In this document: piece by piece, positions 1-64,000 of the stretch
Numbering within the stretch: the first letter of the stretch is position 1
Layout: every line of letters starts with the position of its first letter
Origin: Actinomycetota bacterium
Lineage (GTDB): Bacteria > Actinomycetota > Coriobacteriia > Anaerosomatales > SLCP01
Assembly (NCBI GenBank): GCA_037446725.1
Contig: JBBIIC010000010.1
Span: 1,114 to 65,113, forward strand
Direction: 5' to 3'
Length of the DNA stretch: 64,000 nucleotides
The notes under the pieces: model-generated
The model's input: the letters and a program-made list of their open reading frames with translations, nothing else
Database searches by the model: none
What the model was told of the DNA's origin: nothing
Program-made: the position numbers and the translations under genes

Positions 1-1805
1 TCCTGCACATCGCCGAAGTTCTGGCCGATCTTGAACTTCCAGGTGACCCGCCGGTAGTTCTCCGTGCCAGACGAGCCCACACTCGAGGCCGCCAGGTCGG
101 GCACGATCCTGTCGGTGCCGAAGCCCGAGCCGGACAGGTAGGCGAGGTAGCTCGTGTCTGATAACTTGCGCGTGACCCACCCGCTTCCGGGGTCGTAGGT
201 GAACCACGCCAGGTAGCCGCGATAGCGCGAGCTGTCGCCGGAGGTGTAGTTGAGCAGCATGCGCATCTCGCGGACCTGGGCCCAGGACGGCGAGAGGACG
301 AGCATCTGTGCCGTCACCGTGTCGCCCAGCCGGTAGGTCGAGGTGTAGCCGGAGACAGAGTCCGTGGGCACGTTGTAGTCGACGATGAGCTGTGGGTCGT
401 AGGTCGTGCCCGCCTCGCGCGAGTAGAACTTCTTCCAATGCGTGGTGTTCTGGGTCCCGTCTTCTTTCTGATAGATCGAAAAGCCGTGGTTGGCCCAGGT
501 GCCGCGCAGCCAGTTCTGGACCGTCGCCGCGCACCCCTGGCTCACCCAGACCCCTCGCCCGGCGACAGACTGCGTCCCGAGGTTGGTGTGAGAGGGCCTC
601 GTGTTCCACGTCGTGGCGTTTGACCACGCGCTCGTGACCCTGCCGACGTAGACGTCGGTCGCGGCGCTCGCGTAGTACTGGTGGAACAGGTAGGCGCGGA
701 ACTGCGCGCTTGCCACGTAGGCGTTTGCCGGGATAGACGAGGTGTTGAACTTGACGAGCGCGCGGTTGTGGCCGGTGGTCGAGTCGTAGTAGCCGACCTT
801 GAGCTCGGTCGAGGAGCCGTAGGCCGTGGTCGGGTAGGCAGACGCGATGAACGTGTCCTCGCTCGCGTAGAAGGTCGGGTCGACGCGCACCGGGAAGACA
901 CGGGCCGGGTCTTCGAGCCACTGCCCTGAGAGCACGTACGTGAGGACGGCCTGTCCCCCGGCGACCTCGACGCTCATGGTGCTGTCGGTGCAATACGCCG
1001 GGTCACCTGCCGCGTTCACGCTCGAGTCGAACACGGTGAGCTCGCCCAGGTACAGGCGCGGCGAGGCCGCCCCCGGCTCGAACAGGGCTGTCGGACCTCC
1101 GGGGATGCGCCGCAGTTCCAGGCCGTCGAGCTCCAGCGCGAACGAGAAGGTCCTCGGCGCGTCTGCCGAGGAAAGGACGATGGTCTCCTTCAGCCCTCCG
1201 GGCAGCACCTCGTACTCGAGATCGGCGCTCCTGGCCACCCCGACATAGCGCGCCTTGTTGCCGACGACGACCGGGGCGCGCTCGGCGGTTCCGAGCATGT
1301 CGATGCCGACGGCCCATCCGTCGCGTTCGAGCCTGACCGGGCGCACTCCCGAAACCTGGGGCCCGAGCTCGATCCTGGCCGGCGTCGCCTTGGACTTGAA
1401 CGTGCCCGGTGCGCTCGCAGGGACGAGGTCGGTGAGGATGTCTTTCCACTGCGATCCGTCGCGGTAGTGGATCGGACCGTCGTGGATCTCAGCGCGCAGC
1501 GTGCCGTCGGACAGCTCGTAGTGCTTCGAGTCCTCGGTGCGCTTCTCGACGATCTCGCGCACGACGGTGGGGGGCTCGGTAGTGACCTGCCCCGCACGGT
1601 CTTCAGCGACATTGAGGGGCTCGCCCTCTGCGGCCGGCGTGTCGATCTCCGAGCCAGGGTAGCCCGGCTCGTTGCTCGCGAGTATATCGGCCGCCTGCGG
1701 GGCAGCGGCAGCCACGGATGCGTTGGTAAGGACCGGACCTGTCAGCAGAATGAACGTGAGCGTGAGCGAGACGAAACGATCGAACCCCCTGCGGACCCGC
1801 TTCAT
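1..1805 (-). CDS. Secreted protein with DNRLRE-like beta-sandwich/carbohydrate-binding domain (N-terminal about 601 aa only; C-terminus lies beyond the left edge)
   Basis: Absent from the ORF track because it has no stop in the window. Hand translation of the minus strand from ATG 1805..1803 stays open to position 1. It begins MKRVRRGFDRFVSLTLTFILLTGPVLTNASVAAAAPQAA (signal-peptide-like) and contains TELKVGYYDSTTGHNRALVKFNTSSIPANAYVASAQFRAYLF and WSNATTWNTRP, a pattern I associate with DNRLRE-type domains. Tracked ORFs 392..1923 are short Arg/Pro-rich alternative frames. Confidence 0.6.
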   Translation of the reverse strand, partial: MKRVRRGFDRFVSLTLTFILLTGPVLTNASVAAAAPQAADILASNEPGYPGSEIDTPAAEGEPLNVAEDRAGQVTTEPPTVVREIVEKRTEDSKHYELSDGTLRAEIHDGPIHYRDGSQWKDILTDLVPASAPGTFKSKATPARIELGPQVSGVRPVRLERDGWAVGIDMLGTAERAPVVVGNKARYVGVARSADLEYEVLPGGLKETIVLSSADAPRTFSFALELDGLELRRIPGGPTALFEPGAASPRLYLGELTVFDSSVNAAGDPAYCTDSTMSVEVAGGQAVLTYVLSGQWLEDPARVFPVRVDPTFYASEDTFIASAYPTTAYGSSTELKVGYYDSTTGHNRALVKFNTSSIPANAYVASAQFRAYLFHQYYASAATDVYVGRVTSAWSNATTWNTRPSHTNLGTQSVAGRGVWVSQGCAATVQNWLRGTWANHGFSIYQKEDGTQNTTHWKKFYSREAGTTYDPQLIVDYNVPTDSVSGYTSTYRLGDTVTAQMLVLSPSWAQVREMRMLLNYTSGDSSRYRGYLAWFTYDPGSGWVTRKLSDTSYLAYLSGSGFGTDRIVPDLAASSVGSSGTENYRRVTWKFKIGQNFGDVQ

Positions 1806-1939
1806 GAAGCCCCCCCCCGCTCCTTCTCAGGAGCGAGCCGGTGCTGGTCCGCGGCCCCCCTCGCAATCCCAGCCAGATGAAGTTGTCAGCCCTACCGTAG
1901 TCGAAGGTGTCGGCGGGGCGCAAGAGCCGTGCGGTGAAT

Positions 1940-1960
1940 CCCTGAGCGCAAGCCTCAGGG
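1940..1960 (-). terminator. Hairpin 15 nt downstream of the rho stop (CCCTGAG-N7-CTCAGGG)
   Basis: Perfect 7-bp GC-rich stem seen in the sequence. There is no U-tract, so it is only a weak intrinsic-terminator candidate. Confidence 0.3.
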
Positions 1961-1974
1961 ACTCCCGCTCGTCC

Positions 1975-3324
1975 CTACAGGTCGACGCCGTTGGACTTCT
2001 CGGCGGCCTTCTTGGCCATCCGGTGCAAGAACTCCTGGTTCGTCTCGACCTGCCGCAACCCCTTGATGAGCATCTCGATGGCTCGCTCGGAGTTGTCCAC
2101 CCCGTGCAGGATGCGGCGCAGGCCCCACACGAACGGCGCCTCCATCGGGTCGAGGAGCAGCTCCTCCTTGCGCGTGCCGCTCGTGACCACGTCGATGGCC
2201 GGGAAGATGCGCCGATCGGCGAGGCGCCGGTCGAGGCGGAGCTCCATGTTGCCGGTGCCCTTGAACTCCTCGAAGATCACCTCGTCCATCTTCGAGCCGG
2301 TCTCGACGAGCGCGGTCGCGAGGATGGTGAGCGAGCCGCCGTGCTCGATGTTGCGCGCGGCGCCGAAGAAGCGCTTGGGCGGGTAGAGCGCCGTCGAGTC
2401 GACACCGCCGGACAGGATGCGCCCGCTCGCCGGGGTGGCGAGGTTGTAGGCGCGGGCGAGGCGGGTGATGGAGTCGAGCAGGATGACGACGTCGCGCCCG
2501 CCCTCCACCAGGCGCTTCGCGCGCTCCATCAGCAGCTCGGCGACGGCGATGTGGTTCTCACTTGGCATGTCGAACGTCGAGGACACGACCTCGCCCTTGA
2601 TCGAGCGCTCCATGTCCGTGACTTCCTCGGGCCGCTCGTCGACGAGCAGACACAGGAGGTGGACGTCGGGGTCGTTCGCGGCGATCGACGCGGCGATGTC
2701 CTTGAGGATGGTAGTCTTGCCGGCCTTGGGCGGCGAGACGATGAGCCCGCGCTGGCCCTTGCCGATGGGTGCGACGAGGTCGATGATGCGCGCGGTCAGC
2801 TCCTCCTTGCCCGTCTCGAGACGGAAGCGCTCATCAGGGTAGACCGGCGTGAGGTCGCGGAAGTGCTTGCGCACCCTGGCTTCCTCGGGCGGCTGTCCGT
2901 TGACCGTGTCGATGCGCTGCAGCGCGGGGTACTTCTCGTTGTCCTTGGGCGGGCGGACCTGCCCGCGAATCAGGTCGCCCCGGCGCAGATCGCCCCGGCG
3001 GATCTGCGACATCGAGCAGTAGACGTCGGCATCTCCCGGCAGGTACCCGCTCGTGCGGATGAAGCCGTAGCCCTCGGGCAGCACGTCGAGGATGCCGCTG
3101 ATCTCGACGAAGCCCTCGGCCTTGACCTTGGCCTCGAGGACCGCGTCGATGAGCTCGTCCTTCTTCTTCAGCGCCTTGACGTCGAGCGAGAGCTCGGCCG
3201 CGATCTCGCGCAGTTCGGTGACCTTCTTGGCTTCGAGGTCGGCGCGGGTGATCGAGGGCTGAGGCGGTTGCTGCGGCTGTCCTCCGCCGCCGCGGCGGCC
3301 TCTCTTGCGGGGTCGTGCACTCAT
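1975..3324 (-). CDS. rho: Transcription termination factor Rho
   Basis: Track ORF 1975..3396. Rho_N-like LEAKKVTELREIAAELSLDVKALKKKDELIDAVL, an RNA-binding domain, and Walker A PPKAGKTT. I prefer the ATG at 3324 (MSARPRKRG...) because GGGAGAAGG lies upstream and it forms an ATGA overlap with the tal stop. Confidence 0.95.
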   Translation of the reverse strand: MSARPRKRGRRGGGGQPQQPPQPSITRADLEAKKVTELREIAAELSLDVKALKKKDELIDAVLEAKVKAEGFVEISGILDVLPEGYGFIRTSGYLPGDADVYCSMSQIRRGDLRRGDLIRGQVRPPKDNEKYPALQRIDTVNGQPPEEARVRKHFRDLTPVYPDERFRLETGKEELTARIIDLVAPIGKGQRGLIVSPPKAGKTTILKDIAASIAANDPDVHLLCLLVDERPEEVTDMERSIKGEVVSSTFDMPSENHIAVAELLMERAKRLVEGGRDVVILLDSITRLARAYNLATPASGRILSGGVDSTALYPPKRFFGAARNIEHGGSLTILATALVETGSKMDEVIFEEFKGTGNMELRLDRRLADRRIFPAIDVVTSGTRKEELLLDPMEAPFVWGLRRILHGVDNSERAIEMLIKGLRQVETNQEFLHRMAKKAAEKSNGVDL

Positions 3325-3983
3325 GAGTTCTTTACCTTCTCCCAGTCGGCGAGGAACGCGTCCAGGCCGCGATCGGTCAGCGGGTGCTTCACGCACTGCT
3401 GCAAGATCTTGAACGGTACGGTGGCGATGTCGGCGCCGAGGAGCGCTGCGCCCACGACGTGGCCGGGGTGGCGCACGCTCGCCGCGATGATCTCGACGTC
3501 GTGGCCGAAGTCGTAGTTGTTGATGGCCGCGACGGTGTTGCCGAGGTGCTCGAGGCCGTCCTCGGAGATGTCGTCGAACCGGCCGATGAACGGCGAGATG
3601 TAGGCGGCTCCCGCGCGCGCCGCGAGCAGCGCCTGCGGGACCGTGAAGCAGAGCGTCATGTTGACCTTGACTCCGCGCTCGTGCAGCTCTCGGGTCGCCG
3701 CGAGGCCCTCAGGCATCGTCGGCACCTTGACGACGACGTGCTCGTGGAGCTCGGCAAGCTCGAGGCCTTCGGCGACGATCTCGTCACGGATAAGGCTCAC
3801 GGTCTCGGCCGAGACCGGACCGTTGACGATCTCGCAAATCCGCACGATGTGGTCGTGGAACTCGGAGAGCTTGCCGCCTTCCCGCGCGTAGAGCGAGGGG
3901 TTGGTGGTCACGCCTGCGAGCGCGCCCCAGTTTGCCGCCTCCTCGATCTCGGCGATGTTCGCCGTGTCCAGAAAGAACTTCAC
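3321..3983 (-). CDS. tal: Transaldolase / fructose-6-phosphate aldolase family (short type 3B)
   Basis: 220 aa. MKFFLDTANIAEIEEA...GVTTNPSL and VVKVP (Schiff-base Lys context). GTG start overlaps the upstream stop (GTGA). Confidence 0.9.
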   Translation of the reverse strand: MKFFLDTANIAEIEEAANWGALAGVTTNPSLYAREGGKLSEFHDHIVRICEIVNGPVSAETVSLIRDEIVAEGLELAELHEHVVVKVPTMPEGLAATRELHERGVKVNMTLCFTVPQALLAARAGAAYISPFIGRFDDISEDGLEHLGNTVAAINNYDFGHDVEIIAASVRHPGHVVGAALLGADIATVPFKILQQCVKHPLTDRGLDAFLADWEKVKNS

Positions 3984-4936
3984 GGTCGGCCTTCCTCCTT
4001 CTCGGTGACACCCTCGGGGGGTGGTTCGTCCTTAGCCATGAGCACCTCGTTGACTACGTGCTCGAGTGTGTCTGCCACCGTCCGGTCGAGCTGGTGGCTA
4101 TGGATGACGCGGATGCTGTGCTCGCGCGCCTGCTCCTCGATGTAGTGCCCGAGCATGCGTATGTTGTCGAAGTTCGCCCGGTACCGCTCGAACGGCCGCA
4201 GTCCGTCGGTCTGCACCTCGCGGATGTAGAAGTGGCTGCGGTGGGCTTCCTCGTCCTCGACCCCGATGAGGATCTGCACGACCCGGGCACCGGGGAACTC
4301 GGACGGCTCGATATAGCCGGGGACAAGGTGCACGCCTTCGATGACGAGGCTGACGCCCTCTTTCATGCTCCGCTCGATGAGCGCCTTGATCCCTGAAGTG
4401 ACGACAGCCGCCTGCTCACGGAACCCGACGATGACCGGGTTGGCTCCATGGGGTACCGGGACTCGCAGGCTGCGCCACGCTTCGAACGCGCTCGAATGCA
4501 GCGCGGGCATGAGTTCCTCGGTAAAGATACCACGCATGACCTCTCGGATGGAATCCGTCGATACAAAGCGCGTGATACCGAGGCGGTGCGCCACCTCGGC
4601 GGCGATGGTCGACTTGCCGACACCGGTGGTCCCGCCGATGAGCACGATGACCGGCGCATCGATCTTGCTGAGCGCCGCGAGGTGCTGGTAGCGCTCGGCG
4701 TACCCGGCGCCCGCCATGCGGTCGAGGTACTCGATGGCGAGCTCCTTGAGGCGCTCCATCGAGATGGCGAGCTCGTCCCGCTCGCGCAGGTCGTCCTGGA
4801 TGGCCTGGGCGACCTCGTAGGCCTTGCTCGGCGGCAAGCCGGTGGCGGTGAAGGACTGCGCGAGAAGGCCCTTGGAGAACGGCAGGCCATGCCGCTTGTC
4901 CGAGAGCGTGATGACCCTGCTCTGCTGCTGTGCCAC
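3980..4936 (-). CDS. 2-phosphoglycerate kinase (cDPG pathway)
   Basis: Track ORF 3980..5038. HGLPFSKGLLAQS N-terminal motif, P-loop GGTTGVGKSTIAAEVAHRLGI, and STDSIREVMR. I prefer the GTG at 4936 (VAQQQSRVITL), preceded by AGGAGG and 1 nt after the cpgS stop. Confidence 0.75.
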   Translation of the reverse strand: MAQQQSRVITLSDKRHGLPFSKGLLAQSFTATGLPPSKAYEVAQAIQDDLRERDELAISMERLKELAIEYLDRMAGAGYAERYQHLAALSKIDAPVIVLIGGTTGVGKSTIAAEVAHRLGITRFVSTDSIREVMRGIFTEELMPALHSSAFEAWRSLRVPVPHGANPVIVGFREQAAVVTSGIKALIERSMKEGVSLVIEGVHLVPGYIEPSEFPGARVVQILIGVEDEEAHRSHFYIREVQTDGLRPFERYRANFDNIRMLGHYIEEQAREHSIRVIHSHQLDRTVADTLEHVVNEVLMAKDEPPPEGVTEKEEGRP

Positions 4937-4937
4937 C

Positions 4938-6281
4938 TCAGGACCTCCTGTCCGAACCGCGCTGAAACGCGAGGGACGCGGCCCCGAGCAGGAGCCCGTC
5001 CAGGTCGCCGCCGTCGACGGAGACCGGGACGTTGTCACAGAGCACCGTCGACACGCCGGCCTCTTCGCCCGCGGTCGCTACCACGTCGATGGCGGCCGCC
5101 TTGAGCTCGGTGAGCAGCAGGTCGTACTCACCCGCGCACGACTGCATGTCGCGCCGCAGCAGCGCGCGGTTCGACAGGTGCGGGCTCGCGCCGGCGACCG
5201 TGCAGCCGAACTCGCGCTCGAGATGTACGGTGAGCTTGGGGAGGACCGCCTCGGGCGCGGTGGTGGCGAAGAAGACGCGCGCGCCCTCGACCGGCTCGAT
5301 CGGCGCGGGCCGGAACGTGGTGGCGACGACCGGCAGGTCGGGACGGATCTCCGCGACCGCCCGCGCCAGCTCTTCGATCTCCTCCGTGCTCGCGTTAGGC
5401 TCCTCGGCGGTCGCGAGCACGACGGCGTCGGCGCGCCCGAGCCTAAACGGCCCGAAGTAGTCGCGCACGTACGCAAGCCCGCGCCCTGCGCCCACGACGA
5501 GCACCGTCGCGTCCGCGTGCACCGGCGGTATCGCCGCGCCAGAGCCCTCGAGCACGAGGAGTTCCTTGCCGAGCGAGTCGGCGAGCCGGGCGCCTGCCGG
5601 CACGTTGCTGAAGTAGGTCTCGCCGGCCATCCCGCCGCCGCAGCGGCGACATCCGACGGTGGTCACACGGCTCATCACAGCGTCCTCGTAGTTGTCCGAG
5701 GAGGCGTGTTTGCCCTGCTTGGCGAGTTCGAGCAGGTCGGGAGTTGTGAGCGCGACCTCATCGCCCCGGATGAGCTCGGGCTCGGCGGGGCCGCCCCGGC
5801 CCATGGCGAGCACCACGATGTCGCGGCCGCGCGCCTTGAGTAGTCGGGCCGCGTACGCCGATATCGCCGTCTTGCCTACCCGCTTGCCGGTGCCGATGAG
5901 CCCGAGCGTGGGGGTCTCTGTCTTGTGACTTGTGGTCGGCGGCGAGAAGTGGAAGTCGGCGCCACGGTACTCCGCGCCAAGCGCGAGGGCCACGCCGGCG
6001 AGCCGGAAGCGGTCCGCCGAGGTCACCACCGGCTCGTCGGACAGATCGACCACGAGGTCAGGGCCGTACTCGCCGATCGCCTTCTCGAGTGCGGCCTCCG
6101 CGGTGCCCGCGGTCACGAGCGGCACGCCGTAGGTGTCCAGGCCGCGCTCCAGGTCGACCTTCTCGGTGCCGCCGAGGAACGCAGCGGCGAGGACCTCGTG
6201 GTGCTCGGCCAGGCCGTCGAGGGCGAAACGTACGACGGGGGGGTAGTGCTCGCCGTCGATGAGCGCGACGATCCGGCTCAT
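4938..6281 (-). CDS. cpgS: Cyclic 2,3-diphosphoglycerate synthetase-like protein
   Basis: 447 aa. N-terminal ALIDGEHYPPVV motif and internal P-loop LIGTGKRVGKTAISAY, as I recall for methanogen cPGS. Directly coupled to the 2-phosphoglycerate kinase gene. Confidence 0.7.
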   Translation of the reverse strand: MSRIVALIDGEHYPPVVRFALDGLAEHHEVLAAAFLGGTEKVDLERGLDTYGVPLVTAGTAEAALEKAIGEYGPDLVVDLSDEPVVTSADRFRLAGVALALGAEYRGADFHFSPPTTSHKTETPTLGLIGTGKRVGKTAISAYAARLLKARGRDIVVLAMGRGGPAEPELIRGDEVALTTPDLLELAKQGKHASSDNYEDAVMSRVTTVGCRRCGGGMAGETYFSNVPAGARLADSLGKELLVLEGSGAAIPPVHADATVLVVGAGRGLAYVRDYFGPFRLGRADAVVLATAEEPNASTEEIEELARAVAEIRPDLPVVATTFRPAPIEPVEGARVFFATTAPEAVLPKLTVHLEREFGCTVAGASPHLSNRALLRRDMQSCAGEYDLLLTELKAAAIDVVATAGEEAGVSTVLCDNVPVSVDGGDLDGLLLGAASLAFQRGSDRRS

Positions 6282-7075
6282 ACGGTGACCTCCCCGGACT
6301 CGGCGGCGCGCCAGCGGCAGTACTTCTGGTGGACGTCACGGAAGTCCGCGACGCACTCAGCGCCGGCGAACGGCTCCTTGAGCAGCACGCGTACGCGCTC
6401 GCGGTCGTAGACCTCGATGACGTTGTAGCAGGGGCGCACGCGGCCGCGCAGGCGGTGCGAACACGCGGTGCCGGCGTTCACGATGAGAACGTCTTCGAGC
6501 CGCCAGACATTGGGCACGTGCTTGTGGCCGCAAAGCACAAGGTCTGTGCCGCAGTTCGATAGCACGCGCAGCAGGTCGCCGGCGTCGTAGACGATGTTAC
6601 GCTCGCGGCCCGTGCCCGGCACCGGCACGAGGTGGTGGTGCATGGCTATTACCTTGAACTCGTCGGGCTCGCCGAAGCGCTCCTCGATCCAGCGGTAACG
6701 CTCGCGGCCCACACGCCCGCTGTCGAGGTCTGGCTCGGACGAGTCAAGACCGAGCAGCCGGATACCCTCGGTGCGCACCTCGCGGCTGCGCGCCCCGAAC
6801 AGCTCGGTGAAGTGCTCGTCGCCGACGTTGCGCGAGTCGTGGTTGCCCATCAGCACGAGACGGTTCGGGCACTCGATGCGGTCGAGCAGCCGCTGGGCCT
6901 GCTTGAACTCCTGCCGAAACCCCATATCCGTCAGATCGCCGGTGACCACGACCACGTCCGGTCCCAGTTCGTTGAGCTCGTCAACCACGCGGGTGGCGAG
7001 GCTCGGTATGTGGTAACGCGAGCCGCAGTGCAGGTCCGAGATGTGCGCTATGACGAACGGCGTGCTCTCGCTCAC
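6278..7075 (-). CDS. Calcineurin-like metallophosphoesterase
   Basis: 265 aa. SDLHCG, VVVTGDLTD, GNHD, MHHH and GHKH metal-ligand motifs. GTG start with GGAGG 7 nt upstream. 4-nt overlap with cpgS. Confidence 0.85.
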   Translation of the reverse strand: MSESTPFVIAHISDLHCGSRYHIPSLATRVVDELNELGPDVVVVTGDLTDMGFRQEFKQAQRLLDRIECPNRLVLMGNHDSRNVGDEHFTELFGARSREVRTEGIRLLGLDSSEPDLDSGRVGRERYRWIEERFGEPDEFKVIAMHHHLVPVPGTGRERNIVYDAGDLLRVLSNCGTDLVLCGHKHVPNVWRLEDVLIVNAGTACSHRLRGRVRPCYNVIEVYDRERVRVLLKEPFAGAECVADFRDVHQKYCRWRAAESGEVTV

Positions 7076-7093
7076 GGTAGGGCCTCCCGGCTC

Positions 7094-8086
7094 CTAGTGC
7101 GGCAGGGTCTTGCGTACGGCGTCGGCGTCGGGCGCGAAGCTGCCGAGGCGCTCCAGGCGCGCTCCAAGGCCGATGAGGCTGCGGAGGAGCGCGCCGTAGT
7201 CCGACTCGGTGTAGGTCACCACGTGTGGCTCGCCCTCGATGCCACCGAGCTCGGCGGCACGGTCGAGCGCATCGTTGTAGGTCCCGATCGAGTCGATCAG
7301 CCCCATGTCGAGCGCGACAGTGCCCGGCCAGATCCAGCCGTTGGCCATCTCCTCGACCTTCGCCTCGGGCATCTGCCGCCCCTCGGCGACGATGCGGATG
7401 AACTCGCGGTAGGCTACGTCGATGTACTCCTCGAAGAGCGCGGTCTCGGTGGCCGTGAGGCTACGGTACGGGCTGCCGGCGTCCTTGTACTCTCCTGCTG
7501 TGAGCACCTGGAACTCGATCCCGAGGGTGTCGAGCAGCCCCTCGACGTTGGGTATCTGGGCGATGACGCCGATGCTGCCGACCGAGGAGGTCGGGGTCGC
7601 GATGATCTCGTCACACTGCGAGGAGACCATGTATGCGCCCGAGGCACACACGTCACCGATACTCACGACAACCGGCTTGGTCACGCGCGCGATCTCCATC
7701 GCGATCTCCTGCGAGGCCGCGACCGTGCCGCCGGGCGAGTCCACACGGATGAGGATCGCCCGGACCGTGGGGTCGGCCTCGGCCTGTTCGAGCTGGTCGA
7801 CGAAGTACTCCGGCGTGACGATGCCGTTGTAGATGCTACCCGTGCCGGCGATGACACCGTCCAGGTGGATGAGCGCGACGGCGTCCCCGCCCGTCCAACT
7901 CGGCGTGTCGGTGCGCATGAACGCCACGTAGGCCATAACCGAGCAGGCGCAGGCGGACAACAACAGGACCGCCACGGCGATGAAGAACCAACGCCAGCCG
8001 CTCCCGCGCGTGCGCCGGTCCTGCTCGACGGGGGGCGCCGGTGGTGAGGGTGCTCCGTAGGTGGGCGGGACGCCCTGGTCTTCCAT
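7094..8086 (-). CDS. sppA: Signal peptide peptidase SppA (36K type)
   Basis: 330 aa. N-terminal TM helix, IRVDSPGGTVAASQEI, and GDVCASGAY (ClpP/crotonase-fold serine peptidase). GGAGG lies 5 nt upstream of the ATG. Confidence 0.85.
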   Translation of the reverse strand: MEDQGVPPTYGAPSPPAPPVEQDRRTRGSGWRWFFIAVAVLLLSACACSVMAYVAFMRTDTPSWTGGDAVALIHLDGVIAGTGSIYNGIVTPEYFVDQLEQAEADPTVRAILIRVDSPGGTVAASQEIAMEIARVTKPVVVSIGDVCASGAYMVSSQCDEIIATPTSSVGSIGVIAQIPNVEGLLDTLGIEFQVLTAGEYKDAGSPYRSLTATETALFEEYIDVAYREFIRIVAEGRQMPEAKVEEMANGWIWPGTVALDMGLIDSIGTYNDALDRAAELGGIEGEPHVVTYTESDYGALLRSLIGLGARLERLGSFAPDADAVRKTLPH

Positions 8087-8188
8087 GGGAACCTCCGCAA
8101 GGGATACGGCACGTCACGGACGTGACGGCGGCAGGGGGTGCACCCTATATTCCCCGACCGGCGGCAGTCCGGTCAACACGGGCACAGC

Positions 8189-9109
8189 TCAGAGCAGCGT
8201 GGCGCCCGCACGCTCGATGCCGAGTGCGAGCGGGACGCGGCGTCCGGCGAGAGCGGCGACGCGCTCCCGCGCGCGCGATGCGACCTGCTCGGCCCGCGCT
8301 AACGCATCGGCGTCGTCGGCCCCGCTGACCAGACCGATGACCGTGGGCCCCGCCCCGGAGAGAACCGCGCCTGTCACCCCGGCGTCCACGAGCGCCTCGC
8401 GCACGTCGCCAAGGTCGACGACCGCCCGCGCGCGGTACGGTTCATGGATACGGTCGGAGAGCCCCGCCGCTATCGCTGCGGCGTCGCCGAGCGCGATCCC
8501 GGCGGCCAGCAACCCCGCCCGGCCGGCGCTGAACGCGGCATCCGCGTGCGGAACTGTGTCGGGAAGCAGGTTGCGCGAGGCCGTCGTCGCCAGAGGCGCG
8601 TCGGAGCCGACCACCACGGCCGCGAGCCCCGCGCCGGGCTCGACGCGCACGCACCGGGGCACGCCGTCAGACCAGCAGACCGTGAAGCCCCCGAAGAGCG
8701 CCGCGGCCGCATTGTCAGGATGTCCCTCGATCTCGCTGGCGAGTTCGAGCGCCGACTGCCGGTCCAGTCCCGCGCCCACGAGTGAGTCCGCAAGAAGTAT
8801 CCCGCCAACGGCAGCAGCCGCTGAGGAGCCGAGGCCCGCACCGGGCGGGATGCGGTTCTCGCAGCGCAGTCGGGCCGCCTGACCCGGCTGGCCTGCAGCG
8901 TCGAACACGCGCGCCATCGCCCGGGCGACACGGTTGGCGGGACCGGTGGACAACCGGCCCGCTCCCTCACCCGAGACCTCGACCGACCACTCGTCCGCCA
9001 GCTCGGCGGTGAAGCGGTTGTGCAGCGCGAGCGCAAGGCCGAAAGAGTCGAACCCCGATCCGAGGTTCGCGCTGGTCGCCGGTACCGAGACGCTGACCTG
9101 TGCGGGCAC
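8189..9109 (-). CDS. thrB: Homoserine kinase
   Basis: 306 aa. PATSANLGSGFDSFGLAL and GLGSSAAA GHMP-kinase motifs. GTG start 5 nt after the hom stop. Confidence 0.93.
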   Translation of the reverse strand: MPAQVSVSVPATSANLGSGFDSFGLALALHNRFTAELADEWSVEVSGEGAGRLSTGPANRVARAMARVFDAAGQPGQAARLRCENRIPPGAGLGSSAAAAVGGILLADSLVGAGLDRQSALELASEIEGHPDNAAAALFGGFTVCWSDGVPRCVRVEPGAGLAAVVVGSDAPLATTASRNLLPDTVPHADAAFSAGRAGLLAAGIALGDAAAIAAGLSDRIHEPYRARAVVDLGDVREALVDAGVTGAVLSGAGPTVIGLVSGADDADALARAEQVASRARERVAALAGRRVPLALGIERAGATLL

Positions 9110-9114
9110 GGCAG

Positions 9115-10401
9115 CTAGAGGTCCTCGACACGCAGGACGGTCTCGACGGACTCCAGGACGTCGAGCGCCTCGATCTCGGCGAGTGCGGACCGCACCGCCC
9201 GCTCAGTGGCGCGGTGGGTCACGTAGACGATCTCGGCTACCGGCTCGTCGGCCGACTTCTGGATGACGCTTGCGAGCGACACGCTGTGATCGCCGAAGAC
9301 CGAAGCGACCCGGCCGAGCACGCCCGGTTGGTCGGCGACGCGCAACCGCAGGTAGTACGGGGTCTCGAGGTCGCCGATGTCGCGAATGGGCAGCTGATCG
9401 TTGCACGTGCACCCCACGAGCCCGAGGCAGCCCCGGCTGATGTGGCGCGCCACCTCGATGACGTCGCCGACGACCGCGCTCGCCGCGGGAAGCGAACCAG
9501 CGCCCTCCCCGAAGAACATCGTCTCGCCGACAGCGTCGCCGATGACGTAGATCGCGTTGTAGACGCCGTTGACACTGGCGAGTGGATGCGACGCGCGGAT
9601 CATCGTCGGGTGCACGCGGATGTCGATGCCGCCCGGCGTCCGGCGCGCGATGGCGAGCAGTTTGACCGCATACCCCATCTCGGCCGCATACGCGATGTCG
9701 GAGGCGGACAGGGTGCGGATGCCCTCGGCGGGCACCTGGTCCATGACCACCCGGCTGTTGAACGCGATCGAGGCGAGGATGGCGATCTTGGCGGCCGCGT
9801 CGAGCCCGTCGACGTCGGCGGTCGGGTCGGCCTCCGCGAAGCCCTTTGCCTGCGCCTCGGCCAGCGCCTCGTCATAGCCCAGACCGTCCTCGGTCATGCG
9901 GGTGAGCATGTAGTTGGTCGTCCCGTTGACGATGCCCATCACGCTCGTGACCTCGTTGGAGACCAGGCAGTGCTTGAGCGGACTGATGATGGGGATGCCC
10001 CCACCGACGCTCGCCTCGAACGCGATGTCCACGCCGTGTGCCGCCGCAGTGTCCATGACCTCCTGGCCGTGCGCGGCCATGAGGGCCTTGTTCGCGGTGA
10101 CCACGCTCTTGCCGGCCTTCAGGGCCGAGAGCACTACGTCGCGGGCCACGCCGGTGCCGCCGATGAGCTCGATCACGACGTCGAGCGCGGGGTCGTTGAC
10201 GAGCTCGAACGCGTCGGTGGTGAACGATCCCTCGGGTAGGCCGAGTTCGGCGGCCCGTCCGGCGTCGCGGTCGGCGAACCGGGCGAGTGCGATGTCCACC
10301 CCGGCTCTCGTGCGGAAGTCCGCAGCATGCCGGCTGAAGATGTCTACGACGCCCGAGCCGACCGTTCCGAGGCCGACGAGGCCGACCTTCACGGTTTGCA
10401 T
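9115..10401 (-). CDS. hom: Homoserine dehydrogenase with C-terminal ACT domain
   Basis: Track ORF 9115..10443. VGLVGLGTVGSG Rossmann motif, and an ACT-like YYLRLRVADQPGVLGRVASVFG. I prefer the ATG at 10401 (MQTVKVG), preceded by GGAGGAATGTC. Confidence 0.93.
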   Translation of the reverse strand: MQTVKVGLVGLGTVGSGVVDIFSRHAADFRTRAGVDIALARFADRDAGRAAELGLPEGSFTTDAFELVNDPALDVVIELIGGTGVARDVVLSALKAGKSVVTANKALMAAHGQEVMDTAAAHGVDIAFEASVGGGIPIISPLKHCLVSNEVTSVMGIVNGTTNYMLTRMTEDGLGYDEALAEAQAKGFAEADPTADVDGLDAAAKIAILASIAFNSRVVMDQVPAEGIRTLSASDIAYAAEMGYAVKLLAIARRTPGGIDIRVHPTMIRASHPLASVNGVYNAIYVIGDAVGETMFFGEGAGSLPAASAVVGDVIEVARHISRGCLGLVGCTCNDQLPIRDIGDLETPYYLRLRVADQPGVLGRVASVFGDHSVSLASVIQKSADEPVAEIVYVTHRATERAVRSALAEIEALDVLESVETVLRVEDL

Positions 10402-10428
10402 GACATTCCTCCGCGCCTCTCGCAGGTC

Positions 10429-10513
10429 TGACCGGTCAGCCACCGGTCAGAGCGTATTGTACCCGAGTCCCGGCCCCCGACCGGCCCGCGCGGTGGTCAG
10501 AGAACGGTCAGAG
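10429..10513. repeat. Two pairs of 11-bp-phased direct repeats (ACCGGTCAG x2; GGTCAGAG x2) in the hom / island divergent intergenic region
   Basis: ACCGGTCAG at 10431-10439 and 10442-10450. GGTCAGAG at 10445-10452, 10495-10502 and 10506-10513. The palindrome TGACCGGTCA at 10429-10438 overlaps the first copy. Confidence 0.6.
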
Positions 10514-10572
10514 CCGGTTTGCGTCGCTGTGGATACTGGTGCACGAACGTTTGTTCGATGAGAGGGGTCGGG

Positions 10573-11220
10573 ATGGAACTGAAACGGAGCCTCGTGAGGA
10601 GCACGGCGGCAGTCGTGGCGATCGCGCTCGGCGCCACGCTGCCCGCTGCCGCCTTCGCCGCGTACAAGATGGTGCCGACGACGTGCACGAGCAGCTGCGC
10701 CAAACAGCAGACCACCTACTGGTGTGGCCCGGCGAGCACGCACTTCGTACTGCACTCGCAGGGAAGGAGCGTGACGCAGTCGACGCTCGCGAAGGAACTC
10801 GGGACCACGACCAGTGGTACGGCCATCGAGAGGATTCCCGCGATCCTCAACAAGTACAAGCGGGTCACCATCAAGTACGTGCACGTTCCTCGCACTTACA
10901 TAACCGGGATCGCACTCGTACGCAGCATCATCACTTACGCGGTCGACAGGAACTCGTGCGCCATCCCCTGCGTCAACCCGTACCCATACACCAACAGCGC
11001 GGGATACTACTCCCCCGGTTTGCCCACCTACAGTGGCAGCAAGGCGGGCGGACACTACGTCGTCATGCGCGGCTACGACATCTCGTCCACGAGCGACTAC
11101 GTGTACTACTTCGATCCGCACTACGATGCGACCCACTACGGCACCCACCGGGCGACCGTGAGCGCGATGGCCCGTTCGATCCTGGTGAAGAACTATGGCA
11201 GCCAGGGCGTCGTGTACTGA
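10573..11220 (+). CDS. Secreted papain-fold cysteine peptidase, C39-like (Peptidase_C39_2-type)
   Basis: Track ORF 10519..11220. I prefer the ATG at 10573 (MELKRSLVRSTAAVVAIALGATLPAAAFA signal peptide). YWCGPAS (Cys nucleophile context) and GGHYVVMRGYD...YYFDP (His context). Sampled lines are 55-60% GC, against about 80% in the next gene. Confidence 0.65.
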   Translation: MELKRSLVRSTAAVVAIALGATLPAAAFAAYKMVPTTCTSSCAKQQTTYWCGPASTHFVLHSQGRSVTQSTLAKELGTTTSGTAIERIPAILNKYKRVTIKYVHVPRTYITGIALVRSIITYAVDRNSCAIPCVNPYPYTNSAGYYSPGLPTYSGSKAGGHYVVMRGYDISSTSDYVYYFDPHYDATHYGTHRATVSAMARSILVKNYGSQGVVY

Positions 11221-12133
11221 GGGGAGCGCCGCGCGGCAAGCGCGGCCGCGGTCTGCCTGGCTGCTTTGCACGCTGGGCATGGCCTGGGGCCACGCGGCGC
11301 TCGGTGCGCTCGTCCTGGCCACGTCGGCGCTCGAGCCGGGGTGGGGCGGTTGGGCAGGAAGCCGTGCGATCGGTCTGCTGGCGTGGTCGGCGCTGTTGCC
11401 TGCAAGTATCGGCGTGGCGCTCGCCACCCTCACCGACGACCCGCTCGCGGCTGTACGCGGCTCCGGCCTGCCGTGGTACGCGCTTCCCGCGCCCGCCCTC
11501 GTCGGAGCGGCACTGCTGCTCGGATGGGCGACCCTCGCGCGGCGTGGGAGCCTGTGCCGCCGCGTGGCTCGAGCCGGCCTGGCGTGCGCAGTTCTGACCG
11601 CGATCCTCTCTGGCGTCGGCGTTCTGGGCGCCGCGGCACGGGAGCGTTCGGCCGAGCGACTGTTCCTCCGCATGACCTCGGGAGACGACCCGCCGTGGCA
11701 GGTGCCGGCTGCCCGGGCGACCGCCCGCGAGCTCGCCGGGCGTTACCCGGAGACCCGGTGGGCGTCGGAGGCATGGCGCGTCCTGGCACTCGACGCGGAG
11801 CTGCGCGGTGCCCCGGCTGACGCGGCTCGCGCGTGGCGCGGATTCGAGCGGTGTTTCGCCGACTATGAGCTGCCGGGCCGTGCACTGGCCGCGCTCGGTC
11901 TCGCCCGGGCACTCGACGGACGAGTGCCCGCTGACGAGCTGACCGCGCGCTACCTGGCCGCCCGCCACGGCATCGCCCGGGCGGGGCCGGACACCCAGTC
12001 CTGGATCGCACTTCGCGCAGCGGTCGACCTGGCCCGGCTCGCCCGACAGGGCTCCCTGTACGCGACCGCCTCCTACTGGGAGTCCAGAACGACCGCACCT
12101 GACGAGCACGCACCGACCCGAGATGGAGGATGA
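11195..12133 (+). CDS. Polytopic membrane protein with helical-repeat (TPR-like) C-terminal domain, unknown function
   Basis: 312 aa. About four hydrophobic segments in the N-terminal half, and an Ala/Arg/Leu-rich helical C-terminal half. The start is uncertain (11195 overlaps the upstream gene by 26 nt; the alternative ATG at 11279 lacks a clear SD). Confidence 0.5.
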   Translation: MAARASCTEGSAARQARPRSAWLLCTLGMAWGHAALGALVLATSALEPGWGGWAGSRAIGLLAWSALLPASIGVALATLTDDPLAAVRGSGLPWYALPAPALVGAALLLGWATLARRGSLCRRVARAGLACAVLTAILSGVGVLGAAARERSAERLFLRMTSGDDPPWQVPAARATARELAGRYPETRWASEAWRVLALDAELRGAPADAARAWRGFERCFADYELPGRALAALGLARALDGRVPADELTARYLAARHGIARAGPDTQSWIALRAAVDLARLARQGSLYATASYWESRTTAPDEHAPTRDGG

Positions 12134-12138
12134 GGACG

Positions 12139-13248
12139 ATGACCCGATCACAGGTGAGCACGCGGACACTGGCTGCGATGGTATGCACCGTCATGGTCGC
12201 CGGCATGCTGTTGGCGCTCCCCTCGTACCAGGACCGTTCCGCTCGAGCTCACGCCGATGAGGTCCGCAGTGACATCGCCCGCTCGTATCGCGACGCGCGG
12301 AGCTGGCGGGCGCACGTCGAGGAGCGGGAGCTCGTCAGCGAAGGGGTGTACCGCACGATCCGCTACCAGATCGTCGTCGCGGGTCCCGAACGATACCGTG
12401 TGGAGGCCGTCGAGCGGGACGAGCGCGGGCGGGAGGTGACGGCCGTGACCATCCGGGACGGTTCGACCGTCTACTCGTCCACACGGACCGAGGGGGAGGC
12501 CGCACGCGTGCTCGAGGTCCGCAACGTGCCCCCGACCCTCGCTGCGGTCACCGACAACGTCCTCGGCCAGCGCGTCCGCGACATCGCCCGCGCTACCTCG
12601 GCGCGCTATGTAGGCCGCGAGAACGTGCGGGGGCGCTCCGCGCTCAAACTCGCCATCGAACCGGGGCACGTCGTGTGGGTCGACGGTGAGTCCTCAATCC
12701 CGGTGCGCGAGCAGCTGCTCGCAGCCGACACCGTGACGCACGAACTCGAAGTGCTTTCGTTCGAACCGGACGCGGCCATCGAGCCGGCGGCGTTCGACAG
12801 GCCTTACCCCATGGGTGACCTCCACACCGTGGAGGATCTCGGCTTCAGGCCTGCAGCACCGTCCTCCGCGCCTTCCTCGCTCCTCGGCTTCGTGCCGCGT
12901 GCCATCGTACCGCCTGCCGGCTGGTCGCTCGTCGAATCGGGCTACACGGTACCCGGGGCCCACGGCGAGGCGGCCCCCGCCATGCCCGCGTGGATCGAGC
13001 GGTACGACACACCCGAAGGCCCGATGCTCGTGACGCAGTCGAAGGGACTCAAGAGCGACGAGCCGTTCGAGTCGGCCGGCGACGGCACCGACGGGCCGGA
13101 GTTCGCCAAGATCGACGGACGGACGGTCGCCTACTTCGCCGACGAATGGAGGACCCATGCAACGATTCAGGTCGAAGACGTGCTCGTGGTCATCGAGGGC
13201 CTTATGGGACCGGACACCCTGCTGCCCGCCGTCGGCCATGTGCGCTAG
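12139..13248 (+). CDS. Membrane-anchored LolA/RseB-fold-like protein with DUF4367-like C-terminal domain
   Basis: Track ORF 12130..13248. GGAGG at 12125-12129 fits the in-frame ATG at 12139 (MTRSQVSTRTLAAMVCTVMVAGMLLAL). The domain call rests on general resemblance only. Confidence 0.45.
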   Translation: MTRSQVSTRTLAAMVCTVMVAGMLLALPSYQDRSARAHADEVRSDIARSYRDARSWRAHVEERELVSEGVYRTIRYQIVVAGPERYRVEAVERDERGREVTAVTIRDGSTVYSSTRTEGEAARVLEVRNVPPTLAAVTDNVLGQRVRDIARATSARYVGRENVRGRSALKLAIEPGHVVWVDGESSIPVREQLLAADTVTHELEVLSFEPDAAIEPAAFDRPYPMGDLHTVEDLGFRPAAPSSAPSSLLGFVPRAIVPPAGWSLVESGYTVPGAHGEAAPAMPAWIERYDTPEGPMLVTQSKGLKSDEPFESAGDGTDGPEFAKIDGRTVAYFADEWRTHATIQVEDVLVVIEGLMGPDTLLPAVGHVR

Positions 13249-14164
13249 GCGCACGCACGGGCGCGGGAATCCGCCCCGCGCCATCATCGCGCTGCTCGCG
13301 CTCGCCCTCGCGGCGGTGGGCGTGGGGTGCGCGAACGGGGGGCCGCAGGGGCAGGACAGCGCGCCGGAGGCAACCAGGGCACCGGCCGCTCCGGATATCC
13401 TCGCCGACCTCGAGGGACTGAGCTTCGTGCGCGATGGCTCGATATGGACCATCGAGGACAGCGCAGAACGTCTGGTCGCCGACGGAGTGGACCCCTGGTC
13501 GCTCCGGTCCTCGCGAAGTGGTGACGCGGTGACCTGGGTCTCGCTCGACGGCCCGCACGCCCGGTTCGAGACGGCGGCCACCGGTGACTGGAGACCCGAG
13601 ACCCTTTGGGAGACCGATCTCGGCTCGCTCGTTGGGGAGGCGATGCATGACGATGTCGAAGACGTGCTCTGGCTCACAGTGAGCGGAGAGCAGACGAGCA
13701 CCGTCGGGTTCGCGGACCTCGCGCAGGATACCGAGGGCACCCTCGCACTGCCGGTGGATGCGGGGGGCTCCTTCTGCCTCGACCACCAGACGAACGCGCT
13801 GATCGTCGTGGGTGCCGCCCAACAGCCGGCCACACTCTGGCGGCTTACCGAGGGTGCACACGCCCTCTTCGAAGCGGCGACGCTCTTCACCCCGCGCTGT
13901 TCGCCTGACGGATCTCGTGTCGCCGTGACCGGAAGCGCACGCGCCGGTGACGAGCTCCGGCTGTGGGTCATCGACGTGACGAGCGGCTCGGCGACGCAGA
14001 TAGATACGGGAACCGCGACGCCCACCGACCCCGCGTGGTCGCCCGACGGCCTGCGACTCGCATTCCGCGACGCCCGGACCGGCACGGTGTGGACTACGCT
14101 CGCGCAGGGCGGGCGGGCATCCGACACGGGCCTGCAAGCGGATGAAGGGGGGCTTGCCTGGTAG
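13238..14164 (+). CDS. Lipoprotein with TolB-like (PD40/WD40-like) beta-propeller repeats
   Basis: Track ORF 13157..14164. The ATG at 13238 gives MCARRTHGRGNPPRAIIALLALALAAVGVGC (lipobox). Repeated motifs of the CSPDGSRVAV and AWSPDGLRLAF type. Confidence 0.6.
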   Translation: MCARRTHGRGNPPRAIIALLALALAAVGVGCANGGPQGQDSAPEATRAPAAPDILADLEGLSFVRDGSIWTIEDSAERLVADGVDPWSLRSSRSGDAVTWVSLDGPHARFETAATGDWRPETLWETDLGSLVGEAMHDDVEDVLWLTVSGEQTSTVGFADLAQDTEGTLALPVDAGGSFCLDHQTNALIVVGAAQQPATLWRLTEGAHALFEAATLFTPRCSPDGSRVAVTGSARAGDELRLWVIDVTSGSATQIDTGTATPTDPAWSPDGLRLAFRDARTGTVWTTLAQGGRASDTGLQADEGGLAW

Positions 14165-14169
14165 CGCCG

Positions 14170-14907
14170 ATGAGCGCCGCTGTGACACGATGCATCCACA
14201 CGCAGGGCCTCCGGCACCACAGAGAGGGGCAAGCCGCGACTGTGGCCACGCTCACCGGGATAGCGCCGTTTGTCATAGCCGGCTCGATACTGCCGACCTG
14301 GACGATCCTGGTGATCGCCCTGCTCGGGACAGCCCGTCCGGTCGCCAACGCCTTCTTCTTCATACTGGGCAACGCGACATTTCGTACCGTGCTCGGGCTG
14401 GCGGTGCTCTTCGTCCTGCCGCTGCCGGACAGTGAGAGCTTCAGACTGGACTCCGGTGCATGGGATGCCCGGTTGGTCATCGCGATCGGCCTTGGCCTCG
14501 TGCTCCTTGCCGCGTGGCTCTGGACGCGCCGTGCCACGCAAGAAGGCCCGAGCTGGGTCGAGCGTGCCGAGAACATCCGACCGCGCACCGCATTCCTCAC
14601 CGGGGCGGTCGTTACCGCGTCACCTGGAGTCCAGTACGCCTACCTGCTCGGGGGCCTTGCTGTGATACTCGAGACCACCTCGAGCCGCGTCGGCGAAGTG
14701 GTCGCGCTCGTCTTGTTCGCGCTCGCGCTCCAGTGGATGCTCGCGCTCCCGATCGTGATCTACCTGCTGTTCCCCGCCCAGTCCGCCCGCGTGCTCGAGC
14801 GCATGAAGGCCTGGCTCGGCGCGTACGGCCAACGCCTTGTTGCCGGAGTCCTCGGCGCGGCGGGTGCCTACGTCACGTACACGGGCATCGTGCAGCTGCT
14901 CGGCTGA
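14170..14907 (+). CDS. Polytopic membrane protein (GAP/LysE-like, about 6 TM by eye)
   Basis: 245 aa, very hydrophobic (IAPFVIAGSILPTWTILVIALLG, LVIAIGLGLVLLAAWLW and others). The family assignment is tentative. Confidence 0.45.
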   Translation: MSAAVTRCIHTQGLRHHREGQAATVATLTGIAPFVIAGSILPTWTILVIALLGTARPVANAFFFILGNATFRTVLGLAVLFVLPLPDSESFRLDSGAWDARLVIAIGLGLVLLAAWLWTRRATQEGPSWVERAENIRPRTAFLTGAVVTASPGVQYAYLLGGLAVILETTSSRVGEVVALVLFALALQWMLALPIVIYLLFPAQSARVLERMKAWLGAYGQRLVAGVLGAAGAYVTYTGIVQLLG

Positions 14908-14923
14908 GCGCAGCGGACACCGC

Positions 14924-15424
14924 TTAGAACATGTCCCCGATCCCCGCGTCGAGGCCGACGGTCGCCGACACCGAGGTGCTGCCGCCCGGCTCCGCCCGGA
15001 CCGTGATCACCGACTGCGCCCCGGCACCCTTCGAGAGGTAGAGCGCGACACCCCACCCGCTCCCGTCCTCGAGCGGCTCCTCGCGGTCGAGTACCCAGTT
15101 GGCCCCCGCGTACGCCCGGCGGTACCACTCCGCGACCGACTCGGCCGGCTCTGTGGACCGAAGGTCATAGCCCCACAGCGTTCCCGGCGTGACCTCCTGG
15201 GTCGAGAGCACCTTCGCATCGTAGACGGGGACCTGGAACGGGAAGCCCTCGGCGAGCTCGGCTGTCTTGCGCTCGGTCGACATGGCTTGTGCGGGCACGT
15301 CGACAGCCGGGCGCTCCCCGGCGGTACCGTCGCCCGGCACCGTGCGCCCGCACCCCGCGGACACGACGATGGCAACCGCCAGGACGGCTGGGAGGAACGC
15401 AGCAAAGGGCACGCGCCGAAGCAC
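14924..15424 (-). CDS. Small lipoprotein, unknown function
   Basis: In-frame 3' part of track ORF 14924..15907. GTG at 15424 gives MLRRVPFAAFLPAVLAVAIVVSAGC (lipobox), 5 nt after the lysA stop. The upstream 161 codons of the tracked ORF overlap lysA and are rejected. Confidence 0.55.
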   Translation of the reverse strand: MLRRVPFAAFLPAVLAVAIVVSAGCGRTVPGDGTAGERPAVDVPAQAMSTERKTAELAEGFPFQVPVYDAKVLSTQEVTPGTLWGYDLRSTEPAESVAEWYRRAYAGANWVLDREEPLEDGSGWGVALYLSKGAGAQSVITVRAEPGGSTSVSATVGLDAGIGDMF

Positions 15425-15429
15425 CTCCG

Positions 15430-16797
15430 CTATCCCTCCAGCACGTCGTTGCGCATGAGGTCGTCGTAGCTCTCCCGCCTGATGACCCAGCGCCACGTCC
15501 CGTCGCGCACGAAGACCACACCCGGGCGAACCTGCTTGTTGTAGTTGCTCGCCATCGACTGGCAGTAGGCGCCGGTCGCGCAGACGCAGAGTACGTCGCC
15601 GGGCTCGGGGCACTGCAGCGGCGCGTCGTTCACGACGATGTCGCCGCTCTCGCAGTGCTTGCCCGCGACCGTGGCCACCATCTCGCGCGGCTGGTCGGCC
15701 TTGTTGGCAAGCAGCGCCTCGTAGTGCGCGTCGTAGAGCGAGGTCCGGATGTTGTCGGACATACCACCGTCGACCGCCACGTAGGTGCGGATGTCCGGGA
15801 TCTCCTTGATAGACCCGACCGTGTACAACGTCACGCCCGCGTTCGCGACGATCGAACGGCCCGGCTCGACCGCCATCCTCGGCACCGCGAGGCCGTGCTT
15901 CTCGCACTCCTCCTTGATGCCGTCGACGACAACCTTGCCGAAGTCCTTCACGGTGGACGGCTCGTCGGGCGCGCCGTAGGCCACACCGAGCCCGCCTCCG
16001 ACGTCGAGCATACGCACTGCCTGTCCGGTCTCGCTCTCGATCTCGCGCATGAACGCGACGATCACCTCGATCGCCCGCGCGAAGCTGTGGAGCGCGAATA
16101 TCTGCGAACCGATGTGCATGTGCAGGCCCTCGAACTCGATCCCCTCAAGCTCGATGGCGCGCCTGACCGCCTCCATCGCGAGTCCCTGGTTCAGGCCGAA
16201 CCCGAACTTCGAGTCCTCGGCACCGGTCATGATGAAGTCGTGGGTGTCAGCCTCCACGCCGGGCGTCACACGGATGAGGACCTTCTGCGTCTGGCCGCGC
16301 GCAGAGGCCAGCGCCGACAGGCGCTCCATCTCCTCGAAATTGTCGACCACGATGCGGCCGACGCCTGCCTCGAGGCACTCGGCGAGCTCGGCCGGCGTCT
16401 TGTTGTTGCCGTGAACCTGGACGCGCTCCATCGGGAACCCGGCACGCACGGCGTAGGCGAGCTCGCCGCCCGAGGCGCAGAGCAGACAGCAGCCCTCCTC
16501 GGCGACGATGCGCACCATCTCGAGCGAGAGGAACGCCTTGCCGGCGTAGACGACGTCGACGTCGGGCCAGTGGTAGCGCGTCCAGCGCGCGTATTCGGAG
16601 AGTTGGTGCCGTATGGTCGCCTCGTCCATGACGTAGAGGGCCGTCCCCGCCTCACGCGCGAGCTCGACCGTGTCCACCCCGCCGATCCACAGGTGCCCGT
16701 CTCGCACTTCGGCCGTCATGGGAAGCACCGGCGCGAGGTCGGCGGCGGTCTTGCGGTCCGGCACCGCGGGCGGCCGCGGCGTGCTGGGCTTGCCCAT
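15430..16797 (-). CDS. lysA: Diaminopimelate decarboxylase
   Basis: 455 aa. PLP-dependent Orn/DAP decarboxylase motifs (YAGKAF, HIGSQI, CESGD). GGAGG lies 5 nt upstream of the ATG. Confidence 0.95.
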   Translation of the reverse strand: MGKPSTPRPPAVPDRKTAADLAPVLPMTAEVRDGHLWIGGVDTVELAREAGTALYVMDEATIRHQLSEYARWTRYHWPDVDVVYAGKAFLSLEMVRIVAEEGCCLLCASGGELAYAVRAGFPMERVQVHGNNKTPAELAECLEAGVGRIVVDNFEEMERLSALASARGQTQKVLIRVTPGVEADTHDFIMTGAEDSKFGFGLNQGLAMEAVRRAIELEGIEFEGLHMHIGSQIFALHSFARAIEVIVAFMREIESETGQAVRMLDVGGGLGVAYGAPDEPSTVKDFGKVVVDGIKEECEKHGLAVPRMAVEPGRSIVANAGVTLYTVGSIKEIPDIRTYVAVDGGMSDNIRTSLYDAHYEALLANKADQPREMVATVAGKHCESGDIVVNDAPLQCPEPGDVLCVCATGAYCQSMASNYNKQVRPGVVFVRDGTWRWVIRRESYDDLMRNDVLEG

Positions 16798-16806
16798 GGG
16801 TTCCTC

Positions 16807-18519
16807 CTACATCCGTTCCGGAGCGGTCACGCCGACGAGCCCGAGTACCGTCGCCAGAGCGATGCGCGTCGCATCGACCGCGTACAGGCGCGCGGCGGTC
16901 AGCTCCGGCTCGTCCGGGTCGACCACACGGCACTGCGTGTAGAACTGGTGGAACGACGCCGCGAGGTCCTCCGCGTAGCGCGTCAGCTTGTTGGGCGCGA
17001 GCTGGCGCGCGGCCACCTCCACCACGTCGGCGAGCTCCGCGAGCTTGCGCATGAGCGCGAGTTCGGTATCGCCGGACAGCAGGCCAAGCGGTGCGTCGTC
17101 GCGCACGAGGTCGGCGGCGGTTGCCGCGATGTCCACGCTCGTGTCGGCGGTGTGGGCGCCGGCCGCCTTGCGCAGGATCGCGCAGATGCGCGCATGCGCG
17201 TACTGCACGTAGTAGACAGGGTTGTCGCTCGACTGCTCCTTGGCGAGGGCGATGTCGAAGTCGAGCGCCTGGTCGGTCGAGCGGCGCAGGAAGAAGTAGC
17301 GCGCCGCGTCCGGGCCGACCTCGTCGAGCAGGTCTTCGAACGTCACCATCTCGCCCGTGCGCTTGCTCATCCGCACGACCTCGCCCCCGCGAAAGAGGTT
17401 CACGAGCTGGCCGATCACCACCGTGAGCTTGCCTTCGTGCCCGAGAGCGGCCACCGCGGCCTCCATCCGCTTCACGTAGCCGTGATGGTCCGCACCCCAG
17501 ATGTCGATGACCCGGTCGAAGCCGCGGTCGTACTTGTCGGCATGGTAGGCGATGTCGGCAGCGAAGTAGGTGTAGGACCCGTCGGCCTTACGCAGAACGC
17601 GGTCCTTGTCGTCACCGAACTCCGTCGAGCGGAACCACAGCGCACCCTCGTGCTCGTAGAGGTGGCCGGCTGCGGCGAGCCGGGCGAAGGCCCGCTCGAT
17701 GGCGCTCGGTGCGCCGTCGGGACCGGGCTCGTGCAGTGTGCGCTCGGAGAACCAGACATCGAAGTCCACGCCCATACCGTGCAGCACCTGATCGAGGTGT
17801 GCCAGCACCTGCACGTAGGCCTTCTCGCGGAAGTGGGCCTCACGCTTCGCGGGCTCGGCTTCGGCCCACACGTCACCCTCTGCCTCGTGGATCTCGCGCG
17901 CGATCTCGACGATGTACGCGCCCCGGTACCCCTCCTCGGGGAACTCGACCTCCCGGCCGCAGAGCTCCAGATAGCGCGCGGCGACCGAGCGGGCGAACAC
18001 GTCCATCTGCACACCCTGGTCGTTGATGTAGAACTCGCGCCGGACGTCCCAGCCCGCGTGGTCGAGCACGCGGGCCATGCTGTCGCCGAGTGCGGCCCAC
18101 CGGCCGTGACCCACGTGCATCGGGCCCACGGGGTTCGCCGAGACGAACTCGACCTGCACCTTGCGCCCGGCGCCCTCGTCGACGCAACCGAAGCCCGCGC
18201 CCGCCGTCCGCGCCTCGACGAGCACCCGCTGCAGAGCGTGGGCCGAGAGGCGCAGGTTGATGAAGCCCGGGCCGGCGACCTCGACCGCAGCCACGTCGTC
18301 GTGCCCGCTCATCCGCGCCGCGATCGCCTCGGCGAGCGCGCGCGGGTTCATCCCGGCCGCCTTGGCCGAGACCATAGCGACGTTGGTCGCCCAGTCGCCG
18401 TGCGCGGGGTCGCGCGGACGCTCGACCCGGACCTCCGGCGTCTCGGCGAGGCTCACCTCGCCAGCCTCGATGGCGGCGGCGAGCGCGTCACGTACGAGCG
18501 CGGCGGCGAGTTCTCTCAC
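16807..18519 (-). CDS. argS: Arginine--tRNA ligase
   Basis: 570 aa. Class I HVGH and MSKRTG (KMSKS-like) motifs. GTG start with GAGGAG 9 nt upstream. Confidence 0.95.
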   Translation of the reverse strand: MRELAAALVRDALAAAIEAGEVSLAETPEVRVERPRDPAHGDWATNVAMVSAKAAGMNPRALAEAIAARMSGHDDVAAVEVAGPGFINLRLSAHALQRVLVEARTAGAGFGCVDEGAGRKVQVEFVSANPVGPMHVGHGRWAALGDSMARVLDHAGWDVRREFYINDQGVQMDVFARSVAARYLELCGREVEFPEEGYRGAYIVEIAREIHEAEGDVWAEAEPAKREAHFREKAYVQVLAHLDQVLHGMGVDFDVWFSERTLHEPGPDGAPSAIERAFARLAAAGHLYEHEGALWFRSTEFGDDKDRVLRKADGSYTYFAADIAYHADKYDRGFDRVIDIWGADHHGYVKRMEAAVAALGHEGKLTVVIGQLVNLFRGGEVVRMSKRTGEMVTFEDLLDEVGPDAARYFFLRRSTDQALDFDIALAKEQSSDNPVYYVQYAHARICAILRKAAGAHTADTSVDIAATAADLVRDDAPLGLLSGDTELALMRKLAELADVVEVAARQLAPNKLTRYAEDLAASFHQFYTQCRVVDPDEPELTAARLYAVDATRIALATVLGLVGVTAPERM

Positions 18520-18556
18520 GGGTCAGGATCTCCTCGGCAGGTGAGCGAAACAGCAG

Positions 18557-18571
18557 GCTATCCAGGATAGC
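18557..18571. promoter_or_regulatory. AT-richer palindrome GCTATCC-A-GGATAGC upstream of argS
   Basis: Perfect 7-bp arms, 38-52 nt upstream of the argS GTG. Function unknown. Confidence 0.25.
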
Positions 18572-18642
18572 GCGCTGCCTCCCGAGCGGCAACGCACGCG
18601 GATGTGTCAGCTCGCCGCGGCGCGGGTGCGCCGAACGGTCCC

Positions 18643-19107
18643 CTACCGGTGGTACGGCTCCCCGCGCATGATGCGAAACGCCCGGTAGACCTGCTCGAGC
18701 AGCACCACCCGCGCGAGCTGGTGCGGCAGCGTCATCGGTCCGAGGCTCGTGCGGGCATCCGCGCGCGCCAGGACCTCCGGGGCGAGGCCGGCTGCTCCGC
18801 CGAGCACGAACGCCACGTGGCTGCGGCCTTCAAGCATGTGGCTCTGCAGCTCGGCCGAGAAGTCCTCGGAGGACAGCTGGCGCCCACCGATCTCAAGCGC
18901 GATCACGTGCGCACCGGCGGGCAGGGCGCCGAGCACGTCCGCGCCCTCCCCCGCGACCGCACGCGCTTCGTCACGCGTGACGTCACGGTCTGGGACCTCG
19001 ACGACCTCGACAATCGCGTACGGGCGCAGCCGCCTGAGGTACTCGGCCGCGGCGTCACGCCAGTGTGGCTCCTTCAGACGCCCCACCGCGATGAGCGTGA
19101 CCTTCAC
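18643..19107 (-). CDS. rlmH: 23S rRNA (pseudouridine1915-N3)-methyltransferase RlmH
   Basis: 154 aa. MKVTLIAVGRLKEPHWRDAAAEYLRRL and a SPOUT C-terminus (MTLPHQLARVVLLEQVYRA). GTGA overlap with the htrA stop. Confidence 0.9.
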   Translation of the reverse strand: MKVTLIAVGRLKEPHWRDAAAEYLRRLRPYAIVEVVEVPDRDVTRDEARAVAGEGADVLGALPAGAHVIALEIGGRQLSSEDFSAELQSHMLEGRSHVAFVLGGAAGLAPEVLARADARTSLGPMTLPHQLARVVLLEQVYRAFRIMRGEPYHR

Positions 19108-20477
19108 TGTCGATCGGCATCCGAGCCGAGGGTGACCTTAAGGTCGCGCTCGGTGTCGGCGCGCACCACTGTGATGTCGAGCACGTCGCCGACACTCGAG
19201 GAGCGCACGACGGCCACGAGGTCTTCGGCCCGGGTGATGTCCCGACCGCCGGCCGAAGTGACGATATCGCCGCGGCGGATGCCGGCGGCATCGGCGGGCG
19301 ACCCGGGCTCCACGAACTGCACGAGCGCTCCGGCCCTCACCGGCAGATCGAACTGGATCGCGAGGTTCTCATCGATGGTGATCGACTGCACGCCCATGTA
19401 CGGGTGGATGGCGCGGCCGGTCTCGATCAGCTGATCGGCGACGGTGGCCGCAAAGTCGACCGGAATGGCGAACCCGATGCCCGCCGACTGCGGCGTGCCG
19501 ACTGCGCCCGTCGGCGACTGGATGAGGGTGTTGATGCCGATGAGTCTGCCTTCGGCGTCGACGAGCGCGCCACCGGAGTTGCCCGGGTTGATGGCGGCAT
19601 CGGTCTGGATGAGGTTGGTGTACCGGGCGATGCCGAGCCCCTCGCCCTCGGGGGTGCGCTGCAGCGCCGAGATGATGCCGGCGGTCACCGTCTTCTCGAG
19701 TCCGAACGGGCTGCCGACCGCTACGACGAACTGGCCGACCTCGAGATCGGCTGAGGAACCGAATTTGATTGCGGGGTGGTCGGTACCCGGGACTCTGAGC
19801 ACGGCAAGGTCCGTGGAAGGATCGACGCCGGCCACCTCGGCTTCGACGTCCTGGACGCCGACGGTAACCACTATCCGGTCGGCATTCTCGATGACGTGGT
19901 AGTTCGTGAGAATGTAGCCGTCGTCGCGGATGATGACCCCGCTGCCGTTGCCCACCTCGCGCCACTCGACCGCACCGGTGAAGACGTTGCGGAACTGCTG
20001 TTCCACCGATACGTTGACGACCGAGGGCGTCACCTTCGAGGCCACGGCCACCGCAGCATTGACGTTCTCGTCCACGGTGATCCGCTGTTCACTCGGACGA
20101 GCGGATGACTCGGGCGACGAGGCGATCGGGCGCACGCCGGGAATGAGACCGAGAGCCCATACGATACCGGCCGCGACGAGCACGCCCCCGACGACGGAGC
20201 CCACGCCGGCCGCGGTCACGACCGCTGCACTCGACCAGCGCTTGACGAGCGCGGGCTCTTCGCACGGCTCCTCGCCGAGCGCGCCCGTGTACTCGCAGAC
20301 GGGCAGGGGGCCCTCCACGGTCACGTACGCGGCGTCAGGTTCCCGGGCATCGGAGGCGGTCGGCGAGGCGGGCGCCTCCGGCTGCACCGGCGGCCATGAG
20401 CCGGGGTCTGCGGGCTTGCCGACCGGCGTGCTGTCTGGCGTTACGTCGGGGGTGATGTCGGGGCGATCGGTGTCCAT
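19104..20477 (-). CDS. htrA: HtrA/DegP-family serine protease with PDZ domain
   Basis: Track ORF 19104..20537. TNYHV, DLAVL and GNSGGALVD catalytic motifs, and a C-terminal PDZ domain. I prefer the ATG at 20477 (MDTDRPD; GAGGAG upstream) because a TATACT -10-like box sits at 20513-20518, downstream of the tracked start. Confidence 0.88.
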   Translation of the reverse strand: MDTDRPDITPDVTPDSTPVGKPADPGSWPPVQPEAPASPTASDAREPDAAYVTVEGPLPVCEYTGALGEEPCEEPALVKRWSSAAVVTAAGVGSVVGGVLVAAGIVWALGLIPGVRPIASSPESSARPSEQRITVDENVNAAVAVASKVTPSVVNVSVEQQFRNVFTGAVEWREVGNGSGVIIRDDGYILTNYHVIENADRIVVTVGVQDVEAEVAGVDPSTDLAVLRVPGTDHPAIKFGSSADLEVGQFVVAVGSPFGLEKTVTAGIISALQRTPEGEGLGIARYTNLIQTDAAINPGNSGGALVDAEGRLIGINTLIQSPTGAVGTPQSAGIGFAIPVDFAATVADQLIETGRAIHPYMGVQSITIDENLAIQFDLPVRAGALVQFVEPGSPADAAGIRRGDIVTSAGGRDITRAEDLVAVVRSSSVGDVLDITVVRADTERDLKVTLGSDADRQ

Positions 20478-20512
20478 GTGCTCCTCGCTCGGCGGCAGGC
20501 TGGTCCGCCGAG

Positions 20513-20518
20513 AGTATA
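20513..20518 (-). promoter_or_regulatory. -10-like hexamer TATACT upstream of htrA
   Basis: AT-rich hexamer in GC-rich intergenic DNA, 35 nt upstream of the ATG at 20477. No convincing -35 element. Confidence 0.3.
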
Positions 20519-20596
20519 CCCCCGGCCCCTTCGCCACGGCCGCCCGGCACAGGCATCTCCATCACACCACCATCCGCAGGTCGTTGCGGCGAGTGG

Positions 20597-21985
20597 CTAC
20601 CCGAGAAGTGCCCCGATCCCGCGCAACAGCGGCGAGGCGCCGATGCCGATAGCGGCGACGGCAACCGCGAGCACCACGAGTGCGACCATCGCGGCAGGCT
20701 GCTCCGCGACCACCGGGCCCCCGCCTCGTGCGACCGGGCTCTCGCCGAAGAACATCTCGCGCACGATGCGGAAGTAGTAGCCCGCGGAGACCACGCTCGT
20801 CAGGATGCCGAGGACCACAAGGAGCCAGAGTGAACCGTCCACCGCTGCGCCGAAGAGGTAGAGCTTGCCGAAGAAGCCGGCGAGCGGCGGGATGCCTATG
20901 AGCGAGAGTAGCCACAGCACCATCGACCACGCGAGCCACGGCCGGCGGGTCGCGAGCTGGCCGAGGTCGGTGATCCCGGTCCCCTCCTCAGCGACCACAA
21001 GCATGACGGCCATCGACGGCACGGAGTAGGCCACCGCGTAGAAGACAGCGGCCGCGTACCCGATGTCGGTGCCGGGCGCGAGCGCCATGAGCAGGTAGCC
21101 CGTGTGCGCGACGCCGGAGTACGCCATTAGTCTGCGCAGCTCGCTCTGCGGCAGCGCCGCCAGGTTGCCGAGAACCATCGACGCCGCCGACGCGACCGCG
21201 AGCACGCCGACGAGCTCAGGCATCTCCGGTGCGATGGCCGCCATCAGCCGCGCGATCACGGTGATGCCGGCGATCTTGGGCACGGTCGAGACGAAGGCGA
21301 CCGACGACGGCAGCGCCCCGGCATAGGCGTCGGGCGCCCAGTAGTGAAACGGAGCGGCCGACATCTTCGCGAGCAGGCCCACGAGCGTGAGCAACACCGC
21401 CACCAGTCCGAGCGCACCTGAGCCCCCGAGTGTGATGTCGGCGAAGGCGGTGGAGCCCGAGATCCCGTAGAGGAACGACAGGCCGTAGAGCATCAGGATG
21501 CTCGTGAGCATCGCGAGCAGGAAGTACTTCAGCGCGCCCTCGAGGCCTTCGACATCACGGCGCCGGTAGCCCATGAGGACGTACGCGGGCATGGTCGAAA
21601 GCTCGAGCGCGATGTACATGACGATCAAGTCCTCGGCCATGCTCAACAGCATGCCGCCGGCCGCGGCGAACATCGCGAACGCCACCGCGTCGCGCCGGCG
21701 CTCGTCGGGCATGCCCCGGCCGGCGACCCAGAGCGCCCAGACCGCCGTCAGCCCGGCAACGCCGGCGCGCGCGAACCTCGCAATGCCGTCCGGCTCGACC
21801 AGGCCGAAGACCATCGGGGCGCCCGTGCCACCGAAGGCTACGAGCAGCGCGGCGAGCGCGGCGAGCGCGGCGGCGATGTAGGCGGCTCCCCGTCCGCGCC
21901 CCGGCATGAACTCGCCGAACAGCGCGACAAGCGCGCCGGCGACGACGAGTACCTCGGGGACGAAATGCCAGTAGCCGGAGAGCAT
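20597..21985 (-). CDS. nuoN: NADH-quinone oxidoreductase subunit N
   Basis: 462 aa polytopic antiporter-like subunit. Last gene of the nuo series. Confidence 0.9.
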   Translation of the reverse strand: MLSGYWHFVPEVLVVAGALVALFGEFMPGRGRGAAYIAAALAALAALLVAFGGTGAPMVFGLVEPDGIARFARAGVAGLTAVWALWVAGRGMPDERRRDAVAFAMFAAAGGMLLSMAEDLIVMYIALELSTMPAYVLMGYRRRDVEGLEGALKYFLLAMLTSILMLYGLSFLYGISGSTAFADITLGGSGALGLVAVLLTLVGLLAKMSAAPFHYWAPDAYAGALPSSVAFVSTVPKIAGITVIARLMAAIAPEMPELVGVLAVASAASMVLGNLAALPQSELRRLMAYSGVAHTGYLLMALAPGTDIGYAAAVFYAVAYSVPSMAVMLVVAEEGTGITDLGQLATRRPWLAWSMVLWLLSLIGIPPLAGFFGKLYLFGAAVDGSLWLLVVLGILTSVVSAGYYFRIVREMFFGESPVARGGGPVVAEQPAAMVALVVLAVAVAAIGIGASPLLRGIGALLG

Positions 21986-23455
21986 CTAGACGGCCCCCAT
22001 CGATGCAAGTAGCGCGTTGACCGCAGGATCGACGTAGCGAAGGATGCTCGACCAGTACACGCCCATGACGACGGTGATGACGACGAGCGGTATGAGGATG
22101 CCGATCTCCAGGCGTGTCAGGTCGGTGATGCCCTCGACCTCCTTGCTCTGGGTACCGAGCACCGTGCGCTGCACCATCCAGAGCATGTACGCCGCAGCGA
22201 GCAGCACTCCCACCGCCGCGGCGATCACCAAGCCGGACGGCACGAGCTCGGAGCGCCACGCCCCGACGAGGCTCAGGAACTCACCGACGAACCCGGCAAG
22301 ACCGGGCAGACCGAGTGAGGCGAACGACGCGAACGCGAGCATGCCCGCCGCGACAGGGGCCTGTTTGGAGAGCCCCGAGACGTCGGCGATCATGCGGGTG
22401 TGTGTGCGCTCGTAGACCATGCCGACCAGCAGGAAGAGCATGCCGGTGATCACGCCGTGCGCGAACATGATGGCAACAGCGCCGTTGAGTCCCTCGGGTG
22501 TAGCCGAGGCGATGCCGAGCATCACGAAGCCCATGTGGGAGACGGATGAGTAGGCGACGAGCTTCTTGAGGTCCGTCTGCGCGAACGCGACCGCCGCTCC
22601 GTAGACGATCGAGATCACGCCGAGGAGCGCGACGAACCATGCCCACGTGGCTGCGGCCTCCGGCAGCAGGGGCAGGCTCACGCGCACGAAGCCGTACGTC
22701 CCCATCTTGAGCAGGATGCCGGCGAGCAGGACCGAGCCGGCGGTCGGCGCCTCGACGTGTGCGTCAGGAAGCCAGGTGTGGAAGGGGAAGACCGGCACCT
22801 TGACCGCGAAGCCGAGGAAGAACGCGGCGAACGCCCACCACTGGAAGCCCGCGGGGAATCCCGAGCCGGCGAGCGCCATCATGTCGAACGTGCCCCCGGC
22901 CGGATGCAGGTAGAGCGCGAGGATGCCGACGAGCATGAACACCGAGCCGAACAGCGTGTAGAGGAAGAACTTGATCGCGGCGTACTCGCGCCGCGGGCCG
23001 CCCCACACGGCGATGAGGAAGTACATCGGGACGAGCACGAGCTCCCAGAACACGTAGAAGAGCACGAAGTCGAGCGCTACGAACACTCCGTTCATGCCGA
23101 CGGCGAGCAGCAGGATCATCGCGAAGTAGAAGGAGGGTCGCTCGGAGACCTTCCACGACGCGAGAATCGAGATGGGCAGCAGCAGCGCCGAGAGGAAGAG
23201 TAGCGGCAGGGAGATGCCGTCCACTCCCATGAAGTACTGGATACCGGCTTCGGGGATCCACCGGGCGCGCTCGACGAACTGCAGCCCGCCACCCGCGTCG
23301 AAGCTCGCGACGAGCCAGATCACGAGCGCGAGATCAATGAGCGAGACCACGAGCGCCACCATACGCGGCAACCCGGCACGGTCCTTCGGCAGGAAGGCCG
23401 TGATCGCCGCGCCGACGAGCGGCAGGAACACGATGGTCGTCAGGAGTGGCAACAT
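21986..23455 (-). CDS. nuoM: NADH-quinone oxidoreductase subunit M
   Basis: 489 aa antiporter-like subunit (WLPDAHVEAPTAGSVLLAG). Abuts nuoN. Confidence 0.92.
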   Translation of the reverse strand: MLPLLTTIVFLPLVGAAITAFLPKDRAGLPRMVALVVSLIDLALVIWLVASFDAGGGLQFVERARWIPEAGIQYFMGVDGISLPLLFLSALLLPISILASWKVSERPSFYFAMILLLAVGMNGVFVALDFVLFYVFWELVLVPMYFLIAVWGGPRREYAAIKFFLYTLFGSVFMLVGILALYLHPAGGTFDMMALAGSGFPAGFQWWAFAAFFLGFAVKVPVFPFHTWLPDAHVEAPTAGSVLLAGILLKMGTYGFVRVSLPLLPEAAATWAWFVALLGVISIVYGAAVAFAQTDLKKLVAYSSVSHMGFVMLGIASATPEGLNGAVAIMFAHGVITGMLFLLVGMVYERTHTRMIADVSGLSKQAPVAAGMLAFASFASLGLPGLAGFVGEFLSLVGAWRSELVPSGLVIAAAVGVLLAAAYMLWMVQRTVLGTQSKEVEGITDLTRLEIGILIPLVVITVVMGVYWSSILRYVDPAVNALLASMGAV

Positions 23456-23458
23456 CCC

Positions 23459-25366
23459 CTAGGCCCCTTTCACCACGATCCACAGCATGAAGAGCACGAG
23501 GGCTCCGAGCATGTAGCGCTGGTAGGTCTGGATTCGTCCCGCCTGGATGCGGCGCATGTTGGCGCCGGCGACGCGCGCGCCGCGCGCCGCTTCGTTGACG
23601 AGCCGGTCGATCACGCGCCCGTCGAAGGCCCACGAGACCTCGGTCACGCGCCGCCACAGCGCGGCAGCCCCGTTCACCACCCCGTCGACACGATCGCGGT
23701 CGAAGCGCGCGAGTGCCTCGGTAGCGAGCATGTAAGGGCGGATGACGAGGTAGTCGTAGGTGATGTCGAAGTAGAACCGCTGTTCGAGGACGGTGTATCC
23801 CTGGCCCGCCCGCTGCTTGAGCGAGCGCGTGTTGAGCACGAGGTGCCGGCGGCCGTACGCCCACCAGCCGAGCGTGAGACCGGCGAGCGCGACGACCGAC
23901 GAGCCGATGGCGATCGCCGGGTCCGGCCAGTGACCCTTGTGGCCGAGGAACTCGGAGAAGAACGGCGCACTGAACCCGATCACCGTCGTGATGGCGGCAA
24001 GCAGGGTCATCGGCGCGAGCATCTCGCCGTGGCCCTCCTCGAGATGGTCGTTCTGCTCGGGACCGGTGAAGACGCGGAACCAGAGTCGGGCAACGTAGAA
24101 GGCGGTGACGAACGCCGCGGCGAGCGCCACGAAGAACGTCACGTAGTGGCCGTGGCTCCATGCCGCGTAGAGGATCTCGTCTTTGGACCAGAAGCCCGAG
24201 AACGGGAAGATGCCGGCAAGCGCGAGCGCCCCGATGCCGAAGGTCACCGACGTCACCTTCATGTGCCGGGCGAGCCCGCCCATCTCCCGCATGTCCTGCG
24301 TATGTGCGGCGTGGATGATGACGCCCGCACCGAGGAACAGCAGCGACTTGAAGAACGCATGCGTCACGAGATGGAACATCCCAGCGATCGCCCCGCCCGC
24401 TCCGATCGCGAGGAACATGTAGCCGAGCTGGCTGATCGTCGAGTACGCGAGCACCTTCTTGACGTCGTGCTGCACGGCCGCCATGAGCCCGCCGAGCAGC
24501 GCGGTGAGCGCCCCGATGAACATCGTCACGGTGAGCGCCACGCCGCTCGCCTCGAAGATCGGTAGGGCCCGGCCCACGAGGTACACGCCGGCCGCAACCA
24601 TCGTGGCCGCGTGGATGAGCGCCGAGGCGGGCGTCGGGCCGGCCATCGCGTCGGGCAACCAGACATGCAGCGGCACCTGGGCCGACTTACCCATCGCGCC
24701 GAAGAGCAGCAGCAGCGCCACCGCTGTTGCAACGCCGGGCGCCCACGAGCCTGCCGAGCCGAGCACGGCGTCGAAGTCGAACGAGCCGACAGTCGCGTAC
24801 ATGACGGCAAGCCCGATCGCGAAGCCGACGTCACCGACCCGCGTGGTCAGGAACGCCTTCTGTGACGCCTTGCGGGGCGCCTCCTGCTCGTGCCAGAACC
24901 CGATGAGCAGGTACGAACACAGCCCCATGACCTCCCAGGCCATATACAGCATGAGGAAGTTGTCGGCGAGCACGAGCGCGAGCATCGCCGAGGTGAACAG
25001 CGTCAGCACGGCGAAGTACCAGCCCACCCGCTCGTCGCGATGCATGTAGCCGAGCGAGTAGACTTGGACGCACACGCCCACGATCGCCACGACGAGCAGC
25101 ATGATCGCCGCGACCGGGTCGAGCAACAGGCCGAGCGACAGATCGACCCCGCCCACCTGGGCGATCGGCCACGACGCGTGGTAGGCGGCCTCTCCCCCGT
25201 GGCCCCCGGGCCATACCGCGGCGAAAGCGGCGAGCGAGAGCAGCAGCGACGCGCCGACGCCGACGAGGCCGAGCCAGCGCACGCGGTTTCGGGCCGCGCG
25301 CGAGAGCGGGGCCATCAACGCGAAGACGAAGGCCGGGAGCAGCGGTATGAGTGCGACGTAAGCCAC
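23459..25366 (-). CDS. nuoL: NADH-quinone oxidoreductase subunit L
   Basis: 635 aa (WLPDAMAGPTPASALIHAATMVAAG) with the long C-terminal amphipathic extension typical of NuoL. Confidence 0.93.
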   Translation of the reverse strand: MAYVALIPLLPAFVFALMAPLSRAARNRVRWLGLVGVGASLLLSLAAFAAVWPGGHGGEAAYHASWPIAQVGGVDLSLGLLLDPVAAIMLLVVAIVGVCVQVYSLGYMHRDERVGWYFAVLTLFTSAMLALVLADNFLMLYMAWEVMGLCSYLLIGFWHEQEAPRKASQKAFLTTRVGDVGFAIGLAVMYATVGSFDFDAVLGSAGSWAPGVATAVALLLLFGAMGKSAQVPLHVWLPDAMAGPTPASALIHAATMVAAGVYLVGRALPIFEASGVALTVTMFIGALTALLGGLMAAVQHDVKKVLAYSTISQLGYMFLAIGAGGAIAGMFHLVTHAFFKSLLFLGAGVIIHAAHTQDMREMGGLARHMKVTSVTFGIGALALAGIFPFSGFWSKDEILYAAWSHGHYVTFFVALAAAFVTAFYVARLWFRVFTGPEQNDHLEEGHGEMLAPMTLLAAITTVIGFSAPFFSEFLGHKGHWPDPAIAIGSSVVALAGLTLGWWAYGRRHLVLNTRSLKQRAGQGYTVLEQRFYFDITYDYLVIRPYMLATEALARFDRDRVDGVVNGAAALWRRVTEVSWAFDGRVIDRLVNEAARGARVAGANMRRIQAGRIQTYQRYMLGALVLFMLWIVVKGA

Positions 25367-25367
25367 G

Positions 25368-25679
25368 CTACCCCTTCAGTGAATCGATCGAGGACAGTTC
25401 GACGGTGCGTGTGCGTCGGTAGATCGCGAGCACGAGCGCGAGTCCGAGCCCGATCTCGGCGGCCGACACCACCATCGTGAAGATCGCGAAGAACTGGCCG
25501 GTCATCTCGGTCGGGGTGACGAACCGGGATAGCGCGACCATGTTGAGGTTGACGGAGACCGCCATCAGCTCGAGCGACATCAGCACCATCACCGCGCTCT
25601 TGCGCGCAACGGCGCCGTAGAGCCCGAGGGTGAACAGCACCGCCGCCAGGCCGAGGAATGCCGAGGGCCCGACTTCCAT
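25368..25679 (-). CDS. nuoK: NADH-quinone oxidoreductase subunit K
   Basis: Track ORF 25368..25766 trimmed to the ATG at 25679 (MEVGPSAFLGLAAVLF...; 103 aa, 3 TM). TGATG overlap with the nuoJ stop. Confidence 0.9.
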   Translation of the reverse strand: MEVGPSAFLGLAAVLFTLGLYGAVARKSAVMVLMSLELMAVSVNLNMVALSRFVTPTEMTGQFFAIFTMVVSAAEIGLGLALVLAIYRRTRTVELSSIDSLKG

Positions 25680-26179
25680 CAGCGTCCCTCCTCCTTCGAC
25701 CACCATACCGCGCCGACGAGCGCGACCAGCAAGACGAGCGAGGCCACCTCGAACGGCAGCGCCCACTTCGTGAAGAGCAACTCGCCGAGAGCCGCGGTAT
25801 CCGGGACCGCAGCCGGCATCTCGACCACGCGGTCGCCGTACTGCGCGATCGCGACGTACATCACCACGCCGAACACGGCGGCCAGGATGCCACCGCCGAT
25901 CGAGACCTCGACGGGGCGTACCGAGTCCTCCCGGCGGCGCAGCGTCAACATGATGACAAAGAGCATGAGCACCGAGACGGCACCCGCGTACACGAGGATC
26001 TGCACGACGGCGAGGAACTCGGCGGACAGCAGCAGGTACAGCCCACCGACGGCTACCATCACCTCGAGCAGCCAGAACGCCGCGTGGATGATGTTGCGGG
26101 TCGTGAGCATACCGACCGCGCCTCCGATGGACGCGAACGCGAGGATGGTGAAGACGACGCCGTTGACGGTCTCGGTCAT
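25679..26179 (-). CDS. nuoJ: NADH-quinone oxidoreductase subunit J
   Basis: Track ORF 25679..26554 trimmed to the ATG at 26179 (MTETVNGVVFTILAFASIGGAVGML...; 166 aa). ATGA overlap with the nuoI stop. Confidence 0.88.
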   Translation of the reverse strand: MTETVNGVVFTILAFASIGGAVGMLTTRNIIHAAFWLLEVMVAVGGLYLLLSAEFLAVVQILVYAGAVSVLMLFVIMLTLRRREDSVRPVEVSIGGGILAAVFGVVMYVAIAQYGDRVVEMPAAVPDTAALGELLFTKWALPFEVASLVLLVALVGAVWWSKEEGR

Positions 26180-26709
26180 TCGGTCGCCTCCTCGGGCTCC
26201 TCGGCGGGCGCGGGCGCTTCGGGCGCGACGGAGTGCGCAGGCACCGTCGACTCCTCGGCGGGCTTCGCCTCGCGCGGCGGCGCGGCCGGGCGCTCGCGCT
26301 TGATCGGCGCCGCGTCGATGTCCGCGAGCAGGTCGATCGTCAGCTCGTCGGGCGAGAAGCGGGCAAGTTCGTAGTCGTGGTCCATCTCGATAGCCGCGAA
26401 CGGGCACGCCTCGACGCACAGGCCGCACATCATGCAGGCGCCGAGCTCGTAGGAGTAGCGCTCGATGTGCTTGGTCTTGTCCTCGCGTGTCGTCACCTCG
26501 AGCTCGAGGATGTGGTCGGGACACGCGCGGATGCATGCCATGCACGCGGTGCACTTCGGGGTACCGTCGTCGTGAAACGTCGGCACGACCGCCCAGCGCG
26601 CCCGCTCGGGAAGCTCGATCTTCTCGTACGGGTACTTCACGGTGATCGGCCCGCGCAGCATGTTGCGCATCGTGATGCGCATGCCGGTGAGGATGCCCTT
26701 ACCCCACAT
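26176..26709 (-). CDS. nuoI: NADH-quinone oxidoreductase subunit I (2x[4Fe-4S]) with acidic Pro/Ala/Glu-rich C-terminal tail
   Basis: Track ORF 26176..27339 trimmed to the ATG at 26709 (MWGKGILTGM...). CTACMACIRACP and CMMCGLCVEACP motifs. The tail reads PIKRERPAAPPREAKPAEESTVPAHSVAPEAPAPAEEPEEATE. Confidence 0.92.
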   Translation of the reverse strand: MWGKGILTGMRITMRNMLRGPITVKYPYEKIELPERARWAVVPTFHDDGTPKCTACMACIRACPDHILELEVTTREDKTKHIERYSYELGACMMCGLCVEACPFAAIEMDHDYELARFSPDELTIDLLADIDAAPIKRERPAAPPREAKPAEESTVPAHSVAPEAPAPAEEPEEATE

Positions 26710-27719
26710 CAGCTCACACCCCCCGGCGCCGCGAGCTTGACGACCACGCCGACGAGCATGATCCAGGCAAGCGAGATCGGGATGAGCCACTTCCAGCCGA
26801 GGTTCATGAGCTGGTCGATGCGCACGCGCGGCAGCGTGCCGCGGATCCACATGAGCACGAAGATCCCGATGTAGGTCTTGAGCACGAAGATGACCGGCGC
26901 TATGGGGGCGACGAGCAATTCGGGCACGAACGGGAGCGTCCAGCCGCCGAAGAACAGCGTCACCGCAAGCGCGCTGATGACGAACGAGTTGCTGAACTCC
27001 GAGAGGAAGATCAACCCGAACTTCATCGACGAGTACTCGGTCGCGAATCCCGCGACGAGCTCGGACTCGGCCTCGGACATGTCGAACGGCGTCTGGTTCA
27101 GCTCGCAGAGCGCCGCGATCAGGAAGATCACGAACGACGGCAGCAGCAAGATGATGAACCAGCGCGGAATGAACCCGAGCCACACACCCGTTTGGAAGGC
27201 GACGATCTCGGCGAGATCGAGCGAGCCGACGATCATGACGACCGGCAGCACCGAGAGCAGCAGCGGCACCTCGTAGGCGACCTGCTGGGCGGCGGCGCGC
27301 AGGCCACCGATGAGCGAGTACTTGTTGGCCGAGGCCCATCCCGCCATGATCACGCCGAGCGGTACGAGCGAGAGCACCGCGAAGGTGTAGAGCAGCCCCG
27401 TCTCCAGCCGCGTGATGCGCAACGTCTCCGAGAAGGGGATCGCCGCGTAGGCCATGAGCGACGGGATGAAGACGATGACCGGCGCGAGTACGTACATCCA
27501 GCGGTCCACGCCGTTCGGGGTCACGTCCTCCTTGGACAGCAGCTTGAGCACGTCGGCGGTGGTCTGCACGAGGCCCTTGGGCCCCACGTGGACCGGACCG
27601 AGGCGCAGGTGGAGGTGGCCGAGCACCTTGCGCAGCATGTAGATGAGAACCACGCCGTTGACCAGCATCAGCCCGAGCGCCGCGAGCACCGGGAGAAGGG
27701 CTGACAGCACGGCGCTCAC
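26709..27719 (-). CDS. nuoH: NADH-quinone oxidoreductase subunit H
   Basis: 336 aa polytopic protein (RKVLGHLHLRLGPVHVGPKGLVQ...). 4-nt overlap with the nuoD stop. Confidence 0.93.
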   Translation of the reverse strand: MSAVLSALLPVLAALGLMLVNGVVLIYMLRKVLGHLHLRLGPVHVGPKGLVQTTADVLKLLSKEDVTPNGVDRWMYVLAPVIVFIPSLMAYAAIPFSETLRITRLETGLLYTFAVLSLVPLGVIMAGWASANKYSLIGGLRAAAQQVAYEVPLLLSVLPVVMIVGSLDLAEIVAFQTGVWLGFIPRWFIILLLPSFVIFLIAALCELNQTPFDMSEAESELVAGFATEYSSMKFGLIFLSEFSNSFVISALAVTLFFGGWTLPFVPELLVAPIAPVIFVLKTYIGIFVLMWIRGTLPRVRIDQLMNLGWKWLIPISLAWIMLVGVVVKLAAPGGVS

Positions 27720-28921
27720 CGGTCGATCTCCCCGAGAACGATGTCCACGCTGCCGATCAGCATGATGGCGTCGGCGAGCAGGTGGCCCGGCAGGATCTCC
27801 TCGAGCACCTGCATCGCGAAGAGCGACGGGCCCCGGTAGCGGAAGCGGTACGGTGTGTCCGAGCCGCTCGAGACCAGGTGCACGCCTAGCTCACCCCGCG
27901 GGGACTCGACGCACGCGTACGACTCGCCGGCGGGCGGCCGGAGGACCTTGGGTACCTTGGCCATCACATCGCCCTCAGGGAGACCGTCGATGCACTGCCG
28001 CACCATGCGCACGGCCTGCCGCATCTCCTCCATGCGCACGAGATAGCGGTCCCAAGCGTCCCCGGTCGAGCCGAGGGGCACGTCGAACTCGAGTTCGCCG
28101 TAGGCCGCGTAGGGCTTGTCGCGCCGCACGTCGTAGGGCACGCCCGTGCATCTCAGGTTCGCGCCGGTCAGCCCGAACGAGAGCGCGGTCGTTCTGTCCA
28201 GCACGCCGACCCCGCGCACGCGCCTCTGGAAGATCTCGTTGCCGCCGAGCAGGGCGTGGTGCTCGTCCAGGTAGCCGTCGATGGTCCGAAGGAACATGCG
28301 GAGCTTCTGCTCGGCATCCGCGGGCAGGTCCGCCACGACACCGCCGGGCCGCACGTAGTTGAACATCATGCGCTGGCCCGAGACCGCTTCGAGGATGTCG
28401 AGGAGCGCCTCACGATCGCGCACCGCGTAGAGGAACTGCCCCATCGCGCCGCAGTCCAGGCCGAACGTCCCGAACCAGACGAGGTGGCTCGCGATGCGGT
28501 TGATCTCGCTCATCATGCTACGCAACCACTGGGCCTTCGGCGGCACCTCGACCTCGAGAAGCTGTTCGGTGGCGAGTGCGACGGCAAGCTCTCCGTGGAT
28601 GCCCGAGACGTAGTCGCCCCGGTCCATGAGCGTGCCGAGCTGGTGGTAGCGCCGGTGCTCGCCGAGCTTCTCGATGCCGCGGTGCAGGTAGCCGACGGCG
28701 ACCTCGGCGTTCACGATCTCCTCGCCGTCGAGTTCCGCGACGAGGCGCAGCACGCCGTGGGTCGAGGGGTGCTGCGGGCCGATGTTGACGACGAGATGCT
28801 CGGTGGCAAGCCCATCCACTCCGCGGGGAATGCGCCTGATGCCTGTCGGCGCCCTGCCCGTGTCGTAGGTCCCCTCGGCCTGCAGCCCGTGGGCAAGGAC
28901 GGTGTCGCGCGGATCGGTCAC
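27716..28921 (-). CDS. nuoD: NADH-quinone oxidoreductase subunit D
   Basis: 401 aa (NIGPQHPSTHGVLRL, YLHRGIEK; ends IVLGEIDR). Followed directly by nuoH with no nuoEFG between them. Confidence 0.95.
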   Translation of the reverse strand: MTDPRDTVLAHGLQAEGTYDTGRAPTGIRRIPRGVDGLATEHLVVNIGPQHPSTHGVLRLVAELDGEEIVNAEVAVGYLHRGIEKLGEHRRYHQLGTLMDRGDYVSGIHGELAVALATEQLLEVEVPPKAQWLRSMMSEINRIASHLVWFGTFGLDCGAMGQFLYAVRDREALLDILEAVSGQRMMFNYVRPGGVVADLPADAEQKLRMFLRTIDGYLDEHHALLGGNEIFQRRVRGVGVLDRTTALSFGLTGANLRCTGVPYDVRRDKPYAAYGELEFDVPLGSTGDAWDRYLVRMEEMRQAVRMVRQCIDGLPEGDVMAKVPKVLRPPAGESYACVESPRGELGVHLVSSGSDTPYRFRYRGPSLFAMQVLEEILPGHLLADAIMLIGSVDIVLGEIDR

Positions 28922-29373
28922 CGGTCGCGCACCTCCTCGAGCGTGCGGACCGGCACCGACTTGCGCAGGAACGGCTCGCTGTCCTCAGCGGTCAGTAGGC
29001 GAGCCGGGTTCGGGTGGCCGGCGAGCGTCAGTCCGAAGAGCTCGGCGGTCTCGCGCTCGGGCAACAGCGCTGACGCGTAGACGTTCCATACCGAGTGCAG
29101 CACGGAGTCGTAGGGCAGTGCGCACTTGACGTAGAGCTCCTCATCGCGGGAGAGCGAGCGGAGGTGGTAAGTGATCTCGATGTCCTCGCCGGTGTCGGTG
29201 CCGAGCAGGTCGACGAGCATCACGAAGTCAAGTGCGCTCGCCTTGAGCGCTGCGAGCGCCACGGGCGCGTCGCCCGCCGACACGCGCGCGACGACGCCAA
29301 GGGTCACGGTGGACACCTCGGCGTCGGTCACGCCTGAAAGCGCCGCTCTAACGACGGTCACGTCGGGCAGCAT
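28918..29373 (-). CDS. nuoC: NADH-quinone oxidoreductase subunit C (30-kDa subunit, short form)
   Basis: Track ORF 28918..29541 trimmed to the ATG at 29373 ([12 protein letters not shown]...; 151 aa). [22 protein letters not shown] motif. The exact start is uncertain (it overlaps the nuoB 3' end). Confidence 0.85.
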
Positions 29374-29851
29374 TGCGCTCCTCGGTCTGTCGCTTGATCT
29401 TCTCCTGCAGCTGGATGAAGCCGTACTGCACCGACTCGGGGCGCGGCGGGCATCCGGGGATGTAGACATCGACGGGTACGATCTTGTCAACGCCGAGCAC
29501 CACGTTGGGGTACTCGCGGAACGGTCCGCCGGTGCACGCACACGCCCCCATCGCCACGACCCACTTTGGCTCGGGCATCTGGTCGTAGAGGAGGCGTACC
29601 GTCTCTGCCATCTTGCGGTTGACGGTTCCGGCCACGATCATCACGTCGGCCTGGCGCGGGGAGGCGCGGAAGAACACGCCCATGCGGTCGAAGTCGAAGC
29701 GCGGACCACTCGCGTGCATCAGACCCTCGATCGCGCAGCACGCGATGCCGAACGCGAGGTACCACAGTGAGTTGCGCCGCGCCCAGTCGAAGAGCTGCTC
29801 GCTCCTGATGAACGCGACCGAATGTTCGCCCGTCAGCTTGTCTAGCGCCAA
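29348..29851 (-). CDS. nuoB: NADH-quinone oxidoreductase subunit B (N2 cluster)
   Basis: Track ORF 29348..30265 trimmed to the TTG at 29851 ((M)ALDKLTGEH..., AGGAGG upstream). [31 protein letters not shown] and IPGCPPRPE motifs. Confidence 0.92.
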
Positions 29852-30198
29852 GTGAGCGCCCCCTCCTTCCAGGCATAGAGCAGCCCGAGGAAGAGGATGC
29901 CGACGAACACCGCCATCTCCACCAGGATGAACGCCCCCATGCGGCCGAAGACGACTGCCCAGGGGTAGAGGAAGACCACTTCGATGTCGAAGACGACGAA
30001 GAGGAGCGCGTAGATGTAGTACCCGATTCGGAACTGGACCCATGGCGGCCCGACGGGCTCGACGCCACACTCGTAGATGCGGCCCTTCTCGAACGACGGC
30101 CGCTGGTGGCTGAGCAGGTTCGAGAGCGTCACGGTCACGGCCACGAACGCCACGCCGAACAGCACGAATGTGCCGAGTATGACGTAGTCGGAAGGCAT
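29842..30198 (-). CDS. nuoA: NADH-quinone oxidoreductase subunit A
   Basis: Track ORF 29842..30231. I prefer the ATG at 30198 ([19 protein letters not shown]...; 118 aa, 3 TM; YECG motif). Confidence 0.9.
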
Positions 30199-30313
30199 GA
30201 CCGATGCGACCGCCCCTCTGCCCCGACACATGCGTGCCCGAGGCGTCGAACCAAGGATACGACAACGCCCGTCAGTCGACGAATCGCGTCGGCTCGGGCG
30301 TCAGGTTCGCGAC

Positions 30314-30342
30314 AATGTAACACAGGTTACAAGCGCGCTCAA
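30314..30342 (-). promoter_or_regulatory. Candidate nuo promoter (-35 TTGAGC, 17-nt spacer, -10 TACATT) overlapped by the perfect palindrome TGTAAC-N4-GTTACA (30316-30331)
   Basis: Read on the minus strand as cTTGAGCgcgcTTGTAACctgtGTTACATTgtcg. The palindrome resembles the Rex operator TTGTGAA-N4-TTCACAA, matching 8 of 12 arm positions, with the mismatches placed symmetrically. It lies about 118 nt upstream of the nuoA ATG. Confidence 0.4.
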
Positions 30343-30352
30343 GAGGAAATGC

Positions 30353-30378
30353 GAGGGCGGCGCCGCAGCACCGCCCTC
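30353..30378 (-). terminator. Intrinsic terminator downstream of tRNA-Thr
   Basis: Minus strand: GAGGGCGGTG-ctgcgg-CGCCGCCCTC (10-bp stem with one G-U pair) followed by gcaTTTccTcTTg. It starts 12 nt after the tRNA 3' end. Confidence 0.6.
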
Positions 30379-30389
30379 GATGAGTCCCA

Positions 30390-30465
30390 TGGAGCCGACG
30401 AGGGGACTCGAACCCCTGACCTACGCATTACGAGTGCGTTGCTCTACCAGCTGAGCTACGTCGGC
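30390..30465 (-). tRNA. tRNA-Thr (anticodon CGT), CCA encoded
   Basis: Minus strand: GCCGACG TA GCTC AGCTGGTA GAGC A ACGCA CT-CGT-AA TGCGT AGGTC AGGGG TTCGAGT CCCCT CGTCGGC T CCA. This is a complete cloverleaf read by eye. Confidence 0.92.
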
Positions 30466-30480
30466 ATCTGTTCCGCGGCC

Positions 30481-31629
30481 TCAAGCCCCGGTGCTGTCAC
30501 TCTCCTTGGGCGAAGACCGCCGCCTGCGCCTGCGCCTGCCGGACGACCCTGTCCCGTCGCCTTGCGCCTGTGCGCCCTCGGCGCGGGGCGCCTCGGCCTT
30601 GGGAGCCCCCCGGCCCCCGGCTGTGGCCTGCGAGCCTCCTTGCTGCGCGGCGGGCTGCTTGCTCTTGCTCTTCCTGCGCGAGCGGCGCTTACCGGCGCCA
30701 CCGTCCTCGTCCTCCGGGCTCCGCGGCCCGGACTCACCGAGCTCGGGCACGGGGCTCGCCAGCACGCTCGGGGCCGCCTCGGTCTTGACCGATTCGAGCG
30801 CCTCGGCCGACACGCAGCACGGACGCCCGCCGCCCGGACACTCCATCGCCCCGAGCGGAACGGTGATCGACCCTCCCTCCGCAAGACGGATGTCGACCGT
30901 CTCGCGCGGGGTGTTCAGCCCGCTCACCTTGCCATCACCGAGCGGCGTCTCGACCTTTGCTCCGCGCTTAGGAGCCCGCGACTTGAAGTCTTTGTAGGCA
31001 TCGTATTCGTAGCGCAGACAGCACATGAGTCTTCCACACAGACCGCTGATTTTCAAGGGATTGAGTGGCAGGTCCTGCTCTTTCGCCATACGGATCGAAA
31101 CCGGCTGGAAATCGCCGGAGAACCTGACGCAGCATAGCTGCTGACCGCAGTGCCCGAGGCCCCCGACCATGCGCGCCTCGTCGCGTACACCCACCTGCCG
31201 CATGTCGATGCGGACCTTGAACCGCGAGGCGAGCTCCCGCACGAGTTCGCGGAAGTCCACGCGCTCCTCGGCGACGAAGTAAAAGACCATCTTGTCGCCG
31301 CCGAACAGGTACTCGACGTCGACCGGCTTCATGTCGAGCTTGTGCTCCTCGATGAGCTCGCGGTAGGCGCGCATCGCCACGCGCTCTTTCTTCGCGAGCT
31401 CGGCGGCGTGCTCGAGGTCCTCGTCGGTCGCGATGCGATCGACGGGCTTGGGTGGCGCGGGTAGTGCGGATTCCTCCACCTCAAACGGCACGTCAACCAC
31501 CTGTCCGAGCTCTGTCCCGCGTTCTGTCTGCACGACGACGGCCTGGCCGGGCACCGGTTCGGTGCCGGCCGGATCGAAGAAGAGCACCTTGGGTGCTGAT
31601 CGGAGCTTGACTCCCACTACCGTGGGCAC
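30481..31629 (-). CDS. PSP1 domain protein (YaaT/RicT-like) with long basic low-complexity C-terminal tail
   Basis: 382 aa. MPTVVGVKLRSAPKVLFFDP..., conserved PSP1 region (DMRQVGVRDEARMVGGLGHCGQQLCC). The tail is rich in R/K/G/A/Q. GTG start overlaps the holB 3' end by 13 nt. Confidence 0.85.
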   Translation of the reverse strand: MPTVVGVKLRSAPKVLFFDPAGTEPVPGQAVVVQTERGTELGQVVDVPFEVEESALPAPPKPVDRIATDEDLEHAAELAKKERVAMRAYRELIEEHKLDMKPVDVEYLFGGDKMVFYFVAEERVDFRELVRELASRFKVRIDMRQVGVRDEARMVGGLGHCGQQLCCVRFSGDFQPVSIRMAKEQDLPLNPLKISGLCGRLMCCLRYEYDAYKDFKSRAPKRGAKVETPLGDGKVSGLNTPRETVDIRLAEGGSITVPLGAMECPGGGRPCCVSAEALESVKTEAAPSVLASPVPELGESGPRSPEDEDGGAGKRRSRRKSKSKQPAAQQGGSQATAGGRGAPKAEAPRAEGAQAQGDGTGSSGRRRRRRRSSPKESDSTGA

Positions 31630-32744
31630 TGTAGGACCTCCCGGATATCGAAGAGCATGGCCTCGACGGCCAGCTGGGGGCTCACATTATACGAGATGCG
31701 GCGGCGCGCCTCTTTGACCGACGCGAGTGCGCGGGCAGCTGCCGCGGGCGTGATGACCGCGGCGACCTCCTCCATGGCATCGGCCTCGTCGCGGTTGGCG
31801 ATGAGGTCTGAGGCGCCCTGCGACATCACGAGACAGTCGCGAAGCCAGGACTCAGCGATGTTGAGAACCTCTGCCACGCCTTCTCGTTCCCTCGCCGTGA
31901 GCTGCCGCTTCTGCCGGTCCTCGAGCGCTTTCAGTCCCTTGCTGCCGAGGAACTCGGCGCGGGCCCGTGCCTCCTCGGCGTGCGCGGTCTTCAGCTCGTC
32001 GAGCGGCGCCTTCGCCGCCGCAAGCAGCCTCTTGGCCGACTGGAGCACGTCGTGCTCGTCATAGACCGCGAGGTCCTTCAGGGTCGAGAGCATGCGGTCG
32101 CGCGCGGCCCGGCGCTGCGGGGAGTCGAGGAACTCGCCGGCTCGCGCGAGGACGCCGCCGGTCGCAGCGAGTGCCGCGAGTGCTTCGGCCTCTCCCGCAC
32201 CGGTCCGCTCCATCAGCAGCGCGAGGGCGTCGTGAGGCGCCATGCGCCGGAAGCGCACGATCTGGCAGCGCGAGGCGATGGTGGGCGGGACCGCGTCGTA
32301 GGTGGTCGCGAGCAGCACGATGATGACGTCGTCCGGGGGCTCCTCGAGCGTCTTGAGGAAGGCGTTTGCCGAGCCGTCGTTGAACGAGTCGGCCGCGTCC
32401 ACTATGAAGATCTGGTGCGCGGCTTCGACCGGAGAGAGGTGCACGTCGTGGATGATCTCCCGAATCTGCTCGACCATGTACGTCGCCGCGCCCTCCGGCG
32501 CGATGGTGCGGACGTCCGGGTGGGCGCCGCGCTTGACGCGCTTGCAAGTCGGGCAGACGCCGCAGGCGTCGTCGTCGCAGAGCACGGCGCAGGCGAGCGC
32601 GCGGGCGGCCGTCTTCTTGCCGGCACCGGCCGGGCCGACGAACAGATAGGCGTGCGAAACGACGCCTCGGCGCACAGCCTCGGCGAGGTGATCGGTCACC
32701 TGGCGCTGACCGACGAGCTCGTCCCACACGCACGCCTTCGTCAT
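31617..32744 (-). CDS. holB: DNA polymerase III subunit delta'
   Basis: Track ORF 31617..32798 trimmed to the ATG at 32744 (MTKACVWDELVGQRQV...). AYLFVGPAGAGKKTAA P-loop, Zn module CDDDACGVCPTCKR, and SRCQ sensor motif. Confidence 0.9.
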   Translation of the reverse strand: MTKACVWDELVGQRQVTDHLAEAVRRGVVSHAYLFVGPAGAGKKTAARALACAVLCDDDACGVCPTCKRVKRGAHPDVRTIAPEGAATYMVEQIREIIHDVHLSPVEAAHQIFIVDAADSFNDGSANAFLKTLEEPPDDVIIVLLATTYDAVPPTIASRCQIVRFRRMAPHDALALLMERTGAGEAEALAALAATGGVLARAGEFLDSPQRRAARDRMLSTLKDLAVYDEHDVLQSAKRLLAAAKAPLDELKTAHAEEARARAEFLGSKGLKALEDRQKRQLTAREREGVAEVLNIAESWLRDCLVMSQGASDLIANRDEADAMEEVAAVITPAAAARALASVKEARRRISYNVSPQLAVEAMLFDIREVLQCPR

Positions 32745-32751
32745 AGCCGCG

Positions 32752-33390
32752 CTAGTGTAGCACGGTGCCGAGGACCGGTAGCTTGCGGGCCGCAGCAAGC
32801 ACGCGCGCGAACACCTCGTCGGGCGAGCCGTGTGCGGGGACGACCACTACGCGCGCCGGCTCGTCGGCCGCGATGCGCAAGAAGCCCTGCCTGACGCGCT
32901 CGTGGAAGCTGAGCGCCTCCGACTCGAGGCGGTCCGCGCCGGCGCCGGTCGCCCGCGACAGGCCCTCGGCCGGATCGAGATCCAGCACAATGGTGAGGTC
33001 GGGCGCGAGCCCGGACGCTGCGAAGTCGTTGAGCTTGACGACCTGGTCGAGCGGCAACTCGCGACCGTAGCCCTGGTAGGCGGTCGTCGAATCGTAGTAG
33101 CGGTCGCACACGACAGCGCCGCCCGACGCGAGCGCGGGCAGGATGACGCAGCTCGTGAGCTCGGCCCGGGCGGCCTCGTAGAGCAGCAGCTCTGCGCGCG
33201 GGTCAAGCCCGTCGTGCGCTCGGTCGAGCACGACCTCTCGCACCGCCTCGCCGAGCCGGGTGCCTCCCGGCTCGCGCACCTCGGTGACCGAGAGCCCCGC
33301 ATCGCGCAGCGCGGCCGCCAGCCGTGCGGACTGGGTGGACTTGCCTGTTCCCTCGCACCCCTCGACCGTTACGAACACACCCCGTACCAT
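32752..33390 (-). CDS. tmk: Thymidylate kinase
   Basis: 212 aa. FVTVEGCEGTGKSTQ P-loop and DRYYDST. TGATG overlap with the upstream stop. Confidence 0.93.
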   Translation of the reverse strand: MVRGVFVTVEGCEGTGKSTQSARLAAALRDAGLSVTEVREPGGTRLGEAVREVVLDRAHDGLDPRAELLLYEAARAELTSCVILPALASGGAVVCDRYYDSTTAYQGYGRELPLDQVVKLNDFAASGLAPDLTIVLDLDPAEGLSRATGAGADRLESEALSFHERVRQGFLRIAADEPARVVVVPAHGSPDEVFARVLAAARKLPVLGTVLH

Positions 33391-33998
33391 CAGGCCTCAC
33401 TCTCATCCGCACCCGCCGCGCCGCGCCACTCGAGCGCCGCGGTCAGGTACAGGTCGTCTCCGCGGGCGTCGATGGCGACGAACGCAGGGAACCGGTCGAG
33501 CTCGAGACGCGCGAGCGCCTCGGTGCCGAGCTCGGGATAGCCCACCGTCTCGGCGGCGCGCACATGCGTGGCGAGCAGCGCCGCCACACCGCCCACCGCG
33601 GCGAAGTACACCGCTCCGTACTCGGCGCATGCACGGCGGACCTCCTCGGAGCGGGGGCCCTTGCCGATCGTCGCCACGATACCGGCGGCCAGAAGCGTCG
33701 GCGTCGCGCCGTCCATGCGCTTGGCGGTCGTCGGGCCGACCGCACCCGCCGGCCGACCGGCGGCGGGCGGCGTCGGGCCGGCGTAGAAGAGCGTCTGGCC
33801 GGCGAGCCCGTGGGGCAGCTCGCCCGCCACGCGCAGCTCGGCAAGCAGTCGCACGTGGGTCGCGTCACGCGCGGTGTAGACCGGGCCGCTCAGCACGACC
33901 TCGTCGCCGGCTCGCAGTGCGCGAAGCGCGTCCCGGCCGACCGGCAGCGACACCTCGATCGGGGCACCGCCGCCGCGCCTCCACACCGCCTCAGCCAT
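33390..33998 (-). CDS. Class I (Fe-S) fumarate/tartrate hydro-lyase, beta subunit
   Basis: Track ORF 33390..34046 trimmed to the ATG at 33998 (MAEAVWRRGGGAPIEVSLPV...). GPVYTARDATHVRL and GPTTAKRMD motifs. 8-nt overlap with the MFS gene stop. Confidence 0.85.
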   Translation of the reverse strand: MAEAVWRRGGGAPIEVSLPVGRDALRALRAGDEVVLSGPVYTARDATHVRLLAELRVAGELPHGLAGQTLFYAGPTPPAAGRPAGAVGPTTAKRMDGATPTLLAAGIVATIGKGPRSEEVRRACAEYGAVYFAAVGGVAALLATHVRAAETVGYPELGTEALARLELDRFPAFVAIDARGDDLYLTAALEWRGAAGADESEA

Positions 33999-35457
33999 CC
34001 ACCGTCGCCTCCTCGCACGCGCGCCATTCCAGCGTCCTGAAAGCATACACCGCTGCTCCTAGGACGATGAACGACGCGGCAATGAGCGCCACCTGAAGCC
34101 CGCTGACGCCAAGCGCCCCGAGGGTCTCGGGGTAGGCCCGCTGCAGTCGCTCGACACCGCGGGCGATGACGTCACCTAAGGGCGCCATCAGCAGCATGGA
34201 GGCGAGCAGTGAGACCTTGATCACCGACTCGAGGGCGGTGAAGACCCGGCCTCGGATCTCATCTTCCACGGTCGCGACGACGTAGGTGTTGCCCGCCACC
34301 GTCACCGTGGCGATGCAGACCCCGGCGACGAGGGTAATGAGCGCCGCCACGGCATAGGAGCGCACGAGCGCGAACGCGAGCATCGCCAGGCCGAAGCCGC
34401 CCACCCCGCCGAGGAAGAGCAGTTGGAGCGTGACGCGTTCGGCGAGCCGGGGAACGACGAGTGCGCCGCCGACCATGCCGGTCGCAAGGAACACGAGCAT
34501 GAACGAGGTGGGCGCGGCGGCGAGTTGCTCGAGCCAGGGTACCTCGTCGGCGAAGGGCACGCGACCGACGAGCTGCTGCGGCACGATGACGAGCCCTATC
34601 GTGACGATCGCACCGCCCCCGAAGATCGCCATGCCTATCGTGACGAGCAGCCCGCGCAGCTCGCGGTGGTCGCGCAGGAAACGGAATGCGTCCCTGACGT
34701 CCTTGCCGATGAGCTGCGGGTCGAGCCGAACTTCCTGCCGGTGCGTGTCGGAGACGAGCCGGATGCGCGAGATGAGCGCGGCCGACACTATGAAGGTAAG
34801 CGAGTTGAGGAACACGCCCGCGCGGGGACCGAGCAGCGCCGGAGCGAGGGGGCCAACCAGCGCGTCGATGAGGGGCAGGCCGCTTTCGAGCACGATCCGG
34901 ACGATCCGCTCGAACAGCGCGAGGAGCGCGCCCGACGCGGTCAACCCCACGAGCATCGCCGCCTGCTGGGTGGTGTAGGACAGGCCGTTGGCCGCGGCGA
35001 CGTCCTCCTCGGCGACGAGGTGCGGTATGAGCGCGTTCTTGGCGGGATGGAAGAAGAGCGAGCCCACCTCCATGAGCAACACGATGAGGTAGATGAGTGC
35101 GAGCTGGTTGGTGAAAAGCAAGGTGAGCGTGAGCGCCGCTCTAGCCAGGTCGCACGCGATCATGAGCCTGCGCCGGTCGAAGCGGTCGACGAGGACCCCG
35201 GTGAGCGAGCTCAGCACAAGCGCGGGCAGGAGTTTCGCGATGAGGATGCCTGCCACGGCGAACGAAGAGCCGCCCGACAGCGACGTGACGAGCGGCATGA
35301 GCAGGCCGATGACGAGCCAGTCCCCGATGCCGCTGACGAACTGGCTCGTCCACAGGCGGCGGAAGCCGGGATTGCCGAGCAGTCGCCCGTACACCCCGCG
35401 ACGCGACTCGGGGGCGGCCGCACCGGCGGCCATACCGGGCTCGGGCGCCCGCTCCAC
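33991..35457 (-). CDS. MFS transporter
   Basis: 488 aa, about 12 TM. MFS loop motif VLVDRFDRRRLM. GTG start 1 nt after the fumarase-alpha stop (alternative ATG at 35433). Confidence 0.85.
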   Translation of the reverse strand: MERAPEPGMAAGAAAPESRRGVYGRLLGNPGFRRLWTSQFVSGIGDWLVIGLLMPLVTSLSGGSSFAVAGILIAKLLPALVLSSLTGVLVDRFDRRRLMIACDLARAALTLTLLFTNQLALIYLIVLLMEVGSLFFHPAKNALIPHLVAEEDVAAANGLSYTTQQAAMLVGLTASGALLALFERIVRIVLESGLPLIDALVGPLAPALLGPRAGVFLNSLTFIVSAALISRIRLVSDTHRQEVRLDPQLIGKDVRDAFRFLRDHRELRGLLVTIGMAIFGGGAIVTIGLVIVPQQLVGRVPFADEVPWLEQLAAAPTSFMLVFLATGMVGGALVVPRLAERVTLQLLFLGGVGGFGLAMLAFALVRSYAVAALITLVAGVCIATVTVAGNTYVVATVEDEIRGRVFTALESVIKVSLLASMLLMAPLGDVIARGVERLQRAYPETLGALGVSGLQVALIAASFIVLGAAVYAFRTLEWRACEEATVDG

Positions 35458-35458
35458 C

Positions 35459-36301
35459 TCAGCCGACCTCCACGCTCACCGAGCGCACGGCCGAGCACCC
35501 CACGTTCACGGCCACCGGCAGAGAGGCGATGTGACACGGGTCCGTCAGCACGTGGACGGCGAGCGCCGTCACGGTCCCGCCGAACCCTCCCGGGCCGATG
35601 CCGAGCGCATCGATCTCCGCGTGCAGCCTGCGCTCGAGTCCGGCTACGCGCGGATCCGGATGCGCGCTACCGATCTCGCGCAGGAGGGCCTTCTTGGCAA
35701 GCCCGCCCACCTTGTCGAACGTCCCACCGACGCCGACGCCTACGAGCAGGGGCGGGCATGCCGCCGCGCCCGTGCGGGCGACCGTCTCGGTGACGAATCG
35801 CACGACACCCTCCACGCCGTCCCCGGGTGCGAGCATCTGAAGTGCTGACGCGTTGTCCGAGCCGCCCCCCTTGAGCATGACGTGGACTGTCGCGCCGGTG
35901 CCGGGGCGCATCGCGACCTCGACGAAGGCCGGCGTGTTGTCGCCGGTGTTGGAGCGGTCGAACAGCGGGTCGCCTGTCATGCTCGTGCGCAGCCGCGCAT
36001 CCTCGTAGGCGGACGCGACGGCGGCATCGATGAACCGGGCAGTCTCACTGCTCACACACACCTCGGTCCCGACCTCGAGGAGCACCCACACCGAGCCGGT
36101 GTCCTGGCACAGAGGCACGCGGTCGGCCGAGGCGACCTCAGCGTTCTCGAGGAGCTGGCCGAGGACGGCGCGGCCGCGTGGCGAGCGCTCGCGCGCGAGC
36201 GCGGCGCGCATGGCCGCGAGAGCGTCCGGGCGCAGGGTGGTTGCGGCGCGGATGATGGCGTCGTAGACGGCGCGGCCGATGTCCTCGCCGGTCACCATCA
36301 C
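35459..36301 (-). CDS. Class I (Fe-S) fumarate/tartrate hydro-lyase, alpha subunit
   Basis: 280 aa. PLCQDTGSVWVLLEVG, GGGSDNAS, and GPGGFGG. The start overlaps the mdh stop. Confidence 0.88.
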   Translation of the reverse strand: MMVTGEDIGRAVYDAIIRAATTLRPDALAAMRAALARERSPRGRAVLGQLLENAEVASADRVPLCQDTGSVWVLLEVGTEVCVSSETARFIDAAVASAYEDARLRTSMTGDPLFDRSNTGDNTPAFVEVAMRPGTGATVHVMLKGGGSDNASALQMLAPGDGVEGVVRFVTETVARTGAAACPPLLVGVGVGGTFDKVGGLAKKALLREIGSAHPDPRVAGLERRLHAEIDALGIGPGGFGGTVTALAVHVLTDPCHIASLPVAVNVGCSAVRSVSVEVG

Positions 36302-37236
36302 GCGTCCGGCAGGTCGAGGTCCGAGACCGCCTCGGCGACGGTCGCCGCCGACGCCTGGAGCGCGGCGAGCTCCTCGTTATCGAGTTCGAGCTCGACGACT
36401 CCCCGGACACCCGTGCGCCCGAGCCCGGCGGGTACAGAAAGGTAGACGCCGGAGATGCCGTACTCGCCTTCGAGGTAGACGCAGCTCGGCAGGGTCTGCC
36501 CGCTATCGCCGAGCACCGCCTCCACCATCGCAGTCACCGACGCGGCCGGGGCGTAGAACGCGCTCCCCGTCTTGAGCAGCGCCACGACCTCGGCACCGCC
36601 GAACACCGTGCGCTGGACGAGCGCCTCGACGCGGTCCTTTGCAAGCAGTTCGGTGATCGGCGTGCCGTCGACAGTCGAGTGGCGAGGGAGCGGGACCATG
36701 GCATCGCCGTGCGCGCCGATCGCGAGCGCGCTGACCGAACCGATCGGCGCCCCGGTCTCCTCGGCGATGGCGTAGGCGAACCTCGCCGAGTCCAGCACGC
36801 CGCCCATGCCGAAGATGCGGCTCGACGGCAGACCGGAGACCTTCCAGCCGAGATAGGTCATCACGTCGAGGGGGTTCGTGACGCAGATGACCACCGCGTC
36901 GGGCGAGGCCTCGACCGCGGCGCCGACGACAGCGCGCATGATCGCTCCATTGGCCGCGAGCAGATCGTCACGGGTCATACCCGGTTTGCGCGGCAGGCCT
37001 GCGGTGATGACCACCACGTCCGAGCCCGCCGTGTCCGCGTAGTCGTTCGTGCCCGATACCGTCGGTGCGAACCGCTCCACGGACCGGCTGTGCATCATGT
37101 CGAGCGCCTTGCCCTGGGGCAGACCATCGGCCACGTCGACCATCACCACGTCGGCCATACCCTTGTTGAGCAGCAGGAACGCCGTGGTGGCGCCGACCTG
37201 CCCCGCACCGACGACGGTCACCTTCGGCCGAGTCAT
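36298..37236 (-). CDS. mdh: Malate dehydrogenase (LDH-like MDH family)
   Basis: Track ORF 36298..37251. ATG at 37236 (MTRPKVTVVGAGQVGATTAF) with GAGAGGGG upstream. GLPRKPGMTRDDL and IGAHGD motifs. Confidence 0.92.
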   Translation of the reverse strand: MTRPKVTVVGAGQVGATTAFLLLNKGMADVVMVDVADGLPQGKALDMMHSRSVERFAPTVSGTNDYADTAGSDVVVITAGLPRKPGMTRDDLLAANGAIMRAVVGAAVEASPDAVVICVTNPLDVMTYLGWKVSGLPSSRIFGMGGVLDSARFAYAIAEETGAPIGSVSALAIGAHGDAMVPLPRHSTVDGTPITELLAKDRVEALVQRTVFGGAEVVALLKTGSAFYAPAASVTAMVEAVLGDSGQTLPSCVYLEGEYGISGVYLSVPAGLGRTGVRGVVELELDNEELAALQASAATVAEAVSDLDLPDA

Positions 37237-37344
37237 CCGCACCCCTCTCAACGGGTCCCGGGCGCATCGGCACCCGGAGAGACGTCTGACACGCGGCGCG
37301 ACACGGCACCGCCTTCGAAGGTGGATTCTACCACCCGTCGTTCC

Positions 37345-38028
37345 TCAGGACAGGTCGGCGGGATAGTCCACGGACGGCTTGCGGCCCTCGTGAACCGCGA
37401 GCCGCTGCGCGAGTATCGGGGGAAGCTCGGGTAGGAGGAGCCCCGGTTCAGGCGCCGGGATCGGCACCTCGAGGTCCGCGAGAAGCAGCTCATCGTCGAC
37501 GCCGGTCGCCTCGGCCACCATCTGGCCGGCGTGGATAATCGCGCTCGTGCCGCGACAGCCGTCATGACCGGCACCTCCCGAGCACTCGGCGACGAGCAGG
37601 AGTCCGGCGAGCGCGGGCGAGCACCCGAGCGCGTACTCGAGCACGGCCTCGGCCTGCAGCTCGGACTCGGCACGCACGCGCCAGATCACGGTGTCGAGCC
37701 GCTCGGCGACGAGGTCCCTGACGACCGGCTCACGCAGACAGGCGTCTCCGGCCACGAGCGCGGTCCTGCCGAGTCTCGTCTCGACGATGCGGGGGGCGAC
37801 CTCGTCCGCCACGAACGACATGAACAGCGTCGCGCCGTCCAGGCACCCTTCGATGCGCGCGAGGAGTGCCTCCCGCTCGGCCGGCGGAAGACCGGCAAGC
37901 GAGGGGACATGCGGACAGGCCACCGCCTCCGCACCGGCGGCACAGGCCATGCGCCCAAGATCGACGAGCGCGTCGGCATCGACGTGGGCATCACCGCGCG
38001 CCCTGTGGTGGATCAGCGCGATCTTCAC
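37345..38028 (-). CDS. Carbon-nitrogen hydrolase (nitrilase-superfamily)-like protein, apparently degenerate active site
   Basis: 227 aa. MKIALIHH...GAEAVACPHVP (His where PE(L) Glu is expected), ALVAGDACLREP (Cys context), and GTSAIIHAGQMVAEA...LLLADLEV. GGAGG lies 5 nt upstream of the GTG. Confidence 0.4.
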   Translation of the reverse strand: MKIALIHHRARGDAHVDADALVDLGRMACAAGAEAVACPHVPSLAGLPPAEREALLARIEGCLDGATLFMSFVADEVAPRIVETRLGRTALVAGDACLREPVVRDLVAERLDTVIWRVRAESELQAEAVLEYALGCSPALAGLLLVAECSGGAGHDGCRGTSAIIHAGQMVAEATGVDDELLLADLEVPIPAPEPGLLLPELPPILAQRLAVHEGRKPSVDYPADLS

Positions 38029-38100
38029 GAGGGCCTCCCTTCCGTCGGTCGACAGAGGGCTACTCAGGAGATACCCCGAACGACGTCGCTTTCCCTGCTC

Positions 38101-40560
38101 CTAGGTGCCTTTCTTGGGCGTGCCACGCTTCGCCGAACGGCCCTTCGAGCCGCCCTTCACCGCGCCCTTCGCTCCCCGCCCGCGGGTCGCGCCACGGCCG
38201 CGCGCATCGGCCGCGCGCGCGGGACACTCGGGGTCGACGCAGATCTTCCACGGGCCCTTCTTCGTGTGCACGATGACCTTGGGCGCGCCGCACGGCTCGC
38301 ACGTCTCCTCGGTCGCCTCGATCTCGCCCGACTGCGGAAGCGGGTAGGAGACGGGGTGCTCCTTCGCGTCGTAGTTCACGCAACGGATGTAGCGGTTGCC
38401 CACCGGCGAGTAGCGCACGCGCAGCTCGGCACCGTCCACCGGGCAGCGCCCGACGAGGATCTCCGGGCCCTTCTTGGTCGGGCACTCGGTGCTCAAGCAC
38501 ATCACGCGCGCCGGCCGCTTGAACTGCATGACGCGGACCTGGTGGCTGCCGCACTCGGGACACGTCTCCTCGACCGCGGCGTAACGGGCGTTCTTCGGGA
38601 GCGGGTACGTGACCGAGCACTCAGGGTAGCCCTGGCAGCCGACGAAGTATGAGCGGCTCTTCGGTGAGTACTTGATGAGCAGGTCGTGGCCGGATTCAGG
38701 ACAGGTGCCCACCTTCGCGTCCTCATCAGCCGCTGCCTTGAGCAGTTCGCCGACCTCCGGCACGTGTTCGAGCAGCGCGCCCATGACATCGGCGAGCAGC
38801 GTGCGCGAGTGGCCAACAACCTGGGCGCGCTTCGCCTCGGCCCGCGCGATCTCGTCCATCTCACGGTCGAGCTCGGCGGTCATCTCGGGCGTGGTGATCC
38901 GCTCGGCGTGCGTGACGAGCGCGTTGACTACGCTGATCCCCTTGCACGTCGGCTGGATCGGATCGCCGCTCACGTACTTGCGGTCATAAAGGGTCTGGAT
39001 GATGTCGTGGCGCGTGGCCTTCGTGCCCAGGCCGAGCTTCTCCATTTCCTGGATCATCTTGCCCTGGCTGTAGCGCGCGGGGGGCAGGGTCTGCTTGGCG
39101 TCCATCTCGGCGCCGAGGAACTTCACGGTCTCGCCCTCGGCAAGCGCTGGCAGGTGCTCTTCCTTCTTCATGCCGTACGGATAGACCGCACGGAAACCCG
39201 GCGTGACCACCACGTCACCGCGTGCGACGAAGCGCTCACCGGTCACGTCGATGTCTACCTTCGTGCTTTCGATGAGCGCGGGGTCGGAGAGCGTTGCGAG
39301 GAAGCGGCGCGCCACGAGGTTGTAGAGCTTGTACTCCTCGGGCTTGAGCTTCTCGGGATCCGCAGCGCCGGTCGGGTGGATCGGCGGGTGGTCGGTCGTC
39401 TCCTTCGGACCGCGCGTGGCCGAGAGCGCGCCGCGCTTGAGCAGGGCAGCGACGTGTTGGTGGTACGCGGGGACCTTGTCGAGCTCGCGCAGGATCGTGT
39501 GCAGCTCGAGGCTCGGCGGATAGACGGTGTTGTCCACGCGCGGATAGGAGATCAGGCCGCTCATGTAGAGCGACTCGGCGATGCGCATCGTGCGCGAGGG
39601 CGAGAGCCCCTCCGCGGCCGCCGCGGCCTGCAGCGCGGTGGTGTTGAACGGGGTCGGCGGCTTGGCGGCGCGCCGGTTCTTCGAGACCTCGACGACCGTG
39701 CCCGTGCTCGCGCTGGCGACCGCCGCCATCACGCGCTCGGCCTCGGCCACATCGCCGAAGCGCTCGGTTGCGTGCGACGCGGAGAACGCGGTCTCCTCGG
39801 CGTCGGCGGCACCCCGTGGTGCGATCCGTGCCTTGACGGTCCAGTAGTCCTCGGGGACGAACGCGTCGCGCTCGCGTTCGCGGTCCACGATGAGCTTGAG
39901 CGTCGGCGTCTGCACGCGGCCCGCCGAGAGCATGTCGCCCCACGCCCGCTTGGACGCGGCGTTGGACGCGAGCGTGAGGTAGCGCGTGAGCACCGCGCCC
40001 CATACGAGATCGATGTCCTGACGGGTGGCGCCGGCGTCGGCCAGCTCCTCGGAGAGCTCGTCCTGCTCAGCGAAGGCCCGTTCGATCTCGTCCTTGGTGA
40101 TGGCCGAGAAGCGCACCCGGGCGACGGGCACGTCTGCGTTCACGCGGCGCACGACGTCGCGGGCGTCCGCGCCGATGAGCTCGCCCTCGCGGTCGTAGTC
40201 GGTCGCGATTATCACGTGCTCGGCCTTCTTGGCGAGGTTCTCGAGCGAGCGGATGATGCCCTTCTCGGCACCCTCCTTGAGCACCGGCGCCTGCACCAGG
40301 GTGGGAAGCGAGTCGAGCTTCCACTTCTTCAGGTCCACCCCGTCGACCTGCTCGGGGAAGTCGACCTTCATGATGTGGCCCTTGAGCCCGATGCTCACCC
40401 AGTCCTCGCCGTCGCGGCGAAACCGGTAGACCGGCGTGTTGTAGACCTTGTCGGTGGTGGGTTTGCCGACAGCGAGGATCTCAGCGATCCTGCGCGCGGC
40501 GATGTTCTTCTCAGAGACGACCAGGCGCATACGGTTCGGGTCCTGTTCTTCAGAGGGCAC
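38101..40560 (-). CDS. topA: Type IA DNA topoisomerase (TopA position; Topo III/archaeal-like signature) with four C-terminal Zn-ribbon modules and a basic tail
   Basis: 819 aa. Toprim motifs LVVSEKNIAARRIAEIL and IIATDYDREGE. Active-site region GLISYPRVDN. Zn-ribbon modules CPESGH...CQGYPEC, CPECG...CLSTECP, CPVDG...C (degenerate) and CEPCG...CVDPECP. Tail GRGATRGRGAKGAVKGGSKGRSAKRGTPKKGT. The start is GTG 40560 or ATG 40530. Confidence 0.9.
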   Translation of the reverse strand: MPSEEQDPNRMRLVVSEKNIAARRIAEILAVGKPTTDKVYNTPVYRFRRDGEDWVSIGLKGHIMKVDFPEQVDGVDLKKWKLDSLPTLVQAPVLKEGAEKGIIRSLENLAKKAEHVIIATDYDREGELIGADARDVVRRVNADVPVARVRFSAITKDEIERAFAEQDELSEELADAGATRQDIDLVWGAVLTRYLTLASNAASKRAWGDMLSAGRVQTPTLKLIVDRERERDAFVPEDYWTVKARIAPRGAADAEETAFSASHATERFGDVAEAERVMAAVASASTGTVVEVSKNRRAAKPPTPFNTTALQAAAAAEGLSPSRTMRIAESLYMSGLISYPRVDNTVYPPSLELHTILRELDKVPAYHQHVAALLKRGALSATRGPKETTDHPPIHPTGAADPEKLKPEEYKLYNLVARRFLATLSDPALIESTKVDIDVTGERFVARGDVVVTPGFRAVYPYGMKKEEHLPALAEGETVKFLGAEMDAKQTLPPARYSQGKMIQEMEKLGLGTKATRHDIIQTLYDRKYVSGDPIQPTCKGISVVNALVTHAERITTPEMTAELDREMDEIARAEAKRAQVVGHSRTLLADVMGALLEHVPEVGELLKAAADEDAKVGTCPESGHDLLIKYSPKSRSYFVGCQGYPECSVTYPLPKNARYAAVEETCPECGSHQVRVMQFKRPARVMCLSTECPTKKGPEILVGRCPVDGAELRVRYSPVGNRYIRCVNYDAKEHPVSYPLPQSGEIEATEETCEPCGAPKVIVHTKKGPWKICVDPECPARAADARGRGATRGRGAKGAVKGGSKGRSAKRGTPKKGT

Positions 40561-40570
40561 GTCGGTTGCG

Positions 40571-40580
40571 AGTATATACT
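40571..40580 (-). promoter_or_regulatory. -10-like AGTATATACT (self-complementary) just upstream of topA
   Basis: TATACT ends 10 nt before the GTG at 40560, and there is no SD in between. This fits a very short leader or leaderless transcript, or a 5' UTR for the ATG at 40530. Confidence 0.3.
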
Positions 40581-40608
40581 GCGCGTCAACCCGAACCCTA
40601 CCGGACCT

Positions 40609-41160
40609 TTACAGGCCGAGCTCCTCCGAACGCGCCTGCATGGCCTCGAGCGCGACCGACAGGAACTCCTCGCGCGTGATCCCGAGCGAGGTGCAGGTGC
40701 CCATCTGCTCGCGGTTCGCACCGCGCGCGAACGCCTTCTCCTTCCAGCGCTTCTTCAGCGAGCGGACTTCGACGCCCGCAAGCGACTTGTCGGGGCGTAC
40801 GAGCGCTGCGGCGACGATGAATCCGGTGAGCGGATCGGCGGCGTAGAGCGCTCGGTCCATGTCGGTCTCAAGCGGCACGTGACAGGCGTGCGCGAGGATC
40901 GCGTGCACGATCTCTTCATCGACCACGCCTGCGAGCTCCTCGGCGGCCCCGCGCGCGTGGCGTTCCGGGTCCTCAGACGTCTCGGCGTAGTCGAGGTCGT
41001 GCAGCAGCCCCGCGAGCCCCCAGCGCGCGACGTCGGTGTCCGGCCGGCCGAGGTGGCGCGCGAGCGCCTCCATAATGACCTCGGCCGCGATGCAGTGGTT
41101 CACGAGGTTGCGATTGGGAATCCGCTCGCGGACGAGCGCGAGCGCGGCGTCACGGTCCAT
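40609..41160 (-). CDS. HD-domain (HDIG-type) metal-dependent phosphohydrolase
   Basis: 183 aa. NHCIAAEVIMEALA...LAGLLHDLDY (H...HD motif). Confidence 0.8.
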   Translation of the reverse strand: MDRDAALALVRERIPNRNLVNHCIAAEVIMEALARHLGRPDTDVARWGLAGLLHDLDYAETSEDPERHARGAAEELAGVVDEEIVHAILAHACHVPLETDMDRALYAADPLTGFIVAAALVRPDKSLAGVEVRSLKKRWKEKAFARGANREQMGTCTSLGITREEFLSVALEAMQARSEELGL

Positions 41161-41178
41161 GAGGCTCCTCCCCGGCTA

Positions 41179-41865
41179 TCAGGTGGTGCCGGCGGCTCTC
41201 CGGCCCGCCGCGGCGCGCTGCCGCTCGATGCGCCCGGTGAGCCACTCGGCCCAGGCGTCCACGCCCTGCCCCTTTGTCGCGGACATCGGGAACACCGGGA
41301 CGTTTGCGTTCAGGCGGCGGACGACCTCGCGGAACTCGGACTCGTCGAAGTCGAAGACCGGCATGGTGTCGTACTTGTTGAGGATGACCGCCTCGGCCCG
41401 GGCGAAGATGTTCGGGTACTTGTAGGGCTTGTCGTGGCCCTCGGGCACCGAGAGGATCATCACCTTGGCGTGCTCGCCGAGGTCGAAGTCGGTCGGGCAG
41501 ACGAGGTTGCCGACGTTCTCGACAATGAGCAGGTCGATCTCGGCGATTTCGAGCGTGTCGACCGCACGGCGGATCATGTCGCTTTCTAGGTGGCACGCGC
41601 CGCCGGTGTTGATCTGTACCGCCGGCACGCCGTGCGCCTTGATCTTCCGCGCGTCGACATCGCTCGCTATGTCGCCCTCGATGACGGCGATGCGGTAGCG
41701 GTCGCGCAGCTCCGCGATCGTCGCGAGAATCGTCGAGGTCTTGCCGGCTCCGGGCGAGGCGAGCAGGTCGAGCACGAACACCCCGTGCTCGTCGAAGAGC
41801 GCACGGTTCTCGGTCGCGAAGCGCTCGTTGCGGTCGAATATCGGCTTGGAGACGTCTATCTTCAC
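41179..41865 (-). CDS. hypB: Hydrogenase/urease nickel-insertion GTPase HypB
   Basis: 228 aa. LASPGAGKTS P-loop, ENVGNLVCP, and NKYD. GTGA overlap with the hypA stop. No His-rich N-terminus. Confidence 0.9.
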   Translation of the reverse strand: MKIDVSKPIFDRNERFATENRALFDEHGVFVLDLLASPGAGKTSTILATIAELRDRYRIAVIEGDIASDVDARKIKAHGVPAVQINTGGACHLESDMIRRAVDTLEIAEIDLLIVENVGNLVCPTDFDLGEHAKVMILSVPEGHDKPYKYPNIFARAEAVILNKYDTMPVFDFDESEFREVVRRLNANVPVFPMSATKGQGVDAWAEWLTGRIERQRAAAGRRAAGTT

Positions 41866-42236
41866 GGCGTGTCCTCACCGCCTCCTTCGCCCGGCAGCTC
41901 CACGTCGACGGACTCGATCAAAAGCTCTCGGCCCTCGATCAGCTCGCAGAACGGGTTGCCGCACTGCGGGCACACGACGTCGAAGCGCCCGTGCGTGAAG
42001 ACCTCGCCGCACTGGTGGCACTTCGAGCGTGGCTCGACCCAGTTCACCGTGAGCGTCGCGCCCTCGGCAAGCGTGCCAGGCGCAAGCGCCTCGAACGCGA
42101 AGTCGAGCGCCTCTTGCATGATCTCGGTGAGCATGCCCACACGGATGACGATCTCGTTGATGCGAACGGCGTCCTCGCGCGCGGCCGTCTCGACCGAGGC
42201 GGTGACGATGCCGCTGACTACGCCCATCTCGTGCAC
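41862..42236 (-). CDS. hypA: Hydrogenase nickel-insertion protein HypA
   Basis: Track ORF 41862..42335 trimmed to the GTG at 42236 ((M)HEMGVVSGIV...). Zn site CHQCG...CPQCG. Confidence 0.88.
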   Translation of the reverse strand: MHEMGVVSGIVTASVETAAREDAVRINEIVIRVGMLTEIMQEALDFAFEALAPGTLAEGATLTVNWVEPRSKCHQCGEVFTHGRFDVVCPQCGNPFCELIEGRELLIESVDVELPGEGGGEDTP

Positions 42237-42246
42237 AGCTCTTCCC

Positions 42247-43002
42247 TCACTCCCAGCCTTCGGCCCTGCGCCTCGCGATGCGCTTGACGAGCACGACGCG
42301 GGCGAGCGCCATGCTGAGCTCGTACAAACCGACAAGGGCGCCGAACAGTGCGAGCATCGTCACCGGTGACCAGTCCGGCGTCGCGCCGGCAGCCACGACC
42401 ATGAGGACCGTGTAGACGACACGCCAGTTCTTGCGCAGCTTCTCGTACGGCACGATGTTGAAGACCATGAGGTAGAAGATGACGATGGGCAGCTGGAAGG
42501 CGAGCCCGAACCCGATGAGCAGCATGATGGCGCCCTGGAAGTAGGTACTCGCCTCAGGCATCTGCGTGACGCCCTCCCACGCCTGGCCGACGATCCACTC
42601 GAACGCCGTGCCGAGGATGACCTGGTGCGCGAAGACGACACCCGCGGCGAACAGCAGGACCATCATCAGGAACGTCGGCACGAGCCACTTGCGTTCGTTG
42701 GGCTTGAGCGCGGGCAGGAAGAACGCCATCACCTGCCAGATGATGATGGGGCTGCCGATTACGAGCGTCGCGTAGAGCGCAGCGCGGAATCGCAGCGTGA
42801 ACGTCTCGAAGGGGTTGAGCACGACGAGCGGCTGGTCCCCGAAGATGTGCTGGATCGGCTCCATCACGAGGTCGTAGAAGTACGGTGCGGGGACGTACAT
42901 CACGACCGAGCCGACGAAGACGACGATGCCGATGATGATGAGGCGATGCCTCAGTTCGCGCAGGTGCTCGGTGATGGGGAGTCGCTTGGGTCCGATGGGC
43001 AT
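42247..43002 (-). CDS. tatC: Twin-arginine translocase subunit TatC
   Basis: 251 aa, 6 TM. PITEHLRELRHRL N-terminus. Confidence 0.92.
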   Translation of the reverse strand: MPIGPKRLPITEHLRELRHRLIIIGIVVFVGSVVMYVPAPYFYDLVMEPIQHIFGDQPLVVLNPFETFTLRFRAALYATLVIGSPIIIWQVMAFFLPALKPNERKWLVPTFLMMVLLFAAGVVFAHQVILGTAFEWIVGQAWEGVTQMPEASTYFQGAIMLLIGFGLAFQLPIVIFYLMVFNIVPYEKLRKNWRVVYTVLMVVAAGATPDWSPVTMLALFGALVGLYELSMALARVVLVKRIARRRAEGWE

Positions 43003-43028
43003 CGTGTCGTCAGAGGGGCGGCCGCGGG

Positions 43029-43343
43029 CTACTCCTCTTCCTCCTCGTCCTCGTCATCGGGCACGACTTCGTCCGGGATCAGCGGAGTGCCGGGTTTGCG
43101 CGCCGGGGCCGCTGCGGCGGTTGCGGAGTCATCGTCCTCTTCGACGTCGGAGAGGTTGGCCGCCGGCCGCCGGTCCGCGTAGACCTCGGCGCGGATGACC
43201 GCCTCCATGCTCTCCTGGGCGCGCTTGAACTCGCGCATCATCTGTCCGATGGTCCGGCCGAACTTGGGCAGGTTGTCCGGCCCGAAGATGAGGAGCACGA
43301 AGACGACTACTATGAACAGCTCGGTCCCGCTGATACCGAACAC
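43029..43343 (-). CDS. tatA: Twin-arginine translocase subunit TatA with long acidic C-terminal tail
   Basis: Track ORF 43029..43439 trimmed to the GTG at 43343 ((M)FGISGTELFIVVVFVLLIFGPDNLPKFGRTIG). GGAAGGG lies 7 nt upstream. Confidence 0.88.
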   Translation of the reverse strand: MFGISGTELFIVVVFVLLIFGPDNLPKFGRTIGQMMREFKRAQESMEAVIRAEVYADRRPAANLSDVEEDDDSATAAAAPARKPGTPLIPDEVVPDDEDEEEEE

Positions 43344-43386
43344 AGAGACACCCTTCCGAAAGGACCCTGCCGGAGATCCTCGGCTG

Positions 43387-43722
43387 CTAGAACTCCCGCG
43401 CCTCGGCAGCGTCACCGAAGATCGCGAACACCTTGTCAAGCCCGGTGATCCGGAAGATCTTCAGGATGTTGTCGCGCGTGCACACGAGGCGGACGGTACC
43501 GTCCCTCTCCTTGGCGCGGCGCAGACCACCCACGAGCACGCCGAGCCCCGAGCTATCGATGAAGCCGACACCCTCGAGGTCGACGACGATGCGAGAGCAC
43601 CCCGACTCGACCTGCGTGACGAGCGACTCCTTCAGACGCGGGGCGGTGTAGACGTCCACTTCGCCCTGCAGCAGCATCGTGCAGACGCCGTCGGCCTGTT
43701 CGGTCGTGATCTCGAGTTCCAT
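43387..43722 (-). CDS. STAS-domain anti-sigma-factor antagonist (SpoIIAA/RsbV-like)
   Basis: Last 111 codons of track ORF 43387..44046, from the ATG at 43722 (MELEITTEQADGVCTMLLQGEVDVYTAP...). VVDLEGVGFIDSSGLGVL with the conserved phosphorylatable Ser context. GAGGGAG upstream. Confidence 0.85.
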   Translation of the reverse strand: MELEITTEQADGVCTMLLQGEVDVYTAPRLKESLVTQVESGCSRIVVDLEGVGFIDSSGLGVLVGGLRRAKERDGTVRLVCTRDNILKIFRITGLDKVFAIFGDAAEAREF

Positions 43723-43926
43723 CGCCTGTGTAGCTCCCTCGCGTCTGTCAGAACAGCATGCACGATTGTACCGTGCCCGTGCGTCCGGCACCACACACGC
43801 AGCCGTACTCACGGACCTGCCCGTCGGTCGCCCCGACCGGCCGTCGCCCAGGCGAAGGCCGGCCCCGGTATCCTGCGCAGGAATACGGGTACCATCCCAG
43901 TGAATCCGTCGGCAGAAAGGATCCCG

Positions 43927-44277
43927 ATGTCTCTCACGATCGACATTGCCCAGGAGCCGCACCACTGGGTCCTGAGACTCGCGGGGGACCTCGACTACGG
44001 CGAGTGCGCAGCGTTCCGCCTGAGTATCGACCGGATCCTCAAGCACTTGCCGCCAGCCACCATCGTGGACCTCTCCGAGCTCGAGTATCTCGACAGCTCG
44101 GGGCTCGGCCTGCTGCTGAGCCTTTCGAAGGAGTACGGTGCGCAGGGTGGCAGACTCGTCCTGGTCACCAACGAGACCGTCGACAACATCCTGTCGCTCA
44201 CCCGGCTGAACGGGATCTTCTCGACCGCTTCGTCATTGGAAGAAGCGGTCGCAACGGTCTCCGACAAGCCCCTGTAG
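43927..44277 (+). CDS. STAS-domain anti-sigma-factor antagonist (second, divergent copy)
   Basis: Last 116 codons of track ORF 43195..44277, from the ATG at 43927 (MSLTIDIAQEPHHWVLRLAGDLDY...). IVDLSELEYLDSSGLGLL. GAAAGGA upstream. Confidence 0.85.
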   Translation: MSLTIDIAQEPHHWVLRLAGDLDYGECAAFRLSIDRILKHLPPATIVDLSELEYLDSSGLGLLLSLSKEYGAQGGRLVLVTNETVDNILSLTRLNGIFSTASSLEEAVATVSDKPL

Positions 44278-44300
44278 CCCGGATCACCTGCGGAATCGAG

Positions 44301-44328
44301 AAGGGCGGCGCCATCCGGCGCCGCCCTT
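44301..44328. terminator. Bidirectional hairpin between convergent genes (AAGGGCGGCGCC-ATCC-GGCGCCGCCCTT)
   Basis: Perfect 12-bp GC-rich stem with a 4-nt loop, 24 nt after the STAS(+) stop and 21 nt after the TPR(-) stop. No clear U-tract. Confidence 0.6.
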
Positions 44329-44348
44329 CATGCTGTGCGTGTGACCCC

Positions 44349-45011
44349 CTAGGGAGTCGTTGTGGCCTCCCCGGAGGGCGGGGCTGCCTTGATCTCGGCA
44401 AGGAGGTTCTCCGCTGCCGACGCACTGTTGCCCTCAGGCTCCAGTTCAAGGTAGCGCTCGAGATTCGCGATGGCCTTGTCTGGCTGACCAGCGAAGCGGT
44501 AGATGACCCCGGCGTTGAAGTACGCAGGTGCGAAGTCGGGCGAATCGACCTGGACCGTCTCAATCACCTGGATCGCGGCCTGCGTCTGGCCGGAGTAGAA
44601 CAGCGCAACAGCGAAGTCCGTGGCGACGTTCGGGTCACCGGGTTCGATCTGTAGCGCGCGGTCGTACAGCGTCGCGGCGGAAAGCCACATCGGCAGGTCG
44701 TTGCCCGTAGTCGTCCCGACGGTCTGCTGGATCTGCAGCCCCCAGTCGAAATACGTGTTGCCGAGGCCCACCATCGCCGTGTAGCTCGTCGGCTCACTCG
44801 CAAGGGCAGCCGTGTAGGAGTTCACCGCCGGCAGGTGCTCGTTCGCGATCCGCTCGAGGGCCGCTCCCGTCTCAGTTGCACCGCTGGCATCCTGATTGCC
44901 GGCCTCGTTCCCGAGGAACAGCGCGGGGATGATGCTCACGACGAAGGCGAAGGCGACGAAGATGAGGACCGCCTTGACCCAGATCGACGACTGCTTCTTG
45001 TTGATGGCCAC
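44349..45011 (-). CDS. Membrane-anchored TPR-repeat protein
   Basis: 220 aa. N-terminal TM helix (IWVKAVLIFVAFAFVVSIIPALFLG), then TPR-like repeats (LGNTYFDWG, YDRALQIEPGDPNV, YFNAGVIYRFAGQPDKAIANLERYLELEP). Confidence 0.7.
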   Translation of the reverse strand: MAINKKQSSIWVKAVLIFVAFAFVVSIIPALFLGNEAGNQDASGATETGAALERIANEHLPAVNSYTAALASEPTSYTAMVGLGNTYFDWGLQIQQTVGTTTGNDLPMWLSAATLYDRALQIEPGDPNVATDFAVALFYSGQTQAAIQVIETVQVDSPDFAPAYFNAGVIYRFAGQPDKAIANLERYLELEPEGNSASAAENLLAEIKAAPPSGEATTTP

Positions 45012-45014
45012 GCG

Positions 45015-45392
45015 CTACTCGCTCCCGCCCTCAGGCGTCGCGGTCGCCTCGCCGCCGCCCATGCCACCGATGTCGGGATGGCCCTCAGGCATGCCGCCCT
45101 GCATCGCTTCATCGGACAACGGGGGCGCCGGCTGGATTGCGGAAGGCAGCCCACCCGCCGGTGAACCAGCCTCCTGCTGGCCCGTGGGGATGAGGATGCC
45201 GATGATGACGCCGACGAGCAGCGCCACAACGCCGATGAGCCCGGCAACTGTCACCGTCACGCTCTGAGCGCTCGCGGGGGCCACAGCCTTGGGGCGCGGG
45301 GCGGGCGCTGACTGGTGGCCGGAGGCCTGCTTGGCGGCCGGCTTCTCGGCAGCCTGCTCTTCGTCGTCGAAGAAGAAGTCCTGGTCACTCAC
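45015..45392 (-). CDS. Small single-pass membrane protein, unknown function
   Basis: 125 aa. Acidic N-terminus MSDQDFFFDDEEQ, TM helix VTVAGLIGVVALLVGVIIGILI, and an exported Gly/Pro-rich tail with MPEGHPDIGGMGGG. Confidence 0.5.
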   Translation of the reverse strand: MSDQDFFFDDEEQAAEKPAAKQASGHQSAPAPRPKAVAPASAQSVTVTVAGLIGVVALLVGVIIGILIPTGQQEAGSPAGGLPSAIQPAPPLSDEAMQGGMPEGHPDIGGMGGGEATATPEGGSE

Positions 45393-45426
45393 GGGTCGTT
45401 TCCCTTCTACTGTGGCAGGTCGCGCC

Positions 45427-45882
45427 TCAGCAGCCGTTCCGGAATCCGGAGTCGCCGCCGCGGCACCGCGCGATTATAGCACGCACCCTCGGCGCTTCAC
45501 CGGCAACCTCGAAACGCCGGTCGAAGCGTCTGAGAGAGACGAGCGCCAGCGCACCGGCGCCGATCCCGATCACCGCACCGAGCGCGTCGGGTGCGAACTT
45601 CGCCCAGGTCCCAAGCAAGAAGCCAGCCAGATACCCGCCGCCTATCGCCGTCACAGGAACTACATAGATGAGTCCCTGTGCGCGACGGCGCGCGCGCAGC
45701 GGCGTCTCGACCTCGACGGTATCCCCCACACCCGCCCCCTGGTCGTTGAGAGCCCCTTCGAGCAGGCGCTTTCCGCCCACTCCCTCGGCACAGCCGCCAC
45801 ACGCCTCGCACGCCGCGGACGGCTCGATGGCGACGTGAACCATGTCGCCGGTGACGCAGACGACGGTGCCGCGTTCGCGCAC
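45427..45882 (-). CDS. rseC: RseC/MucC-family (SoxR-reducing-system RseC-like) protein
   Basis: 151 aa. N-terminal GTVVCVTGDMVHVAIEPSAACEACGGC motif and two C-terminal TM helices. Confidence 0.75.
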   Translation of the reverse strand: MRERGTVVCVTGDMVHVAIEPSAACEACGGCAEGVGGKRLLEGALNDQGAGVGDTVEVETPLRARRRAQGLIYVVPVTAIGGGYLAGFLLGTWAKFAPDALGAVIGIGAGALALVSLRRFDRRFEVAGEAPRVRAIIARCRGGDSGFRNGC

Positions 45883-45883
45883 C

Positions 45884-47233
45884 CTAAGGCCTCAGCTTGT
45901 CGCGCATCTCTTCGGCGCGAGCCTGGATGCGGTCCATATCGAGAAGGCTCCACCGTCCAGTGTCGTAGAGCACCTGGCCGGCAACCATCGTGAACATCAC
46001 GTTCTCTTGGTTCGCGGTGTGCACGAGCGTGCTGTACGGGTAGAGCGTGGGGATCTGGTGGCTGTGCGAGATGTCCACCGCGATGATGTCGGCGTGCTTG
46101 CCCGGCTCGAGCGACCCGATCCGATCGTCCAGGCCGAGGGCGCGCGCCGCTTCCAGCGTGCCCATCTTGACGAACTGACGGGCGATGAGATGCGGCTCGT
46201 ACCCGGCGACCGAGCGCTGGATGAGCAGCCCTATCCGCATCTCGTCGAACATGTCGAGAGTGTTGCTCGCCGCCGGGGAGTCGGTACCGATGCCGACCCG
46301 AACGCCGCGCTGGAGCAGACTGCCGAGCGGGGCGACGCCCATACCGAGCTTGGCGTTGCACCTCGGACAGTACGCCACCGCGACGTCGTGCGCGGCAAGC
46401 GTCTCGATGTCGGCGTCGTCGACCTGCGTGCAATGCACCGCGAGGATCTGTGGAACGTCGAAAAGACCCCATTGGTCGATGTAGCGTACCGGGCTGACGC
46501 CCGTCGGCAGCCAGCCGAGGTCCGAACTCGAGTAGGTGTCGCGGTAGTCGACCGCCAGGCGCGAGCTTCCGTACTTGACGAAGTCGTACTCGTCCTTGGA
46601 GCCGGCGACGTGCATGGAGACCGGCAGATCATCGGCGATCGCCTTCTCGGCGACCTGGCGGTAGACCTCCGGATGGCAGCTGTACGTCGCGTGGGGGGCG
46701 ATGCCCACGGTCAGGCGGGAGGGGTCGCCGTACTCGCGCCATGCGGCGATGTCCTCGCTGGCTTTCGCCATCACGCCGCTGACCTCACGCTTGTCCATCG
46801 TCGAGACCTCGCGGTAGATCACCGCGCGCAGCCCCGATCCGGCAGCCGCCCGCGCCGAGGCGCCGGTCTCGGTGATGTCGGCGATGGTGGTGATGCCCGA
46901 CCGCAGCGCCTCGGCTGCCCCGAGGTGGGCCGACTCCTCCCAGTCATCGCCATTAAGACGATCCTCGCGGTCGAGAAGCTGCAGTTTCCACTGCGAGTAG
47001 GGCAGGTCGTCCACCAGCCCACGCATCACGGAGTACTCGAGGTGTGTGTGCAGGTCGACCAGCCCCGGCATCAAGACTGCCAGCCCGAAGTCGCGGACCT
47101 CCTCGTCAGGATGTGCAGCCTTGAGCTTCTCGAGCTCGCCGATCTCGACGATGCGGTCGCCCTGAACGAGCACAGCGCCGTCGACGATGTGCGGAGCGGC
47201 TATGGGCAGCACGTACCGGGCAGCGAGTAGCAT
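45884..47233 (-). CDS. Metal-dependent amidohydrolase (MtaD / aminofutalosine-deaminase / chlorohydrolase-like)
   Basis: Track ORF 45884..47266. ATG at 47233 (MLLAARYVLPIAAPHIVDGAVLV...) with GGGGGA upstream. PGLVDLHTHLEYS (HxH), AVHCTQ, and GTDSPASN. The subfamily is not resolvable by eye. Confidence 0.8.
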   Translation of the reverse strand: MLLAARYVLPIAAPHIVDGAVLVQGDRIVEIGELEKLKAAHPDEEVRDFGLAVLMPGLVDLHTHLEYSVMRGLVDDLPYSQWKLQLLDREDRLNGDDWEESAHLGAAEALRSGITTIADITETGASARAAAGSGLRAVIYREVSTMDKREVSGVMAKASEDIAAWREYGDPSRLTVGIAPHATYSCHPEVYRQVAEKAIADDLPVSMHVAGSKDEYDFVKYGSSRLAVDYRDTYSSSDLGWLPTGVSPVRYIDQWGLFDVPQILAVHCTQVDDADIETLAAHDVAVAYCPRCNAKLGMGVAPLGSLLQRGVRVGIGTDSPAASNTLDMFDEMRIGLLIQRSVAGYEPHLIARQFVKMGTLEAARALGLDDRIGSLEPGKHADIIAVDISHSHQIPTLYPYSTLVHTANQENVMFTMVAGQVLYDTGRWSLLDMDRIQARAEEMRDKLRP

Positions 47234-47294
47234 CGACGTCCCCCTGCAGACTAGGTGTGTCGCCATTCTAGCAGCAAGAAGTCAGTCTGAGGGC

Positions 47295-47398
47295 GGCGGG
47301 GAGGGCTGTACGGCGAGTTCTGCAGCACGGAGGGAAGGCGCGGAGCGCCGAGGGCCCCTCCGCGCGAAGCCTGCCTGAGCCGGGCAGCCCTCCCCGCC
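47295..47398. other. Nested inverted-repeat (structured) intergenic element
   Basis: Outer arms GGCGGGGAGGGCTG (47295-47308) / CAGCCCTCCCCGCC (47385-47398). Inner hairpin GCGCGGAG (47338-47345) / CTCCGCGC (47358-47365). It lies between the ubiE stop and the amidohydrolase start. Confidence 0.45.
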
Positions 47399-47411
47399 GA
47401 CCCCCCGCCCG

Positions 47412-48167
47412 CTACTTCACAGCGGTGTGGATGGCGACGATGCCGCCGGTGCGGTCCTCCCAGGAGATCGCGGTGAACCCGGCGGCGCGCAGCTCGGCGG
47501 CAAGCGCGCCCTGCGACGGGAACGAGCGGATCGAGTCGTTGAGGTAGACGAAGGACGCCCGGTCGCGGGTGAGCAGCCCGCCGATGGCGGGGATCACGAC
47601 GCGCAGATAGACGTGGTAGAGCCAGCGCCACGGCGCGAAGGGCGGGCGTGAGAACTCGAGGATCACGTAGCGGCCGCCCGGCCTGAGTACGCGCAGGACC
47701 TCGGCGAGGTTGGCCTCGCGGTCCGGGAGGTTCCGCACCCCGAACGCCACGGTCACAACGTCGAAGGATGAGTCAGGAAACGGCAGGTCCTGCGCATCGG
47801 CTACCGAGAAAGACACCTTGGTGCGCCCCTTGAATCCCCGCGCCTTCTGCTCCGCGACCGCAAGCATCTCGGGCACGAAGTCGGTCCCGACCACCTCGGC
47901 CGGCCGGCCCTGCCGGGCGAGCGCAAGCGAGAGGTCACCCGTGCCGGCACACAGATCGAGTACGCGGCTCGAGGTCTTGAGATTGGCGGCCTGCACGGCA
48001 GCGCGGCGCCACGAGCGGTCGATCCCGAAGCTCGAGAGGATGTTGAACAGGTCGTACTTGTCCGCGATGAGGGAGAAGATGCCCCGGACGCGGTCGGCGG
48101 TGGGCTCACCGGGCGCAGGCGCCGCGGTGCCGCTCACGCCGTCGCGCTCGTCGATCGTGACGGACAT
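47412..48167 (-). CDS. ubiE: Demethylmenaquinone / ubiquinone-type C-methyltransferase (UbiE/MenG family)
   Basis: Track ORF 47412..48257 trimmed to the ATG at 48167 (MSVTIDERDG...). YDLFNILSSFGIDRSWRR and VLDLCAGTGDL (SAM motif I). TGATG overlap with the radical SAM stop. Confidence 0.85.
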   Translation of the reverse strand: MSVTIDERDGVSGTAAPAPGEPTADRVRGIFSLIADKYDLFNILSSFGIDRSWRRAAVQAANLKTSSRVLDLCAGTGDLSLALARQGRPAEVVGTDFVPEMLAVAEQKARGFKGRTKVSFSVADAQDLPFPDSSFDVVTVAFGVRNLPDREANLAEVLRVLRPGGRYVILEFSRPPFAPWRWLYHVYLRVVIPAIGGLLTRDRASFVYLNDSIRSFPSQGALAAELRAAGFTAISWEDRTGGIVAIHTAVK

Positions 48168-49957
48168 CAGGCCTCCGGGGTCTCGCACGCAGGACGGGGC
48201 CCGGGCACGGGGGGCTTCCGGGACCCGAACAGGGTAGCGAGATTCTCCCTCACCCACAACACGACGACATGGTAGACGTGGCGCGCGTGGATGTAGCGCG
48301 GCCAGTTGAGCTCGCTCTTCTCGCAGACGGTCGACTCGCTCAGCCGGTCGACCTCCCCCTTGAGCGCGGCGAGCTTGCGCTCGCGCACCGCGGCATCGGA
48401 CTCGCCCATCACGGAGTCGATGCGCTCCATGGCCTCGCGCGCCTGTAGGATGCGGTCCTCGGTGCGCGAAGCGACCCCGGGCTCGATGAGACCGAGACGG
48501 CCCTTGAGACGGTTGAGGCGCAGGCCCACCTCATACATCGTGTCGACCATCTCGTCTTTGGACAACGCATCGCTCTCGTAGTTCATGATGTACTTCCACG
48601 AGGGCCGCACGAGCAGCTGCCGATGCTCCTCCAGCGTGTCCGCGAGTAGCGTGTAGCCGTACTTCTCCGGGTTGTCATAGACCATCGAGCCCGGATCGAG
48701 GAACGGCGCCATCGGCGAGGAGAAGCACAACAGCCGCTTGTCGTTGTCGACCTGTGCGTAGAGCGATTCGAGGTAGGCGGGTGTCTCGAGCACCGAGGCG
48801 GCCGTTTGGGTCGGGATGCCGGTCATCATGTAAAGGTCGAACCGCGAACAGCCGTTGCGCAGCGCCGCGGCGATCGACTGTTCGACCTGAGCCGTCGTGT
48901 AGTGCGTCTTGCCGAACGCGGCCCGCACGTCGTCGTCGTGCGTCTCGATGCTGATCTCGACCGAGTAGTCGTCGAGGTGCTCGTTCAAGAAGCGGTAGAA
49001 GTCCTCGGCCGGCGGCTTGAAGAACTCGAACCCGATGGGATTGCGCAGGTTGATCTTCGAGAGCCCGCGTATGAACGCGGCGGTGTAGTCCCGTCCGGCC
49101 TGCAGGAAGTCGTTGAGCACGAAGATCGGGCCCGGGATGTACTTCTGGAAGTGCTCGATGTCGCGGACGAGCAGTTCGGGATCTCGGAAGGCGACCCGGT
49201 CGCGCCCGTAATGCGTGCGGAATGAGTACGCCGAGCCCCCGCACGTCACGCAGTTGCGCGTGCATCCGCGGCACGTCAGCGAGGCGCAGACGGGGTACTG
49301 CAGCCAGTCCTTGAACGGCACGAAGCCCATCATGTCGCGGTAGCGGATGACGGCCTTCATGTTGAAGGAGTAGTCGAGCGAGATGTCGTTCATGTCGCCG
49401 GGGACCCACTCGAACGGCGTGCTGTGCACCGAGCCCTGCCGCGTGGTGTAGGTGAGGTTGGGGATGTCGTCAACGCGTCCCTTGGCCTTGAGCGCGTAGA
49501 GCAGCCGCGTCATCGGCTCCTCGGTCGAGTCGCCACGCACCACGTAGTCGACCCACGGGTAGCTCGCCAACTCCTCGTGGAAAAAGCTCGCCGACAGCCC
49601 GCCGAAGATGACCGGCGTGTCGGGGTGGTACTTCTTGCAGATCTTCGCGATCTCGACCGACCCGTGGGCGTGCGGCAGCCAGTGCAGGTCGATGCCGAAG
49701 GCCACCGGGTTCATCTCACGGATGGCCTTCTCGACGTCGAAGCCCGGCTTGTTGAGCATGAGCACCGCGAGGTTGACGATGCGGACCTTCAGTCCGTGGC
49801 GCTCCATGTACTCGGCCATGGTCGTGAAGCCGAGCGGATACATCTCGAAGACAGGGGTCGAGGGCACCATGTCGGACACGGGTCCGAACATGATGGAGCG
49901 CTCTCTAAAGTCATACACGCTCGGTGCATGGAGCAGTACGAGATCGACACGCGACAT
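48167..49957 (-). CDS. Cobalamin-binding-domain (class B) radical SAM protein, function unknown
   Basis: 596 aa. N-terminal B12-binding-like region (VDLVLLHAPSVYDFRERSIMFGPVSDMVPSTPVFEMYPLGFTTMAEYMERHG) and a CX3CX2C cluster CTRNCVTC. GGAGGA lies 10 nt upstream. Confidence 0.8.
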   Translation of the reverse strand: MSRVDLVLLHAPSVYDFRERSIMFGPVSDMVPSTPVFEMYPLGFTTMAEYMERHGLKVRIVNLAVLMLNKPGFDVEKAIREMNPVAFGIDLHWLPHAHGSVEIAKICKKYHPDTPVIFGGLSASFFHEELASYPWVDYVVRGDSTEEPMTRLLYALKAKGRVDDIPNLTYTTRQGSVHSTPFEWVPGDMNDISLDYSFNMKAVIRYRDMMGFVPFKDWLQYPVCASLTCRGCTRNCVTCGGSAYSFRTHYGRDRVAFRDPELLVRDIEHFQKYIPGPIFVLNDFLQAGRDYTAAFIRGLSKINLRNPIGFEFFKPPAEDFYRFLNEHLDDYSVEISIETHDDDVRAAFGKTHYTTAQVEQSIAAALRNGCSRFDLYMMTGIPTQTAASVLETPAYLESLYAQVDNDKRLLCFSSPMAPFLDPGSMVYDNPEKYGYTLLADTLEEHRQLLVRPSWKYIMNYESDALSKDEMVDTMYEVGLRLNRLKGRLGLIEPGVASRTEDRILQAREAMERIDSVMGESDAAVRERKLAALKGEVDRLSESTVCEKSELNWPRYIHARHVYHVVVLWVRENLATLFGSRKPPVPGPRPACETPEA

Positions 49958-50033
49958 GAAGCCAGGTTCCTCCTGTCGTGGTCAGCCGGTCGGGTACCCC
50001 CGGCAGGGTACCGGCCGCGGCCGAACGGCCGAG

Positions 50034-50042
50034 AGTATAGCA
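50034..50042 (-). promoter_or_regulatory. Extended -10-like TGCTATACT upstream of the radical SAM/ubiE pair
   Basis: Minus strand: ccccaTGcTATACTctcgg, about 77 nt upstream of the ATG at 49957. A GGTACCC-N6-GGGTACC hairpin (49994-50013) lies in the putative 5' UTR. Confidence 0.35.
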
Positions 50043-50085
50043 TGGGGCATGCCGGGCCCAGGGCGCACGCGTGGGCATCGGCCCA

Positions 50086-50106
50086 CCGGATGGCTTCGCC
50101 ATCCGG
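50086..50106 (-). terminator. Hairpin CCGGATGGC-N3-GCCATCCGG downstream of the cytochrome genes
   Basis: Perfect 9-bp stem. A second hairpin (TTGTCGG 50160-50166 / CCGACAA 50185-50191) lies nearer the stop at 50223. Neither has a U-tract. Confidence 0.3.
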
Positions 50107-50222
50107 GCCATCGCTCCTGCCCCGGCCGGCCGTGCCCCGGGGTACCGCCGGAACACGCCTTGTCGGCTAGGGCTGTTCCTCCACCCGACAACGCCAGGCA
50201 AGAGCGTGGACCGGTCTTGTGG

Positions 50223-51401
50223 CTACGGCGACACCGATCCGCGCACGTGGCACTCGGCGCAGTACGTCGGCGCATGGCAGTCGAAGCATGCCTGCGCTCC
50301 GGACTCGCGCACCGGATCCATGTGCTGCTGGATCCACGTCCGGGCAGGATCGATCTCACCGTGGTGACAGTCGTTGCAGAAGTCGGCGCCGGGCTGACTT
50401 GCGTGGCACCTCTCGCAGACCTCGGGACGCGTCTTGCCGTCTTCGCCGTGGTCCTCCCCGAAGCCCTCGGGATGCGGCATCTGCACGCCGTGGCAACCGT
50501 CGCAGAACTCGCGCTCGTTGTGGCAGGTCTGGCAGTACCCGACCGCCGCGACGGGCGGCAGGTGCAGGAGCTGCTCTTCCATCGGGGCGTCGGTGTGCGG
50601 CTCCTCGAGGCCCTCACGTGCGGCCGTGTAGGCCGCGTAGTCCTCGTTGGCGAGCGCCGCGTGGCCGCCGCTCTCACCAAACGCCTCGTAGAAGCCCGGC
50701 TCGTCGTGATTAGCAGGCATGAGATCGAAGTCCGCAGGGTGGCATGCCTCGCACTCGCCCGGCGCGACGATGCCGCTCACCGACTCACCGCTTGTCGTAT
50801 GACAGCGGTAGCACGCCGCCATGAGCATGAAGTCCTCGTGCGGCTGGTTGGGCTCCCCGGTGTTGGGGTCGGTCAAAGTGAGTTCGAAGTCCTCTACGTG
50901 TGCGGTCCGGTTGTGGCAGACCGTACAGTGGATCTCGGCCTCCTCGTGTACAGCGTGGTCGATGATGATGCCTTTGCTCGGCGTGACGTTGCGGTTCTCA
51001 AGCCAGTGGCACTGGTTGCACTGCTTCGAGCCCATATGCGCACCGTCGAGCGCGAGATGCGAGCCCTTGTTCAGGGGCAGCTCGAACTTGTTGGTCGCGG
51101 TGAGGTAGAGCTCGCCGAGTGCCTCGGCCTTGTGGAGCAGGAAAGTGACCGGGTCGGCGTTCACCGGCATATGGCACGCCATACACGAGATCTCCGAGTG
51201 CGGCGAGCGATTGTACGCGAGGATAGTGTCGTCCTGAACCTTGTGGCACCCCTCGGCGCAGAACCAGTACGTCGAGGTGACGCCGAGCGCGGCAATCACG
51301 AACGCGGCGAGCCCGATGACCCCCGCGGCGGTCCAGGCGATGTAGCGGGGACGCCTGACCGGATCCGTGTAGCCGGAGAAGAATCCCCTCACGTCTGGCA
51401 T
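50223..51401 (-). CDS. Membrane-anchored dodecahaem cytochrome c with NapC/NirT/NrfH-like N-terminal module
   Basis: 392 aa. One TM helix (YIAWTAAGVIGLAAFVIAALGVTSTYWF) is followed directly by C48AEGCH (CX3CH). There are 11 further CXXCH motifs, at C73, C128, C159, C197, C217, C290, C300, C329, C342, C372 and C381. Confidence 0.9.
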   Translation of the reverse strand: MPDVRGFFSGYTDPVRRPRYIAWTAAGVIGLAAFVIAALGVTSTYWFCAEGCHKVQDDTILAYNRSPHSEISCMACHMPVNADPVTFLLHKAEALGELYLTATNKFELPLNKGSHLALDGAHMGSKQCNQCHWLENRNVTPSKGIIIDHAVHEEAEIHCTVCHNRTAHVEDFELTLTDPNTGEPNQPHEDFMLMAACYRCHTTSGESVSGIVAPGECEACHPADFDLMPANHDEPGFYEAFGESGGHAALANEDYAAYTAAREGLEEPHTDAPMEEQLLHLPPVAAVGYCQTCHNEREFCDGCHGVQMPHPEGFGEDHGEDGKTRPEVCERCHASQPGADFCNDCHHGEIDPARTWIQQHMDPVRESGAQACFDCHAPTYCAECHVRGSVSP

Positions 51402-51504
51402 CCGTGCAATCCCTGTCTCCTCAGCGCGACCACGTACCCCGCTTCACAACCGTATCATGCCACAAGCCCGGGAACCCGGCGGCGAACCCGCGTCATGCGC
51501 CCGC

Positions 51505-54063
51505 CTAGTAGTACCAGTCCGTGACCCCGGGCGCGGTGACATACACGGAGCCGAATATCTCTCCGCCATCGTAGATGTCGTTCCAGTACACGTACACATT
51601 GTAGGGAGCCGCCTGCACCGGGACGTTGTTGATGGTCGAGATGCCGTTCCAAGAGGGCCCGCCGTCGTTGCCGGATGCAATCAGCCGCCCGTTCGTGCTG
51701 TTGCGTACCTCGTAGTACACACTCTCGTTGTTGCCACCCACGAATCCCGTCCACAGCAACCGGAGGGTCGCCGTCGGGCTCGACACGGTGAAGGTCGCCC
51801 TGTTGACGGGCTCGACGTTGCCGACCGAGTCGACCGACCAGAACTCGAGAGTGTGGTTTGCGCTGCCGCCGACTGGCGGCGCGGGCACGTTGACCGTCGT
51901 CCCCGTCTGCTGCGCGCCACCGTTGAGCCGATAGTGTGTGGCTGCGACAGTCGAGTGGGCATCGGTTGCCGTCAGCGTGATGGTGGCTGGTCCGATGTAA
52001 GAGGGCTGCGCGTTCGACGTCGTCACCGGCGGTGTCGTGTCGGCCGCAACCGTGAACAGGGCGGTCTTGCGAGCCTCGCTGTTGCCCAATTTGTCCAGCG
52101 ACCAAAACTGGATCGTGTGCACCCGCGTGCCGGAGAGGGGCGGCAGCACTCGTATGGTGGTGCCCACCTGGACCGGGCCTCCGTCGATCGTGTAGTAGGT
52201 GCGCCTGAGCCCGTGGACGAGCGAGTAGTACGGCACGTCTACGTCCGCAGCGGTCAGCTGGATGGTGGCACCACCGATGTAGGAGGCCACGGCGTTCGAG
52301 TTGGTCAACGGCGGGGTTGTATCTGTCACGTGACACCGTGCGCACAAGTTGAACGAAGCGTAGTCCCAGCCGCCACCCCAGGTCTTATTGTGGCAGCTCC
52401 AGCAGTTGTCGCCGACGTCGAACGGATGGTCGTACGCGATCCCTTCAGTCCGGTGGTTGAAGTCCGAGTGGACAGAGGAATGGCAGCCGCCCTGGCTACA
52501 GGTGGCGGACCACTCCGTGAACGTGTCTCGCGGGGTCGGATGGCACGAGGAGCAATCCGTGCCGTGAACGGTGGCCACGTTGGCGTTGCTGTGACACGGG
52601 TCGCAGGTGTAGGTGTCCCCTTCGATCTGGCTCGTCATCAGCGAGTAGTCGGCCGCGTGGCCGTGAGGCTCGAGTTGAGCGGAGTGGCAGGTGCCGCAGT
52701 CGAAGGTCGGCGACACTCCCGAATGGCACGCATCGCAGCCCGGGAGAGGCTCACCGGTGACCACCGAGCTCCCGAAGTGGATGTCGATCGCGTCTCCGGC
52801 TTCATGGCATGCGGTGCACTCCGTATACTCTTCGGGCACCTCGTGCAGCAACGAATGGCAGTTGAGACAGAGGCCATAACGGGGAGTCGACGCGTCCTCC
52901 ACGGCGGGTTCGATTGGTCTCACCAGGAAGTACTCGACGTCGCTCTCGTGCGGGAACACCTGGAACCGCGGGTTGTCGGTCGACTCCACACTCGGCGAGG
53001 TCGTCACGTTCTCGGAAGCATATGACGTGACCGAGAACTCCTGTCCTGCCAGCAGCGTCGGGTTCGTCCCTCGCTCGGACGGACCGACATCTCGCGCATC
53101 CTCGTGGCACTGCTGACAGATCGGTCCTCTGCCTTGCTGCAACTCGGTGCGCGCGGTCGTCTCCATCGATTCGCGGGGCATGATGTATCCGGCGTTGTCC
53201 TGGCCGAGGCTCCCGATCATGGTCTGCGTGGAGTCGACACCGTCAACGACCGGCAGGCGGTCGTAGTAGTACGCATCGCCCTCCGGCGCGACCAGGTCGT
53301 TCTCGACCGTATGGTCGCGCATGAGACCCGAGTCCTCGCGGTGCTGTCCGACACGTCCCTGGTGGCACGAAGCGCACCAGGCCGTGCCATACACGCCTAC
53401 GGTGGTCTCCGAGCTGCCGGGGGACTGTTTGAGCAGCCGATTGGTCCTGACGGCGTAGGCGGCATCACTTGCGACTGAAGAGCGCAGCCGATCGCCGAGG
53501 AAGGGCTCGATGGTCTCGGTATCGTGCGGTGAATGGCAGTCGCTGCACGTGAGTGTGCCGCCGGGACCCGAAAAGACCCCGGCGCTGCTCGTGGTGCCCA
53601 CCGAGCCGCCGGGGATGACACTCGTCGCCTCAATGCTGTGAGTCGCGGCCGGTTCCAGCCCGGTCCTGGCCTTGATCACACCGTAGACACCGGTCCCACC
53701 CGTCCCGTCGTGGCATGATTCGCAGGTCGCCTTGATCGTGGCCCCCGGCAGGAGCTTCACACCGGCGACCGGCGCCGCGTGAACCGAGTGGCAGGCCTGG
53801 CACTTGTTGGTGCCGGTCGTGAACGCGCCGTGCGGGCCCTTGCGGGTGTCGGCGGTCGGCGTGGTCTCGCTGCTCGACTCGAGGACCGCCTGCTCGGTGA
53901 GCCCGTGACAGTCGATGCACTGACTGCGGGCGACGCCTTCGGGGTAGGTAGCACTCTCGCTGGGATAGGCGAACGCGGCAGCGGCGGTCAGGAAGACCGC
54001 GCACGCCGCAATGGCGGCAACAGCTGCTGCTCTCGACAACCTCATCCGCGCCGATCTCCGCAT
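51505..54063 (-). CDS. Exported pentadecahaem cytochrome c with two tandem Ig-like surface domains and a C-terminal beta-sandwich-like domain
   Basis: 852 aa. Signal peptide (MRLSRAAAVAAIAACAVFLTAAAAFA; start 54063 or 54045). There are 14 CXXCH motifs, at C49, C88, C114, C173, C230, C316, C399, C416, C443, C456, C487, C504, C554 and C574, plus one CX4CH (C522SQGGCH). Repeats at aa 581-674 and 675-762. No LPXTG or SLH motif seen. Confidence 0.9.
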   Translation of the reverse strand: MRRSARMRLSRAAAVAAIAACAVFLTAAAAFAYPSESATYPEGVARSQCIDCHGLTEQAVLESSSETTPTADTRKGPHGAFTTGTNKCQACHSVHAAPVAGVKLLPGATIKATCESCHDGTGGTGVYGVIKARTGLEPAATHSIEATSVIPGGSVGTTSSAGVFSGPGGTLTCSDCHSPHDTETIEPFLGDRLRSSVASDAAYAVRTNRLLKQSPGSSETTVGVYGTAWCASCHQGRVGQHREDSGLMRDHTVENDLVAPEGDAYYYDRLPVVDGVDSTQTMIGSLGQDNAGYIMPRESMETTARTELQQGRGPICQQCHEDARDVGPSERGTNPTLLAGQEFSVTSYASENVTTSPSVESTDNPRFQVFPHESDVEYFLVRPIEPAVEDASTPRYGLCLNCHSLLHEVPEEYTECTACHEAGDAIDIHFGSSVVTGEPLPGCDACHSGVSPTFDCGTCHSAQLEPHGHAADYSLMTSQIEGDTYTCDPCHSNANVATVHGTDCSSCHPTPRDTFTEWSATCSQGGCHSSVHSDFNHRTEGIAYDHPFDVGDNCWSCHNKTWGGGWDYASFNLCARCHVTDTTPPLTNSNAVASYIGGATIQLTAADVDVPYYSLVHGLRRTYYTIDGGPVQVGTTIRVLPPLSGTRVHTIQFWSLDKLGNSEARKTALFTVAADTTPPVTTSNAQPSYIGPATITLTATDAHSTVAATHYRLNGGAQQTGTTVNVPAPPVGGSANHTLEFWSVDSVGNVEPVNRATFTVSSPTATLRLLWTGFVGGNNESVYYEVRNSTNGRLIASGNDGGPSWNGISTINNVPVQAAPYNVYVYWNDIYDGGEIFGSVYVTAPGVTDWYY
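51778..52323 (-). repeat. Tandem duplication encoding two ~90-aa Ig-like domains inside the cytochrome gene
   Basis: DTTPPLTNSNAVASYIGGATIQLTAAD...YYTIDGGPVQVGTTIRV...HTIQFWSLDKLGNSE...FTVAA is followed by DTTPPVTTSNAQPSYIGPATITLTATD...HYRLNGGAQQTGTTVNV...HTLEFWSVDSVGNVE...FTVSS. Confidence 0.8.
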
Positions 54064-54134
54064 CCGCTCACAGACGGAGATCCCACTGAGTACACCATAT
54101 CTGTGATTATGGAATCATCCCTATTCTGGCACCG

Positions 54135-54150
54135 TGTGAGCTACGTCACA
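54135..54150. promoter_or_regulatory. Perfect palindrome TGTGA-GCTACG-TCACA (Rex- or CRP/FNR-type operator candidate) upstream of the cytochrome genes
   Basis: The 18-mer GTGTGAGCTACGTCACAA (54134-54151) matches the Rex consensus TTGTGAA-N4-TTCACAA at 11 of 14 specified positions. It is also identical to the CRP core TGTGA-N6-TCACA. It lies 72-87 nt upstream of the ATG at 54063. A left half-site, TGTGATTATGGAATCA, is at 54102-54117. Confidence 0.5.
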
Positions 54151-54289
54151 ATCATACCCTGGTACGAGGGGTCGTCCGTCGCCGGTCGCACCCGCCTTCA
54201 CACCCATTATGGGCACCTGCCGGAACGCGATGCCCGCGACGGGGGCTCAGACCAGAGAACCTCCACATTCCACGCGGAGTCGCCCCTCG

Positions 54290-55396
54290 CTACCGGGCGA
54301 GCCGCAACACCTGGATCCGGTCGTTCTCCTTGTCCGCGATGAGCAGAAGCTCGCCGTCTTCGGACACGTCGATCCCGTTCGGGAAGTTGAGCTGTGCGGG
54401 CAGGACGCCACGCGTACCTACCGAGGTCTGCGGCGTGCCCTTCCCGTCGAGCAGGACCACCGAGAACGTGAACGCATCTACCACGGCGAAGGTGTCCTCA
54501 TCGACGACCGCGATTCCTCTCGGCAACCCGAACTCGTAGGGTGTCCCCCCCTGCGCGCCCGTCTCCCACATGAATACCCCGTCAAGTGTGAAAGCCTGCA
54601 CCCGGCCGTTGTTCGAGTCGGCGACGAGTACGGTCGAATCCGGCATGATCGCGATCCCGTTCGGCCGCGCGAACTCCCCGGCGCCGCTGCCGGGCCGGCC
54701 GAACTGGCGCACGAACTCGCCGTCCTTGGTGAAGACGACCACCTGGTAGCTGTCGAGCGCATACACGAGATCGCCCCACAGCGCGACGTCGGTGACCGCG
54801 ATCCCGGTGCCGTCCTGTCCTGAGGCGCCGCGCCCCACCACGGTGTTCGGATCGGGGAAGCGTCTCAGGAAACGGCCCTGCTCGTCGAACACCTGGATCT
54901 GGTCGTTGCGGAAGTCGGCGACGTAGACATCACCGTCTTCGTCCACTTCTATACCCAGCGGCGAGTTCATGAGACCCGCCTCCCAGGTGGCCTCGTAGCC
55001 CGGAAGCGGCTTCGTGAGCCCGAACCCACCGAAAACGAAGAGGAAGCGTCCGCTCGGTCCGAACGCTGCCACCCTGTTGTTCTCGGTGTCGACTACGTAG
55101 ATCTTGCCGTCGGGCGCGAACGCCGCGTCCATCGGGCGGTCGAACCCCGGCGCGTCTCCCCTGCCGGGACCCGATATGGTCATCACGGGAGTCAGGCCGG
55201 CAATCGTCTCTCCCCCGCGAGTCACGAACCCGTCGGGCGTGGAGGGGTAGGAGATCATGTAGACGACGAGGCCGATGAGGACGATGGCAAGGAGGACAGC
55301 GGTCAGGATAAGGAGTCGTCTCGCGGACAAGAGACGGACGGCCAGGCCGCCATCATCCGTCGGCGTGACCTCGACCGGCGGCTGCCGTTCGCTCAC
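54290..55396 (-). CDS. Membrane-anchored NHL-repeat six-blade beta-propeller protein
   Basis: 368 aa. TM helix LLILTAVLLAIVLIGLVVYMI, then six NHL-like repeats (FDRPMDAAFAPDGKIYVVDTENNRVAAF, LNSPLGIEVDEDGDVYVADFRNDQIQVF, FARPNGIAIMPDSTVLVADSNNGRVQAF, LNFPNGIDVSEDGELLLIADKENDRIQVL and others). Confidence 0.88.
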   Translation of the reverse strand: MSERQPPVEVTPTDDGGLAVRLLSARRLLILTAVLLAIVLIGLVVYMISYPSTPDGFVTRGGETIAGLTPVMTISGPGRGDAPGFDRPMDAAFAPDGKIYVVDTENNRVAAFGPSGRFLFVFGGFGLTKPLPGYEATWEAGLMNSPLGIEVDEDGDVYVADFRNDQIQVFDEQGRFLRRFPDPNTVVGRGASGQDGTGIAVTDVALWGDLVYALDSYQVVVFTKDGEFVRQFGRPGSGAGEFARPNGIAIMPDSTVLVADSNNGRVQAFTLDGVFMWETGAQGGTPYEFGLPRGIAVVDEDTFAVVDAFTFSVVLLDGKGTPQTSVGTRGVLPAQLNFPNGIDVSEDGELLLIADKENDRIQVLRLAR

Positions 55397-56094
55397 GGTG
55401 TCACCCCCAGACGATTGAGACCCGCGAGCGCCTCCTCGAGACCCGGATCGTAGCTCAGGGCGATCCGGTAGCGCTCCTCGGCCAAGCCTGGCTGTCCGAC
55501 CTGCTCGTAGGCCTCCCCAAGTAATGCCTGCAGGTCAGCGCTATGGGGATCCTCCGAGAGGGCGGGAGGCAGGATCTCCGTGACACGCGCCCACTCCCCC
55601 CGCTCGGCGAGACGCCGGGCGAGAAGTGCCGCTGCCAGCGTGTGGGTTGGCCAGGCTTCCAGGGTCGCCTCAAGGAGCTCTTCTGCCTCGGCCCCACGGC
55701 CGAGTTCGATCAGGCACACGGCACCGTTGTAGAGAGCGGCCGGCTCGTCCTTCCGCACGGACAGCACTGCCTCATACTCCTTGACAGCGTCGGCATACCT
55801 GCCGGATTCCTGGTACGCATAGCCGAGGACAAGCCGCGCGTCTAGATCGTCGGGGTTCGCCTCCAGCGTTGCTGAGAGCTCAGCGATGCGCTCCTCCTGC
55901 GGACCGGCATGCCGTCGTTCCCCGCCGCCAACGGTGAGCACGACGAGCACCCCAGCTCCCACGACCGCAACGGCGAGTACGACGACGAGGGTCACGAGCC
56001 GGCGAGGAGCCTCGGCGGCCGTGTCGCGAACGTCGTTCGGGTCGGTCGGGGCGTCGGGTCCGCTGATCTCGGGTGTGCCGACTTCTAGGGTCAC
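55393..56094 (-). CDS. Membrane-anchored TPR-repeat protein
   Basis: 233 aa. TM helix LVTLVVVLAVAVVGAGVLVVLTV, then TPR repeats (LVLGYAYQESGRYADAVKEYEAVL and others). 4-nt overlaps on both sides. Confidence 0.8.
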   Translation of the reverse strand: MTLEVGTPEISGPDAPTDPNDVRDTAAEAPRRLVTLVVVLAVAVVGAGVLVVLTVGGGERRHAGPQEERIAELSATLEANPDDLDARLVLGYAYQESGRYADAVKEYEAVLSVRKDEPAALYNGAVCLIELGRGAEAEELLEATLEAWPTHTLAAALLARRLAERGEWARVTEILPPALSEDPHSADLQALLGEAYEQVGQPGLAEERYRIALSYDPGLEEALAGLNRLGVTP

Positions 56095-56729
56095 GCAGAC
56101 GCACTCCGTGGGCTGAGGTGGAACGATAGTATCTGCAACTCGCCTGCCACGTCTGCCTGACGAACTTCGACCCCTTCGGGTACCTGAAGCTGAACGGGAG
56201 CGAAGTTCATGATGGCCCGCACACCTGAGGCGACAAGGCGGTCTGCCACCCCCTGCGCGTTAGCCGCCGGCACGGTGATGATGGCAATCTCGACGCCCTC
56301 GCGGTCAACGACCGCCTCGAGGTTGTCCGCGTCTTCGACCGTATGGCCGTCGACGGCCGTCCCGATCTTCGCGGGATCGGCGTCGAGCACCGCGACGACC
56401 TTCATGCCGCGCTCTTCGAACCCCGGGTAGCTCTGCAGCGCGCTGCCGAGGCGCCCATATCCGACGATGGCGACGCGCCGGTGCTCGGTCAGCCCGAGGT
56501 GCTTAGAGAGATGGCTGATGAGCAAGTCGACGTCATAGCCGATGCCCCTCACCCCGAACTCCCCGAGATACGAGAGGTCCTTGCGCACCTGCGCGGCGTT
56601 GGTGCCCGCCATCTCGGCGATCTGCACCGAGTTGACCACGGGCATATGCAACGCGCTCGCCTGAACGAGACAGCGCAGGTAAACCGGCAGGCGTTGTACG
56701 GTCGTGGGAGGGATCTGGGGTGCCTTCAT
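56091..56729 (-). CDS. rex: Redox-sensing transcriptional repressor Rex
   Basis: 212 aa. VQRLPVYLRCL, VRKDLSYLGEFGVRGIGYDV, and Rossmann motif VAIVGYGRLGSAL. Confidence 0.93.
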   Translation of the reverse strand: MKAPQIPPTTVQRLPVYLRCLVQASALHMPVVNSVQIAEMAGTNAAQVRKDLSYLGEFGVRGIGYDVDLLISHLSKHLGLTEHRRVAIVGYGRLGSALQSYPGFEERGMKVVAVLDADPAKIGTAVDGHTVEDADNLEAVVDREGVEIAIITVPAANAQGVADRLVASGVRAIMNFAPVQLQVPEGVEVRQADVAGELQILSFHLSPRSASA

Positions 56730-56776
56730 CCTAAGTCCTCCGGCCGGGTGACTGCAGTATCATTCGCTCTCCGGGT

Positions 56777-58954
56777 CTATGTCCCTGCCGCTCCTGCCGC
56801 CTGGATCATCTCGTCTATGCCCGGGAAGGATGGTTCGAGACGCTTGATGCGTTCGAACTGCTCGAGAGCCTTCTGCGGTTGGCCGTCCCGAAGGTAGATC
56901 TCACCGAGTATCTTGCTCGGGTCGACGTACGCAGGGTCGAGCTCGATCGCGAAGAGCAGCTCTTCGATGGCCGCATCCGTCTGACCCGTGGCGTCGAGCG
57001 CGACCGCGTACTGGAATCGTATACCCGGTCCGAACTCGCTCACCTCGATGCCCTTGCGCGCCCAGCGGAGCGCCTCCTGGAAGTAGCTGGGAGAGAGGGC
57101 CTGGCCCGCGATGTTGTAGACGTTCGCGATGAACATGTAGTTGTCGTACTCGTAGGGCACGAACTCGATCGTCTCGATGAGTGCCGCCTCGGCCGAACGC
57201 AGCGCGGACTCGGCCCGCGCCAGTGTCTCCGAGGTGTCCATACCAGCCTCGGCCTCGGTCCGCTCGCGCTGCAGGTACCCGAGGAACGTCTCGACGCGAA
57301 CGAGGGCGACCTGCGAAAGGTACATGTCGTTGTAGGGATTGAGCCTCACGGCCGCCTCGGCCCGCGCCAGCTTGAGCGAAGAGGTCTCGGCCAGGCGCGC
57401 GTCGAGGTAGTACCGGTCCGCGAGCAGGTAGACGAAATTGCCTACCGAGAGGACGACGACCGCGACGCACACGAGTGCGGCCGCGATGCGGCCCCATCCG
57501 GGTGGCTTGACCTCCACGGCTCGGGCGTCGGGCGACATCAGGGCGGCGAACGCGATCCAGGCCAGGAACGTCGAGCCCGTCACCGAGATGCCGAAGGTCA
57601 GGTGGACCAGGTATCCGATCACCGCCGCCCACATGCCGGAGAGGACGAGGCTTCCGTCGGCGCTGCCGGACAACCCCTGCCGCGCGAAAGCGGTCCTGAA
57701 GGACAGCACGAGCACGGCGATGAACAGGCCGTAGAGCAGCATCATCCCCGGGATCCCGACTCCCGAGGAGAGCTGAAGGACGTAGTTGTGGGCGTTGTCA
57801 GCAACCGACTGGTGACCGGCGGCCGCCGCATACTCCATCGGCTTGAACCCCGGGAAGATCAGGCGGAAGGTGTCCGGCCCGAACCCGAAGAGCGGCCGCT
57901 CCAGGGTCGCACGCCACGCAGCGTCCCAGATCTGGAAGCGTGTCACGGCGCTACCCTGATCGAACTCGGCTATGGACACGAGCCGCTTCCACGCGTTCAT
58001 GACGGGGTCGTCCGCCATCAGGCTGCGTCCAACCACGATGGCGGACAGCACTGCGATCGCACCCGCGAATGACCAGTCTACCGAGGTGAGTGCCGACCTT
58101 CTGCGCCACGCCGCGATTCCGAGCGCGACGATCGCGACAGCCCCCCCTATCCACGCTCCTCGCGTGAACGCCACGACCCAGCAGATCACCGCAAGCACTG
58201 ACCCGGCCCAGTAGACGATCCGCAACCGTTGCTCGCGCTCGGAAAGCGCGAGCGAAAGCGAGATAGGCAGCAGGATCACGAGGAAGCCGCCGAGCAGGTT
58301 CGGGTTCCCGTAGAAGGAGAACGCCCGGTTCGCCTCGAAGGGAAGCTCGGCCCACGACAGCGGATCGAGACCGAGATACTGAAGGACGCCGTAGCCGCTC
58401 ACGAGGACGCCCGAGTAGAAGAGCGTGCGGGCCAGCGCGCGGAGCCGGGAGAGGCGGTCGAGGTATTGGACCGCAAGGAAGTAGACCACCGCGTAGTTGA
58501 TGAGCGACAGCATACCCTCGAAGCGCCGGTACTTGCCAAACACCGCAGTCGCGGGATGTACGGACAGCAACGTCGACACGGCGAACCAGCCGAGCACTGC
58601 CAGAATGAGGTAGTCGATCTTCGTCCGCCTGACCGTGCCCCCGTGAACGAGGATGTGGAGCAACCACCCCGCGAAGGCCACCAGCGTGATGCCGCGCAGG
58701 AAGACGACCTTGATGATGTCGAACTGATCGTACGAGAACGGCCACTCGACGCCGGGCAGCCACGTCCAGTTGGAGATGATCACCGGCACCAGGAAGACCA
58801 TGGCATGCAGTCCGTACCACCCGATGCGCTGCGCGGTGGACATCTCGTCGTTCGACCCGGGCGTCGCGGGGCTCGCAACCTGTGCCGCAGATGACGTCGC
58901 GCGACCCTTCCCGGGTGTACCTTTCCCGCGGGACGCCCCGCCTGACTTGGCCAC
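56777..58954 (-). CDS. O-antigen ligase/polymerase-family (Wzy_C) membrane protein fused to C-terminal TPR domain
   Basis: 725 aa. About 12 TM with the Wzy_C signature region (FTRGAWIGG, RFQIWDAAWRATLERPLFGFGPDTF, NAHNYVLQLSSGVGIPG). The C-terminal ~230 aa carry TPR repeats. Confidence 0.82.
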   Translation of the reverse strand: MAKSGGASRGKGTPGKGRATSSAAQVASPATPGSNDEMSTAQRIGWYGLHAMVFLVPVIISNWTWLPGVEWPFSYDQFDIIKVVFLRGITLVAFAGWLLHILVHGGTVRRTKIDYLILAVLGWFAVSTLLSVHPATAVFGKYRRFEGMLSLINYAVVYFLAVQYLDRLSRLRALARTLFYSGVLVSGYGVLQYLGLDPLSWAELPFEANRAFSFYGNPNLLGGFLVILLPISLSLALSEREQRLRIVYWAGSVLAVICWVVAFTRGAWIGGAVAIVALGIAAWRRRSALTSVDWSFAGAIAVLSAIVVGRSLMADDPVMNAWKRLVSIAEFDQGSAVTRFQIWDAAWRATLERPLFGFGPDTFRLIFPGFKPMEYAAAAGHQSVADNAHNYVLQLSSGVGIPGMMLLYGLFIAVLVLSFRTAFARQGLSGSADGSLVLSGMWAAVIGYLVHLTFGISVTGSTFLAWIAFAALMSPDARAVEVKPPGWGRIAAALVCVAVVVLSVGNFVYLLADRYYLDARLAETSSLKLARAEAAVRLNPYNDMYLSQVALVRVETFLGYLQRERTEAEAGMDTSETLARAESALRSAEAALIETIEFVPYEYDNYMFIANVYNIAGQALSPSYFQEALRWARKGIEVSEFGPGIRFQYAVALDATGQTDAAIEELLFAIELDPAYVDPSKILGEIYLRDGQPQKALEQFERIKRLEPSFPGIDEMIQAAGAAGT

Positions 58955-58962
58955 ACTCGCTC

Positions 58963-60342
58963 CTACCTAGAGCCCCTACCGGTCAATACGACGCGAATGG
59001 TGTCCACGACGATCTGCAGGTCCATGGACAACGTCTGATGATACAGGTAGATGAGATCGTACTTGAGCTTGCGCTCGGCGGTCGTCGCATAATCTCCAGA
59101 GACCTGCGCGAGGCCGGTGACGCCGGGCTTGATGCGGAAGCGCTCGCGATAGCCGGGGATCTCGGCACAGAAACGCTCGGTGAAGTGGGGGCGCTCAGGC
59201 CGCGGGCCGACGAAACTCATCTGGCCGAGCAGGATGTTGACGAGCTGCGGCAGCTCGTCGAGCCGATAGCGCCGCATGAACCGGCCGAAGGGTGTGATGC
59301 GCGGGTCGTCCTCGCTCGCGAGCACCGGCCCGGACTCGCGCTCGGCATCCCGCACCATCGTGCGAAACTTCAGCAGCGTGAAGGGGTGGAGGTTCTTGCC
59401 GGAACGTTCCTGCACGTAGAGGACGGGCAGCCCCATCGTCAGCACGATGCCCATCACGCACAACAGGAGGACGGGCGAGAGCACCACCAGAAGCACCAGC
59501 GCCCCCACTACGTCCACGCCGCGCTTGACCGCACGGTACCAGGCGGGCGTGGCGGCCCGCGTGATCTCCATCAGCGGGATGTCGGCGATGACGCTGTCGA
59601 AGGTCCCGATGAACACCTCGTAGAGCTCAGGCACGACGTCGATGCGCACGTCGAGCTCGTCGGCGACGGTGAGCCGCTCGATGAAGTCCCGCAACTCCAC
59701 GGGAGAGACGACGATCACGCGATCTATGCCACGCTCGGCTACGAGACGCGTCGTATCGTCGATCGTTCCGAGCACCGGCAGCACGCGCCCCTCGTGATCG
59801 AGCGCCTCGACATCGGACTGCGGTTCGTCGAGGGCCACGAGCCCTTCGACCCGGTAGCCCCACCGCGCTCGGCCGCTCAGCTCGCGGGCGAGCTCGCGCG
59901 CGAGCGAACCGGTACCGACCACCAGAATGCGCTGCTCGGGCCAGCGGATGGAGGTCACCCGCATGAAGGCGAGGCGCCAGCCCATCACGAGTCCGACGTT
60001 GATTCCCCAGCTCAGCAGGATGGCAAGACGGGAGAAGGCGAAGAACCGCGGGCCGCCGAAGAACGAGATCGCTGCCGTGAGCACCGTGCCGAACGTCACC
60101 GCCGCGAACGCGGCGCGCAGCAGTGTCCAGGCGTTCTCCGTGCGCTCGGGCTCGTAGAGCCCGTAAATGTAGCCGGCGGCGAGGTAGACCACCGTAAGGA
60201 CCGGAGCGAGCGCGACGTAGGCGTCGAAGTTGAACGCCGGCAGCTCGCCGCCGAAGCGGATGTAGAACGCCGCGATGATGCCGAGGTTGATGAGCACCGC
60301 GTCGAGTACGACGGCCAGCGCGATGAACCGTCCGCGCCTCAC
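58963..60342 (-). CDS. Polyprenyl-phosphate sugar-1-phosphate transferase (WbaP/EpsB-type initiating glycosyltransferase)
   Basis: 459 aa. N-terminal TM bundle. C-terminal bacterial sugar transferase domain (DELPQLVNILLGQMSFVGPRPERP, KPGVTGLAQVSG). Confidence 0.9.
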   Translation of the reverse strand: MRRGRFIALAVVLDAVLINLGIIAAFYIRFGGELPAFNFDAYVALAPVLTVVYLAAGYIYGLYEPERTENAWTLLRAAFAAVTFGTVLTAAISFFGGPRFFAFSRLAILLSWGINVGLVMGWRLAFMRVTSIRWPEQRILVVGTGSLARELARELSGRARWGYRVEGLVALDEPQSDVEALDHEGRVLPVLGTIDDTTRLVAERGIDRVIVVSPVELRDFIERLTVADELDVRIDVVPELYEVFIGTFDSVIADIPLMEITRAATPAWYRAVKRGVDVVGALVLLVVLSPVLLLCVMGIVLTMGLPVLYVQERSGKNLHPFTLLKFRTMVRDAERESGPVLASEDDPRITPFGRFMRRYRLDELPQLVNILLGQMSFVGPRPERPHFTERFCAEIPGYRERFRIKPGVTGLAQVSGDYATTAERKLKYDLIYLYHQTLSMDLQIVVDTIRVVLTGRGSR

Positions 60343-61502
60343 GGTGCGCTCACCCCAGTCTCGCCGAGCGCCTCGCGGTACACGGAGACGGTGTCCTCCA
60401 CCATGCGCTCGATGGTGAACGCCGCCCGCGCCCGCTCGAGCGCTCGCGCCCCGAGCCGCTCCCTGAGCGCCTCGTCCTCCACGAGCGTGCGTAGCGCTTC
60501 GCCGAGCGCCCGCGGGTCATCCGGCGGCACAACAAGCCCGGTCTCCTCGTTCTGGTTGACGAAGGGTACGCCGGTGGTGAGGTCGGTCGACACGACGGGC
60601 GTGCCGGCAGCGTGCGCCTCGAGCTGCACGAGCCCGAAGGCCTCGGAGCGCGCTATGCTCGGCAGGCAGAAGACGTCGGCGGCGTGGTACCAGGCCACGA
60701 GCTCGTCGAGCGGCTGGCCGCCGAGGAACGTGATGCGGTCGGCGACCTTCATCTCCGCGGCGAGCTCCTGGAGTGCACGCTCGAGCGGGCCCGAGCCGAT
60801 CATCACGAGGTCGGCGTCGACACCGGCCATCGCGCGCACGAGCACCTCGGCGCCCTTGTAGTAGATCAGGCGGCCGACGAAGAGCACGATCGGCCGGTCG
60901 TGACCGTGGCGAAGCTCCGCTGCGCGTCGCTCGACCGCCGGCGTGGAGGCGAACTTCTCGACATCGATGCCGAACGGCACGACCCGGCACTTGTGGGAGA
61001 CCTCGGCGAGGAACGGCGAGTGCTCGACCATGTTGGGCGAGGACGCGAGAATGAGGTCGACCTCGTGCAGCATGCGCCGCAGGTAAGGCTTGTAGAACTC
61101 CAGCGCGACCTTCTGGCGCACGATGTCCGAGTGGTACGTCACGACGGTGGGCACGCCCGTTCGGGCGCGCAGCCACGAGTACTCGCCCCAGGGATACGGG
61201 AAGTGCAGGTGGAAGAGGTCGGGTTTGCCGCCGTCGGGCGCGAGCTCGCCGCGCGCCTCCGCGCGCAGCCGGGCTGACATCCCCCGGATGATCGGCGTGG
61301 AGCTGTACTCGCGCCAGCGGGGCAGCCGCACGACCTGGACCCCGTTGACGGTCTCCTCGAGCCGCTCGTCGAGGGAGTTGGCGACGATCGCGCGCACGTG
61401 CGTGTCCTCGCGCGCGGCGAGCGCCTCGGCAAGATCGCGCAGGTGGTACTCGATCCCGCCGAGGTGCGGCGGGTAGTACTTGTTGACCATCGTCACGCGC
61501 AC
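60339..61502 (-). CDS. Glycosyltransferase family 4 (GT-B, group 1)
   Basis: 387 aa. MVNKYYPPHLGGIEYH N-terminus and EAFGLVQLEAHAAGTPVV (E-X7-E region). 4-nt overlap with the downstream gene. Confidence 0.88.
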   Translation of the reverse strand: MRVTMVNKYYPPHLGGIEYHLRDLAEALAAREDTHVRAIVANSLDERLEETVNGVQVVRLPRWREYSSTPIIRGMSARLRAEARGELAPDGGKPDLFHLHFPYPWGEYSWLRARTGVPTVVTYHSDIVRQKVALEFYKPYLRRMLHEVDLILASSPNMVEHSPFLAEVSHKCRVVPFGIDVEKFASTPAVERRAAELRHGHDRPIVLFVGRLIYYKGAEVLVRAMAGVDADLVMIGSGPLERALQELAAEMKVADRITFLGGQPLDELVAWYHAADVFCLPSIARSEAFGLVQLEAHAAGTPVVSTDLTTGVPFVNQNEETGLVVPPDDPRALGEALRTLVEDEALRERLGARALERARAAFTIERMVEDTVSVYREALGETGVSAP

Positions 61503-61508
61503 GCGGCG

Positions 61509-62909
61509 TCAGGCCTCCCCGAGCACTATCGCCTTGCCGGCCGCCAGCAGGTCGTCGACCACGCCTGCCGAGGAGGCCTCGGCGTAGACGCGCACGAGCG
61601 GCTCGGTGCCGGAGGGACGCAGGAGCAGCCACGCGTCGTCGGGCAGGAGGAACTTGAGGCCGTCGTCGCGGACGATCTCGCGGACCTCGAGGCCGGCGAT
61701 CTGCTTGGGCTCGAGGGTTGCGGCGCACGTGAGGAACGACGTCTTGGTGTCGGCGTCGACGGCCATGTCGAAGCGCAGGTACTCCATCGGGCCGGTGAGC
61801 TCGAACAGACTCTCGACGAGCTGGCCGAGCGTCTGGCCGCGCTGCGCCATCATCTCGAGCAGGAAGAGCGCCATGAGCAGCCCGTCGCGCTCGCGCACGT
61901 GCGGCGGGAAACCGATGCCGCCCGACTCCTCGCCGCCGACGAGCACGTCGCCTGCGAGCATCTCCTCGTAGATCCACTTGAAGCCGACCGGGGTCGTGGT
62001 GACCGGCATGCCGAGCGCCATACCGAGGCGGTCGACGAGCACCGAGGTGGAGAGCGTCTTGACGATGCGGCCGGCAAGCCCCTTGTCTTCGGCGAGATGG
62101 CGGGCCACGAGGCAGATGATGCGGTGCGGGTTGACGAAAGCGCCGTGTCCGTCGACGGCGCCTATGCGGTCGGCGTCGCCGTCGGTGACGAAGCCGGCAT
62201 CGCGCTCGGCGCAGGTGACGCTGTCGCGCAGCGAGTCGGTGTGGGGCGGGATGGGCTCGGGGTGAAGCCCGCCGAAACAAGGGTTACGCTGGGCGTGGAT
62301 CTCGTGGACGTCCACGCCGAGATCGCGCATGACGTCGGCGAGGTAGCTCTGGCCCGCACCGTAGAGAGAGTCAACGACGACCCGCAGCCCCGCCGAGCGA
62401 ATCGCCTCGGCGTCGACCATCGCGGTGAGGCTCGCGAGGTAGGGCGTCATGAGGTCGGCGGTTTCATATGGGCCGCGACCGGCAGGCGGCTCGTCGAGGA
62501 GCGCCGCCTCGACCTCGTCGGTGAAGGCGACCGGGGAGGCGCCGCCGTCGGCCATGCGGATCTTGAAACCGCTGTAGCGGGCGGGGTTGTGGCTCGCCGT
62601 GATCATGACGCCGCCGACGGCTTGTTCGTCGCGTGCGACCGACCAGCATAGCGCCGGAGTGGGCATGTAGCGGTCCGAGAGGACGGCCTCGAGCCCGTGC
62701 GAGGCGATCACCTCGGCGGCAGCGGCTGCGAACGCACCGGCCTCGAACCGGGTGTCGTAGCCCACGAGGATGCGTCCGCCGGGGTGCTTGGAGGCGAAGA
62801 CGCGGCCGGTCGCGTCAGCGACGCGCCGCAGGGATTCGTACGTGAAGTCCTCGGCGATGACCGCCCTCCACCCGTCGGTGCCGAACTTGATGCGTACGGG
62901 CGCGCTCAT
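61509..62909 (-). CDS. Phosphomannomutase/phosphoglucomutase (alpha-D-phosphohexomutase)
   Basis: 466 aa. FGTDGWRA, TASHNPARYSGFK (active-site Ser), DGDADR, and GGEESGG. GGAGG lies 9 nt upstream. Confidence 0.92.
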   Translation of the reverse strand: MSAPVRIKFGTDGWRAVIAEDFTYESLRRVADATGRVFASKHPGGRILVGYDTRFEAGAFAAAAAEVIASHGLEAVLSDRYMPTPALCWSVARDEQAVGGVMITASHNPARYSGFKIRMADGGASPVAFTDEVEAALLDEPPAGRGPYETADLMTPYLASLTAMVDAEAIRSAGLRVVVDSLYGAGQSYLADVMRDLGVDVHEIHAQRNPCFGGLHPEPIPPHTDSLRDSVTCAERDAGFVTDGDADRIGAVDGHGAFVNPHRIICLVARHLAEDKGLAGRIVKTLSTSVLVDRLGMALGMPVTTTPVGFKWIYEEMLAGDVLVGGEESGGIGFPPHVRERDGLLMALFLLEMMAQRGQTLGQLVESLFELTGPMEYLRFDMAVDADTKTSFLTCAATLEPKQIAGLEVREIVRDDGLKFLLPDDAWLLLRPSGTEPLVRVYAEASSAGVVDDLLAAGKAIVLGEA

Positions 62910-63287
62910 GCCAGATCGCCTCCACTGGTGCCGGGGTGCTGCGGGCGCGGGCGCCGCAGGCTTCAGGTTCCTAGGCGTATTGTGCCCTATACCGCGGGAA
63001 CCGGACTACGCAGTGCCGGCGAGCGCGCAAGAACTCGGGGGTCTACTCTCAGTTCAGGGGATCCGAACGTCGCGATGGGCTGCTGACGCGTCGAAGACGC
63101 CATCTGGTGCCCGCCGACAGCCAGATTCTTCCTGATGGCCGATGAGTATTCGCCTGACGGGCGATACCAGTTCAGCCACCCGGCTGGTATCGTTCGGGAC
63201 ACCTGTAGGGGGGTCCTGCGAACCGGCCGGTCCTGCATTGAGGGCGGCGTCGGACCGGCTGCGGGACACAACACATCGGAGGTCGCC

Positions 63288-64000
63288 ATGCGCGCTTCGA
63301 CCTGGTCGCGTCTACCACAGACGCGGCTGTGCCGTGTACTGTCCGTCATGCTGGCGCTGCTGATCTCGGGCGCCCCGGGCGCGATCGCCGCCGAGCTCGT
63401 CTCGCAGACGGGCGAGATACCCGAGCTCGTCGCAGGCCCGGTACACGGCGCCGTCTACCTCGCACCAGGCGGCTCGGCGACGATCCCGGTCCTCGTCAGC
63501 GCCACCGGGAACATCAACAACGTGCCGTCGTCGAACCCCACGCTCGTCAGAATCCCGACCGCGTACGCCGTGGGCGCCGGCGGATCGGTGTCCTCCACCA
63601 GCCCCAGCGGGCAGCTCGCCTTCTGGCGCGGCTCCCCCGGTAACGCCGTCACGTGGACGGGAGCGCCCACCCCCTACCGCGTACCCGTCTCCGTCCAAGT
63701 CCTCCCTGGAGCCCCGATGGGTACGTACAAGATCCCGATTCCGCCCACGATCGGCGGCAACCTCGGCTCGGGCAGCAATACACTCGTAGACGAGGCCGGT
63801 GACGCGATCACCGTCGTCGTCGGTGACGGAATTGCTCCGACCACGGTCGCGACCCCGAGCGGCACGATCGGCAACAGCGGATGGTACCGGAGCGACGTCA
63901 CCGTGGACCTCGCGGCGACGGACAACCCCGGCGGCACGGGCGTCGACCGCACCGAGTTCAGCCTCGATGCCGGCGGGACCTGGACCACCGGGACCTCGCT
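63288..64000 (+). CDS. Secreted surface protein with Ig-like (OmpL47/chitobiase-C-like) domain (N-terminal 237 aa; continues beyond the right edge)
   Basis: Absent from the ORF track because it has no stop in the window. ATG at 63288 with GGAGG 5 nt upstream. MRASTWSRLPQTRLCRVLSVMLALLISGAPGAIAA signal peptide. Later DGIAPTTVATPSGTIGNSGWYRSDVTVDLAATDNPGGTGVDRTEFSLDAGGTW. Confidence 0.7.
   Translation, partial: MRASTWSRLPQTRLCRVLSVMLALLISGAPGAIAAELVSQTGEIPELVAGPVHGAVYLAPGGSATIPVLVSATGNINNVPSSNPTLVRIPTAYAVGAGGSVSSTSPSGQLAFWRGSPGNAVTWTGAPTPYRVPVSVQVLPGAPMGTYKIPIPPTIGGNLGSGSNTLVDEAGDAITVVVGDGIAPTTVATPSGTIGNSGWYRSDVTVDLAATDNPGGTGVDRTEFSLDAGGTWTTGTS

Follow-up and report, generated by a model that had tools for sequence, protein, structure and literature searches.

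The locus described here raises the question of whether a bacterium carries the means to make, and perhaps also to break down, cyclic 2,3-diphosphoglycerate (cDPG), a compound that the literature we searched still describes as exclusive to methanogens. No paper on bacterial cDPG or on a bacterial cDPG enzyme was found in that literature, in keeping with a preliminary description of the locus that had called the bacterial homologues biochemically unstudied. Within the window (the whole stretch of 64,000 nucleotides analysed), genes for a cDPG synthetase homologue (cPGS), a 2-phosphoglycerate kinase family protein (2PGK) and a calcineurin-like metallophosphoesterase (MPE) lie side by side, and we assign a probability of roughly 0.6 to the reading that they form a three-gene bacterial module for cDPG synthesis and, probably, turnover. 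The gene names are already in databases, since NCBI and IMG annotate these genes as 2,3-diphosphoglycerate synthetase.

All three open reading frames of the preliminary description, and all the motifs that it quoted (IDGEHYP, GKRVGKT, LPFSKG and GGTTGVGKST), were found in the window sequence. They lie on the minus strand, where MPE (6278..7075, 265 aa), cPGS (4938..6281, 447 aa) and 2PGK (3980..4936, 318 aa) form a chain joined by a 4-nt overlap and then a 1-nt gap. At the first junction ATGA (6281-6278) is common to both genes; at the second, the cPGS stop TGA (4940-4938) is followed by one base and then by the 2PGK start GTG at 4936 (TGAgGTG), with AGGAGG 8 nt upstream of that start. The mechanical ORF of 2PGK reaches 5038, but in this longer frame homology is absent before about residue 38, making the start at 4936 the sensible choice. 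The chain continues, as had been claimed, into an fsa/talC-type transaldolase or fructose-6-phosphate aldolase gene (fsa; 3321..3983, 220 aa; TIGR00875 fsa_talC_mipB, 254.5 bits; cut-off 245.95) and finally into the gene for transcription termination factor Rho (1975..3324, 449 aa; TIGR00767 rho, 644.7 bits; cut-off 509), both on the minus strand, through two further 4-nt overlaps (GTGA, 3983-3980, and ATGA, 3324-3321). Upstream on the same strand, the stop TAG (7096-7094) of the signal peptide peptidase gene sppA (7094..8086, 330 aa; TIGR00706 SppA_dom, 210.9 bits) is separated from the MPE start GTG at 7075 by an 18-nt spacer containing GGGAGG. The head of this co-directional gene string (8189..10443) is formed by thrB (8189-9109; TIGR00191 thrB, 201 bits) and hom (9115-10443; NF004976 homoserine dehydrogenase, 550.8 bits), and a Peptidase_C39_2-like ORF (10519-11220, plus strand) diverges from hom. 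Profile searches thus confirm the identities of all five flanking genes. The overlapping stop and start codons, together with Shine-Dalgarno-like sites before each start, suggest translation of MPE, cPGS, 2PGK, fsa and rho from a single mRNA.

A similar architecture was found in two bacterial lineages: lineage A, comprising 64 actinobacterial genome loci from Coriobacteriia-labelled, HGW/UBA Actinobacteria and Ca. Aquicultor MAGs, and lineage B, comprising 84 Gaiellaceae/Thermoleophilia soil contigs with a GC of about 73% (80 metagenome loci plus L085 and L089-L091). The block hom-thrB-(sppA)-MPE-cPGS-2PGK-fsa-rho is syntenic in the 64 lineage-A loci, down to a cPGS identity of 46%, with an MPE-to-cPGS gap of -4 or -1 in most of them and an fsa-to-rho overlap of -4 in nearly all. 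In lineage B, glpX and/or an FeS_assembly_P gene comes after the triad, and the genes upstream are unrelated to those of lineage A. MPE lies directly upstream of cPGS in 55/61 lineage-A and 66/67 lineage-B loci, and 2PGK directly downstream in 59/59 and 68/68, respectively. The order and the -4/-1 overlaps recur across both lineages (most of the 64 loci of A, plus the 84 contigs of B), and the three-gene arrangement is far beyond chance; given its adjacency in both, MPE is a genuine member of the bacterial module. The coupling of the phosphoesterase to cPGS and 2PGK proposed in the preliminary description therefore holds, and a survey of its co-occurrence indicates that MPE tracks cPGS rather than sppA. 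The latter, present in 34/56 lineage-A loci, is a variable upstream neighbour outside the conserved triad: membrane proteins take its place in L033-L038, and in lineage B it was absent from the region upstream of MPE in the four loci inspected for it, L085 and L089-L091. MPE is also better conserved than cPGS on average (+4.2 identity points; higher in 47/56 loci). MPE is missing from its usual position in six lineage-A loci that retain cPGS and 2PGK. Neither MPE nor 2PGK occurs within the flanks of cPGS in 16/16 archaeal loci; gene neighbourhoods in the known cDPG producers thus lend no support to a role of MPE.

The 447-aa protein proved to be, as proposed, a close full-length relative of a characterised cDPG synthetase. 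In phmmer, residues 3-439 match residues 5-452 of the crystallised Methanothermus fervidus cDPGS (PDB 8ORU/8ORK; E 1.7e-133), the two proteins are 47% identical over their full length, no other P-loop family scored better, and PF27272 (CpgS_N) is recorded for the protein. The ligand residues of the M. fervidus enzyme (PMC10690619) that could be placed in the alignment are all retained, with E45, K46, K145, R146, K149, T150, D208, E305, T353, E404 and K406 corresponding to the invariant E40, K41, K133, R134, K137, T138, D196, E293, T341, E392 and K394 of cPGS. For the kinase, whose P-loop domain carries GGTTGVGKST, the earlier call stands at the level of the family, as the protein matches NCBIfam PRK04220 over model positions 4-297 of 306 (E 1.8e-91; 306.7 bits, below the equivalog cut-off of 343) and PRK12337 (325 bits, under its cut-off of 603). 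The partner kinase of lineage B also matches PRK04220. A weak, sub-threshold resemblance of the N-terminal region to an ATP-cone (Pfam ATP-cone, E 3.4e-4) matches the ATP-cone-like N-terminal region of archaeal 2PGK. The family also holds mevalonate-3-phosphate 5-kinase and plant LPA1-type proteins, and membership alone is thus no guarantee of a 2-phosphoglycerate substrate.

In the pathway that we propose, the kinase would convert 2-phosphoglycerate and ATP to 2,3-diphosphoglycerate (2,3-DPG), as its family and strict co-location suggest, and cPGS would then close the cyclic pyrophosphate through attack by the 3-phosphate and release of Pi. In a third step MPE may hydrolyse a phosphorylated glycerate of the pathway, a role to which its conserved, translationally coupled neighbourhood and its enzyme chemistry point. 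Its most likely reaction would be opening of the cDPG pyrophosphate ring to give 2,3-DPG, the alternative being dephosphorylation of 2,3-DPG; either would return carbon and phosphate to glycolysis/gluconeogenesis.

That the cPGS-like protein has diverged and the bacterium makes no cDPG, the protein acting perhaps as an ArcE-like arginine synthetase or as a ligase on another phosphorylated acid, seems to us very unlikely. ArcE (Thermococcus kodakarensis TK2200), from a distantly related ATP-dependent P-loop family widespread in bacteria, does catalyse an entirely different reaction (arginine + ADP + Pi <-> citrulline + NH3 + ATP), but it is reported to resemble cDPGS only weakly, and cDPGS served as the outgroup (PMC11032458). 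The window cPGS, at 47% full-length identity to an assayed enzyme, clusters with cDPGS proteins, keeps the 2,3-DPG contacts (E45, K145, R146) and Mg ligands (T150, D208), and invariably comes with a 2PGK-family kinase that could supply 2,3-DPG, rather than with arcB/arcC. There is no report of cDPG from any bacterium, and many carriers come from non-hot samples (soil, peat and groundwater, judged by sample type), so that a thermoprotectant role is not obvious; however, loci labelled Methanobacterium or Methanobrevibacter (bog, fen and rumen-type MAG names) carry the gene too. It is hardly credible that the cassette was recently acquired by horizontal transfer from a methanogenic archaeon and placed between thrB and rho. 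Only archaeal members of the pathway are characterised. Canonically, actinobacteria have the order hom-thrC-thrB-rho, against which extra genes between thrB and rho look like an insertion. Yet this insertion, with its gene order, recurs in 64 lineage-A loci, Ca. Aquicultor included, and GC shows no anomaly (0.65-0.72 inside the cassette versus 0.65-0.74 outside). Moreover, archaea lack linkage of these genes, while bacteria have them in a triad whose third member, MPE, does not adjoin archaeal cPGS. A quick midpoint-rooted NJ tree, weak owing to limited sampling and no outgroup, places Methanobacteriales cPGS among divergent actinobacterial branches and not as the donor of a shallow bacterial group. 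Bacterial cPGS lineages are as divergent from one another (44-55% identity) as from the archaeal enzymes (39-51%), and "archaeal-type", the term used in the preliminary description, is hence a historical label rather than a demonstrated origin. That description was accurate in its observations and, in its interpretation, on enzyme identities and the coupling of MPE; its suggestion of acquisition, if taken to mean a recent insertion, is not supported. In our reading the module is ancient in Actinomycetota and has been passed down vertically, with no recent import into the window genome.

The assignment of MPE, the first gene of the triad, is more tentative. The protein is a binuclear metallophosphoesterase of the GpdQ/Rv0805 (class III phosphodiesterase) type (Pfam Metallophos, 66 bits; cut-off 21.5) in which the motifs DxH, GD, GNHD, HHH and GHxH are invariant and every metal ligand is kept; judged by eye, its N-terminus shows neither a signal peptide nor a membrane segment, and the protein looks soluble. 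GpdQ (E 4.7e-13) and Rv0805 (E 4.4e-12) are the nearest solved structures by sequence and, at 22-23% identity, the top Foldseek matches of its AF2 model (pLDDT 84). Both are phosphodiesterases, not pyrophosphatases, which counts against action of MPE on cDPG, as do subfamily motifs in homologues away from cPGS and the six lineage-A loci without MPE. Those motifs, HHHLxPxPxTGRER (HHHLxPxPGTGRER in the window) and EPDxDxGxxGR (EPDLDxGxxGR), are common to homologues of 40-45% identity in Thermoleophilum album, a WOR-3 bacterium, Methanobrevibacter, Altiarchaeales and Methanofastidiosa, none of which adjoins cPGS; the T. album gene sits beside pstSCAB-phoU and that of Methanofastidiosa beside PhoU_div. 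IMG names the orthologues CpdA/Icc, and NCBIfam gives partial matches to SpdA and CpdA. All of this would suit a general class-III cyclic-nucleotide/phosphodiester phosphodiesterase that merely shares the operon while the other two enzymes make cDPG, perhaps a CpdA/Icc/GpdQ-like hydrolase of cAMP, 2',3'-cNMP or glycerophosphodiesters serving signalling or phosphate scavenging. We regard this as unlikely, if worth serious consideration, as MPE is only 22-23% identical to any characterised phosphodiesterase and adjoins cPGS in 121/128 loci with enough upstream sequence. Moreover, the 4-nt overlap persists between lineages whose cPGS are about 48% identical and whose flanks are unrelated, the junction remaining constant while the upstream neighbour varies; a signalling enzyme would not be expected to show stoichiometric coupling of this kind. 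Among MPE-fold enzymes, LpxH, ADPRibase-Mn and ApaH cleave P1,P2-disubstituted pyrophosphates. We know of no gene identified for a cDPG breakdown enzyme, including the cDPG hydrolase activity of Methanothermobacter thermautotrophicus. Because it accompanies both cDPG-making enzymes in two distant bacterial lineages, MPE is a testable candidate for such an enzyme, and its substrate would be cDPG or 2,3-DPG.

Comparison with known systems places the module in context. Like M. fervidus cDPGS, described in 2023 (PMC10690619), the window cPGS has a Walker A motif GTGKRxGKT, the placed 2,3-DPG-, Mg- and adenine-contacting residues, and an N-terminal DGEHYxPVV / GGTEK domain, the source of E45 for the partner subunit; unlike it, the host is a high-GC bacterium without known thermophily, and the gene is translationally coupled to 2PGK and MPE, whereas cPGS is solitary in the 16 archaeal loci examined. 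The kinase shares a near full-length profile match and the P-loop kinase core with M. fervidus 2-phosphoglycerate kinase (COG2074; PRK04220), differing in its score under the equivalog cut-off. MPE has the fold, the seven metal ligands and a size similar to those of Enterobacter aerogenes glycerophosphodiesterase GpdQ and the M. tuberculosis class III cyclic-nucleotide phosphodiesterase Rv0805, but differs in its subfamily motifs and its operon coupling to cPGS. By analogy only, E. coli ppk-ppx (polyphosphate kinase / exopolyphosphatase) likewise co-transcribes the genes that build and hydrolyse a phosphoanhydride store, although neither its protein families nor its compound are related to those of the module. 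The closest Methanobacteriales homologue of MPE that we found (44% identity) is unlinked to cPGS. M. thermautotrophicus does possess cDPG-hydrolysing activity (PMC1224877). According to that source, which cites Sastry et al. 1992 and van Alebeek et al. 1994, one such activity is membrane-bound, unlike the apparently soluble MPE. These hydrolases convert cDPG to 2,3-DPG, the very reaction that we propose for MPE, and give the pathway the logic of a phosphate and carbon store.

The eight co-directional genes that span positions 1975-10443 on the minus strand of the window include what we predict, with a probability of about 0.6, to be a module for synthesis of cyclic 2,3-diphosphoglycerate (cDPG) with a functionally linked phosphoesterase. 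The string runs from hom (9115-10443), thrB (8189-9109), and sppA (7094-8086) through a metallophosphoesterase gene (MPE; 6278-7075, 265 aa), a gene for a cDPG synthetase homologue (cPGS; 4938-6281, 447 aa), and a 2-phosphoglycerate kinase-like gene (2PGK; 3980-4936, 318 aa), and on into an fsa/talC-type aldolase gene (3321-3983) and rho (1975-3324). Products of hom, thrB, sppA, fsa, and rho score above curated cut-offs; MPE is assigned from a match to Pfam Metallophos together with metal-ligand motifs, cPGS from homology to the Methanothermus fervidus cDPG synthetase, and 2PGK from a match to PRK04220 below its cut-off. In the proposed route, 2PGK would convert 2-phosphoglycerate to 2,3-DPG, which cPGS would then cyclise.

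Reading the junctions directly from the sequence confirmed the coordinates, overlaps, and motifs of the preliminary description. The TAG stop of sppA is followed after 18 nt by the GTG start of MPE, ATGA is common to the MPE stop and the cPGS start, and the TGA of cPGS lies a single base ahead of the GTG of 2PGK. Further along, GTGA is common to 2PGK and fsa and ATGA to fsa and rho, and a GGAGG-like site precedes each start in the string. Because a divergent Peptidase_C39_2-like ORF (10519-11220, plus strand) starts at 10519, the string probably begins at hom, and the 75-nt gap between the two is likely the promoter region of the hom-to-rho string. A consensus scan found no promoter or terminator above background in the hom-rho interval, and an Rfam scan found no regulatory RNA in the 64-kb window, its sole match being a distant tRNA gene (30393-30465, minus strand); thus, no leader or riboswitch can be proposed. 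The ORFs upstream of hom (10.4-14.5 kb) have almost no family matches. At the other end of the string, Rho carries at its N-terminus (3250-3324) a short basic Gly/Gln/Pro-rich extension (MSARPRKRGRRGGGGQPQQPPQPS) ahead of its conserved domains, and its match to the Rho model begins at residue 27-28.

Residues 3-439 of the window cPGS align with residues 5-452 of the 459 in the crystallised M. fervidus enzyme (8ORU/8ORK), at 47% identity (E 1.7e-133). The residues of cDPG synthetase that bind 2,3-DPG, Mg2+, and ADP have been named in the structure paper (PMC10690619), and their counterparts are invariant in our alignment of cPGS proteins. K137, T138, and D196, of which the first two lie in the Walker A motif GTGKRVGKT, correspond to K149, T150, and D208 of the M. 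fervidus enzyme; the 2,3-DPG contacts E45 (contributed by the partner subunit), K145, and R146 correspond to E40, K133, and R134; and the adenine and ribose contacts E305, T353, E404, and K406 correspond to E293, T341, E392, and K394. K41 of cPGS is likewise invariant among the counterparts of the named ligand residues, and the counterpart of P335 is ambiguous in the alignment, with its FRP motif conserved.

The Pfam and NCBIfam sets that we searched gave cPGS no match, which we regard as a gap in those sets rather than as evidence against the assignment, since the CpgS_N domain (PF27272) is recorded for this protein in its database entry. The preliminary description had allowed that the 447-aa protein might fit an unrelated P-loop family better, a concern that falls away because no other P-loop family scores for it in Pfam, NCBIfam, or solved-structure sequence searches. 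The nearest functionally different relative that we found is the arginine synthetase ArcE. An ArcE identity was rejected on the strength of the 47% identity to a characterised cDPG synthetase and of the neighbouring genes, which are 2PGK and MPE rather than those for OTC or carbamate kinase. By sequence, the window cPGS appears to fall clearly on the cDPG synthetase side of this divide, which we drew from the published description of ArcE-cDPG synthetase similarity. That similarity is described as low, and cDPG synthetase served as the outgroup for ArcE (PMC11032458).

For the 318-aa kinase, the two NCBIfam models for 2-phosphoglycerate kinase are the best families by a wide margin, and its core contains the P-loop GGTTGVGKST. 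PRK04220 aligns over positions 4-297 of 306 (E 1.8e-91) and scores 306.7 bits (cut-off 343), and PRK12337 scores 325.2 bits (cut-off 603). As both scores fall under the equivalog cut-offs, we file the protein as a family member whose 2PGK function is presumed. The family also includes mevalonate-3-phosphate 5-kinase, so that the assigned substrate rests on family membership and on an invariant pairing with cPGS, directly downstream of which the kinase gene lies in 59 of 59 loci of lineage A (Coriobacteriia-labelled, UBA/HGW Actinobacteria, and Ca. Aquicultor) and in 68 of 68 loci of lineage B (Gaiellaceae/Thermoleophilia soil contigs). A solved-structure search returned no structure for any 2PGK.

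MPE scores 66 bits against Pfam Metallophos (cut-off 21.5) and displays the DxH, GD, GNH[DE], H, and GHxH motifs, with D14, H16, D47, N78, H79, H146-148, H184, and H186 invariant. It is a bona fide binuclear metallophosphoesterase with all metal ligands in place. Inspection of its N-terminus by eye shows no evident signal peptide. Its closest solved relatives, GpdQ and Rv0805, are only 22-23% identical, and MPE reaches the cut-off of no curated equivalog model in NCBIfam. Assignment as CpdA (PRK11148, 32.5 bits against 225) or SpdA (45.9 bits against 400) was rejected, as was the top NCBIfam match, a DS9/DS8 anti-phage phosphoesterase (66 bits against 420, covering residues 118-201 only). MPE therefore shares a fold class with Rv0805, GpdQ, CpdA, and Icc but lies outside these families.

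The main result on MPE comes from comparing gene neighbourhoods. In 55 of 61 lineage-A loci, MPE directly precedes cPGS, in most cases with the 4-nt overlap seen in the window, and on average it shows higher conservation than cPGS; sppA lies upstream of MPE in 34 of 56. A second context, unrelated to the first, emerged from a 51%-identical MPE in lineage B (GC about 73%): there the order MPE-cPGS-2PGK is kept with 4-nt overlaps amid varying upstream genes, and glpX and/or an FeS-assembly-domain gene comes next. Across 80 metagenome loci, L085, and L089-L091 of this lineage, MPE is adjacent in 66 of the 67 loci with enough upstream sequence. MPE kept beside sppA without cPGS, which would have counted against the coupling in the preliminary description, was found in no case: MPE tracks cPGS, and its cPGS-less remote homologues sit in other contexts altogether. 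MPE thus belongs to the bacterial module as a conserved gene coupled in translation to its neighbours. Neither MPE nor 2PGK was found near cPGS in 16 archaeal loci (213 kb in all).

The surroundings of the triad differ between groups. What stands upstream of MPE varies, and in one lineage-A sub-clade (L033-L038; e.g., L034 4934-7103) sppA is replaced between thrB and MPE by two membrane proteins, a 468-aa polytopic, O-antigen ligase-like protein and another of 256 aa. On the downstream side, lineage-B loci (L085 887-5235; L090 5027-8332; L091 7195-12399; L092-L171) carry the class II fructose-1,6-bisphosphatase gene glpX and/or a small FeS_assembly_P-domain gene, with glpX within 2.5 kb in 34 of 50 loci. 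With glpX in lineage B and fsa/transaldolase in the window, the module stands beside sugar-phosphate or gluconeogenic enzymes in both lineages. In one lineage-B locus (L089 2620-6600) the triad is spread over several frames, with cPGS and 2PGK each fragmented, likely owing to indel errors of a long-read assembly rather than to real pseudogenes.

The association of MPE with cPGS is not absolute. Six lineage-A loci (L009, L012, L014, L016, L058, and L064) have no MPE at this position, where it was either lost or never present; in these, sppA abuts or overlaps cPGS and cPGS-2PGK-fsa-rho is intact. Homologues of 40-45% identity with the same subfamily motifs occur away from cPGS in Thermoleophilum album, a WOR-3 bacterium, Methanobrevibacter, Altiarchaeales, and Methanofastidiosa. 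In T. album (FNWJ01000001.1; L087 6964-10558), a 43%-identical homologue shares an overlap with a CpsB/CapC-type phosphoesterase gene, and next comes a 570-aa protein that has no family match. This group is directly adjacent to pstSCAB-phoU and a response regulator, and no cPGS lies within the 8-kb flanks on either side. Tandem-duplicated two-domain forms of about 500 aa (proteins P0247 and P0251) occur in Ca. Methanofastidiosa-type archaea, in one case (L172 8001-9500) near PhoU_div and a PEP-utilising enzyme.

When GTDB species were scanned, each represented by one genome, a cPGS relative was detected in at least 568 of them, and the best 80 comprise 64 Actinomycetota and 16 Methanobacteriaceae loci. 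Among these best 80, the Actinomycetota loci are labelled Coriobacteriia, Actinobacteria UBA/HGW, and Ca. Aquicultor, and a few of the 64 are labelled Eubacteriales or Clostridiales yet show the same synteny. The order hom-thrB-(sppA)-MPE-cPGS-2PGK-fsa-rho is kept in actinobacterial loci down to 46-50% cPGS identity, and the GC of the cassette (0.65-0.72) matches its flanks. Identity among bacterial cPGS lineages (44-55%) is similar to that between bacterial and archaeal proteins (39-51%), and a quick midpoint-rooted neighbour-joining tree, weak evidence in itself, shows no shallow clade of bacterial proteins nested among those of an archaeal donor. Together, these observations argue that the cassette is ancient in these lineages and was not imported recently. 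The preliminary description is supported in its pathway assignment and gene coupling, and unsupported in its suggestion of acquisition, taken as a recent event.

These bacterial proteins are already labelled (cyclic) 2,3-diphosphoglycerate synthetase by NCBI and IMG, so the presence of a cPGS gene in bacteria is no discovery. A second solved structure that carries the label cDPG synthetase, PDB entry 9SXB (436 aa), shares only 49% identity with the M. fervidus enzyme and 44% with the window cPGS. It was considered as a bacterial structure and rejected; its sequence is low-GC and archaeal-looking, and thus does not demonstrate prior bacterial work. cDPG has been stated to be exclusive to hyperthermophilic methanogens (PMC10690619, PMC12136491). 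The searchable literature yielded no paper linking cDPG synthetase to Coriobacteriia, OPB41, Gaiellales, or any bacterium, and the pathway goes unmentioned in the OPB41 isolate paper and its supplement. As an organised observation, the bacterial triad, its breadth in Actinomycetota not labelled as thermophiles, and the candidate degradative gene look new.

We tentatively propose that cDPG extends beyond (hyper)thermophilic methanogens and is made by large, mostly uncultured Actinomycetota lineages, with the co-translated MPE as its hydrolase. The producers would be Coriobacteriia-related subsurface groups, Ca. Aquicultor, and soil Gaiellaceae/Thermoleophilia, in which cDPG could serve as a phosphate or energy store or as a stress solute, its synthesis and mobilisation forming one operon-encoded cycle. 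Active operons of this kind would bring a high-energy cyclic pyrophosphate solute into the physiology of Actinomycetota that are abundant in soil and the subsurface, and would bear on how phosphorus is stored and stress tolerated there. They would also supply bacterial enzymes, possibly easier to express than hyperthermophilic archaeal ones, for current efforts to produce cDPG biotechnologically.

MPE, being conserved, offers a concrete gene candidate for cDPG breakdown. A cDPG hydrolase activity has been known biochemically since the 1990s; to our knowledge, no gene has been assigned to it and no gene family defined. The enzyme of M. thermautotrophicus is reported to be membrane-bound, with K+ and Pi as inhibitors (PMC1224877). 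From gene neighbourhood, we infer that MPE hydrolyses cDPG, our preferred reading, or 2,3-DPG; the joint claim that MPE is specifically the cDPG hydrolase and that these bacteria do accumulate cDPG is possible but somewhat doubtful. LpxH, ADPRibase-Mn, and ApaH are enzymes of the MPE fold that cleave disubstituted pyrophosphates, precedents that make hydrolysis of cDPG by MPE chemically plausible, and the ppk-ppx operon provides a precedent for the pairing of synthesis and hydrolysis genes.

Follow-up and report, generated by a model that had tools for sequence, protein, structure and literature searches.

A lineage-restricted gene module of a predicted secreted C39-like cysteine peptidase and membrane-tethered partners in uncultured Coriobacteriia

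The window analyzed here is a 64,000-nt stretch of DNA from an Actinomycetota bacterium (GTDB Coriobacteriia; Anaerosomatales; SLCP01), taken from assembly GCA_037446725.1, contig JBBIIC010000010.1, positions 1,114-65,113 of the forward strand; coordinates below are window positions. Five plus-strand ORFs with coding-type GC3 (0.80-0.87) occupy 10573-14907, and in a GC3-based gene map all remaining supported genes of the 64-kb window are minus-strand, bearing out the description of the block, in a sequence-only reading, as five plus-strand genes amid minus-strand ones. The product classes proposed there for g1-g6 were also recovered, including the peptidase, the polytopic g5 and the convergent lipoprotein, as was the prediction that all products of the block are exported or membrane-bound. 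The features are:

10444..10572, divergent intergenic region between hom (minus strand) and g1, as read from the sequence
10573..11220, plus strand, g1, 215 aa, secreted Peptidase_C39_2 cysteine peptidase
11195..12133, plus strand, g2, 312 aa, polytopic membrane protein with a TPR-like domain
12139..13248, plus strand, g3, 369 aa, membrane-anchored RseB/MucB-like LolA-fold protein
13238..14164, plus strand, g4, 308 aa, PD40 (TolB-like) beta-propeller lipoprotein
14242..14907, plus strand, g5, 221 aa, Gap/Sap-family (SfLAP, PF11139) polytopic membrane protein
14924..15424, minus strand, g6, 166 aa, small lipoprotein

The hom-g1 region is presumably the site of the g1 promoter; it contains no sigma-70 consensus, a consensus that is uninformative for a high-GC actinobacterium. 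Immediately 5' of the g1 ATG lies the ribosome-binding-like sequence GAGAGGGG. The g1 and g2 frames overlap by 26 nt (11195/11220) and those of g3 and g4 by 11 nt (13238/13248); g2 stops at 12133, and g3 could start at 12130 or 12139. The latter is most likely, since its Met is invariant and a GGAGGA motif precedes it; an ATG at 12130 would give 372 aa. With junctions that overlap or lie 5 nt apart, g1-g4 appear to be translationally coupled. Tight junctions had been claimed for the whole block, and those of g1/g2, g2/g3 and g3/g4 stand, but the one at g4/g5 (14164/14170) probably reflects a wrong g5 start. The N-terminus of g5 orthologues is conserved only from GTG 14242, as (M/V)xT..IAPF, and the sequence found upstream of g1 precedes this GTG too; g5 probably starts here, leaving 77 nt after g4, with ATG 14170 an unlikely alternative.

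Wherever a locus reaches far enough to include all three genes, g1, g2 and g3 are colinear. The order g1-g2-g3-g4 is found in 11/11 GTDB species whose g1 orthologue is at least 49% identical, and metagenome loci of sufficient length keep at least g1-g3. These loci form two clades with unrelated genomic contexts: in clade A the module always lies between hom and lysA, in clade B upstream of a convergent aminotransferase/arginine-deiminase pair. The five-gene unit of the sequence-only reading does not survive this comparison, as g5 is missing in clade B and in one clade-A genome and g6 is rarer. A lack of conserved co-occurrence would have told against that reading; instead, g1-g3 co-occur, accompanied by g4 in most loci (it is absent from L033 and L035). 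The functional unit is thus predicted to be smaller than five genes: g1-g3, usually with g4. A chance adjacency of unrelated genes for exported proteins would fit the fast divergence of g2-g4 and the failure of g2, g3 and g6 to match any family above its curated cut-off, but we regard it as very improbable: the order g1-g2-g3(-g4) and its overlapping junctions are kept in both clades at ~50% g1 identity, and the modules of the two clades sit in different chromosomal neighbourhoods. The module was found in no cultured genome. It is absent from most Coriobacteriia and therefore cannot serve a core growth function. By its distribution, it appears confined to a small set of uncultured, Gram-positive actinobacteria of the subsurface (Coriobacteriia, OPB41/Anaerosomatales relatives).

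The g1 product is a papain-fold protein with a single catalytic domain, matching Pfam PF13529 Peptidase_C39_2 (E 4.6e-12, 47.1 bits, cut-off 24), and carries a Sec-type signal peptide (cleavage ...AAAFA/AY) and no wall-binding domain. Among its catalytic residues Q45, C51, H161 and D181, the first three are invariant across 27 aligned sequences and the last is kept in 26, with Glu in the distant P0049; from this conservation, g1 is predicted to be an intact hydrolase. It matches three PHROG endolysin families (E 2e-13 to 1e-8) and 417 actinophage records, all the matches listed falling under Lysin A/endolysin genes, one RefSeq copy among them with the label chitinase. The ~35% identity to actinophage Lysin A, over residues 41-189 with Gln, Cys, His and Asp aligned, is insufficient to fix the substrate of g1, C39_2 being a broad family that includes uncharacterised cellular members. 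The matched region is the N-terminal cysteine-protease domain of Lysin A, the "N5, C39-like cysteine protease" whose peptidoglycan specificity is a bioinformatic assignment (Payne and Hatfull, 2012; PMC3314691). A Corynebacterium relative has the same domain fused to a GH25 muramidase. Among annotated proteins, g1 thus appears most similar to the peptidoglycan-lysin N5 domains of actinophage LysA, and we infer that peptidoglycan is its substrate.

That g1 might act as canonical C39 peptidases do, cutting a double-glycine leader off a secreted peptide or bacteriocin, has in its favor a weak Pfam Peptidase_C39 match to g1 residues 42-103 and a Gln-x5-Cys spacing that we take to match that of the ComA peptidase domain. 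We find this role barely credible: the score is 21 bits, under the cut-off of 22; g1 is a free protein that carries a signal peptide for its secretion instead of forming the cytoplasmic N-domain of an ABC exporter; and the module has no ABC transporter or precursor-peptide gene in either clade. A 58-aa ORF upstream of the clade B module resembles, by sequence only, a winged-helix DNA-binding protein and not a precursor peptide.

The g1 gene had also been singled out as compositionally distinct. The hand counts behind this claim are exact (55% GC at 10861-10920, 60% at 10981-11040 and 81.7% at 11281-11340), and the lower GC persists in a window-based analysis, in which g1 (62.7% vs 67.9%) falls within the lowest 1% of 648-bp windows. 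The deficit is seated in codon positions 1 and 2 (0.49 and 0.52), and F/Y/I/N/K/M residues make up 24.7% of g1 against 5-19% of the other products; GC3 (0.866) is similar to that of the neighbouring genes. The low GC is real, but with GC3 at a native level (0.87) it does not point to a separate origin and reflects amino-acid composition rather than foreign descent. The identity of g1 is 76% to a clade-A and 49% to a clade-B orthologue, compared with 45-51% and 28-37% for g2-g4; g1 appears to evolve much more slowly than its neighbours, at rates that fit an enzyme with adaptable partners.

The g2 protein combines 3-4 N-terminal TM segments, by hydropathy, with a conserved C-terminal TPR-like helical-hairpin domain of ~150 aa, predicted to be external from an Arg-rich loop that precedes the last TM segment (topology assigned by hand). 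It matches no Pfam or NCBIfam family; orthologues are present in clades A and B (27-66% identity), share the motifs SRWASEAWRV, W..F...F.D...PG and QSWIA..AA..LAR and, within clade A, the MAARAS start. Its AF2 model is poor overall (pLDDT 61.8) and better over roughly residues 140-260 (74-93); Foldseek returns weak, generic TPR matches (E 0.02). The g3 protein consists of an N-terminal TM helix, a LolA-like beta domain and a DUF4367-like C-domain. Its AF2 model (pLDDT 86.8) has RseB/MucB as its best 13 Foldseek PDB matches (E ~1e-14, both domains), followed by LolA, LprG and VioE, the N-domain matching lipid-binding folds, and we assign it on this model to a regulator-type fold, the two-domain RseB/MucB one; the Pfam MucB_RseB match is below threshold (14.2 bits, cut-off 22.3). 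An exhaustive profile search among 1.84 billion representatives found 21 relatives of g3, and remote ones carry LolA_like plus DUF4367. This is the architecture of B. subtilis SsdC, orthologue of GerS, a LolA-like lipoprotein that activates the wall amidase CwlD allosterically (bioRxiv 10.1101/2025.01.13.632879). Known monoderm relatives of this architecture regulate wall hydrolases.

The g4 lipoprotein has a lipobox (...VGVG/C) that is kept in five orthologues, scores 25 bits against Pfam PD40 (cut-off 20.9) and matches the NCBIfam TolB propeller partially (43 bits, cut-off 343); further weak NCBIfam matches are to Atxe2 and Dpp5. Since PD40 propellers often gate peptidase substrates, these matches join the RseB/MucB likeness of g3 over both domains, the classical protease activity of C39-clan enzymes and the tight coupling of the genes in favor of regulated envelope proteolysis or protein maturation. 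Here g1 would cut an exported protein, such as a lipoprotein, a surface or pilus protein or the outward-facing domain of g2; like RseB, g3 would shield or expose the cleavage site on an envelope signal, and g4 would help present the substrate. We hold this to be unlikely, though a substantial alternative. In neither clade does the module contain or adjoin a sigma factor or anti-sigma gene; the cytoplasmic N-terminal domain of g2 is almost nil, and wholly absent in one orthologue (L010), so nothing is there to carry a signal inward; and the annotated relatives of g1, among the matches listed, are all wall lysins, not protein-processing enzymes.

For g5, described in the sequence-only reading as a six-TM membrane protein, Pfam gives a clear SfLAP/Gap-Sap match (PF11139; E 4.5e-30, 105 bits, cut-off 35). 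Sap modulates sulfolipid-1 transport in M. tuberculosis (PMC3318749), and g5 could, in a scheme of envelope lipid, glycolipid or lipoprotein handling, aid membrane crossing while g3 carries a lipid or lipoglycan like LprG and LppX, g4 acts as a scaffold and g1 processes a lipoprotein or acylated substrate. The LolA-, LprG- and VioE-type matches of the g3 N-domain agree with such a scheme, which we nevertheless judge improbable: g5, present in only some clade-A genomes, is outside the conserved unit because all of clade B and the clade-A locus L015 lack it; the module contains no MmpL, polyketide synthase, acyltransferase or LolCDE-type gene; cultured members of the order are Gram-positive, with no outer membrane; and a lysin-like g1, the best-conserved member, would have no role. 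The g6 lipoprotein (lipobox VSAG/C) has no Pfam, NCBIfam, PHROG or PADLOC match. Its gene converges on g5 across 16 nt; on the minus strand it follows lysA after 5 nt and is probably transcribed with argS and lysA, outside the conserved module. Among genome-scan loci, only L012 and L014 (= L002) have it together with the module, and it is also present in metagenome loci L001 and L029. Both g5 and g6 appear to be later neighbours, or clade-A add-ons, rather than core parts.

The module is then predicted to comprise one enzyme and three non-enzymatic membrane-tethered partners, with no other wall-synthesis gene inside it. Cultured Anaerosomatales have a Gram-positive wall type and do not form spores (PMC9686372). 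The classical LolA and TolB roles are inapplicable because these cultured members have no outer membrane, and the two folds must therefore serve something besides outer-membrane traffic. Of the envelope processing or sorting system first proposed in place of metabolism, the extracytoplasmic, non-metabolic, C39-like-headed character holds, and sorting does not, given the Gram-positive wall (PMC9686372); a function first left unassigned is now narrowed for g1 (LysA N5-like) and g3 (RseB, or LolA_like+DUF4367 architecture). We tentatively favor, short of an even chance, a secreted peptidase of peptidoglycan that tethered partners hold in place and gate. Against this reading weigh the breadth of the C39_2 family, the lack of a wall-binding domain in g1 and of further wall-synthesis genes in the module, the absence of the module from most Coriobacteriia, the poor g2 model and the dispensability of g4 in two lineages. 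In this mechanism g1 would leave the cell through Sec as nothing more than a catalytic domain of the C39_2/Lysin-A-N5 type and would most likely cut peptide bonds of peptidoglycan, in stem peptides or cross-links, as an autolysin in wall growth, turnover or cell separation. Co-translated g2, g3 and g4 would keep g1 on the external membrane surface, gating or activating it through the TPR-like domain, the RseB-like LolA-fold and the beta-propeller lipoprotein, respectively. The complex and the direction of regulation we infer by analogy: activation of CwlD by GerS and control of protease access to RseA by RseB are two precedents.

Several known systems resemble parts of the module. As a confident family member (105 bits), g5 recalls the mycobacterial Gap/Sap glycolipid-addressing proteins, yet it lies outside the conserved core, is not beside MmpL or polyketide synthase genes, and its host has no mycomembrane. 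In diderms, Tol-Pal (TolB with the TPR protein CpoB) and NlpI-type TPR scaffolds act at the wall-membrane interface with wall-remodelling enzymes, and their pairing of a beta-propeller with a TPR protein resembles g4 plus g2. However, the module locus has no TolQRA or Pal and the host no outer membrane, and the mature part of g4 (~280 aa) seems, from its length, too short for the extra N-terminal domain of TolB. LysA N5 shares with g1 the C39_2 family and ~35% identity across the whole catalytic domain; unlike it, g1 is chromosomal, Sec-secreted, single-domain and conserved with three non-phage partners, and unlike Lysin A it has no glycosidase, amidase or wall-binding domain and no holin or LysB neighbours. 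Structurally, g3 is matched best by RseB/MucB, a regulator of access for an envelope protease, but the module locus encodes no RseA-like anti-sigma factor, sigma-E or DegS-type protease, its host is monoderm, and RseB, soluble in the periplasm, lacks the membrane anchor of g3. GerS-CwlD of C. difficile differs in that CwlD is a zinc amidase and g1 a cysteine peptidase, that g3 is anchored by a TM helix instead of a lipid, and that cultured relatives of the module hosts do not sporulate; GerS is not among the 50 Foldseek matches listed for g3, and the likeness to SsdC, whose LolA_like+DUF4367 architecture is common to remote g3 relatives, is one of architecture only. What GerS-CwlD and SsdC of B. 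subtilis have in common with the module as proposed is a LolA-fold protein, tethered to the membrane, that acts on a wall hydrolase or is encoded alongside one.

Five plus-strand ORFs with coding-type GC3 (0.80-0.87) lie between the minus-strand genes hom and lysA, in a window of 67.9% GC:

9115-10443, minus strand: hom, left flank of the module
10573-14907, plus strand: g1 (C39_2 peptidase), g2 (polytopic membrane protein), g3 (RseB-like LolA-fold protein), g4 (beta-propeller lipoprotein) and g5 (Gap/Sap-family membrane protein)
14924-15424, minus strand: g6, convergent lipoprotein gene, 5 nt after lysA
15430-16797, minus strand: lysA, right flank of the module

The opposite-strand island described in the sequence-only reading is real, since every other supported gene (about 40) in a GC3-based map of the 64 kb is on the minus strand; against this extreme strand bias, 10573-14907 is the only head-on block. 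The sole RNA gene detected in the window is a minus-strand tRNA-Thr (CGT) at 30390-30465. A promoter and terminator scan gave nothing useful, no paralogues were found within the window, and PADLOC matched no defence system.

Tight junctions had been proposed along the whole block. This holds for g1/g2 (26-nt overlap), g2/g3 and g3/g4 (11-nt overlap); g2 stops at 12133, and g3 has candidate starts at 12130 and 12139, the second of which has an invariant Met and a GGAGGA motif in its favour. The g4/g5 junction at 14164/14170 is probably wrong: the g5 N-terminus is conserved among orthologues only from a GTG at 14242, independent gene calls use the same start, and g5 thus probably begins there rather than at 14170, leaving a 77-nt gap after g4. 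A purine-rich GAGAGGGG motif is present at 10560-10572, before the g1 start, and at 14220-14241, before the short-form g5 start.

Comparison with other genomes yields a core smaller than the five-gene operon that had been claimed. A profile scan in which each GTDB species was represented by one genome places g1 orthologues (at least 49% identity) in 11 species only, all uncultured Coriobacteriia, two of them labelled 'Eubacteriales' in their records; beyond these, the matches lie in other phyla and reach no more than about 31% identity. The close homologues come from MAGs named Coriobacteriia or Anaerosomatales by their sources, and a 100%-identical copy of the window's peptidase exists in one NCBI record and on one metagenome contig. 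A g1-based metagenome scan returned the same two clades and no further clade; both scans rely on short conserved patterns and can miss divergent clades. HMMs of g1-g6 were run on all loci to score module content. In clade A (g1 identity 72-100%), the module always lies between hom and lysA, with the core only in L015, core plus g5 in L011, L013 and L016, and core plus g5 and g6 in the window, L002 and L012. In clade B (g1 identity 47-53%), the neighbourhood is different, the module consists of g1-g4 only, and a convergent aminotransferase gene and an arginine deiminase gene follow. Two clade-B metagenome loci, L033 (around 6880) and L035 (around 10630), have g1-g3 and lack g4, with the convergent aminotransferase gene directly after g3. 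A five- or six-gene operon is ruled out by these loci without g5, g6 or g4, g5 being missing from clade B and L015; this leaves g1-g2-g3, in most loci joined by g4, as the conserved unit. Within it, g1 is far better conserved (identities of 76% and 49%, versus 45-51% and 28-37% for g2-g4). It is very improbable that these genes are chance neighbours forming no functional unit: the core recurs in two clades whose genomic contexts are unrelated. Near distant C39_2 proteins (L022-L027, L037-L047), g2-g4 are absent.

Several loci deserve separate mention. In clade A, the module splits the classical actinobacterial argS-lysA-hom-thrB cluster (window 8189-10443 and 15430-18519), in which thrB directly follows hom with no thrC between them; g6, a lipoprotein that matched no family, probably rides on the argS-lysA transcript. 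In L017 (9619-11592), a single 658-aa ORF spans g3 and g4. This was rejected as a sign of interaction, as the g3 C-terminus consists of unrelated residues and g4 keeps its signal peptide and lipobox; the continuous frame probably results from a frameshift, which could be an assembly error. In L009 (10001-13611), on a 550-kb metagenome contig, the module is spread over several frames with split matches to g1, g2, g3 and g4, so that either the copy is pseudogenised or the assembly is rich in errors. A conserved 58-aa ORF (MDVKQQVIDAMKAAGEPLNAGKIAEMTGL...) immediately precedes the module in three clade-B loci (L004 9602-9778; L005 2176-2352; L009 9554-9730) and stands one gene further off in L010 (8409-8585); no homologue is present in the window. 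Considered as a precursor peptide, it instead resembles a small DNA-binding protein of the winged-helix type and could be a regulator. Genes for a YkuD L,D-transpeptidase, a PASTA-domain protein and Acyl_transf_3 occur within 10 kb of the clade-B module (L006 3766-4770; L004 17792-19036); these neighbours relate to the wall, but their placement is inconsistent.

The sequence-only reading had named the first four products a secreted papain-fold peptidase, a polytopic membrane protein with a helical-repeat domain, a membrane-anchored LolA/RseB-like protein and a TolB-like beta-propeller lipoprotein, and these identifications are borne out, that of g3 in a predicted model. g1 carries a Sec signal peptide and matches Pfam Peptidase_C39_2 (PF13529) at 47.1 bits (cut-off 24; E 4.6e-12) over model positions 7-143 of 143. 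In an alignment of 27 sequences, Q45, C51 and H161 are invariant and 26 retain Asp at D181, the distant P0049 having Glu instead, so that the catalytic Gln/Cys/His/Asp set is kept. A sequence search of solved structures gave only spurious Kelch-design and marginal matches. At the C-terminus, g1 orthologues share a nearly invariant ...GSQGVVY (window 11200-11220), and those of g4 mostly end in Trp (...GGLAW, ...GSVTW, ...GPISW; window 14150-14164); to judge from the sequences, both ends could be docking or sorting signals.

The peptidase gene had also been called compositionally distinct. The three hand counts of GC were exact on recount, and low GC holds for the whole gene (62.7%, the lowest 1% of equal-sized windows), but this is no foreign mark. 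Its GC1/GC2/GC3 are 0.49/0.52/0.87, with the third position (0.866) as GC-rich as in hom, lysA and g2-g6; because GC3 is native and the deficit is confined to the first two codon positions, amino-acid composition accounts for the low GC, and a foreign origin is ruled out. The product is rich in Tyr/Thr/Ser/Lys/Asn/Ile, and its F/Y/I/N/K/M share is 24.7%, versus 5-19% in the other products. The g2 product, 50% G/A/R/P, exaggerates the contrast.

Canonical leader-peptide processing by g1 is barely credible. The classical Peptidase C39 model (PF03412) aligns to residues 42-103 only, at 21.0 bits (cut-off 22), and no ABC transporter or precursor-peptide gene is found in the module in either clade. 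Classical C39 is the N-terminal domain of, or is encoded with, an ABC exporter, together with a GG-leader precursor, whereas g1 is made as a free protein and carries its own signal peptide. The closer likeness is to phage lysins. g1 matches three PHROG endolysin families (best E 2e-13), and tblastn against 50,697 phage genomes matched 417 records; among the matches listed, all fall under Lysin A/endolysin genes from phages of Mycobacterium, Gordonia or Rhodococcus, with about 35% identity over g1 residues 41-189, i.e., the whole catalytic domain. In gp30 of phage Beezoo, residues 10-161 of the 551-aa LysA are matched with catalytic residues aligned (BLASTP E 5e-17); this LysA domain was named N5, a C39-like cysteine protease, by Payne & Hatfull (PMC3314691). 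No phage genes lie beside g1, its neighbours being hom, lysA and g2-g4. As judged from sequence, g1 belongs to C39_2 and is neither a classical C39 peptidase nor, in the modular or phage sense, an endolysin. An endolysin-like architecture does occur in L024 (2-1552), a Corynebacterium MAG contig where a GH25 muramidase, a C39_2 domain and a C-terminal tail are joined in one protein.

g2 has three to four hydrophobic segments and a conserved C-terminal helical-hairpin domain, and no Pfam or NCBIfam family matches it. Because only three homologues could be supplied, its AF2 model is poor (pLDDT 61.8 overall, 74-93 in the C-terminal domain), and Foldseek returned generic TPR proteins only, at E of at least 0.02. 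An outward-facing C-terminal domain is suggested by an Arg-rich loop preceding the final TM segment. The g3 model (pLDDT 86.8) has an N-terminal TM helix and two beta domains; its best 13 Foldseek PDB matches are RseB/MucB over both domains (about 345 columns, E about 1e-14), followed by LolA, LprG, VioE and ependymin-related proteins over the N-domain. Sequence searches with g3 remain below threshold: 14.2 bits against MucB_RseB (PF03888; cut-off 22.3), RseB at E 0.14 only in a PDB profile search, and both LolA_like and DUF4367 under their thresholds. Only 21 relatives, of which 11 are close, emerged from an exhaustive profile search covering 1.84 billion representatives; the remote homologues P0086 and P0091-P0094 have both LolA_like and DUF4367. 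No C39 peptidase is encoded near the remote relatives P0086, P0088 and P0092, and the module therefore does not extend to them. In L051 (182-1360) and L052 (141-1520), remote LolA_like/DUF4367 relatives sit downstream of secreted repeat proteins that bear an AEGYTG...AERSS signature and match no Pfam family. Two remote relatives (L050, L051) are themselves followed by small lipoprotein genes.

g4 combines a lipobox with PD40/TolB-type propeller repeats; against the TolB equivalog TIGR02800 it scores 43.3 bits (cut-off 343), over propeller blades only. g5 is by its model a clear member of the SfLAP/Gap-Sap family (PF11139; 105.1 bits, cut-off 35, model positions 12-212 of 213). This family is associated with glycolipid loci, and LprG is among the N-domain matches of g3; however, no MmpL, Pks or Pap genes of a glycolipid synthesis/export locus were found in the flanks of any locus, and a role in lipid or glycolipid handling is improbable.

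RseB gates the proteolysis of RseA and responds to lipopolysaccharide. Regulated proteolysis of an envelope protein, with the RseB-like g3 beside a peptidase, is on balance unlikely; no sigma-E-type sigma factor or RseA/MucA anti-sigma gene lies within 10 kb in any locus. The LolA- and TolB-like parts had suggested a sorting system. Cultured Anaerosomatales have a Gram-positive wall type (PMC9686372), so no outer membrane is expected and outer-membrane lipoprotein sorting and Tol-Pal roles are excluded in the classical sense. A different precedent comes from GerS, which allosterically activates the amidase CwlD, and whose Bacillus orthologue SsdC has a LolA-like plus DUF4367 architecture (bioRxiv 10.1101/2025.01.13.632879). 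Given the GerS and RseB precedents, a lysin-type enzyme without a targeting domain and three co-translated tethered partners, we tentatively propose, as the reading with the most support, that the module may be a membrane-proximal, gated peptidoglycan peptidase. The substrate of g1 would be peptidoglycan, and the enzyme, with no targeting domain of its own, would be held and gated at the membrane by g2, g3 and g4.

Secreted wall hydrolases endanger the producing cell, and to our knowledge their restraint in monoderms is understood for only a few systems (FtsEX-type activation, GerS-CwlD). A gated peptidase, if true, would be a third design, pairing a lysin-like cysteine peptidase with an RseB-fold protein, a beta-propeller lipoprotein and a TPR membrane protein. 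LolA, RseB and TolB folds would also gain a function in bacteria without an outer membrane, and a cellular use would be shown for a domain otherwise annotated only in actinophage endolysins. The practical weight is limited, since the module occurs in about a dozen species, all uncultured and from a single subsurface lineage, and its roles are predicted. No description of the g1-g4 combination was found in the literature on PF13529 (a classification paper and endolysin/genome surveys) or DUF4367 (the GerS paper only). A fuller reading, distinctly unlikely as a whole, is that the four proteins form a hitherto undescribed machine with which very thin monoderm actinobacteria cut their wall in a controlled way: a domesticated phage-lysin-type peptidase would be kept latent at the membrane, an RseB-like sensor would license it on a lipid or wall intermediate, and the TolB-like propeller and TPR scaffold would assist. 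Such a machine would be a Gram-positive counterpart combining features of RseB surveillance and of Tol-Pal-type coordination of wall remodelling.

LolA/LolB sorting involves an outer-membrane destination and LolCDE, whereas no LolCDE-like genes occur in the module loci; g4 resembles TolB in the propeller only, and no tol or pal genes lie near the module in clade A or B loci. RseB and MucB are defined by their sigma/anti-sigma partners, while g3, which lacks these and fails the family model, appears from its predicted structure to share their two-domain fold, in which a LolA-like N-domain is paired with a smaller C-domain. g1 resembles actinophage Lysin A in its peptidase domain sequence, with catalytic residues aligned, but Lysin A is modular (peptidase, glycosidase or amidase, wall-binding domain) and part of a phage lysis cassette, whereas g1 is a 215-aa single domain. 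Since known folds or families account for every part, nothing is categorically new; the module is best viewed, on predicted roles, as a hydrolase with a LolA-fold regulator, confined to a narrow uncultured lineage.

Follow-up and report, generated by a model that had tools for sequence, protein, structure and literature searches.

8- and 7-Methylmenaquinone are made by MenK, MqnK and MenK2, radical SAM methyltransferases of the HemN-like class C. These enzymes add carbon to an already prenylated menaquinone and are found in anaerobic respirers, Coriobacteriia relatives among them, where they act beside MenG/UbiE. A comparable role is proposed here, from sequence, for a cobalamin-type radical SAM protein (hereafter rSAM) encoded in a 64,000-nucleotide stretch of Actinomycetota DNA (the window). 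It belongs to TIGR04190, the "Ta0216 family", which is common to Thermoplasmata and bacteria. A literature search for TIGR04190 found no paper on the function of the family, and the statement of the first-pass annotation that no function could be assigned to it still holds for the literature searched.

The rSAM gene (48167..49957, minus strand) encodes a protein of 596 aa that scores 621.6 bits against TIGR04190 (NCBIfam cut-off 500) and is a full-length member of the family, which provides the HMM classification suggested earlier as a check. Pfam places a B12-binding domain (PF02310) at residues 35-146 (54.7 bits) and a Radical_SAM domain (PF04055) at residues 228-392 (35.5 bits). The sequence CTRNCVTC at residues 232-239 is the sole CX3CX2C motif of the protein, and its C232, C236 and C239 are kept throughout the family alignment, where no other cysteine is. 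The ORF, the Pfam domains and the motif scan agree with the length, the B12-binding-like N-terminus and the cluster motif read in the first-pass annotation. A sequence search against PDB chains gave no detectable match; with the AF2 model (pLDDT 94.4), the top Foldseek matches were TokK, TsrM, OxsB and CysS. Judged by its Rossmann B12 domain, its single CX3CX2C motif and the structural matches of this model, the rSAM is a class-B-type enzyme, as had been supposed, and differs from the class C MenK/MqnK enzymes. Indeed, the N-terminal cobalamin-binding Rossmann domain and the lack of HemN-type domains rule out a MenK/MqnK-type identity; the HemN structure 1olt is a marginal Foldseek match (E 4.5e-4, TM 0.24).

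The rSAM gene is followed by a gene for a UbiE/MenG C-methyltransferase of 251 aa (47412..48167, minus strand). The junction reads ...GGCCTGATGTCC, in which the rSAM stop TGA (48169-48167) and the UbiE start ATG (48167-48165) share one base. This TGATG overlap, already noticed in the first reading, is reproduced by genes predicted independently on a near-identical contig. The partner is a genuine UbiE/MenG-type protein, with 222 bits against PF01209, 241 bits against TIGR01934 (cut-off 158) and 226.7 bits against NF001244 (cut-off 216).

A promoter had been proposed for the rSAM gene at 50034..50042 on the minus strand. An extended -10-like box, TGCTATACT, is indeed present at 50042-50034, 77 nt 5' of the rSAM ATG. 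Of 11 relatives, 9 retain it in register as GTGCTATACT amid drifting flanks, though a generic -35/-10 consensus scan detected nothing. An AGGAGG ribosome-binding site (49969..49974, minus strand) lies 11 nt 5' of the start codon, and this region, AGAAAGG/AGGAGG...CTGGCTTCATG, is kept across the alignment of related loci. The promoter box falls within a gap of 265 nt that separates the rSAM from a NapC/NirT/NrfH-family membrane multihaem cytochrome (50223..51401, minus strand; 392 aa; PF03264, 44.6 bits). As judged from this arrangement, the cytochrome gene is a separate transcription unit. It carries 11 CxxCH motifs and one CxxxCH, in agreement with the 12 haem sites previously counted upstream of the promoter. 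Further upstream on the same strand lie genes for an 852-aa cytochrome with 14 CxxCH motifs and C-terminal OmpL47-type beta-barrel domains (51505..54063), from domain and motif searches, and for a Rex redox-sensing regulator (56091..56729; HMM match, with Put_DNA-bind_N and CoA_binding domains on the near-identical contig).

The association of rSAM with UbiE extends well beyond the window. Among 50 GTDB-species loci, which reach down to 52% identity, 49 have the two genes overlapping or separated by at most 8 nt, and in-frame fusions of the two occur on two independent contigs (proteins P0124 and P0125). The UbiE domains of these fusions are full-length, orthologous and 44-50% identical to that of the window. 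Geothermincolia-like loci have the order rSAM-UbiE-polyprenyl synthase-amidohydrolase with spacers of 1-5 nt. The tight co-occurrence with ubiE that the first-pass annotation wished to see checked is therefore found, and within the clade of the window protein the orthologues stay with ubiE rather than lying among unrelated genes. Other rSAM fusion partners, TatC and PGA_cap, also exist. The adjacency of the cytochromes is of another kind. In Coriobacteriia synteny covers the entire neighbourhood, NrfH, TatAC, HypAB and topoisomerase I included, so adjacency there is weak evidence on its own. Furthermore, at least 22 related loci have a Rex-like paralogue instead of NrfH directly 5' of the rSAM. 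The earlier suggestion that the product of the pair feeds the adjacent cytochromes finds no support beyond this order-wide synteny.

More distant relatives vary in their partners. The TIGR04190 label is also carried, by NCBI naming, by relatives from Coriobacteriia, Thermoplasmata, Dehalococcoidales, KSB1 and Thermodesulfobacteriota. In Dehalococcoidales a MenA-like prenyltransferase gene precedes the rSAM in an operon, 0-50 nt apart, and in KSB1 the same two genes are operonic in the opposite order; these members are 44-46% identical to the window rSAM and are TIGR04190 by NCBI name too. Another locus (L082) holds genes for rSAM, UbiE-like, UbiA and polyprenyl synthase. An Actinomycetes MAG (L068) has UbiA, two Peptidase_U32 proteins (UbiU/V-like), a UbiE-like methyltransferase and two further B12-rSAMs, followed by the TIGR04190 gene and a polyprenyl synthase. 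In Thermoplasmata the gene adjoins the nuo operon and a cis-prenyltransferase gene. Rex-like redox regulators stand immediately 5' of the rSAM in two lineages, which was counted in favour of the quinone reading. The contexts of many distant family members, by contrast, are of non-quinone type, namely MoxR/DUF58, Rex-CBS-POR, a divergent NiFe hydrogenase or a stand-alone gene. These non-quinone contexts of many distant members, together with the Coriobacteriia synteny and the TatC and PGA_cap fusions, were counted against a role in quinone metabolism.

Genes for late steps of menaquinone synthesis lie next to the TIGR04190 gene, or are joined to it by fusion, in several unrelated lineages, so the rSAM probably has a hitherto unrecognised role in making or modifying respiratory quinones. 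That its nearest solved structures are cobalamin-dependent methylases, and that its weak family matches are to methylases of isoprenoid lipids such as HpnR, also speaks for this reading. We infer that its substrate is a quinone; that its reaction is an extra methylation, and the position of the methyl group, are guesses. We give an even chance to the more specific reading in which rSAM and UbiE form a unit of two enzymes that works late in menaquinone biosynthesis, at the membrane-lipid stage, with an alkylated menaquinone as product. The two genes would be transcribed together from the conserved -10 promoter and translationally coupled. UbiE/MenG would methylate C2 of the prenylated naphthoquinol in the ordinary SAM-dependent way, and the TIGR04190 protein, as a cobalamin-dependent class B enzyme with a single [4Fe-4S] cluster, would introduce into the same prenyl-naphthoquinone a second modification beyond the reach of ordinary methyltransferases, most likely a further C-methylation. 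On the ring, the electron-rich quinol could attack methylcobalamin in a TsrM/CloN6-like manner; at an sp3 benzylic or allylic carbon (the C2-methyl or the side chain), a TokK/CysS-like 5'-dA radical could act together with methylcobalamin. An alkylated menaquinone would result in either case. A lower potential for that product, as hypothesised in the first-pass annotation, finds no support in these results. The module itself is real, and a class B route in quinone biosynthesis that has gone unreported is credible.

The best-surviving alternative, though an unlikely one, keeps the quinone and changes the chemistry to a radical ring closure, a rearrangement, or a side-chain cyclisation or desaturation; the step may even be a core one of an unrecognised head-group route in lineages scored as lacking men/mqn. 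OxsB, AprD4-like enzymes, Grs and Ted are class B enzymes with chemistry other than methylation, and cyclases, ring-contraction enzymes and desaturases are among them (Grs, OxsB, Ted), so the class B fold is no proof of methylation. We also know of no enzymes assigned to omega-cyclic menaquinone or methionaquinone, which was counted in favour of this possibility. The Dehalococcoidales/KSB1 gene is paired only with the MenA-like prenyltransferase, and the three B12-rSAMs with UbiU/V-like genes of L068 suggest a multi-step anaerobic head-group chemistry. One paper (PMC13386864) describes Chloroflexota as largely "devoid of quinone pathways". For cultured Anaerosomatales no respiratory quinones were detectable by standard methods (PMC9686372), which also counts against a quinone methylase. 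On the other hand, the closest structural neighbours of the rSAM are methylases and a single Fe-S motif is conserved; the tight coupling and fusion with a last-step methyltransferase suggest that the enzyme acts late in the pathway and not in building the head group.

Somewhat less probable still is a substrate other than a quinone (another membrane isoprenoid lipid, a cofactor or a protein), with the genes co-regulated in a "respiratory chain" neighbourhood and sharing no substrate. The long conserved synteny of the Coriobacteriia block with unrelated housekeeping genes would fit such an arrangement, as would the recurrence of TatC, HypA, NiFe hydrogenase, MoxR ATPases and Rex among the neighbours, the weak similarity of the family to hopanoid and ladderane lipid enzymes, and the cis-prenyltransferase gene that precedes the rSAM in Thermoplasmata. 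Against this stand the two independent in-frame UbiE fusions, one of which is encoded on its own, outside the synteny block, the rSAM-UbiE spacing that hardly ever exceeds 8 nt, and at least five gene orders in five lineages in which the rSAM is operonic with MenA-like, UbiE-like or polyprenyl synthase genes. Finally, a UbiE-like partner that is not housekeeping but dedicated to the rSAM (to its product, an installed heteroatom or corrinoid servicing) is quite improbable: corrinoid-protein-associated UbiE-like methyltransferases exist and the fusions imply a very intimate partnership, but the window protein clears the cut-offs of the UbiE/MenG subfamily and of one equivalog (241/227 bits), reaches only 83.7 of the 180 bits needed for the CpaM model, and in Geothermincolia-like loci UbiE precedes polyprenyl synthase like a normal menG.

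The gene that follows the pair encodes an amidohydrolase of 449 aa (45884..47233, minus strand) of the TRZ/ATZ - MTA/SAH/5'-deoxyadenosine/aminofutalosine deaminase superfamily. A second -10-like box, TGCTAGAAT (47265..47273, minus strand), precedes it; all 8 relatives compared keep it as TA(G/A)(A/G)AT, and a GAGGAG ribosome-binding site and ATG, likewise conserved, come next. The start at 47233 fits better than 47266, because the conserved site and ATG are found there and the box includes the ATG at 47266. The domain class proposed in the first reading stands (PF01979, 210 bits), but its use as a marker of the futalosine route is not supported. None of the NCBIfam equivalog cut-offs was reached, the best scores being 292 of 540 bits for PRK09045, 260 of 522 for 5'-dA deaminase and 177 of 320 for the aminofutalosine deaminase family; the top PDB match is the MTA/SAH deaminase 4f0r (186 bits), with DR_0824 at 101 and Nis0429 at 81 bits, and the gene has its own conserved box. 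By these scores the protein resembles an MTA/SAH/5'-deoxyadenosine deaminase more closely than any proven deaminase of aminofutalosine. Expressed from its own promoter, it would most plausibly clear 5'-deoxyadenosine and SAH, the inhibitory adenosyl by-products that both SAM enzymes leave; aminofutalosine deamination could be an alternative or added role. One nt past its stop begins a gene for a small membrane protein of the RseC/MucC family that has a Cys motif at its N-terminus (45427..45882, minus strand; PF04246, 64 bits); in about 30 related loci it is kept behind the amidohydrolase.

Compared with other class B enzymes, the window rSAM shares with TokK, TsrM and CysS the B12 Rossmann domain, the radical SAM barrel, the C-terminal helical domain and the single CX3CX2C motif (Foldseek E 1e-12 to 5e-16, TM ~0.55), whereas sequence identity is only 11-15%, and those enzymes act on carbapenam, tryptophan and cystobactamid precursors in natural-product clusters, not in respiratory or quinone contexts. 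The hopanoid methylases HpnP/HpnR and the archaeal Grs, Gmm, Cgm and Ted are likewise rSAMs of cobalamin type, with isoprenoid lipids of the membrane as substrates, and HpnR is its best non-self NCBIfam match (53.8 bits, far under the cut-off of 650). However, carriers of TIGR04190 include bacteria that make no GDGTs, and the partners of the family are quinone genes, not lipid genes. At the family level, the window rSAM is indistinguishable from the TIGR04190 "Ta0216 family" itself.

The B12-binding/radical SAM gene (rSAM; 48167-49957, minus strand; 596 aa) sits among minus-strand genes for an NHL-repeat protein, two multihaem cytochromes, a UbiE/MenG-type C-methyltransferase (UbiE), an amidohydrolase, an RseC-family protein, a small Pro/Ala-rich protein and a TPR protein. 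The window comes from an uncultured member of the Coriobacteriia, of Anaerosomatales/OPB41 type. The same protein was found exactly on contig CAYMQC010000006.1 (GCA_964392675.1), and the closest species-level relatives are Anaerosomatales and Coriobacteriia MAGs. Fumarase and malate dehydrogenase genes are also present within the 64-kb window, while searches of it found no mqn, men, menA or polyprenyl synthase gene and no second UbiE. The window also carries a nuo operon (20597-30231, minus strand) with 11 subunits, NuoA-D and NuoH-N, lacking the NADH-oxidising NuoEFG module.

HMM classification, as proposed in the first-pass annotation, places rSAM in TIGR04190 (B12_SAM_Ta0216), with 621.6 bits against a curated equivalog cut-off of 500 and a match of residues 5-543 to model positions 1-536 of 554. 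All other class B (cobalamin-dependent) NCBIfam families score below 55 bits, the top one being the hopanoid C-3 methylase HpnR. The protein comprises an N-terminal cobalamin-binding Rossmann domain (PF02310, 54.7 bits versus a cut-off of 32.1) and a radical SAM core (PF04055, 35.5 bits) with a single CX3CX2C motif, CTRNCVTC, at residues 232-239. Among 63 family members, each of the cysteines C232, C236 and C239 is conserved to at least 90%; rSAM has no other conserved cysteines and no hydrophobic transmembrane segment. A sequence search with rSAM against PDB chains gave no match. The AlphaFold2 model obtained from the 63 family members (pLDDT 94.4, pTM 0.92) is structurally nearest to the cobalamin-dependent TokK, TsrM, OxsB and CysS, then to AprD4 and MiaB, with TM-scores of about 0.55 and 11-15% identity. 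The B12 domains of the first four align with the model, though AprD4 illustrates that a class B fold can occur without cobalamin. Since domains, single motif and structural matches agree, rSAM is of the class B type, clearly outside class C, so that the earlier class B call holds.

TIGR04190 is large: clustering at 90% leaves more than 7000 proteins, and at 50% identity there are 323 clusters at E≤1e-30. Our literature search found nothing naming TIGR04190/Ta0216 or giving it a function, and relatives about 30% identical to rSAM bear names that are uninformative on function beyond automatic 'CloN6' labels. The family takes its name from Ta0216 of Thermoplasma acidophilum, an organism that contains thermoplasmaquinone, a methylated menaquinone, and methionaquinone. 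It is unlikely that TIGR04190 corresponds to the archaeal GDGT ring synthase (Grs), because its carriers include non-GDGT bacteria and its gene partners are quinone genes. A HemN-like class C enzyme of the MenK/MqnK/MenK2 kind was rejected, as rSAM has a B12 domain and no HemN-type Pfam or NCBIfam match, HemN itself (1olt) being a marginal structural match with a TM-score of 0.24.

The TGA stop of rSAM and the ATG of UbiE (47412-48167, minus strand) share one base, and an independent gene call concurs. Upstream, TGCTATACT (50042-50034) lies 77 nt before the rSAM ATG; 9 of 11 relatives keep it in register against diverging intergenic flanks. A simple sigma-70 -35/-10 scan returned no promoter and did not detect TGCTATACT, and terminators were at chance level; it is the in-register conservation amid diverging flanks, rather than the consensus scan, that provides good evidence for TGCTATACT being a real extended -10 promoter. 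The gene arrangement delineates a predicted promoter-RBS-rSAM-UbiE unit with translational coupling. The CTRNCVTC cluster, the TGATG overlap, the position of TGCTATACT and the 12 haem sites of the upstream cytochrome, all reported in the first-pass annotation, were confirmed from the sequence. In the rSAM leader (49975-50030, minus strand) there is also a pair of short, GC-rich inverted repeats, CGGCCGTTCGGCCG and GGTACCCTGCCGGGGGTACC, which match nothing in Rfam and are partly conserved among relatives. A riboswitch or other RNA element in this leader was dismissed, because scanning 44000-56000 against Rfam at E≤1 yielded only noise, and no obvious Rex operator (TGTGA...TCACA) was seen there by eye.

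By its profile matches, the partner gene is a genuine UbiE/MenG member: it scores 241.2 against 158.35 for TIGR01934 and 226.7 against 216 for NF001244, with PF01209 (222.5 bits) covering its full length. To evaluate the association of the two genes in other genomes, as the first-pass annotation had suggested, we compared gene order across 79 GTDB species-representative loci. The order rSAM, UbiE, amidohydrolase is found in nearly all sufficiently long loci and is still seen in Geothermincolia-like MAGs, where rSAM identity has fallen to 52%. Within the order Anaerosomatales, plain synteny is weak evidence, because TatA/TatC, HypA/HypB and topoisomerase I belong to the same block in the same order. 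Three features go beyond synteny in linking rSAM to UbiE. First, the distance from the rSAM stop to the first possible UbiE start is at most 8 nt, or the genes overlap, in 49 of 50 loci, as compared with a usual UbiE-amidohydrolase spacer of 58-94 nt. Second, rSAM is fused in-frame to a full-length UbiE domain, 44-50% identical to the window UbiE, in two 50%-identity clusters on different contigs; one fusion stands alone among unrelated genes, the other has amidohydrolase and TPR genes downstream. Third, Geothermincolia-like loci have a polyprenyl synthase inserted, in the order rSAM-UbiE-polyprenyl synthase-amidohydrolase, with spacers of 1-5 nt.

To cover the wider family, 80 diverse metagenomic loci were collected by means of a Thermoplasmata-centred alignment of 10 sequences, and the neighbouring genes were clustered. 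In the 80 loci, rSAM most commonly neighbours a gene for a UbiA-family prenyltransferase. The best NCBIfam matches of this protein are without exception 1,4-dihydroxy-2-naphthoate polyprenyltransferases (MenA), and of five examples tested, two pass the TIGR00751 cut-off. This MenA-like gene lies 0-50 nt upstream of rSAM in a clade labelled Dehalococcoidales at NCBI, whose rSAMs are 44-46% identical to the window protein, and 17 nt downstream, in reversed order, in candidate division KSB1. A SAM hydroxide adenosyltransferase (DUF62) often precedes the Dehalococcoidales MenA-rSAM pair (L141:8119-8943 and three related loci), and is a second adenosyl/SAM-metabolising enzyme beside TIGR04190, after the deaminase of the window. 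Locus L082 combines rSAM with a UbiE-like methyltransferase, UbiA and polyprenyl synthase. In an Actinomycetes MAG (L068/L069), a B12-rSAM paralogue, UbiA, another B12-rSAM and two Peptidase_U32 proteins (UbiU/UbiV family) are followed by a UbiE-like methyltransferase, an EB_dh haem protein, TIGR04190 and a polyprenyl synthase; L068 has the look of a gene cluster that makes a heavily modified quinone under anaerobic conditions. Some Actinomycetota clusters (L068:324-9414 and L062:4455-7330) carry, beside TIGR04190, two additional B12-binding radical SAM paralogues of shorter length. In Thermoplasmata (L083, L084), the TIGR04190 gene directly follows the nuo operon or lies between a cis-prenyltransferase and nuo, and nuo genes are near it in four more metagenomic loci. 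Collectively, at least five different gene orders in five lineages place TIGR04190 in operons with late menaquinone genes, a variety for which a single inherited ancestral arrangement is hard to invoke.

On the other hand, many distant members occur in non-quinone contexts, which is counter-evidence to a quinone role. A MoxR AAA_3 ATPase is directly upstream in nine loci (L134-L136, L140, L149, L151, L153, L155 and L163), with DUF58 downstream in two of them, and the TIGR04190 gene appears to be inserted there in an operon of the MoxR-DUF58 type. Other distant contexts are Rex-CBS-rSAM-2-oxoacid:ferredoxin oxidoreductase and, in 6 loci, a divergent NiFe hydrogenase with HypA; the neighbours in a Thermodesulfobacteriota MAG are uninformative. 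rSAM is also fused to a PGA_cap domain and, in P0129 from a single 3-kb contig, apparently to TatC. TatA/TatC genes lie a few kb from TIGR04190 in unrelated lineages (window 42247-43439; L083, L062, L064, L068, L069, L060 and L172).

The start of the amidohydrolase gene had been placed at 47266, an ATG that falls inside a second conserved -10-like box, TGCTAGAAT (47273-47265). A conserved GAGGAG and a conserved ATG come after this box, and it is this ATG, at 47233, that is the true start, giving 449 aa (45884-47233, minus strand). Since box, GAGGAG and ATG are all conserved, the amidohydrolase and RseC-family genes have a promoter-like element of their own. The protein belongs to the TRZ/ATZ - adenosine-analogue deaminase group and reaches no equivalog cut-off. 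The best-scoring models are MTA/SAH/5'-deoxyadenosine deaminases (PRK09045, 292 of 540 bits; 5'-deoxyadenosine deaminase, 260 of 522; MtaD, 171 of 779), and the best PDB match is the MTA/SAH deaminase 4f0r (186 bits), ahead of two enzymes characterised as aminofutalosine deaminases, DR_0824 (2imr, 101) and Nis0429 (3v7p, 81). Of the earlier MtaD/aminofutalosine-deaminase-like label, the MTA/SAH part is the better-scoring one, below the cut-offs; the cut-off of the aminofutalosine deaminase family model is not reached (NF006269, 177 bits versus 320). Class B methylases release SAH and 5'-deoxyadenosine, and UbiE releases SAH; removing these by-products is thus no less likely a role than deaminating aminofutalosine. 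The two roles could coexist, given the known promiscuity of MTA/SAH-type deaminases. The amidohydrolase gene is 3-11 nt behind the quinone genes in the fusion locus L169 and in Geothermincolia-like loci. The RseC/MucC-family gene (45427-45882, minus strand), encoding a small membrane protein, starts 1 nt past the amidohydrolase stop, as it does in about 30 relatives. Its product carries an N-terminal CxxCxxC-like motif and might, as pure speculation, be a membrane-tethered redox partner.

On the other side of rSAM, a 265-nt spacer containing the promoter box separates it from a NapC/NirT-type cytochrome gene (50223-51401, minus strand; 392 aa). This cytochrome has 11 CxxCH and one CxxxCH, that is 12 haem motifs, and belongs to the NapC/NirT/NrfH quinol dehydrogenase family (PF03264, 44.6 bits versus 24.1, residues 25-168), falling short of the specific NrfH and NapC equivalogs (36 of 134 and 17 of 349). 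NrfH is next to rSAM in 43 loci, as part of the synteny block. In 22 or more other relatives, the gene directly upstream of rSAM instead encodes a Rex-like paralogue, sharing 24% identity with the window Rex (56091-56729), which suggests redox (NADH/NAD+) control of the rSAM-UbiE pair. Such control fits a respiratory-chain role; a link to these particular cytochromes, which the first-pass annotation had supplied with the modified quinone, does not follow. At L037:9239-9901 and some 30 further Coriobacteriia loci, and in a second lineage (L154:1006-1740, L159:3108-3764), a Rex-type regulator or a divergent Rex paralogue is the immediate upstream neighbour of rSAM. The reading of the upstream gene of about 215 aa as a HepS-like prenyl synthase subunit was rejected for Coriobacteriia, where it is the Rex paralogue; a marginal polyprenyl_synt match (29.6 bits) is confined to the Geothermincolia-like version. 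The neighbouring 852-aa cytochrome (51505-54063, minus strand) has 14 CxxCH and one CxxxxCH-like site, and ends in two OmpL47-type beta-barrel domains. It resembles the cell-surface proteins for extracellular electron transfer that have been discussed in connection with Fe(III)-reducing Anaerosomatales.

From these comparisons we infer that rSAM probably acts on a prenylated naphthoquinone or quinol at the MenA/MenG stage. As to its reaction, a tentative best guess is a methylcobalamin-dependent C-methylation beyond the reach of ordinary methyltransferases. By analogy with the sp2 methylation of the TsrM/CloN6 type, rSAM could methylate the electron-rich quinol ring. Alternatively, it could methylate a benzylic or allylic sp3 carbon, as TokK and CysS do in extending a methyl to an ethyl group and beyond; extension of the methyl group installed by UbiE would account for the tight coupling and the fusions. 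Respiratory quinones were reportedly not detectable in the two cultured Anaerosomatales (PMC9686372). Either very little quinone is made in these organisms, or it escapes standard detection, or the job of the module differs. A bolder and rather improbable reading is that TIGR04190 represents an unrecognised cobalamin-dependent radical step of isoprenoid-quinone biosynthesis with a non-canonical quinone as product. Such a product could be an extra-alkylated menaquinone, for example ethyl or multiply methylated, or otherwise modified, and in Dehalococcoidales, KSB1 and Anaerosomatales TIGR04190 and the MenA-like prenyltransferase could belong to a third route replacing the men and futalosine pathways. 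If true, this would explain both the failure to detect quinones in cultured Anaerosomatales despite Nuo and NrfH-type quinol dehydrogenases and the many Chloroflexota scored as quinone-less.

As a gene, rSAM is unexceptional: its family is known, though uncharacterised, and the sequence as such is not novel. The consistent, multi-lineage linkage of class B TIGR04190 with late menaquinone biosynthesis, MenG fusions included, appears not to have been reported before; the comparative evidence for this predicted quinone link is good, and the chemistry is a proposal. At present, quinone pathways are scored as missing from large lineages. TIGR04190, widespread and repeatedly joined to MenG or MenA in subsurface Actinomycetota, Dehalococcoidales, KSB1 and Thermoplasmata, is a testable candidate for missing anaerobic quinone biochemistry, and would also serve as a genomic marker of respiratory capacity in uncultured groups. 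How the quinone head group is modified fixes the redox potential at which the membrane pool operates and, in turn, which electron acceptors an anaerobe can use. According to a 2026 survey of bacterial quinones, methionaquinone and omega-cyclic menaquinone are still without known enzymes. If confirmed, the TIGR04190 enzymes would offer a second way of tailoring quinones, by a mechanism unlike that of the class C MenK/MqnK, or might belong to a quinone route yet to be recognised; to our knowledge, the menaquinone over-methylating enzymes described so far are all class C radical SAM proteins.
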